NCBI GenBank assembly: GCA_963676105.1
Contig: OY781039.1
Span: 1,710,001-1,742,000 of the forward strand
Source of the DNA: Erysipelotrichaceae bacterium
GTDB taxonomy: Bacteria; Bacillota_I; Bacilli_A; Erysipelotrichales; Erysipelotrichaceae
Reading direction: 5' to 3'
DNA length: 32,000 bases
In this document: positions 1-32,000 of the stretch, one piece after another
Layout: the number at the start of each line of letters is the position of its first letter
Numbering within the stretch: position 1 is the stretch's first letter
Notes under the pieces: model-generated
The model's database searches: none
Told to the model about the DNA's origin: nothing
What the model saw: the letters and a program-made list of their open reading frames with translations, nothing else
Made by a program: the position numbers and the translations under genes

Positions 1-721
1 TTTGTTCTCCACGTGTGTAACTGAATTGAATCATTTTGTTGATATTTTCAACAATATCTACAACAACATCAGCTTTATTCTTTCGTGTAACTTCATCAAT
101 TCGATTATTACGTGTTAAAGCATAATGTCCATTTTCAAATAAATATTGTCTTAAATAATTTTCTTCAACATCAACAACAAGAACTTGTTGATTATTTGGT
201 AGAATTTTAAGACTTTGAACAAATTTCATAATTGAATTAGCAGCACTGTCGATAACTTTGACTTTTAACCCAACTTCTTTTAAAACTTCAATAATACTTT
301 CTATATAGTTTTTGTGTAAGGCAACAGCTAAAACTCGATATTGAGTATTATCTCCATCCCCAATTTCTTCGATTAATACATAATCCATTGTGAAGTCAGG
401 TGTTAGATTAAGATTATTCATCATTTCAGAACGTACTAATAATGGAATCTTTCGTTCATCAACGGCTGGTAGAGTTAATTCTCTGTAGATAATGGCATTA
501 CTGTTAATGCAAATTGTGGCATGTTTATCTTTGATTTGTGTTTTAGTGATTTCAGATTTTAATAAAGCTGAAAACTCATCAACATTGACAATGCCTTCCT
601 CATTAATCCAATTTTCATCAAAACTAAAATGATGGAGGTGTTTTAATGTGATGTCATTTTTAGAAACGCCAGCATCTACCAAGTTGACGAATCCATTTCT
701 AATTTCTATAGCTAATGGCAT
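1..721 (-). CDS. pilM: Type IV pilus assembly protein PilM-like (actin-like ATPase fold); the 3' end runs off the window and about 240 N-terminal aa are present
   Basis: Absent from the ORF track because it is truncated by the window edge. Manual reverse-strand translation from the ATG at 721-719 stays open down to position 2: MPLAIEIRNGFVNLVDAGVSKNDITLKHLHHF...VIDSAANSIMKFVQSL...VDIVENINKMIQFSYTRGEQ. An AAAGGA ribosome binding site sits in the 14-nt gap after the pilC stop. The family call rests on overall sequence resemblance and operon context. Confidence 0.65.
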   Translation of the reverse strand, partial: MPLAIEIRNGFVNLVDAGVSKNDITLKHLHHFSFDENWINEEGIVNVDEFSALLKSEITKTQIKDKHATICINSNAIIYRELTLPAVDERKIPLLVRSEMMNNLNLTPDFTMDYVLIEEIGDGDNTQYRVLAVALHKNYIESIIEVLKEVGLKVKVIDSAANSIMKFVQSLKILPNNQQVLVVDVEENYLRQYLFENGHYALTRNNRIDEVTRKNKADVVVDIVENINKMIQFSYTRGEQ

Positions 722-735
722 ATTTTATGTCCTTT

Positions 736-1923
736 CTATCCGATGGATTGATACATTGTGAATATTGGTTGAATGATAGATACAACAATGAATCCGATCA
801 TGACCCCTAGAATAACTAGCATTGCTGGTTCTAATAAAGCAATCATTCTTTGAATTGCACTATCTGCTTCATCATCGAAGTAATCAGCTGTGCTACTTAG
901 AATATCTCCGAGTGAGCCTGATTCTTCACCAATATAGATCATTGAGCTAAGCATTGGATCAAATTCTTTGGTATCTTGAATTGATTTAGAAATGAGTTCA
1001 CCTTTAGAAACATCATTCATAACCACATAGAGCAAATCTTCTAAAAACGTATTACCTATAACTTTCGCAGTGGTCTCAATCATAGATAATGTTTGAACAC
1101 CACTTGAGTAAAGGGAAGACATGGCACGTGCAGTGCGTGCAGAGTAGATCGTTCTTAGTAAGGGTCCTACAACCGGTAATCTTAGTTTTAACATATCGTA
1201 GGTTATCCGAATTTCTTTGATGTTTAATGCGATTCGTAGGCCAACAAATAAAACGATGATCGTTGCGATAATCACAATATAGTTTTCAATTAAGAAATCA
1301 GAAATCGCGAGAATAACTTTTGTTGTTGCAGGCATATTTTCAGCTGGGAACATTGAAGTAATGGTTGGTAATACGAAGGTTACTAACATCAGAACAACGG
1401 ATACTGATATAACACCAAGAACAGCAGGATAAATACTTGCGGTTCTAATCTTATTATTTAGTTTCAGTTCTTTATCATAATGGCCAGCCATTTGTTGAAG
1501 CGATCGATCAAGCGATCCTCCGACTTCACCAGCTACAACCATGTTGATTAGTAAATCTGGGAATGCACCATTTTGCATTTCCATGGCTTTAGATAATGCA
1601 TTACCTTTTTGTACTTCTTCATAGATGTTTCTAAAGATTTTTTTAGACTTAGCACTATCAGCTTTTGCTTGAAGCATATCTAGTGATTGGATGATTGGTA
1701 TACCGGAACCAACCATGGTACCAAGTTGTCGACAGAATACAACAACACTCTTTGTCTTAAGTTTAGAAACCTTTTCTTCTTTGTTTGCTCCTTCGGTATA
1801 TTCTAATAAATACCAGTTTTTGGCTTTAACAAGTTGAATAAGTTCCTGCGTAGAATCGGCAAAAAGAATATCTTTACCTTCATTACCAACTGCATCCATG
1901 TAGTTAATGTGAAAACTCTTCAT
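736..1923 (-). CDS. pilC: Type IV pilus / type II secretion platform protein (GspF/PilC family, polytopic membrane protein)
   Basis: 395-aa ORF. It carries the T2SSF-type motif FCRQLGTMVGSGIPIIQSLDML and a second repeat (RAMSSLYSSGVQTLSMIE), with hydrophobic segments at the expected positions. It lies in an operon with prepilin-like genes and pilM. Confidence 0.9.
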   Translation of the reverse strand: MKSFHINYMDAVGNEGKDILFADSTQELIQLVKAKNWYLLEYTEGANKEEKVSKLKTKSVVVFCRQLGTMVGSGIPIIQSLDMLQAKADSAKSKKIFRNIYEEVQKGNALSKAMEMQNGAFPDLLINMVVAGEVGGSLDRSLQQMAGHYDKELKLNNKIRTASIYPAVLGVISVSVVLMLVTFVLPTITSMFPAENMPATTKVILAISDFLIENYIVIIATIIVLFVGLRIALNIKEIRITYDMLKLRLPVVGPLLRTIYSARTARAMSSLYSSGVQTLSMIETTAKVIGNTFLEDLLYVVMNDVSKGELISKSIQDTKEFDPMLSSMIYIGEESGSLGDILSSTADYFDDEADSAIQRMIALLEPAMLVILGVMIGFIVVSIIQPIFTMYQSIG

Positions 1924-1934
1924 ACTGTTCCTTT

Positions 1935-3506
1935 CTAGTCAACCTCGGTGACTGGGTTATAAATATAGTTAAATACAAATCCACCAGAATAAGGTTGACC
2001 TGTTTCAGGATCAATCAATATAAATGGCATATCACCAGCTTGCATTGGAACATATTCAACGGATGAATTTTGTGACATAAAGACATCCTTTGACACGATT
2101 GATCCGACTAGTGTTGCCAGGTTATTTAAGGTTACAAGTGCGTTTGGCGCATAGTATAATCCACCTGTTGATAAGTCAGATCCATTTGAGAAGTAGACAT
2201 TTTCGCCATTGGTTAAGATATAGCCATCAATTGCTGAGTTATTTCCAACATCTAAATTAATGAAATCAAACATAAACGAACCAGATAGTTTGGTGTTACC
2301 CGGGACTTCAAAAGTAGGAGGAGTTTCGCCAGCAACTTGTGGATGTTTAACATAAACAATTAAATTTTCAGGGTCGTTTATATTTCCAATCACAGATTTT
2401 AAACTAATATCACCTAGAATAAGTGGCAATGGGGAACTATCACGCACGTATATTTCGAGTTTACCTGTTCCAACAAAATTTATAGCACCAGACAGATTCA
2501 AACTATCAGTTACGATTAATGTATCGCCAGTGACATTAATGGTGACAGGGTTTGATAAATCAGCATCTGTAATACTAAAGCTTGGAACATAGTAGCCACC
2601 TTCTTCACCTGTACTTGGCGAGATATTATATGTATAACCACTTGCCCCATCTGAAATAATGGATCCAGCACTATTAACGAGGAAGTTTGCATCAGTTAAT
2701 AAAGGTAGTTTTGGAATACTAGCTTGTGCCATGACAGTATCAACTCTTTCATCGATTTCAACAAATGAAATGATGGGTAGCTCTTCATCAATTAGTGAAA
2801 AGTCAAGTTGGCTTAGTGGGGCACCACTTACTACATCTGCATCTGCATCAGGCAAAAGATAGATAGTACCAGTTACATCGGCTTGTCCTGTCAATGTGAT
2901 TGCCCCAGTGGTTGTATCATAGGTAGCGATATCAGCCGTGACATCTTCGTCATTTGTGAAAACAACGGCATTATTTTGAATGGTAATACTTCCATCAACT
3001 AAGATAGCTTTATCGGTTGAAAAACCAGCACCTGTCGCTTTCGCATATTGCAGTTGTACAACACGACCTAAAGTACGAGATTCACCATCAACATAACCTT
3101 CAGAAATAATGGTATAGATATGATATCCTTCTCCATCAACAGTGGTTGTGATTGTAATATCGGCATATGCATTGCCAATATCAGTAGAAAATGGATCTAA
3201 AGATTCTGAGTCAATACTAGTTCCATTAATGCTTGTGGCTAAGGCATCCATTGAACTATTAAAACTTGTTGGATTAATGCTTGGTGAAGCTAATAAGGTG
3301 TTGATTTCATCTTCAAATTGACCAAGGGTTAGATTAATCCCTGATTCAGCTACATAGAAAGCGGTCGCATGTGAATCGGCTTTATTTTGATTATTAAAGT
3401 TCCCAATGGTCACATAGAAAAGACCACCTAAAAGGATGGTTAATACCATAAAATACATGACCACGATTAGTAGGGAAACACCCTGTTTATTTTTTAGAGT
3501 TTTCAT
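1935..3506 (-). CDS. Large minor-pilin-like protein with a PilX_N/GspK-like N-terminus and a long Thr/Gly/Asp-rich, probably beta-rich, body
   Basis: 523-aa ORF. The N-terminus reads MKTLKNKQG|VSLLIVVMYFMVLTILLGGLF...AFYVAESGINL, that is, a hydrophobic pilin-like helix without Glu+5 followed by the AFY.AE.G motif typical of the PilX N-terminal domain. Its start overlaps the upstream gene fragment by ATGA (3503-3506). Confidence 0.6.
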   Translation of the reverse strand: MKTLKNKQGVSLLIVVMYFMVLTILLGGLFYVTIGNFNNQNKADSHATAFYVAESGINLTLGQFEDEINTLLASPSINPTSFNSSMDALATSINGTSIDSESLDPFSTDIGNAYADITITTTVDGEGYHIYTIISEGYVDGESRTLGRVVQLQYAKATGAGFSTDKAILVDGSITIQNNAVVFTNDEDVTADIATYDTTTGAITLTGQADVTGTIYLLPDADADVVSGAPLSQLDFSLIDEELPIISFVEIDERVDTVMAQASIPKLPLLTDANFLVNSAGSIISDGASGYTYNISPSTGEEGGYYVPSFSITDADLSNPVTINVTGDTLIVTDSLNLSGAINFVGTGKLEIYVRDSSPLPLILGDISLKSVIGNINDPENLIVYVKHPQVAGETPPTFEVPGNTKLSGSFMFDFINLDVGNNSAIDGYILTNGENVYFSNGSDLSTGGLYYAPNALVTLNNLATLVGSIVSKDVFMSQNSSVEYVPMQAGDMPFILIDPETGQPYSGGFVFNYIYNPVTEVD

Positions 3507-3760
3507 GTGTTAACAGGTTCTCCTTCAAATGGTAAGCGTAAATAGATTGTTTGATGGATATCATTATTAGTGATGCGGGCATCGGGAATCGCAATTATGT
3601 CAATTGTTAAATAAGGAGTTTGAGGATCATCTTCATTTAAAGTAATATCAAAGTCTTCGATTTGTTGACTTGTGATTTGACTTGAAATAACAACATCATC
3701 TGGATCATACAAAGTTCGAGTAATCGTAGAGTCTGAAATATTAAAGGTATAGACAGCGTA
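3503..3760 (-). pseudogene. C-terminal fragment (85 codons plus stop) of a minor prepilin gene split by the IS element
   Basis: The tracked ORF 3503..3802 starts inside IS sequence: its first 13 codons, MHICIVYFGGILS, are IS-encoded. Codon 14 (N, 3763-3761) is the duplicated target triplet. From codon 15 (YAVYTF...) the frame continues exactly from fragment 5556..5840 once the IS is removed. Confidence 0.85.
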
Positions 3761-3763
3761 ATT
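3761..3763. repeat. Left copy of the 3-bp target site duplication (ATT)
   Basis: ATT lies immediately before the IS terminus TGAT... at 3764. An identical ATT lies immediately after the other terminus at 5556-5558. Confidence 0.7.
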
Positions 3764-3797
3764 TGATAAGATCCCTCCAAAGTAGACAATGCAAATA
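3764..3797. repeat. IS left terminal inverted repeat
   Basis: TGATAAGATCCCTCCAAAGTAGACAATGCAAATA, compared with the reverse complement of 5522-5555, TGATGCGACCCCTGTCAAGTAGACAGTGGAAATA. Confidence 0.75.
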
Positions 3798-3825
3798 TGC
3801 AAAGTTGAAAGGAGGGATTTTTTAT

Positions 3826-4539
3826 ATGGGACGTAAGAATAAATATAGTCCTGAAATTAAAGTAGAAATAGTAAAAACTTTTTTAAGAGGTGAAAAATCA
3901 GTGAACCAACTAGGATTTGAATTTAATGTTCGAGCTTACACGGTTCGTCAATGGATACATAGTTATCAAAAATATGGCAGAGAAATTTTTGAAGATAAAG
4001 AACGAAACAAACGCTATACAAAAGAACTAAAAGATAATGTCATACACGAATATCTTAACGGCGTTGATTCCTTAGAAGGATTGCGTATTAAGTATCAAAT
4101 ATCATCCCATTCCATCATATTAAATTGGCTTAGAAAGTATAATAACCATATAGAACTGAAGGACTATGATCCTAAGGGAGATGTTTATATGGCTGGAAGA
4201 AGGAAGACAAATTTAGCAGAGCGGGTTGAAATTGTAGAGTATTGTCTCAAACACAATCGTGAATTTAAAAAGGCAGCTGAAGTTTATCAAGTGTCGTATT
4301 CTCAAGTTTATCAATGGGTGAAGAAATATGAACTTGAAGGACAAGATGGTTTACTTGATCGACGTGGTAAACGAAAACTAGAAGATAGTTTAAGTGAAGT
4401 TGAAAAGCTGCAGAAGAAGATAGATCAACTCGAGAAACAATTAGAACTTAAAGAGAATGAGAACACACTCTTAAAAAAAGTGAAGGAATTCGAAAGGAGG
4501 CGGTATTCAGTCAAGTTAGACAAGAAGCGAAATACTTAG
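3826..4539 (+). CDS. IS3-family transposase OrfA (helix-turn-helix DNA-binding protein with a C-terminal coiled coil)
   Basis: ATG at 3826 preceded by GAAAGGAGGG. The tracked start at 3763 is a TTG that overlaps the left inverted repeat and is rejected. Sequence MGRKNKYSPEIKVEIVKTFLRGEKSVNQL...YQVSYSQVYQWVKKYELEG...LEKQLELKENENTLLKKV has two HTH-like segments and a leucine-zipper-like tail, as in IS3/IS150-type OrfA. Confidence 0.9.
   Translation: MGRKNKYSPEIKVEIVKTFLRGEKSVNQLGFEFNVRAYTVRQWIHSYQKYGREIFEDKERNKRYTKELKDNVIHEYLNGVDSLEGLRIKYQISSHSIILNWLRKYNNHIELKDYDPKGDVYMAGRRKTNLAERVEIVEYCLKHNREFKKAAEVYQVSYSQVYQWVKKYELEGQDGLLDRRGKRKLEDSLSEVEKLQKKIDQLEKQLELKENENTLLKKVKEFERRRYSVKLDKKRNT
4473..4480 (+). 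other. Programmed -1 ribosomal frameshift slippery site (A AAA AAG) producing the OrfAB transposase
   Basis: AAAAAAAG lies near the end of orfA. I checked the -1 frame codon by codon from 4479 to the ATG at 4584 and found no stop (SEGIRKEAVFSQVRQEAKILSIQSCQRDYHWSIHWM...). orfB is in frame -1 relative to orfA (start coordinates 3826 mod 3 = 1, 4584 mod 3 = 0). Confidence 0.7.
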
Positions 4540-4583
4540 CCATACAAAGCTGTCAAAGAGATTATCACTGGAGTATACATTGG

Positions 4584-5483
4584 ATGTGTCAGGTATTAGA
4601 GATACCGAGATCTAGTTACTATAAGTGGTTAAAACGCACTGAAACAGCACAAGAGAAGGAAAACCAACAAATTGCACAATGGATACTTGAGTATGATGAA
4701 ATATTCGATCATATCTATGGTTATCGACGTATGACAATAGCCATTAATCGATTGAATCATAAAAATTATAATCAAAAACGTGTTCGTCGTATGATGCGAC
4801 TATTAGGGATAAAATCCGTCATACGTAAAAAGAAGAATAACTATCATAAGTCAGAACCTGAGATTACTGCTGAGAATATCTTAGCGAGAGATTTCTTCGC
4901 TAGTGCACCTAATCAAAAGTGGGTCACAGACGTAACTGAGTTTAAAGATCGACATACAAAACAGAAACTCTATTTAAGTGCCATCTTAGATTTATATGAT
5001 CGAAGTATCGTTGCGTATGAGATAAGTGGACGTAATAATAATCAACTTGTATTCAACACTTTTGAGAAAGCAATGAGTCTTAATCCAGGTGCGAAACCAC
5101 TGTTTCATTCAGATAGAGGATTCCAATATACAAGTAAAGTATTCAAATATAAGTTAGAAACAAATGGATTGACACAAAGCATGTCTAGAGTTGGCCGCTG
5201 TATCGATAATGGACCGATTGAAGGTTTCTGGGGCATTATTAAATCAGAGATGTATCATCATCATAAATATGAAAACCTACAAGATTTAAACCAAGCTATT
5301 CATAAATATATGTCCTTCTACAATCATCAAAGATTTCAAAGCAGATTCAATAATCAAACACCTATTGAAGTTAGAGAAGCAGCTTTAAATAGTCAGGTCA
5401 TTCCACAATACCCAATTAAACCAAATAATCGAATCATAAAATACTATGAAACCATAAAACAAAATCAAGAAATAAGAAACTAA
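4584..5483 (+). CDS. IS3-family transposase OrfB (DDE/rve integrase catalytic domain), probably expressed as an OrfAB fusion
   Basis: DDE triad context: WVTDVTEF, HSDRGFQYTS and DNGPIEGFWGIIKSE. The N-terminal MCQVLEIPRSSYYKW matches the HTH_21-like region of IS3 OrfB. Confidence 0.92.
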   Translation: MCQVLEIPRSSYYKWLKRTETAQEKENQQIAQWILEYDEIFDHIYGYRRMTIAINRLNHKNYNQKRVRRMMRLLGIKSVIRKKKNNYHKSEPEITAENILARDFFASAPNQKWVTDVTEFKDRHTKQKLYLSAILDLYDRSIVAYEISGRNNNQLVFNTFEKAMSLNPGAKPLFHSDRGFQYTSKVFKYKLETNGLTQSMSRVGRCIDNGPIEGFWGIIKSEMYHHHKYENLQDLNQAIHKYMSFYNHQRFQSRFNNQTPIEVREAALNSQVIPQYPIKPNNRIIKYYETIKQNQEIRN

Positions 5484-5521
5484 AAAAGATGACCCATTTT
5501 CTGGATCATCTAATCTTTACT

Positions 5522-5555
5522 TATTTCCACTGTCTACTTGACAGGGGTCGCATCA
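5522..5555. repeat. IS right terminal inverted repeat
   Basis: See the left repeat. It ends ...GCATCA at 5555. Read on the minus strand, the terminal TCA supplies the TGA stop that truncates the pilin fragment. Confidence 0.75.
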
Positions 5556-5558
5556 ATT
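5556..5558. repeat. Right copy of the 3-bp target site duplication (ATT)
   Basis: Identical to 3761-3763 and directly abuts the IS end. Confidence 0.7.
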
Positions 5559-5840
5559 TGTACCGTTTGTTGTATTGCCAAGTGTAATGGTGATGGCTGT
5601 TTCGGATGCTACTCGTGCATAAAAATCAGTATTAATAACATATCGTCTGATATCTTTTTCAATATATGTTGCAGAAAGTCTTAAGTCTTCTTGTGACACG
5701 GATTCACTATATTCATCACTAAAATAGGTCGTTGAGAAGACCACAATTTGAGTTAGGGTGGTGAAGACGATTACTAAGATAACAGAAGCCACCACCACTT
5801 CGATTAACGTAAAGCCTTTCTTATCCATCTTATTCTCCAA
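5556..5840 (-). pseudogene. N-terminal fragment (95 codons) of a minor prepilin gene split by the IS element
   Basis: Classic type IV prepilin signal MENKMDKKG|FTLIEVVVASVILVIVF (G-1, F+1, E+5). The reading frame is terminated by a TGA formed from the IS terminus (5555-5553). Confidence 0.85.
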
Positions 5841-6231
5841 AATTAACGTAGAGCTGTAAACTTACTGTGACATCTTTATGGGTTACATGAAGTAGTATTG
5901 AATCAACCAATGCACTTGTGTTCAAGGTAGATGTTTCTACTTCATAGATGACATCATTAACTGTTTTACAATAACTGATTCCTGTATCGCAGGTATCAGA
6001 ATATGTCAGTGTAGTAACAAAAACATCATTCATTGTGTTATATGGACTTAAAGCATCAATGTTTTCGAGTTCAGCCTGAGCTAAATATGTTGCTTCACTA
6101 TCAGTATCACTAAAAAGATTGAGATGCATTGCGCTCTCTAGTGCAAAGTATAAACTGGGGACGACTATTGCGAATAATGCCATGGCAACCACCAGTTCCA
6201 CCAGACTTTCGCCTCTTCGATTTAATCTCAT
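5830..6231 (-). CDS. Prepilin-type N-terminal cleavage/methylation domain protein (minor pilin-like)
   Basis: MRLNRRG|ESLVELVVAMALFAIVVPSL has Gly-1, Glu+5 and a hydrophobic helix. I prefer the ATG at 6231 (133 aa) over the tracked 6264 because it leaves a short basic leader before the Gly. The 3' end overlaps the next pilin gene by 11 nt. Confidence 0.7.
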   Translation of the reverse strand: MRLNRRGESLVELVVAMALFAIVVPSLYFALESAMHLNLFSDTDSEATYLAQAELENIDALSPYNTMNDVFVTTLTYSDTCDTGISYCKTVNDVIYEVETSTLNTSALVDSILLHVTHKDVTVSLQLYVNFGE

Positions 6232-6318
6232 AATAAGTCCACAAAAAGATGCACTTTTATACATTAAGCGTATTACTTTTAACCATAAATAACAACTTTT
6301 TAAAGCCTTAAATAAAGG

Positions 6319-7011
6319 CTATTTTTCATTTGCACTCGATAAGTGTGAAATTAAATAAAAAGCTATACTGAATACTGATAAAGTAAATATAAGAGTAATT
6401 GAATAATATATATATACATTCATTTGTTGTAGAAATGGTCTTTTCACTAAATAGAAGTAATTACCATCAAAAAGAGCATTTGCGCCTACTGCAATTATAA
6501 AGTAGAACAGAAATAATATGATACTCAGATGCAAGTTTTTGCGCTTTGGACGCCAGTCAAATGCAAACCAAGCAATGAATGGAAGTAATAAAGTTAAAGA
6601 ATGATTGATTATATAAGAAATACCTAAGGCATGGGTTAAAGGATGTATCGCAATGGGTAAGGCAAAAGATCCATAGGCAAATAAACCAAAGTAAAAGACG
6701 ATATCCATAATATTTTGATTAAGGGTAATGAAATAAACGATGCTTAATAAAGTAGATATACGACAGAGATGTAAAGGTAGTGCTTGACCTAAATCAAATC
6801 CTGTTTCTAGTGCATACCAAGAGTATAGTAATATCTGTTGAAAGATGGTTAATATTAATAGAACGGTTCTTAGTTGTTTTGAATAAGTCTTTAGCTTATT
6901 ACGATTTAGTATTATTAAAACAAAAAGACTCATGATGATTACAACATTTATGAGATGTTCTATGCCAAAGAGTTTGATATAGGGGACATTTGGGTCTAAA
7001 AACGTATTCAT
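6319..7011 (-). CDS. Polytopic integral membrane protein, tentatively YwaF/TIGR02206 (TMEM164-like) family
   Basis: 230 aa with about 7 hydrophobic segments. The LPLHLCRISTLL motif resembles that family. The family assignment is from memory only. Confidence 0.5.
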   Translation of the reverse strand: MNTFLDPNVPYIKLFGIEHLINVVIIMSLFVLIILNRNKLKTYSKQLRTVLLILTIFQQILLYSWYALETGFDLGQALPLHLCRISTLLSIVYFITLNQNIMDIVFYFGLFAYGSFALPIAIHPLTHALGISYIINHSLTLLLPFIAWFAFDWRPKRKNLHLSIILFLFYFIIAVGANALFDGNYFYLVKRPFLQQMNVYIYYSITLIFTLSVFSIAFYLISHLSSANEK

Positions 7012-7081
7012 ACTCTATTAATTATGCAAATAATTAGTAAAAATACAAAATTTGATTAAAGACAAGTATACAAAAGTACTA

Positions 7082-7110
7082 TTGTAGATATATATAGTCA
7101 GTGCGATAAT
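7082..7110 (+). promoter_or_regulatory. Candidate sigma-A promoter for the first binding-protein gene
   Basis: TTGTAG (7082-7087), a 17-nt spacer, then GATAAT (7105-7110), about 40 nt upstream of the start codon. Confidence 0.35.
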
Positions 7111-7150
7111 TAAATAAATAAAGATGTCTATCCACTAATGGAAGGAGTAT

Positions 7151-8224
7151 ATGGATATGATGAAAAAACTAATAATATTTTTAATAATCATACTAGTATC
7201 TGGATGTAGTGTTACAGTTTCACCTAAAAAAATTGTGGTAGTGGACGATTTTTCAGAGACTGGTTCTAGTTTTGCATTACTTGCCTATAGTGGGGTAGAA
7301 ATGGCATTAAGTGATTTAGATATCACTGAAGAATATACCCTGGATTTTGTGGATATTTCAGAATATGCATCAATCGATGATCTAGAACAAGCTATTCTAG
7401 ATATAAATGCAGACGTATACATTGGTCCTAATTTTTCAAGTGTTTTAGCTGATGTTTATCCGATTTATAAAAATAATGAGTTATTTGCGTTTATTCCTGG
7501 CGCATCTGCAGACACTATCAATGAAGAAGATGACTATGTTTTTAGATTTTTAACATCAACCAGTGAACAAGCACGTCAGTTTGCGAATTTAATGAATGAT
7601 CGTTATCAAACTGGCTCAATCATTTATGAAAATATCAACTTAGCTTATTCGCAGGTTATCAGTGAATCTATTCAATCTCAAGCAAGTAATGTCATCAATA
7701 GTATTGATCCTATTTCAGAAGATATGAGTGCAGAAGATTTAATCGCATCTATTGATCCTAATTCAGAAGCAATTGTTTTGATTTCGAGTGCTAAGACGGC
7801 AGGTATTGTCATTCAAAGACTCAGGAGTTCTGGTATTGATATCCCGATTTATATGTCTGGTTGGGCACAAAGTAATACTTTAATTGAGTTTGTTGGAGAC
7901 TATACTGAAAATTCTTTTATATTCTCAAATGGTTATCCATCTAAAGAAGATAACTATAATGTTTTCAAAGATCGTTATTTAGAAGAGTATGGTACAGTGA
8001 CAGGCCATATTGCCATGTATTCATATGATTTCATGGTTATTCTAAATGATTATATTAAAGCTGGAAATAGTTTTGATAAAGAAGCTTTTAAAACTTATAT
8101 GACAAATAATCCACATCAAGAAGGTTACTTATACAGTATAGAACTAAACGAATACGGCATGGGTACACAAACGATGCAGCTGCTAGAAATTAAAGATGGT
8201 GAGTTTGTTCAAGCATCACATTAA
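7151..8224 (+). CDS. Lipoprotein, periplasmic-binding-protein type I fold (LivJ/LivK, Peripla_BP_6-like solute-binding protein), paralog 1
   Basis: Signal peptide plus lipobox MMKKLIIFLIIILVSG|C. The ADVYIGPNFSSV...FAFIPGASADTINEEDDYVFRF pattern matches the 'viGp.sS...ip.isp.at.p.l....yvFR' core of Leu/Ile/Val-type binding proteins. The GAAGGAG ribosome binding site at 7141-7147 suggests the real start may be the ATG at 7157. Confidence 0.8.
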   Translation: MDMMKKLIIFLIIILVSGCSVTVSPKKIVVVDDFSETGSSFALLAYSGVEMALSDLDITEEYTLDFVDISEYASIDDLEQAILDINADVYIGPNFSSVLADVYPIYKNNELFAFIPGASADTINEEDDYVFRFLTSTSEQARQFANLMNDRYQTGSIIYENINLAYSQVISESIQSQASNVINSIDPISEDMSAEDLIASIDPNSEAIVLISSAKTAGIVIQRLRSSGIDIPIYMSGWAQSNTLIEFVGDYTENSFIFSNGYPSKEDNYNVFKDRYLEEYGTVTGHIAMYSYDFMVILNDYIKAGNSFDKEAFKTYMTNNPHQEGYLYSIELNEYGMGTQTMQLLEIKDGEFVQASH

Positions 8225-8387
8225 ATATAGAATTTGAGAATTTAATTTATATAAATTGTTTGTTTAAAAAACTTATTCACATTCATTGTTTCTAGCTAAG
8301 TAAAAGTACTGTTATGCATAAATATCTCTATAGATAGTGAATAATATTATTAACAGGAACGTGTCTTATAGAAAGGGAGTTTATCGT

Positions 8388-9461
8388 ATGTTAAAGAAAC
8401 TTATCATCGTAATAACCTTAGTTTTAGTCGCAAGTAGTTGCTCACAAACAGTGATTAATCGACCTAGACTTGTGGTTGTCGGAAACTTTTCTGAAACAGG
8501 TGGATTTGCGCCACTGGCTTTTAGTGGTGTTGAATTTGCATTGGAAAAACTCGAGATTGAGGATGAGTACATCTTAGACCATCTAGACATCACTCTTTAT
8601 CCTAGTGAAGAAGAATTAGAAGCTGCCATTCTGGAAAGCGATGCAGATATTTATATCGGACCGAGTTATTCTAGTGACTTACCAACGGTTTATCCAGTGT
8701 ATAAGGCAAATGAACTCTTTGCCTTTATCCCATCAGCGTCTGCGGATACGATTAATGAAGAAGATGACTATGTCTTTAGATTCATTACCTCTACACATGA
8801 ACAAGGAGTTCAATTTGCTCGCTTAATGGAAGTAAATCATTATGATGATGTCGCCATTATCTATGAGGATGCGAATCTTGCCTATTCACAAGTGTTAAGT
8901 GAAGGAATTGAAGCTGAAATACCTGAACTCGTAAGTTCTCTAAACACAACAAGCGCAGAAACAAGTGCGGATACATTAGTTTCATATATTAGTGATGAAA
9001 CAGATGCGATTATATTAGTTATGAGCGCCAAGACAGCGGGTATCACTGTTCAACGTTTACGAAGTGTCGATATTAATATACCAATCTATATTTCATCTTG
9101 GGCTCAAAGTAATACCTTGATTGAGTTTGTTGCAGATTATACAGAAAATCTATATGTTTACTCAAATGGTTTTCCTTCAAAAACAAGTAATTATTTATCT
9201 TTGAATGAAGAATATTTAGCGTTTTATGGATCTTCAATGGGTTTGCCTGCTATGTTTGCTTATGACTTTATAGTTGTTTTAAATGATTATGTTAAAGCAG
9301 GACATGATATTGAAAAAGATGAATTTAAATCATATATGTTAGAAAACCCTCAACAAGAAGGTTATCTATTTGATTTAGAACTCAATGAATATGGCATGGG
9401 AACACAAGCTATGCAGTTAGTAGAAATAAGAGATGGGGTGTTTGTGAATGCGTATGATTAA
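8388..9461 (+). CDS. Lipoprotein, LivJ/LivK-like solute-binding protein, paralog 2
   Basis: Start moved to the ATG at 8388 (AAGGGAG ribosome binding site at 8373-8379); the tracked 8337 is a GTG. Lipobox MLKKLIIVITLVLVASS|C. It aligns end to end with paralog 1, roughly 60% identical by eye, and is the same length (357 aa). Its 3' end overlaps the kinase start by 14 nt. Confidence 0.8.
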   Translation: MLKKLIIVITLVLVASSCSQTVINRPRLVVVGNFSETGGFAPLAFSGVEFALEKLEIEDEYILDHLDITLYPSEEELEAAILESDADIYIGPSYSSDLPTVYPVYKANELFAFIPSASADTINEEDDYVFRFITSTHEQGVQFARLMEVNHYDDVAIIYEDANLAYSQVLSEGIEAEIPELVSSLNTTSAETSADTLVSYISDETDAIILVMSAKTAGITVQRLRSVDINIPIYISSWAQSNTLIEFVADYTENLYVYSNGFPSKTSNYLSLNEEYLAFYGSSMGLPAMFAYDFIVVLNDYVKAGHDIEKDEFKSYMLENPQQEGYLFDLELNEYGMGTQAMQLVEIRDGVFVNAYD

Positions 9462-11115
9462 AGTTAAGCTGGGGCGTTATTTTCTAATTACAACCATACT
9501 TCAATTTGCGATTATTATTGCCTTAATGAGTGTGTTAATTATTCGCTATATTGCCCAGCCTTATGAATATCGACAATTACTCAATATTCATGATCAACTG
9601 AGATATTCGATTGCCTTAACAGAGAGTCATTTAGATACACAGACCTTTGTGGTTAATCGACTTGCCAATCATGATGAAAGTGGTAAAAACTTAGATGAAA
9701 TGGCTAAGAGTCTCTTTGTAGATGAAAACAATGTCTTAGATGCTTTGGTTGTTTTAAATAGTGACTGGATAGTGGAAGCACAGTATCCTAACACTGAACT
9801 CATTGGTTTAAATTTAGCCTCTCATTTTCAAAATTTAGACTTTAGTGATGAAGGTATTGACTACTTCTCAGGGGATGATGGCGTGCATGTTGTTAAACGT
9901 GCATATGGTAAATACTATGTGGGTATTTTTGATTTAGATCTTCAAGATATCTTCGAATCAGATTTAGATATCCTAGCTTCTTCTATTTTCTATGTAACAG
10001 ATGGTAATGGTAATGTCTTGGATAGTAATAAGACCTTTATCACCAATCCAAAATATGAAGTTCTACAAGAAAATATCATTGAGTTTGAAGGTCAAACCTT
10101 ATATACACGAAACATCGTTATGAATAACGAAGAATATATTCTTAAACAAAGAGCTTTTGAAACCTTGAATATGACCTTCAATATGATGATTCCAATCGAA
10201 GTTTATCAACAAGCAACTTACACATATCAAAGTATTATGGCGTTCGCTTTTGGTGGGGTTGTGCTTCTTAGTTTAATGTTCTACTTAAATCTTAGAAAAC
10301 AAATTACAATACCATTAGAAAGACTTACGGATATCTTTAAATATGACAAACTTAGAGATATGAGTAATGAAGAATTAAAGGATACCAATATTTTAGAAAT
10401 TAACTCATTGAACTTTCAATTTAAGAAATTAATCAATCAACTTATTAGAAAAGAACAAGAGATGAATGAATTTGTCTATATTGCATCTCATGATCTTCAA
10501 GAACCACTTCGAGTGATTAGTTCATACATTAATATTCTAGAAATGGACTATGAAGATAAGTTTGATGAAGATGGGCATAAGTATCTCAATTACGTTGTTG
10601 ATGGGGCTAAACGGATGAAGAATCTGATTGTGGCCTTACTGGATTACTCGCGTATCATCAACGCAAAATTAGAATTCAAAGATACAGACTTAAATGAGAT
10701 ACTAAAGATGGTTGAAAACAATCTTGAAGTAAGTATTAAGGAAAAGGAAGCGACAATTATTAGTGATGACTTGCCTGTTGTTAAAGCACATGAACAAGCC
10801 ATGATACAACTCTTCCAAAATCTCATTGCGAATTCAATAAAGTTTTGTAAAGACAAACCAGAAATACAAGTACGCTACGTTAATAATCAATTAAGATTTA
10901 TCGATAATGGTATCGGAATAGCTGAAGAAGATATTCCAAAATTATTTAAGCCCTTCAAGCGATTAAACTCTGCTGCTGAATATAAGGGAACAGGTATTGG
11001 TCTAGCCGTAGTATTTAAAACCTGTGAAAGTCATGGATGGAAAGTACACATAGAGTCAGAACTTGGGAAAGGAACAACCTTCGTGGTTGATTTAGGTGAA
11101 AAATATGGATCGTAA
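9448..11115 (+). CDS. Sensor histidine kinase: TM, about 220-aa extracytoplasmic (Cache-like?) domain, TM, HAMP-like linker, HisKA, HATPase_c
   Basis: Two TM segments (YFLITTILQFAIIIALMSVLII and IMAFAFGGVVLLSLMFYLNL). HAMP-like ITIPLERLTDIF...EINSLNFQFKKLINQL. H-box FVYIASHDLQEPLR (His348). N-box QLFQNLIANSIKF. G-boxes IDNGIGI and GTGIGLA. Confidence 0.9.
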   Translation: MRMIKVKLGRYFLITTILQFAIIIALMSVLIIRYIAQPYEYRQLLNIHDQLRYSIALTESHLDTQTFVVNRLANHDESGKNLDEMAKSLFVDENNVLDALVVLNSDWIVEAQYPNTELIGLNLASHFQNLDFSDEGIDYFSGDDGVHVVKRAYGKYYVGIFDLDLQDIFESDLDILASSIFYVTDGNGNVLDSNKTFITNPKYEVLQENIIEFEGQTLYTRNIVMNNEEYILKQRAFETLNMTFNMMIPIEVYQQATYTYQSIMAFAFGGVVLLSLMFYLNLRKQITIPLERLTDIFKYDKLRDMSNEELKDTNILEINSLNFQFKKLINQLIRKEQEMNEFVYIASHDLQEPLRVISSYINILEMDYEDKFDEDGHKYLNYVVDGAKRMKNLIVALLDYSRIINAKLEFKDTDLNEILKMVENNLEVSIKEKEATIISDDLPVVKAHEQAMIQLFQNLIANSIKFCKDKPEIQVRYVNNQLRFIDNGIGIAEEDIPKLFKPFKRLNSAAEYKGTGIGLAVVFKTCESHGWKVHIESELGKGTTFVVDLGEKYGS

Positions 11116-11551
11116 ACAAGAAGCAGTCATTTTATTAGTCGAGGATAATCCTGCTGATATCGATTTGATTAAGTATACATTTAAAAAGAATAAGATTGAG
11201 AATAGACTCATAACCATCATGGATGGCCAATCAGCGATTGACTACATTGTTGATCATAAAGATTGTGGTGAAGGTTACTTTGAACCAGATCTCATTATTT
11301 TAGACATCAATCTGCCAAAAAGAAGTGGACTTGAAGTCTTGGAAGTGATTAAAAATGATGATGATGCAAAAGTCATTCCAGTTGTCATGTTGACGACAAG
11401 TGCATCACCAACAGATATTGACGAAGCTTATCAACACTATGTGAATGCTTACTTAGTAAAACCTGTAGAAATGCATGACTTCATTGATGTTATTACTAAA
11501 CTTGAAGACTTCATGATTAAGGTCATAAAACGTCCGCTTAGAAAGGGGTAA
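11105..11551 (+). CDS. Single-domain response regulator (CheY/Rcp1-like receiver)
   Basis: VILLVEDNPADIDL (acidic pocket), DLIILDINLPKRSG (phospho-Asp), VVMLTTS and AYLVKP. The ATG at 11105 with AGGTGA 5 nt upstream is preferred over the tracked GTG at 11096. It overlaps the kinase 3' end. Confidence 0.88.
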   Translation: MDRKQEAVILLVEDNPADIDLIKYTFKKNKIENRLITIMDGQSAIDYIVDHKDCGEGYFEPDLIILDINLPKRSGLEVLEVIKNDDDAKVIPVVMLTTSASPTDIDEAYQHYVNAYLVKPVEMHDFIDVITKLEDFMIKVIKRPLRKG

Positions 11552-11554
11552 TTT

Positions 11555-12385
11555 ATGCGTAAACTCGATGTTGTGATTCTAGAAGATTTAGATACTGACT
11601 TTGATTTAGTTGATATCTATCTTAAGAAAAGTAAACAATATTTAATTAAAACAACTCGATTCACACTTCTTAAAGATCTCTTAAATGCATATGAATCTAA
11701 AACACTTAGAGGTGATGTCATTCTTTTAGATTTAAATCTACCTGATTCGGATTATCATCATACTCTTTATCGTGTTTTGAATACGATTATTGATATTCCA
11801 ATTATTGTTTTAACATCCATGGATCTAAAGTATGGATATGATGCGATTAAATTAGGTGCTCAAGATTTCATTAATAAAACAGAACTAAAAAATGAATACT
11901 TAGATTACAAGTTATTGTTTGCGATGGAACGCTCTGAACAACTAAAGCATCTTGAAAGTATTGCCTTTATGGATTCTGAAACCAGTCTTCATACATTAGC
12001 TTTTCTAAGAACCTATATCGAACAACAAGTTAAACAAGGTGTTCATCATTTCAGTTTGATTCGTTATGAATTTAAAACCGATAATAAAGAAATGTTTGAA
12101 GATTTAAGTTTATATGTCGCATCTGAACTACGTTATACGATTTTAGATTTCAAACTCATCGCGGCTGTTGATTCAAATCGTGTCTTCTATGTTTTGGTTG
12201 AAGATGGCGAAGAAGCAATTTCTCAAGTCGATAATTATTTGAAGAGTGTACTATCGAATGCCAAAGATCAAAATGAAGCATTGAATTATCAAGTCTTTAA
12301 AAACGCGATTACATGCACAGGTGATTTGAACTTTGAATCATGCATAAAAGACCTTGAAAAGGATAAAAAAGAGGTCAAGTTATGA
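11555..12385 (+). CDS. Response regulator: receiver domain plus a C-terminal degenerate GGDEF-like domain (catalytic motif lost)
   Basis: The receiver residues are intact (VVILEDLD, DVILLDLNLPD, IVLTS, DFINK). The C-terminal half follows GGDEF spacing: DSETSLHTLAFL for D.LTGL.NR.AF, FSLIRYEFK for the iDiD.FK position, and AAVDSNRVFYVLV where R.GGDEF..LL is expected. Confidence 0.7.
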   Translation: MRKLDVVILEDLDTDFDLVDIYLKKSKQYLIKTTRFTLLKDLLNAYESKTLRGDVILLDLNLPDSDYHHTLYRVLNTIIDIPIIVLTSMDLKYGYDAIKLGAQDFINKTELKNEYLDYKLLFAMERSEQLKHLESIAFMDSETSLHTLAFLRTYIEQQVKQGVHHFSLIRYEFKTDNKEMFEDLSLYVASELRYTILDFKLIAAVDSNRVFYVLVEDGEEAISQVDNYLKSVLSNAKDQNEALNYQVFKNAITCTGDLNFESCIKDLEKDKKEVKL

Positions 12386-13119
12386 ACTATGAAAATGCCT
12401 TAAAGTTATCCTCTGATCAAGTCAGTCATTTATTGCTGGATGTCTTAAAGGATAAGAAATTATGCGATAGTATCATTGATGCTTCACTTAATCTATTAAA
12501 GTGCAATGTAGAAAATGATGATGAACTTCAAAAACGTAAAGTAGCGGTTTTAGATGCCTTAAAATTGATTTCCAAGAAGATTGATTTTAGAAATGAAAAA
12601 ACATTAATTATAGAAGTTATTCACACCTGGTATTTACATTTAGGTGAAAAATGCATTGAAGATCGAACAGTTAATACTCGATTACGAGAGTTAACCAGCA
12701 TTTATTTTGATGGCTGGAATATGTTGATGAATGCTGATCATAAAGTAAGAGTGGATAAACTTACCTCTAACTTTATGGTGAAATCGGAAGGCATTAGTAC
12801 TGAACGCAATCAATACATGGAAATGTTTGAATCACTGCCATTATCTGTGTTTATCTTAGATGAAAATGGTGACTTAGATTTATTAAACCTAAGAGCTGTT
12901 GAATTCTACAATAAACTTTTAGAACTACAATCATTCAATGATTTTGATAATAATTTATTGAAATTCTTAAATGTGAATGGTTTTTGTGATGATGTGAATA
13001 AAGTTGTATGTAATGGTGCATTGCCAGAATTTGAAAATGCTTATTTTGAATTGAATAAAAATAGTTGGAACTACAACAATAAAAAAGGTTACATCTTAAT
13101 TATCTACGTACATAAATAG
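12382..13119 (+). CDS. Hypothetical cytoplasmic protein: helical N-terminal half plus a PAS-like C-terminal segment
   Basis: 245-aa ORF with an ATGA overlap onto the upstream gene. The C-terminal ERNQYMEMFESLPLSVFILDENGDLDLLNLRAVEFYN resembles the start of a PAS fold. No catalytic motif was recognised. Confidence 0.6.
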   Translation: MNYENALKLSSDQVSHLLLDVLKDKKLCDSIIDASLNLLKCNVENDDELQKRKVAVLDALKLISKKIDFRNEKTLIIEVIHTWYLHLGEKCIEDRTVNTRLRELTSIYFDGWNMLMNADHKVRVDKLTSNFMVKSEGISTERNQYMEMFESLPLSVFILDENGDLDLLNLRAVEFYNKLLELQSFNDFDNNLLKFLNVNGFCDDVNKVVCNGALPEFENAYFELNKNSWNYNNKKGYILIIYVHK

Positions 13120-13132
13120 AAATCGGGGACGT

Positions 13133-14800
13133 ATGAATTTTAACTTGATTGAAGGATTAAATAATTTCGACCAGCAATGGCAAAACCTTTCTGAACTCAT
13201 AAATAAAAACATTGGACAACATAATTTTAAATGTCTAATTTTTTCGTCGAGCGCGGATGAATCTATCTTTCAATATACCAGTAATGATTCAAATGATTAC
13301 TCAGCCCTTAGAGAATATATAGAAGAATTTGGTTCAACTAAAAACGCAAGTACCACCGGCAAAGCGCATATTATCCAAGGTAAAGAAAAGAATATAATGA
13401 TTGCGATTGTCGCAAGCGTTTTTACCCATTCTCAACATGTTGAAGGGGCCTTTTATTTCGAATTTGAAAACAAAAATAAAGATTATATTCAGCTATTTAA
13501 CGATAGTTTGATTCCTTTGAATTTATATTCTCTAACATATTGGATACAAAGAGAAATTGAAGTCTATGAAAATCTCTTTTATACCATTGATTTATTTACA
13601 GAGCTTATCGCAAAAAGAGATCGATTTATGCCTTATCACATGAGTAATGTGGCTAATCGAAGTATGTTGTTGGCAAATCGTTTAAATCTAAGTCGACGAG
13701 ATCGTTTCTTGCTTTATATTGCGGCACTTTTACATGATATCGGCAAGATAGATATTGATGAGAGAATCATCAATAAACCTGGACGTTTAACCGAAGAAGA
13801 ATACGAAACAATGAAAGATCATCCACGTAAAGGTTATGATATAACTTGGGCTGAACTTCATGGGATAAAATATTTAGAAGAAGTACCAGAAATCATTCTT
13901 CATCATCATGAGCGTTATGATGGTAAAGGTTATCCAGATCAACTAAGTGCTAATGATATTCCTTATTTAAGCCGAGTTTTATCGATTGCAGATACCGTTG
14001 ATGCGATGATTTCAGTACGCTCTTATAAAAATCAATTTACTAAACAAGAAATTATTAATGAACTGGATAAATTCTCGGGCTCACAATTTGATCCTGAAAT
14101 TGCTAAAGTTATGATTGATGTTTTAAGTGAAACCAATGAAAAGAGCGTAAACAATCAATTAAAAGTTGCGAACTTTATCCCTAAAGCGTCAATCGTATTA
14201 GAAAAAGAAAATGGTGAAACTTCTCACTTTATGGGTAATATTGTCATCAATGAAAATATTGGTAAGTTTATCATTCACCAAAAAGAAGGTAAATCTTTAG
14301 AAAAGACTTATCATAATTTCGCCTACATTGGCTACTTTATGTATGGTGAGTTTGTACAATACCGTGCTAAAGTTCAATACACTTTAAAAAACCAAATTAT
14401 TCTTTCAAGTTTTATTTATCAACCACTTGATCGATTAGCCTTTACTGCCTATTATTCCAATGCCTATGTATCAACTAGTGATAGTTATGAAGAAGTTCAA
14501 ATCATTAAATTAGGAGCACGTAACTTAATTATTGAAATTGACATTACCTCATCTTTATATATCAAGGAACACCAAAAATTGAATTTATACTTTAGTACTC
14601 ATAAAGATTTCTTCATGTCAGATTATAATGTCATTTATGAAGTGGTTCGTAAGTACATCTTTGATAATCGAATTATCATTCATTTAGAATCCAAAGATAT
14701 TGCGCCACGAATTCGTGATGAAATTATGCGGACCATCTTTGATAAACAACTTAATGATGCGAATATTCAACCAAATGTTGCGATTGGACAAAAAAACTGA
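13133..14800 (+). CDS. HD-GYP domain c-di-GMP phosphodiesterase with an N-terminal GAF-like region and an about 200-aa C-terminal extension of unknown function
   Basis: HD-GYP signature: HMSNVANRS...LLHDIGKIDI...MKDHPRKGYDI...ILHHHERYDGKGYPDQL...LSIADTVDAMISVRSYK. Confidence 0.88.
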   Translation: MNFNLIEGLNNFDQQWQNLSELINKNIGQHNFKCLIFSSSADESIFQYTSNDSNDYSALREYIEEFGSTKNASTTGKAHIIQGKEKNIMIAIVASVFTHSQHVEGAFYFEFENKNKDYIQLFNDSLIPLNLYSLTYWIQREIEVYENLFYTIDLFTELIAKRDRFMPYHMSNVANRSMLLANRLNLSRRDRFLLYIAALLHDIGKIDIDERIINKPGRLTEEEYETMKDHPRKGYDITWAELHGIKYLEEVPEIILHHHERYDGKGYPDQLSANDIPYLSRVLSIADTVDAMISVRSYKNQFTKQEIINELDKFSGSQFDPEIAKVMIDVLSETNEKSVNNQLKVANFIPKASIVLEKENGETSHFMGNIVINENIGKFIIHQKEGKSLEKTYHNFAYIGYFMYGEFVQYRAKVQYTLKNQIILSSFIYQPLDRLAFTAYYSNAYVSTSDSYEEVQIIKLGARNLIIEIDITSSLYIKEHQKLNLYFSTHKDFFMSDYNVIYEVVRKYIFDNRIIIHLESKDIAPRIRDEIMRTIFDKQLNDANIQPNVAIGQKN

Positions 14801-14816
14801 GAATTCTCAGTTTTTC
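14791..14816. terminator. Bidirectional rho-independent terminator shared by convergent operons
   Basis: AAAAAACTGAGAATTCTCAGTTTTT is a perfect palindrome with an A-run on one side and a T-run on the other. Both stop codons (TGA at 14798-14800 on plus, TGA at 14809-14807 on minus) lie inside the stem. Confidence 0.8.
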
Positions 14817-15013
14817 TTTGGGTGATCTTTACGATACTCATTGATTAAATTACTTTGATGGCGACTCAGAAATGAATCATCGCACTGACATGATTTATTA
14901 CTCGAATGAGCACAACCAATACATTTAATCCCGCGTTGTCTTGACCTGATAATAGGAATACTTGCGAGTACAACAATGATCACAATGATGCCCCCAACAA
15001 TGATATTTTCCAT
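14807..15013 (-). CDS. FeoB-associated Cys-rich membrane protein
   Basis: 68 aa: an N-terminal TM (MENIIVGGIIVIIVVLASIPII) followed by a Cys cluster (CIGC...SCQC). It overlaps the feoB stop by 1 nt (TAATG). Confidence 0.75.
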   Translation of the reverse strand: MENIIVGGIIVIIVVLASIPIIRSRQRGIKCIGCAHSSNKSCQCDDSFLSRHQSNLINEYRKDHPKKN

Positions 15014-16959
15014 TATGCAAGAACCTTTCTTTTACGATAACCAACGCTATAGAAAGCGATAAAGATAAGTATTATGACTATTGTGCCAGCTGTAAAACCA
15101 CTCTGTAGATGACCATAGAATATCAGTGATCCCAATTGATAAAAGAGAAACGCGATACTATACCCCATACTAAATTGCAGGGATAAAGCGATGCCTAACC
15201 ATTTCTTAGAGCGTAGCTCAGCATTCATTGCGCCAATAGCCGCAAAACATGGTGGAGTGAATAAGTTAAAGACTAAGAAAGCTAAAGCCGCAATGGTGCT
15301 TAGACCCATAATGGATACGATTTCATTTTGACCACCAATTAAGGCAAATTCTTCAGTATTAATAAAGTTCGTAATATTAAAGACAACAGCTAGAGTTCCA
15401 ATGACATTTTCCTTAGCAATAAAGCCTGTGATTGCGGCTGACGCAAGTTGCCATGTTCCGAATCCTAGAGGAATAAGTAAGAATGAAACAGGTGTCGCAA
15501 GGCTAGCGAGAATACTTGTATCTGCAGCTCCTTGTTCAACAACCGATAAGTTCCAAGTGAATGTCTGCATAATTTGAATTACCACATTTGAAACCAGAAT
15601 AATGGTGAAAGCTTTAATAATGAAAGCCTTCGCTTGAGAATACATGGATCTTAAGGCATTGATGGCTGAAGGGATACGATATGTTGGAAGTTCAATGATA
15701 AAGTAATCTGTTTTTGAATCATCTCCGGTGACCCATCGAATCACAAAAGCAGCCACAAAGATAACTCCCATCGCTAAGAAATACATGGCAGTCCCAACCC
15801 AAGGTGATTCATTAAAGAATACACCTGCAAATAAGGCAATAACAGGTAACTTAGCCCCACATGGCATAAATGGGGAAAGGATGGCAGTTGTACGTCTTTG
15901 ATTATCGTTTCTTATCGTACGTGTACTCATGACACCTGGTACAGCACAACCTGTTGAAACAACCATAGGGATAATGGATCTTCCAGATAGTCCAACCTTT
16001 TTCATATAAGGGTCCATTAGTACGGCAACACGCGCCATGTAACCACTATCTTCAAGTAAAGCTAACATAAAGAACAACGTCATGATAAGTGGTAAGAAGC
16101 CAACAATGGCACTGACACCACCAATGATTCCATCTAACAACAAGGCTTTAAGGAATGGGGATATGCCATCACCTAGCAGTCCTTCAATAAAAACATAGAA
16201 CGCATCAATCCAACTGACAAAGGTATCAGCCATCAGTGGACCTATATAGGTTTGTGATATGGCGAATACAACATATAAAATGAGCGCAAAGACAGGTAAA
16301 CCAAACCATTTATTAGCCACTACTCGATCTAATTTATCTTGGAATTGATGGGTGGGTGTATAAACATCTCTTTTTTCACAGTGTTTAACCAAAGCATTTA
16401 TCCAGTCATATCGAGCTGTGTCATCCTCAAATTCAACAAGTTTAGGTTGATAAATTTGTGGGGTTTGCGCAAAGTAATGAACAGTATCCATTAGATCATG
16501 TAAACCTGATCGATTAAGTGAAGAAACAGGCACAATAGCTACATTGAGATCTTCAGCTAAATGTTGAATATCGATTTCAAGACTTGGATGTTCAGTCAAA
16601 TCCCATTTGTTTAAGGCAATAATACTAGGTATACCTAAGGCTAAAATTTGCGTGCTTAAGAAAAGCGAACGATTTAAATTTGATGCATCTAAAACATTGA
16701 TAATTAAATCAGGCTTGGCATATTTAATCGCTTCAAAAGTAATCTTTTCATCTGCGCTAAAAGGAGATAGAGAATAAGCACCAGGTAAATCGATAATATT
16801 AACGATTTGATCCTTAACATACTTTGGTTTAAGCATGCCTTCTTTCGCATCCACCGTTACACCAGGCCAGTTTCCGACATATTCATAATGACCAGTTAAG
16901 GCGTTGAATAGGGTTGTTTTACCACTATTTGGATTTCCAACTAATACAATATTCATCAC
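15013..16959 (-). CDS. feoB: Ferrous iron transporter FeoB (N-terminal GTPase plus polytopic permease)
   Basis: G1 GNPNSGKTTLFNALTG, G2/G3 WPGVTV...DLPGAYSL and G4 NKWD, followed by gate-motif-rich TM regions (GCAVPGVM, MPCGAKLPV). Confidence 0.95.
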   Translation of the reverse strand: MMNIVLVGNPNSGKTTLFNALTGHYEYVGNWPGVTVDAKEGMLKPKYVKDQIVNIIDLPGAYSLSPFSADEKITFEAIKYAKPDLIINVLDASNLNRSLFLSTQILALGIPSIIALNKWDLTEHPSLEIDIQHLAEDLNVAIVPVSSLNRSGLHDLMDTVHYFAQTPQIYQPKLVEFEDDTARYDWINALVKHCEKRDVYTPTHQFQDKLDRVVANKWFGLPVFALILYVVFAISQTYIGPLMADTFVSWIDAFYVFIEGLLGDGISPFLKALLLDGIIGGVSAIVGFLPLIMTLFFMLALLEDSGYMARVAVLMDPYMKKVGLSGRSIIPMVVSTGCAVPGVMSTRTIRNDNQRRTTAILSPFMPCGAKLPVIALFAGVFFNESPWVGTAMYFLAMGVIFVAAFVIRWVTGDDSKTDYFIIELPTYRIPSAINALRSMYSQAKAFIIKAFTIILVSNVVIQIMQTFTWNLSVVEQGAADTSILASLATPVSFLLIPLGFGTWQLASAAITGFIAKENVIGTLAVVFNITNFINTEEFALIGGQNEIVSIMGLSTIAALAFLVFNLFTPPCFAAIGAMNAELRSKKWLGIALSLQFSMGYSIAFLFYQLGSLIFYGHLQSGFTAGTIVIILIFIAFYSVGYRKRKVLA

Positions 16960-16964
16960 TACAC

Positions 16965-17243
16965 CTATATAAACTGTGCAACTTTAATGCACTGTGCTAA
17001 CTTTCTATCAATGGAGTATCTTGCTCCAAATATTTCAATAATATAGTTATCTCCTAGATTAGAGATAACGGTTAATCGTTGTTTTGGATAACAGCCCAAG
17101 GTAAATAAAAACTGTCTTAGATCAGCATCATCACTATCCACTGTTTCAATGGAATATTGGGTATTAAGGGGAACTTGAGTGATATCGAATACATCTGGAT
17201 GTACAAAACGATCACGTCCCATATGTTTACGATGTCTATTCAT
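16965..17243 (-). CDS. feoA: FeoA-family protein (SH3-like ferrous iron transport accessory protein)
   Basis: 92 aa immediately upstream of feoB. The LGCYPKQRLTVISN...IIEIFGARYSIDRKLAQCIKV pattern is typical of FeoA. Its start overlaps the upstream regulator stop (ATGA). Confidence 0.8.
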   Translation of the reverse strand: MNRHRKHMGRDRFVHPDVFDITQVPLNTQYSIETVDSDDADLRQFLFTLGCYPKQRLTVISNLGDNYIIEIFGARYSIDRKLAQCIKVAQFI

Positions 17244-17647
17244 TTGATATCCTCTAGCGCAAAACGCATTTCATCTTTTATATTGATATTTAACTTTTTC
17301 TCAATCGCCGATAACATATCGTCTGTAATAATATGTTCCATTCGACAAGCGTTCTCTTCAGCTTCCTCTGCACTTAAATCTAAATCAAGTTCTAGATATT
17401 TTGTGAGCACTTTATGTTTGTATAAGATATGTGTCGCAAGCTCTCTTCCTGAGTCAGTTAAAAAAACAGGTCCGTAGTTTTCCTGTGTAATATAATCTTT
17501 CTTTTTTAAGCTGTTAATGGCTTTTGTGACAGAAGCCTTACTGACCTGTAGTAAATCAGCGATTTCTTTAACATGTGCATGACCTTCGTTGTTCTCTAAT
17601 AGAAGAATTGTTTTTAGGTACATTTCACTTGAATCATGATGTTTCAT
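17240..17647 (-). CDS. DtxR/MntR-family metal-dependent transcriptional regulator
   Basis: SEMYLKTILLLENNEGHAHVKEIADLLQVSKASVTKAINSLKKKDYI (winged HTH), followed by HILYKHKVLTKYL...EENACRMEHIITDDM (metal-binding/dimerisation helices). The ATG at 17647 is preferred over the tracked TTG at 17653. Confidence 0.85.
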   Translation of the reverse strand: MKHHDSSEMYLKTILLLENNEGHAHVKEIADLLQVSKASVTKAINSLKKKDYITQENYGPVFLTDSGRELATHILYKHKVLTKYLELDLDLSAEEAEENACRMEHIITDDMLSAIEKKLNINIKDEMRFALEDIK

Positions 17648-17651
17648 GGGC

Positions 17652-17673
17652 AAAGTTTACCATGGTTAACTTT
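17652..17673. promoter_or_regulatory. Near-perfect 22-bp palindrome directly upstream of the dtxR-feo operon; candidate metalloregulator operator
   Basis: AAAGTTTACCATGGTTAACTTT differs from its reverse complement at one symmetric pair of positions. It ends 5 nt before the regulator ATG. Confidence 0.45.
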
Positions 17674-17827
17674 TACTGTAAACACTTATTATGAGAATTT
17701 CTTAACAATTCTTTTCGCATGATAAAAAAGACATAAATTGCACAAAATAAAGCGTTCTCGTAATCGCTTGGAAAACATTTTCAAATCAATTGTTTATAAT
17801 AGTATGGGTAAAAAAGAGGAACTAACA

Positions 17828-18400
17828 ATGAAAAAACGATTATATCTCATGCGTCATGGACAAACTTTATTTAACTTAAGACACAAAATTCAAGGACACT
17901 GTGATAGTCCTTTAACAGAACTTGGAAAACAACAAGCTTTAAAATCTAAGTGCTTTATCGATACTGTTGATATTGATCATGCTTACTCATCAACATCAGA
18001 AAGAGCGGTCGATACGATTGAGTTAGTGCTAGATGGAAGACTTCCATATACCAGATTAAAAGAAGTTAAAGAGATGAACTTTGGGACTTTCGAAGGAGAA
18101 AGTGAAGATTTAAATCCAAAAGATCGAATTAAACAACATGATTTCTTTGTGCCTTATGGGGGTGAAGATCGATTCGATGTTCAAAAAAGAATGGTTGATA
18201 AACTAACATCTCTTATGGAAGAAAACGATCATCAAAATGTATTAGTGGTTTCTCATGCAGGGGCATCTATGGGGTTTTTGTCTCAGTGGCATGATCCACG
18301 TGAAATATTACCTAACATGTTTCCAAATGGGACTGTACTCGTTTTTGAATATGAAAATAAAGCCTTTTCGATTGTAGATGTACATTATCCTATCTTATAG
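17828..18400 (+). CDS. Histidine phosphatase superfamily protein (phosphoglycerate mutase-like / cofactor-dependent branch)
   Basis: RLYLMRHGQTLFN (catalytic RHG), SERAVDT and VVSHAG. The ATG at 17828 with an upstream AGAGGA is preferred over the tracked 17738. Confidence 0.85.
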   Translation: MKKRLYLMRHGQTLFNLRHKIQGHCDSPLTELGKQQALKSKCFIDTVDIDHAYSSTSERAVDTIELVLDGRLPYTRLKEVKEMNFGTFEGESEDLNPKDRIKQHDFFVPYGGEDRFDVQKRMVDKLTSLMEENDHQNVLVVSHAGASMGFLSQWHDPREILPNMFPNGTVLVFEYENKAFSIVDVHYPIL

Positions 18401-18500
18401 TTGTGATAAATACTTTTAAAAACACATATACAAGTTTTTTTACAAATTGCCTATGTTAAAATAAATATATATAAATTAGATAGGACAAAAGGCTATTTTT

Positions 18501-21500
18501 GTGGTCAATGAAAGTAATTTAAAGAAACAAGCACGTAAAGAGTTATCTCAATACGAAGGTAATGCGAGGAATTATATTCGAGCTTTAGAAGAACTTCAAG
18601 CTGGATTGTGGTTTTGGGATATCAAAAATAATGTGACGAATGTGAATGACCGTTGGGCACAAAATTTAGGTTATACAAAAGAAGAAATCAGAAAACTTTG
18701 TCCTGACACCTGTAAAGATTTAGTTCATAGTGATGATCAAGAATTGTTTAGGTCAAATATAAACGCATGTAAAGATAGAAAACTCGATCACTTTAAAGTG
18801 ACCTTAAGAATGTTGCATAAAAATGGCAACTATATTCTGATGGAGAATATGGTTCAAGTTTTAGAAAAAGATGAGAGTGGATATCCATCTGTTCTTTTCG
18901 CGACCCAAATAGATGTCAGTGAATATTTTGAACGTGAACAAAAAACGGTTATACAAAAAACATCGGATATTATTGAACTAGCACCTTTTCCCATTGTCAT
19001 ATCTGATATGGAAACAAATACCCTTGTTTATGCGAATAAGCGGGCTAAGGATGCCTATGCCTTAGGTGAGGATCAAGGGATAGGATCACCAAGTGTAGAT
19101 TTTTATGTTCATAAAGACGACCGGTCACAATTTATTTCTATATTGACAACAGAGGGTTCTGTCTATGATTTTGAAGCGGAACTCTATGATTATCAAAAAA
19201 ATAAATATTGGGCATTGATGTCTGCGACCATTATTGATTTTCATGGGAAACCAAGTATTGTCGTGTCTATTAATGATATCAATAAGCGTAAACACGCAGA
19301 ATTAGAGCTTGCAGAAGAGAAGAAAAACTATCAATTATTAACAGAATCCATCTCTGATGTTATTTGGGTTTATGACTTAGAAAATCAAAAACTTGAATAC
19401 ATGAGTCCATCTATTACAGCGATTACTGGATTTACACCCGAAGAGACAATGACTTTGCCGACGGCAGCTCTTATTACAGAAGAAGTTCGTATAGGCTTTA
19501 TGGCAAATTTAGAGAATGCCGCTAAACAGTTTAAGCGTAATGGAAATATTCCCGTCGAAATTACACAAGAAGTTAAACTACTCAAAAAAGATGGAACAGA
19601 TGTTTGGACTGAACATGTCTTAAAAATTGTTAAAGACAAAGATGATCAAATACGCGTTATTGGAGTTACTCGAAACATTGAGGATCGTAAACGTACAGAA
19701 AACTATATTGAATATTTAAACACTCATGATCAATTAACAGGACTTTTAAATAAGACAGCTTTTAGATTATTTGAGCTTGAGTATTCAAGTATGGACAATG
19801 ATTACGCTATTTTCTTTATAGACTTAGATAATTTTGGGGTGGTTAATGATGCGATAGGACATAGAGAAGGTGATTCTATCATCGTTAATATTGCCTCTAA
19901 AATTGTTAAGAGTATGGCTGATCGTGGTCGTGTATTTAGGTATGAAGGTGATGAATTTGTCATCTTTATCCCAAGTGCAAACAAAGATTATCTACAGGCA
20001 ATTTCTTCAGATCTTGTTCGCTTTATTACGACTGAAGCTCGTGTAAAAGACAATGCCTATATTTTAACCGCAAGTATTGGGATTGCGGTGGGTGAAGAAA
20101 ACTTAACCATGGATCGCGTGTTAAACAATGCCGCATCTGCCTTGCACATCGCAAAACACATACGTAATAGCGTGCGCTTTTATACACCGAATATGGATGA
20201 TTTACAACGACGTGAAGTTATCTTAGAAAAAGATTTACCCAACGCCTTATTAAAAAATCAATTAAAGGTTTTCTATCAACCAATCTATGATGTAAGAAAA
20301 GGGACTATTTCTCAATTTGAAGCCCTATTAAGGTGGGAACATCCAGAACTTGGTTTAGTTGGTCCAAATGAATTTATTTCAATTGCGGAAAAGAATAATT
20401 ATATAATCCCCATTACTGAGTGGGTTTATAGAGAAGTATTAACTTGTATTAAAAACTTTGAAAATAGTGGTCATGAAAACATCAGCATGTCTGTTAACTT
20501 TTCAATTCTTGCCTTTACCAATCGAGTCGATAATTTAATTAATTTTGTAAATTACGCACATGAAGAATCAGGGGTTGCGCCATCTAAGATATTTGTTGAA
20601 ATCACAGAATCAATGGTTGTCCAAAACTCAAAAGATTTAATTCGTGCGATTAGTGAACTTAAAGCTTTAGGTATTCGTTTTGAATTAGATGATTTTGGGA
20701 CAGGTTACTCAACCTTTGGTAAAATCAAAGAACTACCTTTAAATGTCGCGAAAATTGATCGTTCCCTCATTAACAATGTTGATACCGACAAAAAGGCATT
20801 TATGATTGTGGATACCATGATTTCTGTCTTGCATAGTTTAGAACTGGAAGTTGTGATTGAAGGGGTTGAAACAGTCAAACAATTTGAAACCTTGGTTGCG
20901 TTAGCACCAGATTATATTCAAGGTTTCCTTTTCAGCAAGCCTGTACCTAGCGGTGAAACATTAAGCTATTTAAATAAAACAAATGAATTTGATGGTTTAC
21001 CTGTGGTCTATCGTTTTAATGAGAATAACACTGCAGTTCATTGGCGTGAAGAATGGAATTGTGGGATTGAAGAAATTGATCAGGAGCACCGTGAACTTTA
21101 TAAAGCGGTAAACTATATTGATTTATATAAAAATGATTTAGCACATCAAGATGAATTGAACGATGACTTTTATCAAAAGTTGATTGATCGCATTGCCCAA
21201 CATTTTGATGATGAGGAAGAAATATTAAAAGAACATAAGTTTCCACAACTTGATAAACATTCAGATATTCATCAAGAACTTTTAGATAAGGTCACAGCTT
21301 TGTTTGAAGCACAGAAAAAAGATAGAACCAAGAAGGATGAGTTTATCCATTTCTTAACGGAAAGCTACATTGTGGATCATATTTTATACGATGATTCTTT
21401 GTTTATTCGCTTTTTAAACGATCCTGAAGCACCACTCACAAATCTTATTTTTGTGGATGATTATAAAGACCCAGTGGATTCAAATGATGCAGGACATTAT

Positions 21501-23219
21501 CGAAGAAAACTTAAAGAAAGTGTAGATTTACAGAATTTACTATCTGAAATATCACATAGTTTAATGATGGTTAATGCACAAAATTTTGATGATAAGGTAA
21601 ATGATGCGCTTAAACGTTGTGCTAATTTTGTAAAGGCAGATCGCGCTTATATTTTTACCTATGATTTTGATAAAAATACGACAAGTAATACCCATGAATA
21701 TTGTCAGGAAAATATCAGTCCTGAAATTGATAATTTACAGGATGTACCACTTGAATATGTGCCAGACTGGGTTCAATCACATTTACATGGTAAGACTATT
21801 AATATTTATGATGTAAAAGCACTACCTAAAGATAGTGGTTTAAGAGAACTTTTAGAGCCTCAGGGAATTTGGAGTATACTCACAACGCCAATGATGATTA
21901 ATGATATTCCGTTTGGATTTATGGGTTTTGATTCAGTTATGAAACATCATTTATACACGGATTATGAACGAGCCATCTTAAGTGAAATCAGTAATGTCAT
22001 TTTGGTAGCTTTTAAAAGAACCGCTGATCAAATTAAGTTAGATAAAGAAAAAGATTTATATTCCAATACACTCTTATCACTAAATGAGGGGATTATCGTT
22101 ATAAATGAGCATTATGTTGTCGAGTTCTGTAATAAGGCTGCCAAGGATATTTTTGGAATTCACGTAAGTTCATTAAAAGGCATTAATATCAATGAAGGAT
22201 TTAAAATCTATGATTTTATGACTCAGAAACAAATTAATATTGATTGGGATGTGCTTAATAAAAACAAAGCCTTTAATTTCCCAGGAAACTGTTTTGTGAA
22301 AACACCAAAAGGTGAAATTCGTTTTATTGAAGGTAGTATTAAAATCAATGAAGATCATGGTTATTTAATAAACTTTAGAGATATTAGTTTTAAAAAAGAA
22401 AATGAACGATTAGCTGAGGCTTTCTTTACCATGAATTCCGATTTATTCTTTGTCGGTAACTTTGATGGTTTCTTTGAACGTGTCAACAATCGATTTAAAG
22501 ATGTTTTAGGTTATAGTTCTCAAGATTTAAATGGATCTAAAATACTTGATACTGTACACCCTGATGATGTTGAAATGACACAAAATGAAATAGTGAATTT
22601 AGCTAAGGGCAAAGTTGTTAATAATTTTGTCGTTAGATCAGTCGGAAAAGATGGAAAAATTAGAAGTATTGAGTGGAGTGCTCAAAAAGGTATATCTAAT
22701 CAATTCTATGCGACCGGTCGTGATGTGACAGATCGTATTGAAGTTGATGCAGAAAAAGAATACTTAACTTATCATGACGTGATGACTGATCTATATAATC
22801 GCAGATATATTGAAGATGTGTTTAAACGTTTTGATTTAGATGAATCAAGCTTACCATTGTCGATTATTAGTTGTGATGTAGATCATCTCAAAACAATTAA
22901 TGATACACATGGTCACGCAATTGGAGATGAGGCAATTCTTGAAGCTTCTCGCATATTAAGACATAATTGTCGTCCAACTGATATTGTTGCGCGCTATGGT
23001 GGGGATGAATTTATGATTATTCTTCCAAATACAAAAGCTGTGTATGCGCAAAAAATTGTTGATCGTATTCATGAACATAAATCAATGACATCAAATAAAG
23101 TTGAAGTGACTTTATCAGCTGGAACATCAACACGAAATAGTTTTGAAGTTGGAATGGATGAAACAATCCGTAGTGCAGATGCACATATGTACCGAAATAA
23201 ACGCGCAAAAGTGAAATAA
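18501..23219 (+). CDS. 1572-aa multidomain c-di-GMP signalling protein: PAS x3, degenerate GGDEF (EGDEF), EAL, hemerythrin-like, GAF, PAS x2, GGDEF (with I-site)
   Basis: Motifs located in the nucleotide sequence are listed here.
- First cyclase-like domain: HDQLTGL at 19725 and YEGDEF at 19941-19958.
- EAL domain: EAL (QFEALLRW) at 20319-20327, plus VEITES, ELDDFGTGYS, KIDRS, EGVET and QGFLFSKP.
- Hemerythrin ligand set at 21036-21410: IDQEH, HFDDE, HSDIH, DHILYDD.
- GAF region: FVKADRAYIFTYD...GFMGFDSV.
- Terminal cyclase: RPTD at 22971-22982, five residues before GGDEF at 22998-23012.
The start is a GTG with a weak ribosome binding site. Confidence 0.9.
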   Translation: MVNESNLKKQARKELSQYEGNARNYIRALEELQAGLWFWDIKNNVTNVNDRWAQNLGYTKEEIRKLCPDTCKDLVHSDDQELFRSNINACKDRKLDHFKVTLRMLHKNGNYILMENMVQVLEKDESGYPSVLFATQIDVSEYFEREQKTVIQKTSDIIELAPFPIVISDMETNTLVYANKRAKDAYALGEDQGIGSPSVDFYVHKDDRSQFISILTTEGSVYDFEAELYDYQKNKYWALMSATIIDFHGKPSIVVSINDINKRKHAELELAEEKKNYQLLTESISDVIWVYDLENQKLEYMSPSITAITGFTPEETMTLPTAALITEEVRIGFMANLENAAKQFKRNGNIPVEITQEVKLLKKDGTDVWTEHVLKIVKDKDDQIRVIGVTRNIEDRKRTENYIEYLNTHDQLTGLLNKTAFRLFELEYSSMDNDYAIFFIDLDNFGVVNDAIGHREGDSIIVNIASKIVKSMADRGRVFRYEGDEFVIFIPSANKDYLQAISSDLVRFITTEARVKDNAYILTASIGIAVGEENLTMDRVLNNAASALHIAKHIRNSVRFYTPNMDDLQRREVILEKDLPNALLKNQLKVFYQPIYDVRKGTISQFEALLRWEHPELGLVGPNEFISIAEKNNYIIPITEWVYREVLTCIKNFENSGHENISMSVNFSILAFTNRVDNLINFVNYAHEESGVAPSKIFVEITESMVVQNSKDLIRAISELKALGIRFELDDFGTGYSTFGKIKELPLNVAKIDRSLINNVDTDKKAFMIVDTMISVLHSLELEVVIEGVETVKQFETLVALAPDYIQGFLFSKPVPSGETLSYLNKTNEFDGLPVVYRFNENNTAVHWREEWNCGIEEIDQEHRELYKAVNYIDLYKNDLAHQDELNDDFYQKLIDRIAQHFDDEEEILKEHKFPQLDKHSDIHQELLDKVTALFEAQKKDRTKKDEFIHFLTESYIVDHILYDDSLFIRFLNDPEAPLTNLIFVDDYKDPVDSNDAGHYRRKLKESVDLQNLLSEISHSLMMVNAQNFDDKVNDALKRCANFVKADRAYIFTYDFDKNTTSNTHEYCQENISPEIDNLQDVPLEYVPDWVQSHLHGKTINIYDVKALPKDSGLRELLEPQGIWSILTTPMMINDIPFGFMGFDSVMKHHLYTDYERAILSEISNVILVAFKRTADQIKLDKEKDLYSNTLLSLNEGIIVINEHYVVEFCNKAAKDIFGIHVSSLKGININEGFKIYDFMTQKQINIDWDVLNKNKAFNFPGNCFVKTPKGEIRFIEGSIKINEDHGYLINFRDISFKKENERLAEAFFTMNSDLFFVGNFDGFFERVNNRFKDVLGYSSQDLNGSKILDTVHPDDVEMTQNEIVNLAKGKVVNNFVVRSVGKDGKIRSIEWSAQKGISNQFYATGRDVTDRIEVDAEKEYLTYHDVMTDLYNRRYIEDVFKRFDLDESSLPLSIISCDVDHLKTINDTHGHAIGDEAILEASRILRHNCRPTDIVARYGGDEFMIILPNTKAVYAQKIVDRIHEHKSMTSNKVEVTLSAGTSTRNSFEVGMDETIRSADAHMYRNKRAKVK

Positions 23220-23242
23220 TTTGCCAAAAATCATTTAGTGTA

Positions 23243-23271
23243 TTGACCTAGAGTGCACTCCAAGGTATAAA
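23243..23271 (+). promoter_or_regulatory. Candidate promoter of the MFS gene with a palindromic operator in the spacer
   Basis: TTGACC (23243-23248), a 17-nt spacer, then TATAAA (23266-23271). The spacer contains the perfect 10-bp palindrome GAGTGCACTC (23251-23260), flanked by ACCT/AGGT. Confidence 0.45.
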
Positions 23272-23300
23272 ATAGCGTAGTTGAAAATTGAGGAATAAAT

Positions 23301-24461
23301 ATGAGTGATAAAAGAGTTCTTATACCCTTTGTATTGATTACGGCTTCTACGTTTTTTCTAAGTATTGCATTACAGATGAGTTTACCGAGTTTTTCGGTTT
23401 ATCTAAACTCTCTAGATTTCCCATTAGCTTATATCGGCATGGTCTCATTGTCAGTGGCATTTGCGGCCATGTTTTTTAGACCTGTGTCTGCCTATTTAAA
23501 TAAAAAGATTGGATCTGTTGAAACCGCAATGTTAGGTGCAATCCTTTATAGTGTTGCCTTTTTAATTTTAATTCTAACTAAATATATACCTTTAGTTGTT
23601 TTTGCCCGAGTACTACAAGGGATTGGGATGGGTTTAGGTGTCACTGTTTTAGGTGGTATGATTGCGGTCATTATGCCGGATGAAGAACTTCTAAAAGGGA
23701 TGAATATCTATTCCTTGTTTGCCGCATCCACAGGAGCGATTGGCCCTTATATTGGAATGTTTTTAATTTTTGGTGATGATTTTAATCCATTGTTTATATC
23801 AGCATTGGCTGCATCTATCTTAGGTTTTCTTATTTTAGTTTATTTACATTTTAAAGTTCATTTACCAATGCCTGAAGACATCCATACTCAAAAAAGTGGT
23901 GTACCAATATGGAAAAGTAGTGCTCTATTTCCAGCCATCTCTGGTCATTTTTTAGCGATGGTCAATGCGGCCATTGTATCCTATATATCTTTATATGCCT
24001 TTGAGATTGGGATTGATAATGTAGGATTCTACTTCTTATTAAACTTTGTAGGTTTACTCATTTCACGTGTTGCCCTTCAACAAATGATTGTGCGTATGAG
24101 TTTAAGTAGTATCTTTCTAATCATGGGCTTTGGCTTTGGTGCTGTACTCTTCTCACTTACTTTATTTGATTCAGTTTTTGTATGGTCTATTATTTCTATC
24201 TTTAATGGCTTCTTCTTTAACTTTAGTTTTACTCTCATTAATACAATGGCACTTAAACGCGTTCCAATTTCCGATAAAACAGCTGCCAATGCATTTCTAT
24301 TTGTATGCTTAGATTTTGGTTTCTTCTTAGGTGGAATTTTATGGGGTCAAGTCGGTGATGCATTCTCACTTCAAAATATCTTTATCCTTGCCGGAGTTAT
24401 GATCATCATTACCCAAAGTATAAGTGCCTTTGTGATAAATCGAAAAAAGATTGAATTCTAA
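23301..24461 (+). CDS. Major facilitator superfamily transporter
   Basis: 386 aa with about 12 hydrophobic segments. An MFS-type loop motif lies between TM2 and TM3 (FFRPVSAYLNKKIGS). Substrate unknown. Confidence 0.75.
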   Translation: MSDKRVLIPFVLITASTFFLSIALQMSLPSFSVYLNSLDFPLAYIGMVSLSVAFAAMFFRPVSAYLNKKIGSVETAMLGAILYSVAFLILILTKYIPLVVFARVLQGIGMGLGVTVLGGMIAVIMPDEELLKGMNIYSLFAASTGAIGPYIGMFLIFGDDFNPLFISALAASILGFLILVYLHFKVHLPMPEDIHTQKSGVPIWKSSALFPAISGHFLAMVNAAIVSYISLYAFEIGIDNVGFYFLLNFVGLLISRVALQQMIVRMSLSSIFLIMGFGFGAVLFSLTLFDSVFVWSIISIFNGFFFNFSFTLINTMALKRVPISDKTAANAFLFVCLDFGFFLGGILWGQVGDAFSLQNIFILAGVMIIITQSISAFVINRKKIEF

Positions 24462-24537
24462 GCTAGTCATAATTAAAGAAATCATAAATTAAGTCCGTTA
24501 TACTTTGTGTAGCGGATTTTTATTTAGGAGGAACAAT

Positions 24538-25032
24538 ATGAGTTTCTATGATATTAGTGTCAGAAAAGTAAATCAAAATAAAGTATCCTTAAGCGAATAT
24601 AAAGGGAAAGCCCTACTTATTTTTAATAGTGCAAGTGCCTGTGGTTTTACACCGCAATATGAAGGACTTCAAAGATTATATGATAAGTATAAGGATAAAG
24701 GTTTGGAAGTTTTAGACTTTCCGTGTAATCAGTTTGGTAATCAAGCACCTGGCACAGATAGTGAACAAGCGCAATTTTGTCAGCTAAACTACAAAACAAA
24801 TTTTGAAACATTTGCCAAAGTTAAAGTGAATGGTAAAGAAACTGATCCATTATTTAAATATTTGAAAGATCATACCCCAAAACCTAAAGGCATAGGTGCT
24901 GTAATTCCTAAGTTAATTAAATGGAATTTTACTAAATTCTTAGTCGATCAAAATGGAAATGTTATTAATCGATACGAACCAACGACAACCCCTGAAGAGA
25001 TTGAAAAAGATATTGAAACCTTATTAATGTAA
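24538..25032 (+). CDS. gpx: Glutathione peroxidase family protein
   Basis: FYDISV...LSEYKGKALLIFNSASACGFTPQYEGLQRLY...VLDFPCNQFGNQAPG...IKWNFTKFLVD are the canonical Gpx catalytic Cys, NQFG and WNF motifs. The ATG at 24538 follows AGGAGG. Confidence 0.92.
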   Translation: MSFYDISVRKVNQNKVSLSEYKGKALLIFNSASACGFTPQYEGLQRLYDKYKDKGLEVLDFPCNQFGNQAPGTDSEQAQFCQLNYKTNFETFAKVKVNGKETDPLFKYLKDHTPKPKGIGAVIPKLIKWNFTKFLVDQNGNVINRYEPTTTPEEIEKDIETLLM

Positions 25033-25117
25033 AGATTTCTTAATAAATTGGTATATCGATATGAATCGATAATAAAATTAGGTAGAATAAGCGTGTATAA
25101 AAACGAGGTAAACAAAA

Positions 25118-25543
25118 ATGGTCAAAGTATTATTCGTATGTATTCATAACTCAGCTCGATCACAAATGGCAGAAGCCTATTTAAACAAAATGGGTGAAGG
25201 CAAATTCATCGCTGAATCAGCAGGTTTGGAAGCAGGCACAATGAATCCTGTTGTCGTTAAAGCGATGGCTGAAGAAGGTTATGATTTATCCAATAACTCA
25301 TGTGACTCAGTCTTTGACTTCCACAAAGAAGGTCGTAAGTATGATTTAGTGGTTAAAGTTTGTGATCAAATCAATGGTGAGAGATGTCCAATCTTCCCAG
25401 GAACGAAGGCAACCATGAACTGGAATCTTCAAGATCCATCAGGTTTAGATGGTGACGAAGAGGCTAAACTACAACGAACACGTGAGATTAGAGATCAAAT
25501 CAAAGTTCGTGTTCAAAATTTAATCGAAGAATTCGGTGACTAA
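25118..25543 (+). CDS. arsC: Low-molecular-weight phosphatase fold, thioredoxin-coupled arsenate reductase (ArsC) type
   Basis: P-loop VLFVCIHNSARSQMAE (CX5R-S) plus the Cys82/Cys90 pair (VKVCDQINGERCP), which aligns with the redox Cys pair of Gram-positive ArsC. No arsR or arsB lies nearby, so the physiological substrate is uncertain. Confidence 0.75.
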   Translation: MVKVLFVCIHNSARSQMAEAYLNKMGEGKFIAESAGLEAGTMNPVVVKAMAEEGYDLSNNSCDSVFDFHKEGRKYDLVVKVCDQINGERCPIFPGTKATMNWNLQDPSGLDGDEEAKLQRTREIRDQIKVRVQNLIEEFGD

Positions 25544-25568
25544 GATATCCTAGGATATCTTTTTTTTG
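25543..25568 (+). terminator. Rho-independent terminator after arsC
   Basis: Perfect 18-nt palindrome AGATATCCTAGGATATCT followed by a T8 run. Confidence 0.8.
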
Positions 25569-25652
25569 TTTTACTTGCGTTATCTATATTTAATACTTTT
25601 GTAACATTTAAAGATTAGACTTAAGCACGTAGTAGATAGGGAGGATTACTTT

Positions 25653-27122
25653 ATGTATCTATTTAATCGTGCGTTTGCCTATGTAAGAAAACAAAAAGCG
25701 AAGACTGCTTTGCTTTTAGTTTTGTTCTTTATTATCGCAAACATTGTTTTAGCTGGTCTCTCAATTATGAGTGCAACAGCTACGGCAACAGAATTAACTC
25801 GTCAAGAGATTGGCGCAGATGTCGTTTATGCAACAAACTCATCTCAAATCAATATTGATTATCGTAATGGTTTATTAGATGAGAACACAGATCGTGACAC
25901 ATTGATTGGTTTACCAACAGTCGCGAATGCAGATTTATTACTCGGTTCTGAATATATTGAATCAGTAGATTATGTCACAAGCTATGAAGCATTTACAGAT
26001 GACACAATCACACCTTATATTTATGAAACAACTGAAACAACAGAAACTTCAACAGGAGGTGGGGCAAGCAAAGTGGTCCTAGGTTCCTATGAAGAGAGTG
26101 GTGATGTAAGTTTTAGAACATTCAGCACTTCAGAACCATCAGACTTCACAGATGAACTAGCTTCTTTAGTTGAAGGACGTTATGCATCTCAACAAGAAAT
26201 TGAACAAGGTGCATATGTTGTATTAATTAATACAGTCCTTGCAGATCTAAATGGTTTAAGAATTGGTGATACCTTAACACTAACTCCAACCATGGAAGGC
26301 TATAATACAGTCGCTGTTGATTATGAAGTTATTGGGATTTATGAATTATTAGAAGTTGAAGATGATCGTACAACGAGCTCATTAACCACTTCTCTATTAG
26401 GACAAAATAGACTCTATACACCATTTAATACTTTTGAATCTTTAGGTTATTCACAAGTAGAACTCGATGAAATTCTATTAGATAAAGCGGTTATCAAATT
26501 AGATGATCCAATGAACATTGAAGCCTATATGGCATCCATTGATGGATTAATCGATTTACAATATGGTTCAATTTCCGCAAATGATGCAGTTTATGAACAA
26601 TTAGCGGGTCCAATTGAATCACTTGGCGAACTTAGTTCTATCTTAGTTTGGATCGTTGTTATTGCTGGTGCATCTATTCTTTCATTAATCACAGCGCTAA
26701 CGATTAACCAACGTAAAAATGAAATTGGTATCTTACTCGCGATTGGTGAAAGTAAAATGAAGATTGTAAGTCAATTCGTAGTTGAAGTTGTCACAATCGC
26801 AATCATAGCCTTTACCTTATCGGTATTCTCAGGGCTAAGAATTGGTTCAACAATTACTGAACAAACTCTCGCCTCATTTGAGAGTGATACAGAAACCACT
26901 GAAGTTGTATCAAGTGGTGGCGGCGGCGGTGGTGGCCGTAATAGTACATCCACTGTCAGTGCAGAAGATATTGAACCAGTTGAAGTAGATGTTACATTCA
27001 GTGCCATTGTACTTGTAGAGTTCTTTGCGGCAGGTATCTTATTATCAATTATTTCAGTCGCAATCCCTGCACTTTATGTCACACGTTTTAACCCTAAACA
27101 AATATTAACGAATAACGGATAA
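25653..27122 (+). CDS. ABC transporter permease, FtsX/MacB type (4 TM with a large extracytoplasmic domain)
   Basis: TM1 (TALLLVLFFIIANIVLAGLSIM) is followed by an extracytoplasmic domain of roughly 280 aa and then an FtsX-like 3-TM bundle (ILVWIVVIAG..., EIGILLAIGESKMKIVSQFVVE..., FFAAGILLSIISVAIPALYVTRFNPKQIL). An unusual acidic/Gly7 insert lies between the last two TMs. GGGAGG ribosome binding site. Confidence 0.88.
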   Translation: MYLFNRAFAYVRKQKAKTALLLVLFFIIANIVLAGLSIMSATATATELTRQEIGADVVYATNSSQINIDYRNGLLDENTDRDTLIGLPTVANADLLLGSEYIESVDYVTSYEAFTDDTITPYIYETTETTETSTGGGASKVVLGSYEESGDVSFRTFSTSEPSDFTDELASLVEGRYASQQEIEQGAYVVLINTVLADLNGLRIGDTLTLTPTMEGYNTVAVDYEVIGIYELLEVEDDRTTSSLTTSLLGQNRLYTPFNTFESLGYSQVELDEILLDKAVIKLDDPMNIEAYMASIDGLIDLQYGSISANDAVYEQLAGPIESLGELSSILVWIVVIAGASILSLITALTINQRKNEIGILLAIGESKMKIVSQFVVEVVTIAIIAFTLSVFSGLRIGSTITEQTLASFESDTETTEVVSSGGGGGGGRNSTSTVSAEDIEPVEVDVTFSAIVLVEFFAAGILLSIISVAIPALYVTRFNPKQILTNNG

Positions 27123-27134
27123 GGAGCCAGAAAT

Positions 27135-27821
27135 ATGTCAATCTTAAAATTAAACAATATTACTTATGGTTACATTGATGGTAACCGTAAACGTACAATC
27201 TTAGATGATTTATCTTATACATTTGAAAAAGGTAAATTCTATAGTATCTTAGGTCCATCAGGATCTGGGAAAACCACCTTATTATCTTTAATGGGTGCCT
27301 TAGAAAAAACTCAAGGTGGAAGCATTGAATTTGAAGGTAAGAAGTTAGAAGATATTGGACTAACCAAATATCGCCGTAATAATCAAGCGATTGTTTTCCA
27401 ACAATTTAACTTAATTCCTTACATGACAGCTCTACAAAATGTTGAGAATGTCATGCATATTACAGAAAACGAACTACCAAAAGATAAAACAAAAACAGCT
27501 TTAAATCTTCTTAATACATTTGGAATTGTTGAGTCTAAAGCTAAACGTTCAATCAATCAATTGTCTGGTGGTGAACAACAACGTGTTGCGATCGCACGAG
27601 CACTCGCAACAGGTGTTGGTTTAATCTTAGCGGATGAACCAACAGGTAACTTAGATACAGCGACTCAACAAGAGATTGTTGATATCTTTAGAAATTTGGC
27701 AACAGAGTATGAAGTGTGTGTTATTGTCGTTACCCACTCAGATGAAGTTGCGAAAATGAGTGATGTCCAATTACGTCTTAAAGACGGTAAGTTACATGAC
27801 ATTACGGGGACGTTCAAATGA
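27135..27821 (+). CDS. ABC transporter ATP-binding protein (MacB/LolD-like)
   Basis: Walker [11 protein letters not shown]-loop, signature [15 protein letters not shown], Walker [13 protein letters not shown] and the H-loop VTHS. Confidence 0.95.
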
Positions 27822-29245
27822 GTAAGTTTCTAGATTCAATTAACGACAAAGAAGAAGTTAAAAACGAAAGTTTTCAAAAAGAACAATTCCAAGAAATTAA
27901 ACCGGATCGTACCAAGTACTATATAATAGCCGCTATTGCGGCTGTTGTACTTATCGCTTCATACTTCCTTTTAAATCAAAAGATTGAAGTCACCAATATG
28001 GTGGGATGGAATGTTAGTGATGCACGTACTTGGGCAAGTACCAATGATTTAAATATCGTAGTACACGAGATCTATGATGATAGTGATGTGGGAGAAGTTG
28101 TTTCTCAAAACATCTTAGAAGGTGAAAGTGTCAGCGCAAATTCAAGTATTGAACTTGAAGTATCTTTAGGTTTTGATCCAGAAGAAGTGATTGTACTTCC
28201 TACGTTCGATGAAACATGGACTAAGACAAAAGTAATTACTTGGTTAGATGAGAATGGTATTACAAACTTCACATTTATTAATGTAGAAGATGAAACAAAA
28301 ACAAGCGGAACCGTTATTGGTTTTGATACACCTGAAACAGTATCTGATTATACACGTGAGCAAGCGATTGAATTTGAAGTTACCATCTTACCAGCTGAAG
28401 TTGAAATTGTAGTAGCTGACTTCTTAAACTACACAGTAGCGCAAATTGATGCTTGGGCTGCAGATAATGATGTAAAAGTCTATTATGCAGAAGGCTATAG
28501 CGATACGACGGCTACTGGTAAAGTTTTAACCCAATCCATTGATGATGGTGAAATTATGAACCCAGGTGATTCTATCACTGTTACTCTATCAATTGGACCA
28601 GCTATAAAAATGGTTAACTTTACAAACTATGATTCTACAGCTGCGACAAATTGGGCAAAAGATAATGGTATCGATATTACCATTATTAATGAATACCATG
28701 AAGATACCCCTGAAGATGTCGCCATCTGGCAATCTATTCCATGGGATACAGTTGTAGCTCAAGGGACTGATCTAACGATGTATTATTCTTTAGGTGATGA
28801 AGTCACCATTGGTTCATATGTTAATGGGTCAATCACAACTTTAGAATCATTTATTGAAGCGCAAAATGATATGAAAGCTGGATTAAGTTTGAATATCTCT
28901 TATAGTTACTCAGGGACTGTTGCAGAAAATAAAATTATTTCACAATCAGTTCGTGATGATCAAGTTCATATTGGTTCTACCATTGATGTTATCGTGTCAC
29001 TAGGTGATTTGGTAACAGTGCCAGATTTCACAGTCCTTACGTATGTAACGGATGGAGGTGGAGAAAAATCTGCTATCGGAACATATGATGAAATTACAAG
29101 TGAATGCGGCAGCACATTTGTATGTAAGATAGTGTTTGAAGATGGTGGAGAAACCTATGAAGCAGGTGATGTGATTTCGCAATCTCAAACTGCAGGAACA
29201 AACATTTCAGATTCAACAGTTATTGAAGTTAAAATTGCAGAATAA
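27818..29245 (+). CDS. Membrane-anchored extracytoplasmic protein with about six tandem PASTA-like repeats (no kinase or PBP domain)
   Basis: ATGA overlap with the ATPase gene. A single TM (YYIIAAIAAVVLIASYFLL) is followed by six units of roughly 65 aa. Each follows the pattern 'V.VP.f.g.t...a..w...ng......e..s....G.V..Q......v..gs.i.v..SlG', for example IEVTNMVGWNVSDARTWASTNDLNIVVHEIYDDSDVGEVVSQNILEGESVSANSSIELEVSLG. Confidence 0.7.
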   Translation: MSKFLDSINDKEEVKNESFQKEQFQEIKPDRTKYYIIAAIAAVVLIASYFLLNQKIEVTNMVGWNVSDARTWASTNDLNIVVHEIYDDSDVGEVVSQNILEGESVSANSSIELEVSLGFDPEEVIVLPTFDETWTKTKVITWLDENGITNFTFINVEDETKTSGTVIGFDTPETVSDYTREQAIEFEVTILPAEVEIVVADFLNYTVAQIDAWAADNDVKVYYAEGYSDTTATGKVLTQSIDDGEIMNPGDSITVTLSIGPAIKMVNFTNYDSTAATNWAKDNGIDITIINEYHEDTPEDVAIWQSIPWDTVVAQGTDLTMYYSLGDEVTIGSYVNGSITTLESFIEAQNDMKAGLSLNISYSYSGTVAENKIISQSVRDDQVHIGSTIDVIVSLGDLVTVPDFTVLTYVTDGGGEKSAIGTYDEITSECGSTFVCKIVFEDGGETYEAGDVISQSQTAGTNISDSTVIEVKIAE

Positions 29246-29253
29246 AATTCTAA

Positions 29254-29288
29254 AACCTTTATAGAAATCTATAAGGGTTTTTTCTTTT
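29254..29288 (+). terminator. Rho-independent terminator after the ABC-PASTA operon
   Basis: CCTTTATAG-AAAT-CTATAAGGG hairpin (one G-T pair) followed by TTTTTTC. Confidence 0.7.
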
Positions 29289-29368
29289 GTTTCTGTTTTG
29301 TGATAGAAATGTAACATTTGAAGCGTATTCTAAGCACTGTAGAAATACGTATGTTAGGAGAACACATT

Positions 29369-30052
29369 ATGAAATTAAAATTTGGAAGTATATTATTATT
29401 GATTGCACTCTTAGGGCTAAGTGCCTGTTCAAGTGAAACAGAAGAAGTCGCAAGTGATGATGAAAGCACAGTAGTAGAATCAGGTGGTGAAGATTCTGTG
29501 CCAAGTGATGAAACAACTGAGGAAGACCATGTTGCTGATCCTCAAGATGGTACAGGTGGTCAAGGGAATAAAGGTGGTAATAGTGCAGTAGAAATAGACT
29601 GGTCACTAGTTCCAGAACAAACCGTTTTCTTTGATGATGAGTACACAATTGGTGAAATGTTAGAATATGCCATTCAAGATGAATTTGCAGCCCGCCATGA
29701 GTATGAATTAATCATTTCTGAGTATGGTGAAATCTCACCGTTTGTATCTATTATGGCAGCTGAAGAAAGCCATATCGCAAGTTTAGAAACTGTCTATAAC
29801 AACAATGGCTATGTGATTCCACAAGATGAATCAGATACAAGAGTTGTATTACCAGCCAGTGTAACTGAAGCCTTAGAAACAGGTGTACAAGCAGAAGTGA
29901 ATAACATTGCCTTATATGAAGCCTTCTTAGAAACAGAAGATTTACCAGATGATATCCGTTCTGTATTTGAAATGTTGAAGGCTGGATCAGAAAGTCATCT
30001 TGAATCTTTCTTACAAGCACTACAAAGACAATCAACTGAAACAACCGAGTAA
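29369..30052 (+). CDS. Lipoprotein with a ferritin-like DUF2202 domain and an acidic low-complexity linker
   Basis: Lipobox MKLKFGSILLLIALLGLSA|C. The ATG at 29369 follows TAGGAG. The C-terminal AIQDEFAARHEYELII...AEESHIASLE...GVQAEVNNIALYE...GSESHLESF shows the paired E..H motifs of a ferritin-like four-helix bundle. Confidence 0.75.
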   Translation: MKLKFGSILLLIALLGLSACSSETEEVASDDESTVVESGGEDSVPSDETTEEDHVADPQDGTGGQGNKGGNSAVEIDWSLVPEQTVFFDDEYTIGEMLEYAIQDEFAARHEYELIISEYGEISPFVSIMAAEESHIASLETVYNNNGYVIPQDESDTRVVLPASVTEALETGVQAEVNNIALYEAFLETEDLPDDIRSVFEMLKAGSESHLESFLQALQRQSTETTE

Positions 30053-30070
30053 AATCGGTTTTTCATTTTA
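30043..30070 (+). terminator. Possible weak terminator after the DUF2202 gene
   Basis: AACCGA-GTAAAA-TCGGTT followed by TTTCATTTT. The stem is only 6 bp. Confidence 0.4.
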
Positions 30071-30083
30071 TTAATCATTCCTA

Positions 30084-30133
30084 TTGACAGATTAAAGAAT
30101 TGTAATTATTATAATATTATAATCATTACAATT
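30084..30133 (+). promoter_or_regulatory. Promoter (-35 TTGACA) overlapped by a 36-bp palindrome containing two Per/Fur-type 7-1-7 boxes
   Basis: TTGACA at 30084-30089. The palindrome at 30098-30133, AATTGTAATTATTATAATATTATAATCATTACAATT, differs from its reverse complement at one symmetric pair of positions. Box 1 TTGTAATTATTATAA (30100-30114) and box 2 TTATAATCATTACAA (30117-30131) each match the B. subtilis PerR-box consensus TTATAATNATTATAA at 13 of 14 specified positions. TATAAT hexamers lie inside the palindrome. Confidence 0.7.
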
Positions 30134-30149
30134 ATATGAAAGGAACAAA

Positions 30150-30548
30150 ATGAACTTTAAAGAAATTCTAATGAAACATGACATTCAACCATCAAACTAT
30201 CGAATTAAGGTTTTAGAATGTTTAAGTCATTATGAAGAACATCCAACAGCGGAAGAGCTCTATCAAAGTTTATCAGATGTTTTTCCAACGATATCAAAGA
30301 TGAGTGTCTATAACACAATCGAAGTTTTACTTAATGCTGGTCTAATTAAACGGATAACCATTGAAAACAATGAAGTACGTTATGACAGTATGTTAGAAAA
30401 CCATGGTCACTTTAAATGTGAATCCTGTGGAAAAGTATTTAACTTCGACATTGATATGGATCACTTACCATTTAAGGGTTTAGAGAACTTTGAGATTGAT
30501 AGTAAGGATGTGTACTTTAAAGGTATTTGTCCAGATTGTAATCATTAA
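30150..30548 (+). CDS. Fur-family metalloregulator, PerR-like
   Basis: Winged HTH (YRIKVLECLSH..HPTAEELYQSL...SKMSVYNTIEVL), the regulatory-site HGH, and the structural Zn site CESC...CPDC. The PerR call, rather than Fur or Zur, rests on the Per-box-like operator and the downstream dps. Confidence 0.8.
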   Translation: MNFKEILMKHDIQPSNYRIKVLECLSHYEEHPTAEELYQSLSDVFPTISKMSVYNTIEVLLNAGLIKRITIENNEVRYDSMLENHGHFKCESCGKVFNFDIDMDHLPFKGLENFEIDSKDVYFKGICPDCNH

Positions 30549-30583
30549 TTTAAATTTAAAGCGCAGTTTGAAAGGAGTACAGT

Positions 30584-31021
30584 ATGTACAAAAAATTATG
30601 TAAGTATTTAGCAAACCTTAACGTTCTTAACGTTAAACTTCACAACATTCATTGGAATGTCGTAGGACCTCAATTCATGAGTGTTCACAACTTCACAGAA
30701 GAAGCTTATGACACCCTATTTGGCTATTATGATGATGTAGCTGAAATCCTAAAAATGAGAGGACATTATCCTCACGCATCTCTTGCGAAATATCTTGAAG
30801 CGACAAGCATTAAAGAAATTGAATCAAAAGATATTTGTGTTGCAGACGCATTAAAATTGGTCAGTGATGACTTTGATGAAATGTTAGAATTAGCATTCAT
30901 TATCCGTCGTGAAGCAGATGAACAAGGTGATGTAACTTTAGTTTCGACCCTTGAGGATCAAATTGCTTATTACCAAAAAAATCTTTGGTTTATTAAATCA
31001 ATGTTAACTAAAAAAGCTTAG
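30584..31021 (+). CDS. dps: Dps (DNA-binding ferritin-like protein, mini-ferritin)
   Basis: LHNIHWNVVGPQFMSVHNFTEEAYDTLFGYYDDVAEIL carries the Dps ferroxidase-site residues (H..W..G..F...H...EE.Y and D..AE). Confidence 0.92.
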   Translation: MYKKLCKYLANLNVLNVKLHNIHWNVVGPQFMSVHNFTEEAYDTLFGYYDDVAEILKMRGHYPHASLAKYLEATSIKEIESKDICVADALKLVSDDFDEMLELAFIIRREADEQGDVTLVSTLEDQIAYYQKNLWFIKSMLTKKA

Positions 31022-31027
31022 TTGAAT

Positions 31028-31055
31028 AAAGAGGTCAATAAATGACCTCTTTTAT
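31028..31055 (+). terminator. Rho-independent terminator after dps
   Basis: AAAGAGGTCA-ATAAA-TGACCTCTTT followed by TAT. Confidence 0.75.
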
Positions 31056-31056
31056 A

Positions 31057-31106
31057 TTGACTTCAGTGTTTAAAATGGTATATTAATTATGAACATATGT
31101 TCATAA
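31057..31106 (+). promoter_or_regulatory. Candidate extended -10 promoter followed by a perfect 20-bp palindromic operator
   Basis: TTGACT (31057-31062), a 16-nt spacer containing TGn, then TATATT (31079-31084). The perfect palindrome TTATGAACATATGTTCATAA (31087-31106) ends at the AAGGAG ribosome binding site of the downstream gene. Confidence 0.55.
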
Positions 31107-31115
31107 AGGAGAAGC

Positions 31116-31880
31116 ATGGGTCGACCACATAAAAAAAGATGTGTTAGTCATCGTCCACGATGCAATCAATTTACACCGCTATGTGCGCCTGATGAAGATG
31201 TCACATTGACTTTGGATGAGTTTGAAACCATTCAATGGATTGATGTAGAAGGATTGAGTCAAGAGAACTGTGCAAACGTTATGAACGTATCAAGAACTAC
31301 GGTACAAAGAGCTTATGCGAGTGCGCGTGAAAAAATTGGTTATGCGTTAGTTAATGGAGCAGCAATCAATATTGAAGGTGGACCAATTGAAATGGTTAAA
31401 CCTTCAGTAATTAATAAACATTTAAATGATAGAGGAGAATTACATTTGAAACTTGCGATTGGAATAATGAACAACAAAGTGTCTATGCATTTTGGACCAT
31501 GTAATGACTTTAGAATTATTACGATAGAAGACGGACAAGCTGTTAAATCAGAAGATATCCATGATGAAGTTCATGTTCATCAAGAACGTCCACAATTCTT
31601 GAAAAACCTAGGGATAGATGTATTGATTTTAGGTGGCATCGGGAAAGCTGCTTATAATCGTTTACTAGCATTAGATATTGAATGTATTGATGGGGCTGGG
31701 AAAGACTTAGATGAAGCACTTGAAGCCTATTTAAATAAAACGCTTGATAAGCCATTATTTGGTCATGCAAGCAATGGTCATGGAATGGGAAATCATGGTG
31801 TAAATGGACATGAACATCATGATCACGACCACATACATATCCACCACGCCAATGGTGGTAAGGGTAACAATAAAGCGTAG
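31116..31880 (+). CDS. Fusion protein: DUF134 (UPF0251, predicted sigma-70 region-4-like DNA-binding) plus a NifX/NifB-type Nitro_FeMo-Co domain plus a His-rich C-terminal tail
   Basis: The N-terminus MGRPHKKRCVSHRPRCNQFTPLC...LTLDEFETIQWIDVEGLSQENCANVMNVSRTTVQRAYASAREKI is the DUF134 pattern with an HTH. The middle KLAIGIMNNKVSMHFGPCNDFRII...FLKNLGIDVLILGGIGKAAYNRLLALDIE is the NifX-like fold pattern. The tail reads GHASNGHGMGNHGVNGHEHHDHDHIHIHH. Confidence 0.75.
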   Translation: MGRPHKKRCVSHRPRCNQFTPLCAPDEDVTLTLDEFETIQWIDVEGLSQENCANVMNVSRTTVQRAYASAREKIGYALVNGAAINIEGGPIEMVKPSVINKHLNDRGELHLKLAIGIMNNKVSMHFGPCNDFRIITIEDGQAVKSEDIHDEVHVHQERPQFLKNLGIDVLILGGIGKAAYNRLLALDIECIDGAGKDLDEALEAYLNKTLDKPLFGHASNGHGMGNHGVNGHEHHDHDHIHIHHANGGKGNNKA

Positions 31881-31951
31881 ATTTCTTCTTGCAACAACCA
31901 AAACGACTCTTTATCGTTATCCTTGCATATTTTGGCTTAAACATATATCTT

Positions 31952-31979
31952 AAAAAAGGTTTAATATAACCTTTTTTTA
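31952..31979 (+). terminator. Rho-independent terminator
   Basis: AAAGGTT-(loop)-AACCTTT followed by a T-run (31972-31978), about 70 nt after the stop at 31880. Confidence 0.65.
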
Positions 31980-32000
31980 TGCAAGGAGAAAAAATATATG

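Follow-up and report, generated by a model that had tools for sequence, protein, structure and literature searches.

The 32,000 nt of Erysipelotrichaceae DNA analysed here (the window) contain, between positions 7151 and 14800, seven genes in one orientation, the last of which codes for an intact HD-GYP enzyme. We read this cassette as a two-component system that depends on a solute-binding protein (SBP) and whose output would be a purely post-translational control of c-di-GMP hydrolysis, and give this reading a probability of about 0.55. A core of six genes is present in the same order in three lineages (the window together with L002, L001 and L003), with orthologues that are 30-66% identical and with unrelated genomic surroundings. 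In all three, the stop of the SBP gene lies inside the start of the kinase gene, with an overlap of 14-17 nt, and the two genes are translationally coupled. The first-pass annotation had proposed one seven-gene device; the gene order and the SBP/kinase overlap are indeed kept, but the number of seven is not, the additional gene being an SBP duplicate.

Organization and distribution of the cassette

The genes follow each other in the order SBP1, SBP2, histidine kinase (HK), single-domain receiver (REC), receiver with a degenerate GGDEF domain (REC-dGGDEF), PAS protein and HD-GYP enzyme (Table 1). None of them encodes a DNA-binding domain. From SBP2 onward the junctions range from -14 to +13 nt: the HK gene overlaps the end of SBP2 by 14 nt (9448 vs 9461), HK and REC overlap by 11 nt (11115/11105), 3 nt separate REC from REC-dGGDEF (11551/11555), the latter shares an ATGA with the PAS gene (12385/12382), and a gap of 13 nt precedes the HD-GYP gene (13119/13133). 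The open reading frames and junctions annotated before were all recovered on re-checking. Between the two SBP genes neither a terminator scan nor folding found a terminator-like hairpin, and an internal promoter is possible there. The shared bidirectional terminator postulated for the end of the unit corresponds to a palindrome that holds two convergent stops, those of the HD-GYP gene and of a small FeoB-associated ORF, but its strength is modest and the consensus terminator scan did not call it. Type IV pilus genes are located directly upstream of the cassette in the window and in L002; no pilus genes adjoin it in L001 or L003.

Table 1 Features of the cassette and its flanks (window coordinates).
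Feature	Position	Strand	Remarks
SBP1, lipoprotein, type I HAAT/LivJ family, 357 aa	7151..8224	+	Peripla_BP_6 E 7e-12; signal peptide, VSGC lipobox
Intergenic gap SBP1-SBP2	8225..8387	.	163 nt; fold z-scores +0.4 to +0.7
SBP2, SBP1 paralogue, 357 aa	8388..9461	+	Peripla_BP_6 (Pfam); 59% identity to SBP1
Sensor HK	9448..11115	+	TM1, ~220-aa extracytoplasmic domain, TM2, ~55-aa linker, HisKA, HATPase_c (Pfam)
HK extracytoplasmic sensor domain, aa 34-262	9547..10233	+	tandem PDC, dCache-like, tentative; AF2 + Foldseek
REC, CheY/Rcp1-like single-domain receiver	11105..11551	+	Response_reg E 3e-19
REC-dGGDEF, receiver aa 1-115 + degenerate GGDEF-like aa ~134-263	11555..12385	+	Response_reg E 5e-9
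PAS protein, 245-aa cytoplasmic sensor type	12382..13119	+	unassigned helical N-terminal part, C-terminal PAS (aa ~140-245); PAS_8
HD-GYP phosphodiesterase, three regions	13133..14800	+	HD_5 E 5e-36, HD
YcgR/MotI-like PilZN + PilZ-like module	14150..14797	+	AF2 pLDDT 88 (29-sequence alignment)
Terminator-like palindrome A7-CTGAGAATTCTCAG-T5	14790..14816	.	both directions; dG -11 and -13 kcal/mol, z -2.8 and -4.7

The SBP is present in 3/3 lineages with the sensor domain of the cassette and in 0/2 loci of the L084/L090 type, which have an unrelated sensor domain and miss the REC-dGGDEF gene; the statistics of this co-occurrence are thin because the carriers are three lineages only, all ENA assemblies with neighbouring accession numbers.

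Components of the cassette

That the first two genes encode paralogous, membrane-anchored LivJ/K-type lipoproteins is supported by their Peripla_BP_6 matches, by 59% identity over the full length and by a Cys after the signal peptide in both (VSGC, ASSC). A type I binding-protein fold is further indicated by the profile of the SBP family, which matches the solved LivJ-type SBPs 4gnr and 3td9 at 1e-14. A Liv-type ABC permease or ATPase gene does not adjoin the cassette within the window, as noticed before, and ABC transporter genes are also absent from the 10 kb around it in L001 and L003. The only relatives of the SBPs detected were their own paralogue and the cassette copies; all detectable orthologues adjoin the cassette kinase and none is found beside LivHMGF genes. 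L001 and L003 carry a single SBP each. The tandem is specific to the window/L002 lineage, and the duplicated receptor pair cannot be kept as a core feature, since two distant lineages manage with one SBP.

The kinase has the architecture expected from the first inspection, with two TM segments (8-39 and 260-282) that enclose the extracytoplasmic domain, followed by HisKA (339-403) and HATPase_c (449-549), except that Pfam gave no match to the predicted HAMP domain. Its catalytic core is intact: all three lineages share an unchanged H-box (SHDLQEPL) and unchanged N, G1 and G2 boxes. A Cache domain, also expected, was not matched by Pfam in the extracytoplasmic part but only at the level of the fold: the top 50 Foldseek hits of the sensor model in the PDB were all dCache/tandem-PDC sensor domains (E from 3e-5). 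The AF2 model reached a pLDDT of only 54, a low confidence that makes the label dCache-like tentative. Ligand binding by dCache domains is usually direct. A phmmer search of 1.84 billion representatives with the sensor domain returned itself and P0129 only; among the sequences searched, the domain is confined to these cassettes.

Both receivers have the complete set of phospho-acceptor residues. REC, correctly named CheY-like according to its Response_reg match, has invariant positions at the acidic pair, Asp67, Thr97-98 and Lys119 and is 61-66% identical between lineages; the second receiver retains the invariant Asp59, Thr87 and Lys108. The C-terminal domain of REC-dGGDEF has no Pfam GGDEF match. 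It aligns over residues 3-263 with a genuine REC-GGDEF protein in L082 (27% identity, E 1e-14), with AAVDSNRVF opposite ARIGGDEF, so that GGDEF is replaced by DSNRV, and hhalign places it in register, though weakly, with GGDEF domains; the earlier description as a receiver with a dead GGDEF holds. The HK core and REC are of a widespread adjacent-pair type. Such a pair, followed by a second gene for a receiver with an output domain, was seen in at least four loci (L082, L028, L041 and L080), once with a true GGDEF.

The "PAS-like" assignment of the next protein is backed by PAS_8 matches in 4/6 members of its family, under the Pfam cut-off (best E 5e-4), and by a PAS_4 match above the cut-off in a kinase-fused homologue. 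In L093 and L095 homologous modules form part of hybrid kinases; the cassette protein is a free-standing copy of the module. L084 and L090 show translational coupling between the gene of the PAS partner and that of the HD-GYP enzyme.

The HD-GYP phosphodiesterase was recognized rightly by its HD_5/HD match and complete motifs, but two further regions had been missed: a poorly conserved N-terminal part (aa 1-150) and, behind the HD-GYP domain (aa 154-323), a two-barrel region (aa 340-555). The HD..GK, KPG, HHERYDGKGYP and RSYK motifs are all found, in agreement with the list in 10.1101/2021.11.05.467447, and the catalytic and substrate motifs are intact in all lineages. With complete metal- and c-di-GMP-binding motifs, the protein is predicted to be an intact c-di-GMP hydrolase. 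It has no receiver domain of its own. The C-terminal 216 residues gave a confident model, which Foldseek matched to MotI/DgrA (5vx6, E 4e-9), followed by MrkH, PlzA, VCA0042 and YcgR; the canonical c-di-GMP-binding motifs RxxxR and D/NxSxxG are absent from this module, and P(T/L)DKxFS and KxGGD are found family-wide instead. The enzyme family has about 28 members in Clostridia. Some are accompanied by another kinase, by the same PAS partner and by a hemerythrin, without an SBP, and others stand alone, so that the enzyme is not dependent on the kinase. c-di-GMP genes are abundant in the genome, for example that of a 1572-aa PAS-GGDEF-EAL protein at 18501-23219.

Mechanistic model and alternatives

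According to our model, the ligand-loaded SBP would dock on the probably dCache-like sensor domain and thereby shift the kinase/phosphatase balance, as in LuxP-LuxQ, HptA-HptS and BasB-BasT. A first guess for the ligand, based on the preference of the SBP family (PMC10443332), would be a branched-chain-type amino acid. The phosphoryl group would then be transferred to REC and REC-dGGDEF, and the phosphorylated receivers would contact the PAS protein and/or the HD-GYP enzyme to switch c-di-GMP degradation. The motif-less YcgR-like module is a likely docking or autoinhibitory element of the enzyme, and the PAS protein, a constant partner of the enzyme family, probably adds a second, intracellular input.

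The kinase could instead sense its ligand directly via the dCache-like domain, with the lipoprotein as an accessory factor (a modulator or second input) or as mainly a co-regulated transport SBP that serves an ABC importer encoded elsewhere. In its favour, the dCache domains found by fold matching are direct binders of small ligands, transporter SBPs typically show the HAAT-family fold, and several SBPs with dual roles in transport and signalling are listed in PMC8050422. We consider this unlikely, though worth bearing in mind, since the SBP stop lies within the kinase start in three lineages, transporter genes are lacking within 10 kb, the SBP family is undetectable outside the cassettes and, by eye, the Arg that follows YP...G.(N/D)L in ligand-binding dCache domains seems to be absent from the aligned sensors. 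Rather improbable is an output other than bulk hydrolysis, in which HD-GYP, dGGDEF receiver and PilZ-like module form a phosphorylation-controlled complex (trigger enzyme or scaffold) that acts on a specific target such as the neighbouring type IV pilus machinery, much like the RpfG-GGDEF-PilZ complexes reported for Xanthomonas. Such a complex would fit a cassette in which HD-GYP occurs with a GGDEF that is catalytically dead and with a PilZ fold that lacks binding motifs, and it would also fit the pilus genes immediately upstream in the window and L002; HD-GYP domains do signal by protein-protein contacts (10.1101/2021.11.05.467447; PMC3749722). Yet the catalytic and substrate motifs are wholly intact in every lineage, the cassette has no pilus genes as neighbours in L001 and L003, and the L084/L090 type does without REC-dGGDEF. 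Mere packing of seven signalling genes without a common function could be imagined in a genome so rich in c-di-GMP genes, such as the one at 18501-23219, and with a 163-nt gap after SBP1, but is strongly disfavoured by the six-gene order and tight junctions kept in three lineages at 30-66% identity in unrelated surroundings.

Comparison with known systems

SBP-gated signalling and SBP-controlled c-di-GMP turnover are not new in kind. Among the receptors with dCache-like domains that are stimulated by SBPs, PMC8050422 reviews one with a Peripla_BP_6 protein, BasB-BasT; it also covers NspS-MbaA and ScrB-ScrC, in which the enzyme under SBP control is of the GGDEF-EAL type and has a periplasmic domain that is dCache-like. 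In Halobacterium salinarum the lipoprotein BasB, of the Peripla_BP_6 family, stimulates the chemoreceptor BasT (PMC8050422 Table 1). This pair shares with the cassette the SBP family, an SBP gene beside a signalling gene and not a transporter, and a dCache-like partner (here tentative), but BasT is an archaeal methyl-accepting chemoreceptor that feeds CheA, with a single SBP and no c-di-GMP output. In the three-component systems LuxP-LuxQ, HptA-HptS and XylFII-LytS, the gene of a dedicated, transporter-less SBP adjoins that of a sensor kinase; the sensor domains of LuxQ and HptS are of the dCache type, and XylFII-LytS is a Firmicute example (PMC8050422). LuxP and XylFII belong to Peripla_BP_4, unlike the SBPs of the cassette, and the family of HptA differs as well; the outputs via LuxO, HptR and YesN are transcriptional, whereas no DNA-binding protein is encoded here. 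NspS-MbaA and ScrB-ScrC also translate an extracellular SBP signal into a change of c-di-GMP turnover, as the cassette would do. There the SBP acts directly on a membrane-bound enzyme, whereas in the cassette the signal would run via a kinase, two receivers and a PAS protein to the HD-GYP enzyme, which is soluble.

A histidine kinase upstream of an HD-GYP enzyme is known from RpfC-RpfG, but RpfG has its own receiver, which in the cassette is replaced by separate proteins, and the input is DSF instead of a presumed SBP. The RpfG-GGDEF-PilZ complexes reported for Xanthomonas likewise unite modules of the HD-GYP, GGDEF and PilZ types; in the cassette, the GGDEF is a dead domain fused to a receiver and the PilZ-like fold is fused to the enzyme. 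MotI/DgrA, YcgR, MrkH and PlzA, which rank highest among the structural matches of the C-terminal module, are free-standing c-di-GMP receptors with RxxxR and D/NxSxxG, in contrast to the enzyme-fused module without both. HD-GYP and YcgR-like PilZN-PilZ are combined in one polypeptide in ECA3548 of Pectobacterium atrosepticum (10.1101/2021.11.05.467447), but in reverse: its HD-GYP is inactivated and its PilZ domain is canonical and c-di-GMP-binding, whereas the cassette enzyme has kept the HD-GYP motifs and lost those of PilZ.

Gene order and distribution of the cassette

The cassette at 7151-14800 of the window consists of seven plus-strand genes, all of which were confirmed by an ORF check at the positions proposed in the first-pass annotation. 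They encode two solute-binding proteins (SBP1 and SBP2), a histidine kinase, a single-domain receiver (REC), a 276-aa receiver protein with a degenerate GGDEF-like domain (REC-X), a 245-aa PAS-like protein (PAS protein) and an HD-GYP protein. The packing is as tight as had been described, with junctions 3' of SBP2 of -14, -11, +3, -4 (ATGA) and +13 nt; the SBP1 and SBP2 genes are separated by a 163-nt gap without a hairpin. At the 3' end, the palindrome A7-CTGAGAATTCTCAG-T5 contains the stop codons of two convergent genes, the HD-GYP gene and a 68-codon FeoB-associated ORF. The bidirectional terminator postulated for this site is plausible but modest: the palindrome folds on both strands, but a consensus scan gave no call. 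In the window, scans for Rfam families and for tRNAs had no match and, since the Rfam scan was empty, there is no c-di-GMP riboswitch.

The same seven genes are present in L002, the locus of a strain that is 95-97% identical. The related loci L001 and L003, from 4.7-Mb genomes, code for one SBP, the kinase, REC, the receiver with degenerate GGDEF, the PAS protein and the long HD-GYP protein. The order of these genes is common to the three lineages (window/L002, L001 and L003), and in each of them the SBP gene runs 14-17 nt into the kinase gene. Orthologues are 30-66% identical between lineages and the genes flanking the cassette are completely different. The proposed seven-gene device with a receptor pair therefore stands as a six-gene core, but the second SBP is missing in L001 and L003; the single SBP there indicates that the tandem is a lineage-specific duplication. 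Location of the SBP gene beside a kinase gene, not beside transporter genes, is conserved across the genomes, and in the flanks of the three lineages no Liv-type ABC permease or ATPase is found within 10 kb, as had been claimed for the window.

The SBP cassette is very rare. The ENA assemblies behind its three lineages all have accession numbers close to one another (L001, ERZ21878204; L002, ERZ21878193; L003, ERZ21878180), and its occurrence may be limited to a single habitat or study. The contigs are named in the manner of long-read metagenome assemblies. Identities as low as 30-66% speak against a recent transfer among the lineages. A search of 5.8 billion proteins, in which P0001 is identical to the window kinase, revealed only three full-length kinase relatives, and the sensor domain alone matched only itself and the protein P0129 (phmmer, 1.84 billion representatives). 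SBP1 retrieved only itself and its paralogue in a word-indexed search; this search overlooked the SBPs of L001 and L003, and rarity estimates derived from it are lower bounds. Pattern scans for the SBPs, which are not very sensitive, had no match in GTDB species genomes or in JGI metagenomes.

Coordinates of the cassette genes, their neighbours and features of related loci (window positions unless a locus is named)
Feature	Position	Strand	Remarks
SBP1 gene	7151-8224	+	
SBP2 gene	8388-9461	+	
Histidine kinase gene	9448-11115	+	
REC gene	11105-11551	+	
REC-X gene	11555-12385	+	
PAS protein gene	12382-13119	+	
HD-GYP gene	13133-14800	+	
Terminal palindrome	3' end of cassette	both	folding at -11 and -13 kcal/mol
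DUF7305 protein	1935-3506	-	523 aa; type IV pilus cluster; 50% identical to L002 counterpart
Pilin-like gene, two pieces	5556-5828; 3530-3766	-	flank IS3-family element
IS3-family element	3767-5555		splits pilin-like gene
HTH transposase ORF of the element	3763-4539		
rve integrase ORF of the element	4584-5483		
Feo iron-uptake unit	14807-17653	-	converges on cassette
Cys-rich 68-codon ORF	14807-15013	-	
FeoB	15013-16959	-	
FeoA	16965-17243	-	
DtxR-type repressor	17240-17653	-	
1572-aa cytoplasmic protein	18501-23219	+	PAS, GGDEF, EAL, hemerythrin, GAF, more PAS, second GGDEF
Fur-family gene	30150-30548		
Second cassette type	L084:5808-11108; L090:2916-8344		kinase, divergent single receiver, PAS homologue, HD-GYP, hemerythrin
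Kinase-fused PAS-protein architecture	L093:7863-9914; L095:590-2983; L094:2240-3870		HisKA-HATPase-REC, with or without HPt
PAS-GGDEF gene	L003:7503-8801	as SBP gene	

Binding proteins, kinase, receivers and PAS protein

The two lipoproteins are type I (HAAT/LivJ) SBPs and, as recognized earlier, paralogous end to end (59% identity). Peripla_BP_6 was found in both (46 and 44 bits; cut-off 31.7), and a profile of four SBP sequences matched solved LivJ-type structures (4gnr and 3td9 at 1e-14; also E. coli LivJ, 1z15). A hydrophobic N-terminal segment followed by a lipobox cysteine (VSGC, ASSC, LAGC or LTGC) is present in all four SBPs; with a signal peptide and this cysteine, in a monoderm, they are predicted to be extracytoplasmic. 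A role as AmiC-like cytoplasmic regulators was ruled out on the lipoprotein signal peptide that all of them carry. The family preference of HAAT SBPs is for the branched-chain amino acids Leu, Ile and Val (PMC10443332).

Pfam assigns HisKA (44 bits) and HATPase_c (81 bits) to the kinase. H348, N458/N462, DNGIGI and GTGIGL are invariant across the lineages aligned, and with the H-box histidine and the N, G1, F and G2 boxes the protein is predicted to be a HisKA-type histidine kinase. The HAMP domain postulated between the second transmembrane segment and HisKA was not recovered: the linker of ~55 aa gave no HAMP match at E <= 0.1. Two transmembrane segments enclose an extracytoplasmic part of ~220 residues, in which no Pfam profile, Cache included, matched even at E <= 10. 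An AF2 model of kinase residues 34-262, for which the alignment had no more than four sequences, has low confidence (pLDDT 54); all of its top 50 Foldseek matches in the PDB are dCache-type domains (E 3e-5 to 5e-3, TM 0.3-0.4), to be read with the low confidence of the model.

A kinase core with the H-box SHDLQEPLR next to a single receiver is a very common adjacent-pair type. When GTDB species genomes were scanned with a REC pattern, a kinase core of the same type was usual directly upstream of the receiver among 80 genome loci; an SBP, a PAS partner or a long HD-GYP protein accompanied the kinase core and Rcp1-like receiver in none of the 80. A second gene coding for a receiver-output fusion lies directly 3' of the pair in at least four loci (L082, L028, L041 and L080), and one of these fusions carries a true GGDEF. 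This recurrence marks kinase, single receiver and receiver-output protein as an established layout. Judged from its sequence, the cassette's version of it has a decayed output domain.

Response_reg was found in both receiver genes, in line with the earlier assignment. The phosphorylation residues of REC (E13/D14, D67, T97-98, K119) and of REC-X (E10/D11, D59, T87, K108) are invariant across lineages; with the acidic pair, the acceptor aspartate, the threonine and the lysine kept, both receivers are predicted to be phosphorylation-competent. The C-terminal half of REC-X had no Pfam GGDEF match, its profile found nothing meaningful among PDB sequences, and an hhalign comparison with three GGDEF domains was in register but not significant. 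The GGDEF position of the family reads DSNRV, SENII or YQHHI. Over residues 3-263, that is over both domains, REC-X aligns with a genuine REC-GGDEF protein from a Thermodesulfovibrionales genome (27% identity, E 1e-14), with FMDSETSLHT opposite LLDDLTGLHNR and AAVDSNRVF opposite ARIGGDEF. This full-length alignment with a replaced active-site motif bears out the dead GGDEF of the first-pass annotation and identifies the domain as a catalytically dead GGDEF relative.

The 245-aa protein has a conserved stretch, RNQYMEMFESLP..V..LDE.G, and matches PAS_8 in its C-terminal half at E 0.12. PAS_8 was seen in four of the six family members (best E 5e-4), in all cases below the Pfam cut-off; the homologous kinase-fused module in L093 passes the cut-off for PAS_4. 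A family profile retrieved nothing meaningful from PDB sequences. The whole architecture of a helical N-domain and a PAS domain is fused N-terminally to hybrid histidine kinases in L093 and L095, which are high-GC metagenome contigs, and this suggests that the PAS protein is a cytoplasmic input module and not a mere adaptor. The N-domain of the fused module (~165 aa) belongs to no Pfam family, and one N-domain member has a faint match to the globin-like 'HisK-N-like' domain (E 0.095). In the cassette regions without domain assignment, Pfam at E <= 10 gave noise only, and the domain content of the cassette includes no DNA-binding domain.

The HD-GYP enzyme and its relatives

As annotated before, the cassette ends with an HD-GYP enzyme. 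Pfam assigns HD_5/HD (HD_5, 124 bits), and the motifs HDIGK (at 201), KPG (215), HHERYDGKGYP (258) and RSYK (296) are all present, as they are in L001 and L003. Active c-di-GMP-specific HD-GYP enzymes share the motifs HD..GK, KPG, HHExh(D/N)GxGYP and RxY[K/R] (Galperin census, 10.1101/2021.11.05.467447); every one is found here and the protein is predicted to be a c-di-GMP phosphodiesterase.

The catalytic domain makes up only residues 154-323 of the 555 aa. Conservation is poor over the first 150 residues, to which no domain was assigned, and residues 340-555 form a C-terminal two-barrel module that goes beyond the earlier description. Modelled on an alignment with 28 full-length relatives, it has two beta-barrels followed by a helix (pLDDT 88); the best Foldseek match in the PDB is B. 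subtilis MotI/DgrA (5vx6, E 4e-9), followed by MrkH, PlzA, VCA0042 and YcgR. The predicted structure is thus a PilZN-PilZ arrangement of the YcgR type. [quoted passage not shown] On the loss of these motifs, the reading as a canonical c-di-GMP-binding PilZ was ruled out; since they are missing family-wide, canonical binding of c-di-GMP by the module is unlikely.

An HD-GYP profile retrieves ~28 proteins of 545-580 aa, all with the C-terminal module; the named sources are Clostridia (Vallitaleaceae, Proteocatella, Clostridiales). This defines an earlier unannotated HD-GYP subfamily of Clostridia-type bacteria, with N-domain, HD-GYP and PilZN-PilZ-like parts. Its genes occur in the SBP cassette, in a second cassette type (L084/L085, L090) and as stand-alone genes, and the HD-GYP output module predates the SBP cassette and has a wider distribution. 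The second type has neither an SBP nor a receiver with degenerate GGDEF, and the sensor domain of its kinase is unrelated to that of the SBP cassette. The gene for a PAS-protein homologue of 291-292 aa shares 4 nt with the HD-GYP gene, and there is also an overlapping hemerythrin gene; the hemerythrin of the L084 and L090 cassettes suggests that O2, NO or iron is an input of the HD-GYP family. The PAS protein travels with the HD-GYP enzyme. In L090, a second HD-GYP protein (568 aa) and a 288-aa hemerythrin protein are encoded 2 kb further on.

Proposed signalling scheme and genomic neighbourhood

Most HD-GYP enzymes are regulated via a fused sensor or receiver domain. To our knowledge, the control of receiver-less HD-GYP enzymes is poorly understood, and so is the role of adjoining degenerate GGDEF and PilZ modules. 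The observed composition, the intact catalytic and phospho-acceptor residues, the conserved order, the translational coupling and the co-occurrence of SBP and sensor lead us to favour, with a probability of roughly 55%, a scheme in which an SBP-gated kinase signals via two receivers to the PAS protein, the HD-GYP enzyme or both. The ligand-bound lipoprotein would dock on the tentatively dCache-like domain and reset kinase activity, and phosphoryl groups would pass to both receivers. The receivers, being without enzymatic or DNA-binding output, would exert their effect through contact with the PAS protein, the HD-GYP enzyme or both; the motif-less YcgR-like module of the enzyme is a probable docking or autoinhibitory element.

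On the input side, the main alternative is that the kinase senses its ligand directly and that the SBP is an accessory or transport protein. In favour of docking by the SBP, Matilla and colleagues describe stimulation of dCache-like receptors by SBPs as a recurrent theme; their list has LuxP-LuxQ, HptA-HptS, NspS-MbaA, ScrB-ScrC and, with a Peripla_BP_6 protein (BasB), BasB-BasT (PMC8050422). The SBP apparently travels with one sensor domain, since it is found in all three lineages that have this sensor and in neither of the two loci that lack it. On the output side, the main alternative is that the HD-GYP protein might work in a scaffold or trigger mode, by analogy with RpfG-GGDEF-PilZ complexes. 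An HD-GYP domain and a YcgR-like pair are also fused in ECA3548, but there a dead enzyme is combined with a canonical PilZ (10.1101/2021.11.05.467447); the cassette protein is the opposite, with the enzyme motifs intact and the PilZ motifs lost.

It is tempting to go beyond the scheme of an SBP-gated kinase with two receivers and to speculate that the cassette is a self-contained, phosphorylation-gated HD-GYP 'signalosome' in which the motif-less YcgR-like module restrains the enzyme it is part of, a reading we consider improbable. Only after assembly of a phosphorylated receiver, the receiver with the dead GGDEF and the PAS protein on the enzyme would it be released or targeted. Local removal of c-di-GMP would then depend on the coincidence of extracellular signals from the SBP and intracellular signals from the PAS protein, and the two SBP paralogues of the window lineage would add a further two-ligand logic. 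If true, this would amount to a so far undescribed principle of regulating HD-GYP enzymes that lack a receiver.

Every part of the cassette belongs to a known family and both halves have precedents: BasB-BasT, LuxPQ, HptAS and XylFII-LytS for SBP-dependent sensing, RpfC-RpfG for a kinase feeding an HD-GYP enzyme, and NspS-MbaA for SBP control of c-di-GMP enzymes. The exact composition of SBP, kinase, two separate receivers, PAS protein and receiver-less HD-GYP with degenerate PilZ is undescribed in open-access papers, in agreement with the first-pass annotation, which had not recognized it. The cassette is not surprising in principle. It is an attractive, compact test bed for the combination of a receiver-less HD-GYP, a dead GGDEF and a motif-less PilZ: six or seven co-transcribable genes provide an SBP input with a screenable ligand, a kinase, two receivers predicted to be phospho-competent, a PAS partner and an HD-GYP protein with a PilZ-like module. 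With all components together in so compact a unit, both SBP-to-kinase gating and phosphorylation-dependent HD-GYP control could be reconstituted. The cassette is also a putative second Peripla_BP_6 case among the few SBP-stimulated receptors.

In L003, the SBP gene is preceded at a distance of ~150 nt by a gene for a PAS-GGDEF diguanylate cyclase with intact GGEEF, which may antagonize the HD-GYP enzyme; such a gene is absent from this position in the window and in L001. Type IV pilus genes adjoin the cassette only in the window and L002, and a conserved connection with pili was ruled out for this reason. The pilin-like gene split in the window is intact (171 aa) in L002, which is 97-99% identical here, and its residues 1-91 and 90-168 map to opposite sides of the insertion. 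The DUF7305 gene is apparently a hypervariable pilus-associated gene, since its product is only 50% identical to that of L002 whereas the flanking DNA is 97-99% identical; a 144-aa pilin-like gene beside it is 72% identical to L002. The very large multi-input c-di-GMP enzyme of 1572 aa lies 3.7 kb from the cassette. In the Feo unit, the FeoB stop is overlapped by the start of the Cys-rich ORF, whose own stop lies inside the shared palindrome, and a Fur-family gene is present at 30150-30548 of the window.

Follow-up and report, generated by a model that had tools for sequence, protein, structure and literature searches.

A MacB-type ABC transporter pair encoded and inherited together with a multi-PASTA membrane protein in Bacilli

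The window, a stretch of 32,000 nucleotides from an Erysipelotrichaceae bacterium (assembly GCA_963676105.1, contig OY781039.1, positions 1,710,001 to 1,742,000), contains a unit of three open reading frames (25653-29245) between two terminator hairpins. They encode an ABC permease, an ABC ATPase and a protein of 475 amino acid residues with PASTA domains, and lie where the original prediction, made from the sequence alone, had placed them. Positions in the window are as follows:

about 25542-25567, + strand: upstream intrinsic-terminator-like hairpin, AGATATCC-UAGG-GGATATCU, followed by T8
25568..25652, + strand: promoter and leader region, with the Shine-Dalgarno sequence GGGAGG 9 nt 5' of the ATG
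25653..27122, + strand: type VII (MacB-fold) ABC permease, 489 aa, four transmembrane (TM) helices, MacB_PCD ectodomain
27135..27821, + strand: ABC ATPase, 228 aa, MacB/LolD/FtsE-like group (ABC_tran, E 2e-32)
27818-29245, + strand: PASTA protein, 475 aa, single TM helix
27818..27910, + strand: cytoplasmic tail of the PASTA protein, residues 1-31, predicted disordered
27911..27976, + strand: TM helix of the PASTA protein, residues about 32-56 by hydropathy, helix 32-52 in the AF2 model
27977..29245, + strand: extracytoplasmic chain of six PASTA units, including the stop codon (29243-29245)
27977-28168, + strand: PASTA unit U1, AF2 residues 55-116, Pfam PASTA E 1e-11
28169-28387, + strand: PASTA unit U2, AF2 residues 122-189, no Pfam PASTA match
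28388-28594, + strand: PASTA unit U3, AF2 residues 197-258, Pfam PASTA E 4.6e-10
28595-28792, + strand: PASTA unit U4, AF2 residues 262-324, Pfam PASTA E 3.4e-06
28793-29002, + strand: PASTA unit U5, AF2 residues 328-394, Pfam PASTA E 5e-06
29003-29242, + strand: PASTA unit U6, AF2 residues 398-474, Pfam PASTA E 1.1e-04
29252..29291, + strand: downstream intrinsic terminator, 13-bp stem, 4-nt loop, then a T-rich tail

The unit had been described as bracketed by clean terminators. Both hairpins exist. The downstream one, at 29252-29281 and followed by a T-run, is strong (folding energy -13.5 kcal/mol, z -5.1; none of 200 shuffles folded equally well) and was also found by a consensus terminator scan. 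The upstream hairpin, at 25542-25565 before its T-run, closes the preceding LMWPc gene and isolates the three-gene unit; it is modest (-7.6 kcal/mol, z -2.6 against shuffles) and was not flagged in that scan. The leader contains the box TTTGTAACAT, with which similar boxes in relatives align; neither a match to the sigma-70 consensus nor an Rfam element was found in it.

The permease exceeds the curated cut-offs of two Pfam families, MacB_PCD (E 1e-09) and FtsX (E 8.8e-09), and its hydropathy profile shows hydrophobic segments at residues ~14-45, ~320-353, ~368-398 and ~443-480. Family matches and TM profile thus agree with the predicted four-TM FtsX/MacB-type permease with a large extracytoplasmic domain. 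Located between TM1 and TM2 and about 270 aa long, this domain is MacB/YknZ/LolE-like, and two disordered loops rich in S/T/G occupy residues 128-147 and 413-436 of the protein. The AF2 model (mean pLDDT 80) matched MacB (1e-15), Spr0695, LolCDE, HrtB, YtrEF, YbbAP and BceAB in Foldseek, and a profile search against the PDB returned MacB (2e-08); the best sequence and Foldseek matches were 5gko, 5lil, 5xu1 and 5f9q. Since the permease scores under every curated NCBIfam cut-off, homology does not reveal its substrate class. The ATPase carries intact Walker A (GPSGSGKT), signature (LSGGEQQR), Walker B (ILADEPT) and H-loop (VTHS) motifs and scores about equally for the L_ocin_972, DevA, LolD, DarD and FtsE models, all under cut-off. 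Its stop codon overlaps the start of the PASTA reading frame by ATGA (TCAAATGAGT), as had been seen in the sequence.

The PASTA protein matches PF03793 in five stretches (E 1.3e-37). In its AF2 model (mean pLDDT 84.7) the ectodomain consists of six beta-alpha-beta-beta-beta units, in agreement with the predicted number of repeats, and all 22 Foldseek matches in the PDB at E <= 0.001 are PASTA domains of PrkC, PknB, PBP2x or PBP1; the repeats are hence PASTA rather than another fold. Scored singly, units 1, 3, 4 and 5 exceed the Pfam cut-off (23.2 bits), unit 6 falls just short of it (22.6 bits) and unit 2 is PASTA-like by predicted structure only. The units share 21-35% pairwise identity and a BLAST self-comparison of the protein gave no match; they are old, individually constrained domains and not a recent expansion. 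Hydropathy and the modelled helix bear out the single TM anchor, and family profile searches matched no kinase, penicillin-binding protein (PBP) or hydrolase family, as had been claimed.

The same fold, with PASTA domains in series after a single TM helix, occurs in the ectodomains of S. aureus PrkC/Stk1, M. tuberculosis PknB, S. pneumoniae StkP, PBP2x and PBP1. The best structural matches were 3py9, 3m9g, 2kui and 5e12, the S. aureus PrkC ectodomain (3py9/3m9g) was also matched in sequence (~5e-11), and the C-terminal half of a Stk1-family kinase model (positions 322-563, with the juxtamembrane, TM and PASTA parts) aligns to the protein. Unlike those kinases and PBPs, however, it has neither a kinase nor a transpeptidase domain, contains six PASTA units where they have one to four (relatives reach about 11 or more), and is encoded and co-inherited with an ABC transporter. 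Its cytoplasmic part is a tail of 31 aa. Although predicted to be disordered (pLDDT <50 at residues 3-28), this tail is on average the region most conserved among orthologues (58% identity, compared with 56% for PASTA units 2, 3 and 5) and carries a conserved motif, FL..(I/V)N....ESF..E.F..IKPD, in which L5 and E17 are invariant and F4, S18, F19, E22 and F24 near-invariant. The motif lies 10-17 residues N-terminal to the TM helix in 48 of the 150 top representative clusters. Such conservation is as expected of a linear docking motif, which the tail may represent. Protein lengths in the partner family are quantised (about 470, 670, 735, 800 and 1019 aa). A PASTA-only protein, P0024 (669 aa), is encoded next to Tex and a glucosaminidase, with no ABC genes nearby.

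The order permease-ATPase-PASTA recurs in 14 independent loci with unrelated flanking genes. These are found in an Erysipelotrichaceae-labelled MAG (OY760660, L001), metagenome contigs (L002, L004), Ornithinibacillus (L005), UBA4808 (L010), Lactococcus paracarnosus (L019), Enterococcus crotali (L020), Salipaludibacillus (L021) and E. raffinosus (L023); loci L011, L012, L016, L017 and L018 have the same gene order. Of the 11 loci measured, 10 have the ATPase stop and the PASTA start overlapping, by 4 or 8 nt. Adjacency, order and overlap are kept in three orders of Bacilli, even where the proteins share no more than 24-26% identity, far beyond the close relatives. The distance matrices of the three proteins are correlated (r 0.86-0.97, Mantel p about 2e-04), a co-divergence that could arise from linkage alone. 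The pairing of the MacB-type ABC pair with the PASTA protein is real and is inherited as a block. It is apparently unstudied: as the original prediction had supposed, a literature search over 8 million full texts retrieved no paper that connects PASTA with a MacB/FtsX-type transporter in the role of partner.

A sister clade of the permease and ATPase in the Bacillus cereus group lacks the PASTA gene and shows that the ABC pair is able to exist without its partner. In three of the four E. raffinosus strains examined, a single deletion that runs from the response regulator gene to within the PASTA gene has removed the whole module. Because of the PASTA-less sister clade and this deletion, the three-gene unit looks accessory. 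In E. crotali and E. raffinosus (L020, L023), genes for an OmpR-type regulator and a histidine kinase of 365 aa lie directly upstream on the same strand; the extracellular loop of this kinase is about 50 aa long, of low complexity and without a folded sensor domain. In L018, a regulator of the same type and a kinase with an ordinary extracellular domain of ~130 aa lie directly downstream. Most loci, including the window, have neither a two-component system nor a resistance gene adjacent to the trio.

Among known systems, the Gram-positive MacB-fold pair YtrEF of B. subtilis YtrBCDEF, which likewise has a large ectodomain, gave the top TM-score to the permease model among solved structures (9o9x, 0.48/0.53). 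No sequence-level match between YtrEF and the permease was found at E <= 1. No PASTA partner has been described for YtrEF, and the ytr operon contains a GntR-type repressor and another, unrelated ABC pair. That operon is induced by antibiotics acting on the lipid II cycle, and its overexpression leads to a thicker wall (PMC8060467, PMC12772383). The Firmicutes transporters BceAB (with BceRS), YclHI (with YclJK) and Listeria Lmo1505/1506 (with PieRS) have FtsX domains and are genetically coupled to OmpR-type two-component systems, as the trio is in L018, L020 and L023. YclHI and Lmo1505/1506 are pairs of the MacB type under the control of a regulator, with no known substrate (PMC9545042); for BceAB, target protection has been proposed as the mode of action (PMC7038271). 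In contrast to the trio, no PASTA subunit is known in these systems, BceB has 10 TM helices in one chain instead of four, and most trio loci have no two-component system beside them. Among type VII transporters, FtsEX-EnvC and the recently described YbbAP-TesA of E. coli provide precedents for the binding of an extracytoplasmic partner (PMC7668044, PMC12646458). The permease model matches the YbbAP structure 9ge6 (1.4e-07), but YbbP is a duplicated permease of about 800 aa, and TesA is a soluble lipid hydrolase, whereas the PASTA chain is anchored in the membrane and non-enzymatic. Ligands of PASTA domains include lipid II or muropeptides, and proteins as well (PMC6428115, PMC9426605, PMC7654742, PMC10434722).

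We infer that the trio works as a type VII ABC mechanotransmission system with the PASTA chain as its extracytoplasmic subunit, most likely in accessory cell-envelope defence or sensing. To one envelope machine with the PASTA chain at the wall and an accessory defence role of the YtrEF/BceAB kind we assign a probability of roughly 40%. In such a machine, the MacB-fold transporter, presumably two permeases and two ATPases, would be the engine, and translational coupling would supply the bitopic PASTA protein in fixed proportion to it. The PASTA protein may dock on the engine through its TM helix and conserved cytoplasmic tail, so that the chain of six domains would project into the wall. As in PknB/PrkC/StkP and class B PBPs, the chain might bind nascent or uncross-linked peptidoglycan or lipid II, possibly also a protein partner, and thereby bring the engine to the sites where wall is made; not all PASTA domains bind peptidoglycan. 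Driven by cytoplasmic ATP binding and hydrolysis, the MacB-like ectodomain would then move and act at these sites, where the engine would most likely dislodge wall precursors or shield them from wall-active agents. In enterococci, the complex may also report to the adjacent kinase without a folded sensor domain. Phased direct repeats of 11 nt, which lie 5' of -10-like boxes in L004, L012 and L017, and the regulator and kinase genes beside the trio in L018, L020 and L023 lend the unit the look of a stress module. Against this reading of the trio count that the phased repeat is not significant in the window promoter, that the neighbouring genes vary by locus without a consistent functional hint, that most loci lack an adjacent two-component system or resistance gene, and that the ABC pair of the B. 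cereus group does without the partner.

In the FtsEX family, which is also of type VII, an ATP-driven movement of the ectodomain acts on a peptidoglycan-related extracytoplasmic protein partner. An analogous control of wall remodelling, essentially the idea of the original prediction, would make the trio a morphogenetic regulator and not a defence device: the ABC motor would drive the PASTA stalk inside-out, and the stalk would bring in or switch on a peptidoglycan hydrolase or synthase whose gene lies elsewhere. FtsEX with EnvC, PcsB, CwlO (with SweCD) or RipC provides precedents (PMC7668044, PMC6705773, PMC10694151), PASTA domains are known to bind proteins in StkP-LytB (PMC10434722) and PBP2B-DivIB (PMC7654742), and wall enzymes are encoded near some loci (VanY in L005; MupG, PAP2 and a polysaccharide deacetylase in L016). 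We nevertheless consider it unlikely. The ectodomain resembles MacB_PCD instead of FtsX_ECD, the NCBIfam equivalog scores are far under cut-off (FtsX 17 versus 225, FtsE 157 versus 264.85), and L004 encodes a bona fide FtsX with FtsX_ECD separately. Furthermore, the PASTA partner has no coiled coil, hydrolase or LytM domain, no conserved hydrolase gene adjoins the trio, and the trio is dispensable and patchily distributed.

Somewhat less probable still is an outside-in sensor, in which the PASTA chain would detect wall precursors or fragments and gate the ATPase cycle. The ABC complex would act as transducer to a sensor-less histidine kinase, where one adjoins the trio, as BceAB does to BceS; a PASTA receptor would thus be wired to an ABC transporter in place of a Ser/Thr kinase. 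The alignment to the Stk1 model, by which the protein resembles a kinase ectodomain that lost its kinase, the conserved tail as a potential output element, and the regulator and kinase genes beside the trio in the enterococci and in L018 speak for it. The ordinary extracellular domain of the L018 kinase and the lack of an adjacent kinase at most loci, including the window, speak against it.

An efflux pump appears improbable. The PASTA chain would then be a structural stand-in for membrane-fusion adaptors such as YknX and Spr0693, with the ABC pair exporting a small molecule or peptide. MacB (MacAB-TolC) and Spr0695 (Spr0693-0694-0695) are the closest relatives in sequence and structure and share with the permease, as does YknXYZ, a four-TM FtsX-type domain and a Porter/Sabre-type MacB_PCD ectodomain between TM1 and TM2. 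MacAB-like pumps also have a third, N-terminally anchored extracytoplasmic subunit in the same operon, the top ATPase scores are for lactococcin-972-type bacteriocin exporter and DevA models (under cut-off), and the quantised partner lengths look as if stalk length were tuned. The trio differs from these pumps in its ATPase, which is fused in MacB but a separate polypeptide here, in the disordered S/T/G-rich insertions of the ectodomain, and in having a PASTA chain in place of an HlyD-family membrane-fusion protein. Against a pump, no HlyD/MFP-like domain was found anywhere in the unit. A channel-forming oligomer is not known for a linear PASTA chain, and no bacteriocin or biosynthetic gene adjoins any locus examined. 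The proposal that the PASTA gene occupies the adaptor slot is a loose analogy: known Gram-positive MacAB-like operons begin with the adaptor gene, whereas the order here is permease-ATPase-PASTA. It is equally improbable that the PASTA protein is an independent wall-associated protein merely sharing an operon with an unrelated transporter, for which PASTA-only proteins such as P0024 and the partner-less pair of the B. cereus group could be cited, given the adjacency, order and overlap kept among wholly different flanks and the E. raffinosus deletion that takes the genes together.

The patchy distribution, the partner-less B. cereus clade, the whole-module deletion in E. raffinosus and the MacB/YknZ-like ectodomain point away from an FtsEX-like core role in morphogenesis and towards an accessory envelope module, which in some lineages may be under the control of a two-component system.

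The unit of permease, ABC ATPase and PASTA protein (the trio) lies in a window with a G+C content of 33.9%. Translation recovered three open reading frames on one strand (25653-29245), exactly where the original prediction had placed them:

25653-27122, plus strand, permease (489 aa)
27135-27821, plus strand, ABC ATPase (228 aa)
27818-29245, plus strand, PASTA protein (475 aa)

The ATG of the PASTA gene overlaps the ATPase stop codon (ATGA), as had been read, and the two genes are translationally coupled. Both hairpins with T-runs proposed as bracketing terminators fold, the upstream one modestly (-7.6 kcal/mol, z -2.6 against shuffled sequences) and the downstream one strongly (-13.5 kcal/mol, z -5.1). 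Neither a leader nor a riboswitch or other Rfam element was detected within 24400-30300, and a sigma-70 scan yielded fewer sites than shuffled sequences and none in the promoter gap of the unit.

The permease affiliates with the Pfam families FtsX (PF02687; E 8.8e-09, 35.9 bits vs. a cut-off of 25.5) and MacB_PCD (PF12704; E 1e-09, 39.4 bits vs. 27). Of its four hydrophobic segments, the first and second are separated by about 270 residues, and its AF2 model (mean pLDDT 80) shows a MacB fold with long transmembrane (TM) helices. Pfam, hydropathy and AF2 agree with the predicted 4-TM FtsX/MacB-type permease with a large extracytoplasmic domain and its ATPase. Foldseek ranked MacB first (1e-15), followed by Spr0695 of S. 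pneumoniae, LolCDE, HrtB, YtrEF of B. subtilis, YbbAP and BceAB; the best TM-score was obtained with YtrEF (9o9x, 0.48/0.53), and ectodomain-only structures of MacB, YknZ and LolE matched as well (3ftj, TMt 0.63; 5f9q, 0.59; 5udf). Profile comparison places MacB (E 2e-08) closest among solved structures, FtsX being marginal. The ATPase matches ABC_tran (E 2e-32), all four catalytic motifs (Walker A, signature, Walker B, H-loop) are recognisable in its translated sequence, and its nearest NCBIfam models are LolD, DevA, FtsE and MacB-NBD. The pair is a type VII (MacB-fold) ABC transporter, with all three defining features of that type present. Judged from sequence scores it lies outside all characterised type VII subfamilies, because every NCBIfam equivalog (LolCE, FtsX, MacB, FtsE, LolD) remains far below its cut-off. 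The permease loops contain two disordered, S/T/G-rich low-complexity stretches, including a run of seven glycines:

26034-26093, plus strand, permease loop 1 (residues 128-147), in the ectodomain
26889-26960, plus strand, permease loop 2 (residues 413-436), in the normally short extracytoplasmic loop between TM3 and TM4

Their positions are kept in all clades, including a Bacillus cereus clade without a PASTA partner. An insertion tracking with the partner was sought; the partner-less clade has the same loops and layout, and no discriminating feature was found.

The PASTA protein matches PF03793 in five stretches (E 1.3e-37, 128 bits vs. a gathering score of 23.2) and nothing else among the Pfam families, and all three Pfam families named for checking (PF03793, PF02687 and PF12704) thus score above their cut-offs. 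No Pkinase family was matched in Pfam, and no transpeptidase or PBP dimerisation domain in Pfam or NCBIfam. The single TM segment (about residues 32-56 by hydrophobicity, helix 32-52 in the AF2 model) and PASTA as the sole family bear out a protein with one anchor and no kinase or penicillin-binding module. In the AF2 model (22 homologues, mean pLDDT 84.7) residues 3-28 are disordered, and six consecutive beta-alpha-beta-beta-beta units follow with pLDDT mostly of 80-96. All 22 Foldseek matches against the PDB at E <= 0.001 are PASTA domains, among them those of S. aureus PrkC (4e-15), M. tuberculosis PknB, PBP2x and PBP1; the repeats are therefore PASTA rather than Ig-like or SPOR, and the protein belongs to the PASTA-domain superfamily by sequence and by fold. 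The count of six holds at uneven strength: scored singly, units 1, 3, 4 and 5 exceed the Pfam cut-off, unit 6 misses it narrowly (22.6 vs. 23.2 bits), and unit 2, which has no Pfam match alone, is PASTA-like by predicted structure only. The units share only 21-35% identity with each other vs. a mean of 42-56% with their orthologous units in 21 homologues, which argues that they are ancient domains, each under its own constraint. A BLASTP self-comparison revealed no internal repeats because the units have diverged too far, and unit boundaries were therefore taken from the AF2 model. The cytoplasmic tail (31 aa), predicted to be disordered, has the highest mean identity of all regions, narrowly (58% vs. 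56% for units 2, 3 and 5), and carries a motif, FL..(I/V)N....ESF..E.F, that is near-invariant within the clade of the window protein.

The model NF033483 (Stk1 family) scores 109.7 bits vs. a cut-off of 450 and aligns solely at its positions 322-563, the juxtamembrane-TM-PASTA half. By sequence the protein looks like the ectodomain of a PASTA kinase in which a short tail replaces the kinase. Decay of a kinase gene was rejected as an explanation, since the form of 465-490 aa and the conserved tail are kept across dozens of 50%-identity clusters. PASTA Ser/Thr kinases (Stk1/PknB) possess a cytoplasmic Hanks-type kinase domain, whereas the cytoplasmic part here is 31 aa long; class B PBPs are distinguished by the transpeptidase and dimerisation domains absent from this protein.

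Type VII ABC transporters are regarded as motors working on extracytoplasmic partners such as MFP adaptors, hydrolase activators of the EnvC/PcsB type, LolA and TesA. To our knowledge, the Gram-positive MacB-type pairs YtrEF, YclHI and Lmo1505/1506 are still without a mechanism. Action via bound extracytoplasmic partners is documented for the type (PMC7668044, PMC12646458, PMC5985334), and PASTA domains have proteins as ligands in addition to lipid II or peptidoglycan (PMC6428115, PMC9426605, PMC7654742, PMC10434722). We propose that permease, ATPase and PASTA protein would form one complex, with the PASTA subunit held in place by its TM helix and conserved tail. The PASTA chain would bind nascent peptidoglycan or lipid II, and ATP-driven movement of the ectodomain of the MacB-like engine would act at the PASTA-bound site. 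This composite reading, with an accessory function in envelope defence or sensing, is given a probability of about 0.4.

That the trio is instead an FtsEX-like regulator of a hydrolase or synthase appears unlikely. FtsEX has the FtsX_ECD ectodomain, whereas this permease has MacB_PCD by Pfam and is MacB/YknZ-like rather than FtsX-like; the scores are 17 vs. a cut-off of 225 for FtsX_Gpos, 21.6 vs. 250 for FtsX_actino and 157 vs. 264.85 for FtsE, and in the metagenome contig L004 a genuine FtsX is encoded separately. An outside-in sensor gated by PASTA would resemble the BceAB-type systems in signalling and is quite unlikely. BceAB-type transporters have an adjacent BceRS-like two-component system, whereas none adjoins the trio in the window; the BceAB permease is one chain of 10 TM helices and one ectodomain, in contrast to four TM helices in 489 aa, and BceAB structures are only distant Foldseek matches (E 1e-06, TM 0.24-0.29). 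Target protection of the lipid II cycle has been proposed for BceAB (PMC7038271). The likeness of the permease to YtrEF is structural only, with no phmmer match to 9o9x at E <= 1; lipid II-cycle antibiotics induce the ytr operon, which encodes YtrEF, and the wall becomes thicker when this operon is overexpressed (PMC8060467, PMC12772383).

An efflux pump with the PASTA chain as a structural stalk is very unlikely. Tripartite pumps of the MacAB type (MacAB-TolC, YknXYZ, Spr0693-95) have an HlyD adaptor encoded with the pump, whereas neither the unit nor its flanks encode an HlyD/MFP family member, in the window or in the annotated loci. MacB proper is a fused ATPase-permease, whereas the two domains are separate polypeptides in the trio, and the MacB equivalog NF007826 scores 16.4 bits with the permease and 154 bits with the ATPase vs. 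a cut-off of 966. LolCDE differs likewise, its equivalog scores not being reached (LolC/E TIGR02212, 21.7 vs. 362.45; LolD TIGR02211, 176.2 vs. 307.75) and the host of the trio belonging to a monoderm lineage. The unit is not a member of MacAB, FtsEX, LolCDE, BceAB, the PASTA kinases or the class B PBPs, because for each a defining feature was looked for and is lacking. A known defence system was ruled out, PADLOC matching only generic ABC-ATPase and PASTA-kinase (PD-T4-6) models. Full-text searches on PASTA with MacB, FtsX, ABC operons or mechanotransmission, which covered few subscription-journal articles, found no description of the pairing, in line with the original prediction. As database names of the partners are also generic ('PASTA domain-containing protein') or wrong ('serine/threonine-protein kinase'), the trio is rated as an established class of motor paired with a partner class that is new.

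The pairing is widely conserved. Near-full-length homologues of the PASTA protein number 23 (34-88% identity), and every one comes from a metagenome or a metagenome-assembled genome (MAG). A scan of reference genomes with the single PASTA protein as query returned no relative; the alignment-based scan returned two MAGs only, both titled Erysipelotrichaceae bacterium (taxon labels of MAGs being the depositors' own), and the metagenome scan four loci only, and most context evidence therefore came from exact-protein look-ups. The order permease-ATPase-PASTA occurs in every homologue locus with flanking DNA (L001, L002, L004, L010, L011, L012 and the partial locus L013), and a permease-based search added clades at 52, 46 and 40% identity that also have a downstream PASTA gene (L016, L017, L018), that of L018 encoding 680 aa. 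In total, the window and 14 independent loci, a survey and not a census, have the PASTA gene immediately downstream of a MacB_PCD/FtsX permease and an ATPase on the same strand, amid genes that are unrelated from locus to locus; the predicted conservation of the arrangement in relatives is thereby established. The PASTA gene begins inside the end of the ATPase gene in 10 of 11 loci, the two sharing 4 or 8 nt. Over 11 loci, pairwise distances in the three proteins change together, their matrices correlating strongly (r 0.86-0.97, Mantel p about 2e-04); the PASTA partner evolves fastest, and the genes are co-inherited. Mere co-transcription is a very improbable account of the trio.

A profile search brought cultured Bacilli into the partner family (Oceanobacillus, Ornithinibacillus, Paucisalibacillus, Salipaludibacillus, Evansella, Halalkalibacter, Paraliobacillus, Aquibacillus, Enterococcus, Streptococcus and Lactococcus), and the whole trio was confirmed in five: Ornithinibacillus, Lactococcus paracarnosus, Enterococcus crotali, Salipaludibacillus agaradhaerens and E. 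raffinosus. Two cases mark the limits of the association: a 669-aa PASTA-only protein (28% identity) is not adjacent to ABC genes, and the B. cereus-group sister clade of the permease (about 30% identity) consists of permease and ATPase only. In one such locus (L015:5001-8310, GCA_000290675.1) the pair adjoins a convergent gene of the class A/C-type beta-lactamase family, and a HAMP/HisKA kinase lies a few kb away. Another relative of the trio is frameshifted (L014:2497-7287, JDSF01000023.1; permease 90 + 385 aa, PASTA gene 105 + 249 + 477 aa), being either a pseudogene or an assembly error; its PASTA pieces combined would make more than 10 units.

At E <= 1e-30 the partner profile has 886 matches in a library of 1.84 billion representative proteins clustered at 50% identity. 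A motif E(S/G/A)(F/Y)..(E/Q/D).(F/Y) lies 10-17 residues before the TM helix in 48 of the best 150 of these 886. The lengths of the 48 are quantised at about 465-486, 665-686, 728-755 and 800 aa, with one of 1019 aa, as if whole PASTA units had been added; as the steps approximate multiples of one unit, stalks of different length exist. In the Bacillaceae and Lactobacillales clade the tail is acidic and longer (80-120 aa), and a related motif, E.EID..Y.KKR, lies next to the membrane. The search also yielded giant multi-PASTA proteins (1,000-3,346 aa), in which as many as 29 stretches match.

The module looks accessory and its distribution is patchy. A plasmid search for mobility matched only the non-mobilizable E. 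raffinosus megaplasmid of about 1 Mb, on which the module lies, intact in strain F162_2. This species is the clearest case of an accessory module. In the three other E. raffinosus strains examined (L022, L024, L025) the module is dispensable: one deletion joins residue ~175 of the response regulator to PASTA residue ~154, so that the N-terminus of the PASTA protein is lost together with the kinase and both ABC pairs. An IS110 copy adjoins the deletion in L022. For the proposed complex, envelope defence or sensing is likelier than core morphogenesis because of this accessory, stress-module character.

In enterococci, the trio ends a seven-gene cluster on one strand (L023:1048-8443, F162_2 megaplasmid; L020:1-6485, E. 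crotali), in the order OmpR-type regulator, 365-aa histidine kinase, second MacB_PCD-type membrane protein, its ATPase, permease, ATPase and PASTA protein. The kinase has no obvious sensor domain, as only about 50 low-complexity residues lie between its two TM segments. In L018 a regulator and a kinase are located directly downstream of the trio. This two-component linkage is lineage-specific, such a pair being adjacent only in L018, L020 and L023 and not in the window. Phased direct repeats of 11 nt occur just upstream of a -10-like box (L017:4940-4975; L012:2725-2760, with the same region in L016; L004:3795-3830; L002/L011, upstream of the permease gene), e.g. TTTCGTCATAG/TTTCGTCATAA, then GATATAAT. 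They are significant against shuffled sequences in 3 of 13 loci (L004, L012, L017) and at the trio promoter of neither the window nor L001, and were rejected as a general promoter feature of the trio. Their layout is typical of OmpR/PhoB-type activated promoters; no WalR, PhoP, CiaR or SaeR identity is claimed.

Directly downstream of the trio, the window encodes a lipoprotein with a weak DUF2202 (ferritin-like) match, then Fur-like and Dps-like genes (29318-31021), the orthologues of which in L001, an Erysipelotrichaceae-labelled MAG, match Pfam FUR and Ferritin (L001:7570-9194). A DUF2202-like gene lies directly upstream of the trio at a distant locus (L004:3093-3722); the proximity of such genes may be chance or may reflect a loose connection with iron or oxidative stress. 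Further upstream in the window, 18501-23219 encodes a cytoplasmic signalling protein of 1,572 aa, the L001 orthologue of which has PAS, GGDEF, EAL, hemerythrin, PAS and second GGDEF domains, an unusually elaborate c-di-GMP enzyme whose hemerythrin insert may sense O2/NO. Two tandem paralogous lipoproteins (7151-9461; 357 and 374 aa, similar throughout) directly precede genes for a histidine kinase, two receiver-domain proteins and an HD-GYP-like protein (9448-14800), an arrangement resembling an operon devoted to sensing in which the extracellular binding protein has been duplicated. As read from translations only, two overlapping-frame ORFs resembling an IS3-family transposase (HTH part, then integrase-core part; 3763-5483) sit between genes (736-3506 and 5830-6264) for type IV pilus or competence-pseudopilus components, namely a GspF/PilC-like membrane protein and prepilin-like proteins of 523 and 144 aa.

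A bolder and rather unlikely version would make the trio a new receptor architecture, in which a PASTA ectodomain that senses wall precursors would signal not through a Ser/Thr kinase but through a mechanotransmitting ABC transporter, the conserved cytoplasmic tail coupling the two. The complex would register attack on the lipid II cycle as well as oppose it, and in some lineages it would relay the signal to the sensor-less histidine kinase. Differences in PASTA unit number (6 to 11 or more) would adapt its reach to the thickness of the wall.

Cultured bacteria carry the module, namely Oceanobacillus, Salipaludibacillus, E. crotali, E. raffinosus and Lactococcus paracarnosus. As E. raffinosus offers natural knock-outs and an intact strain, the hypothesis is directly testable. 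A system with a known wall-binding partner would be a tractable handle on the MacB-type pairs that lack a mechanism. The PASTA chain would represent a new class of type VII ABC partner, and PASTA domains would gain a third output, beside kinases and PBPs, that ties the recognition of wall precursors directly to ATP-driven mechanical work.
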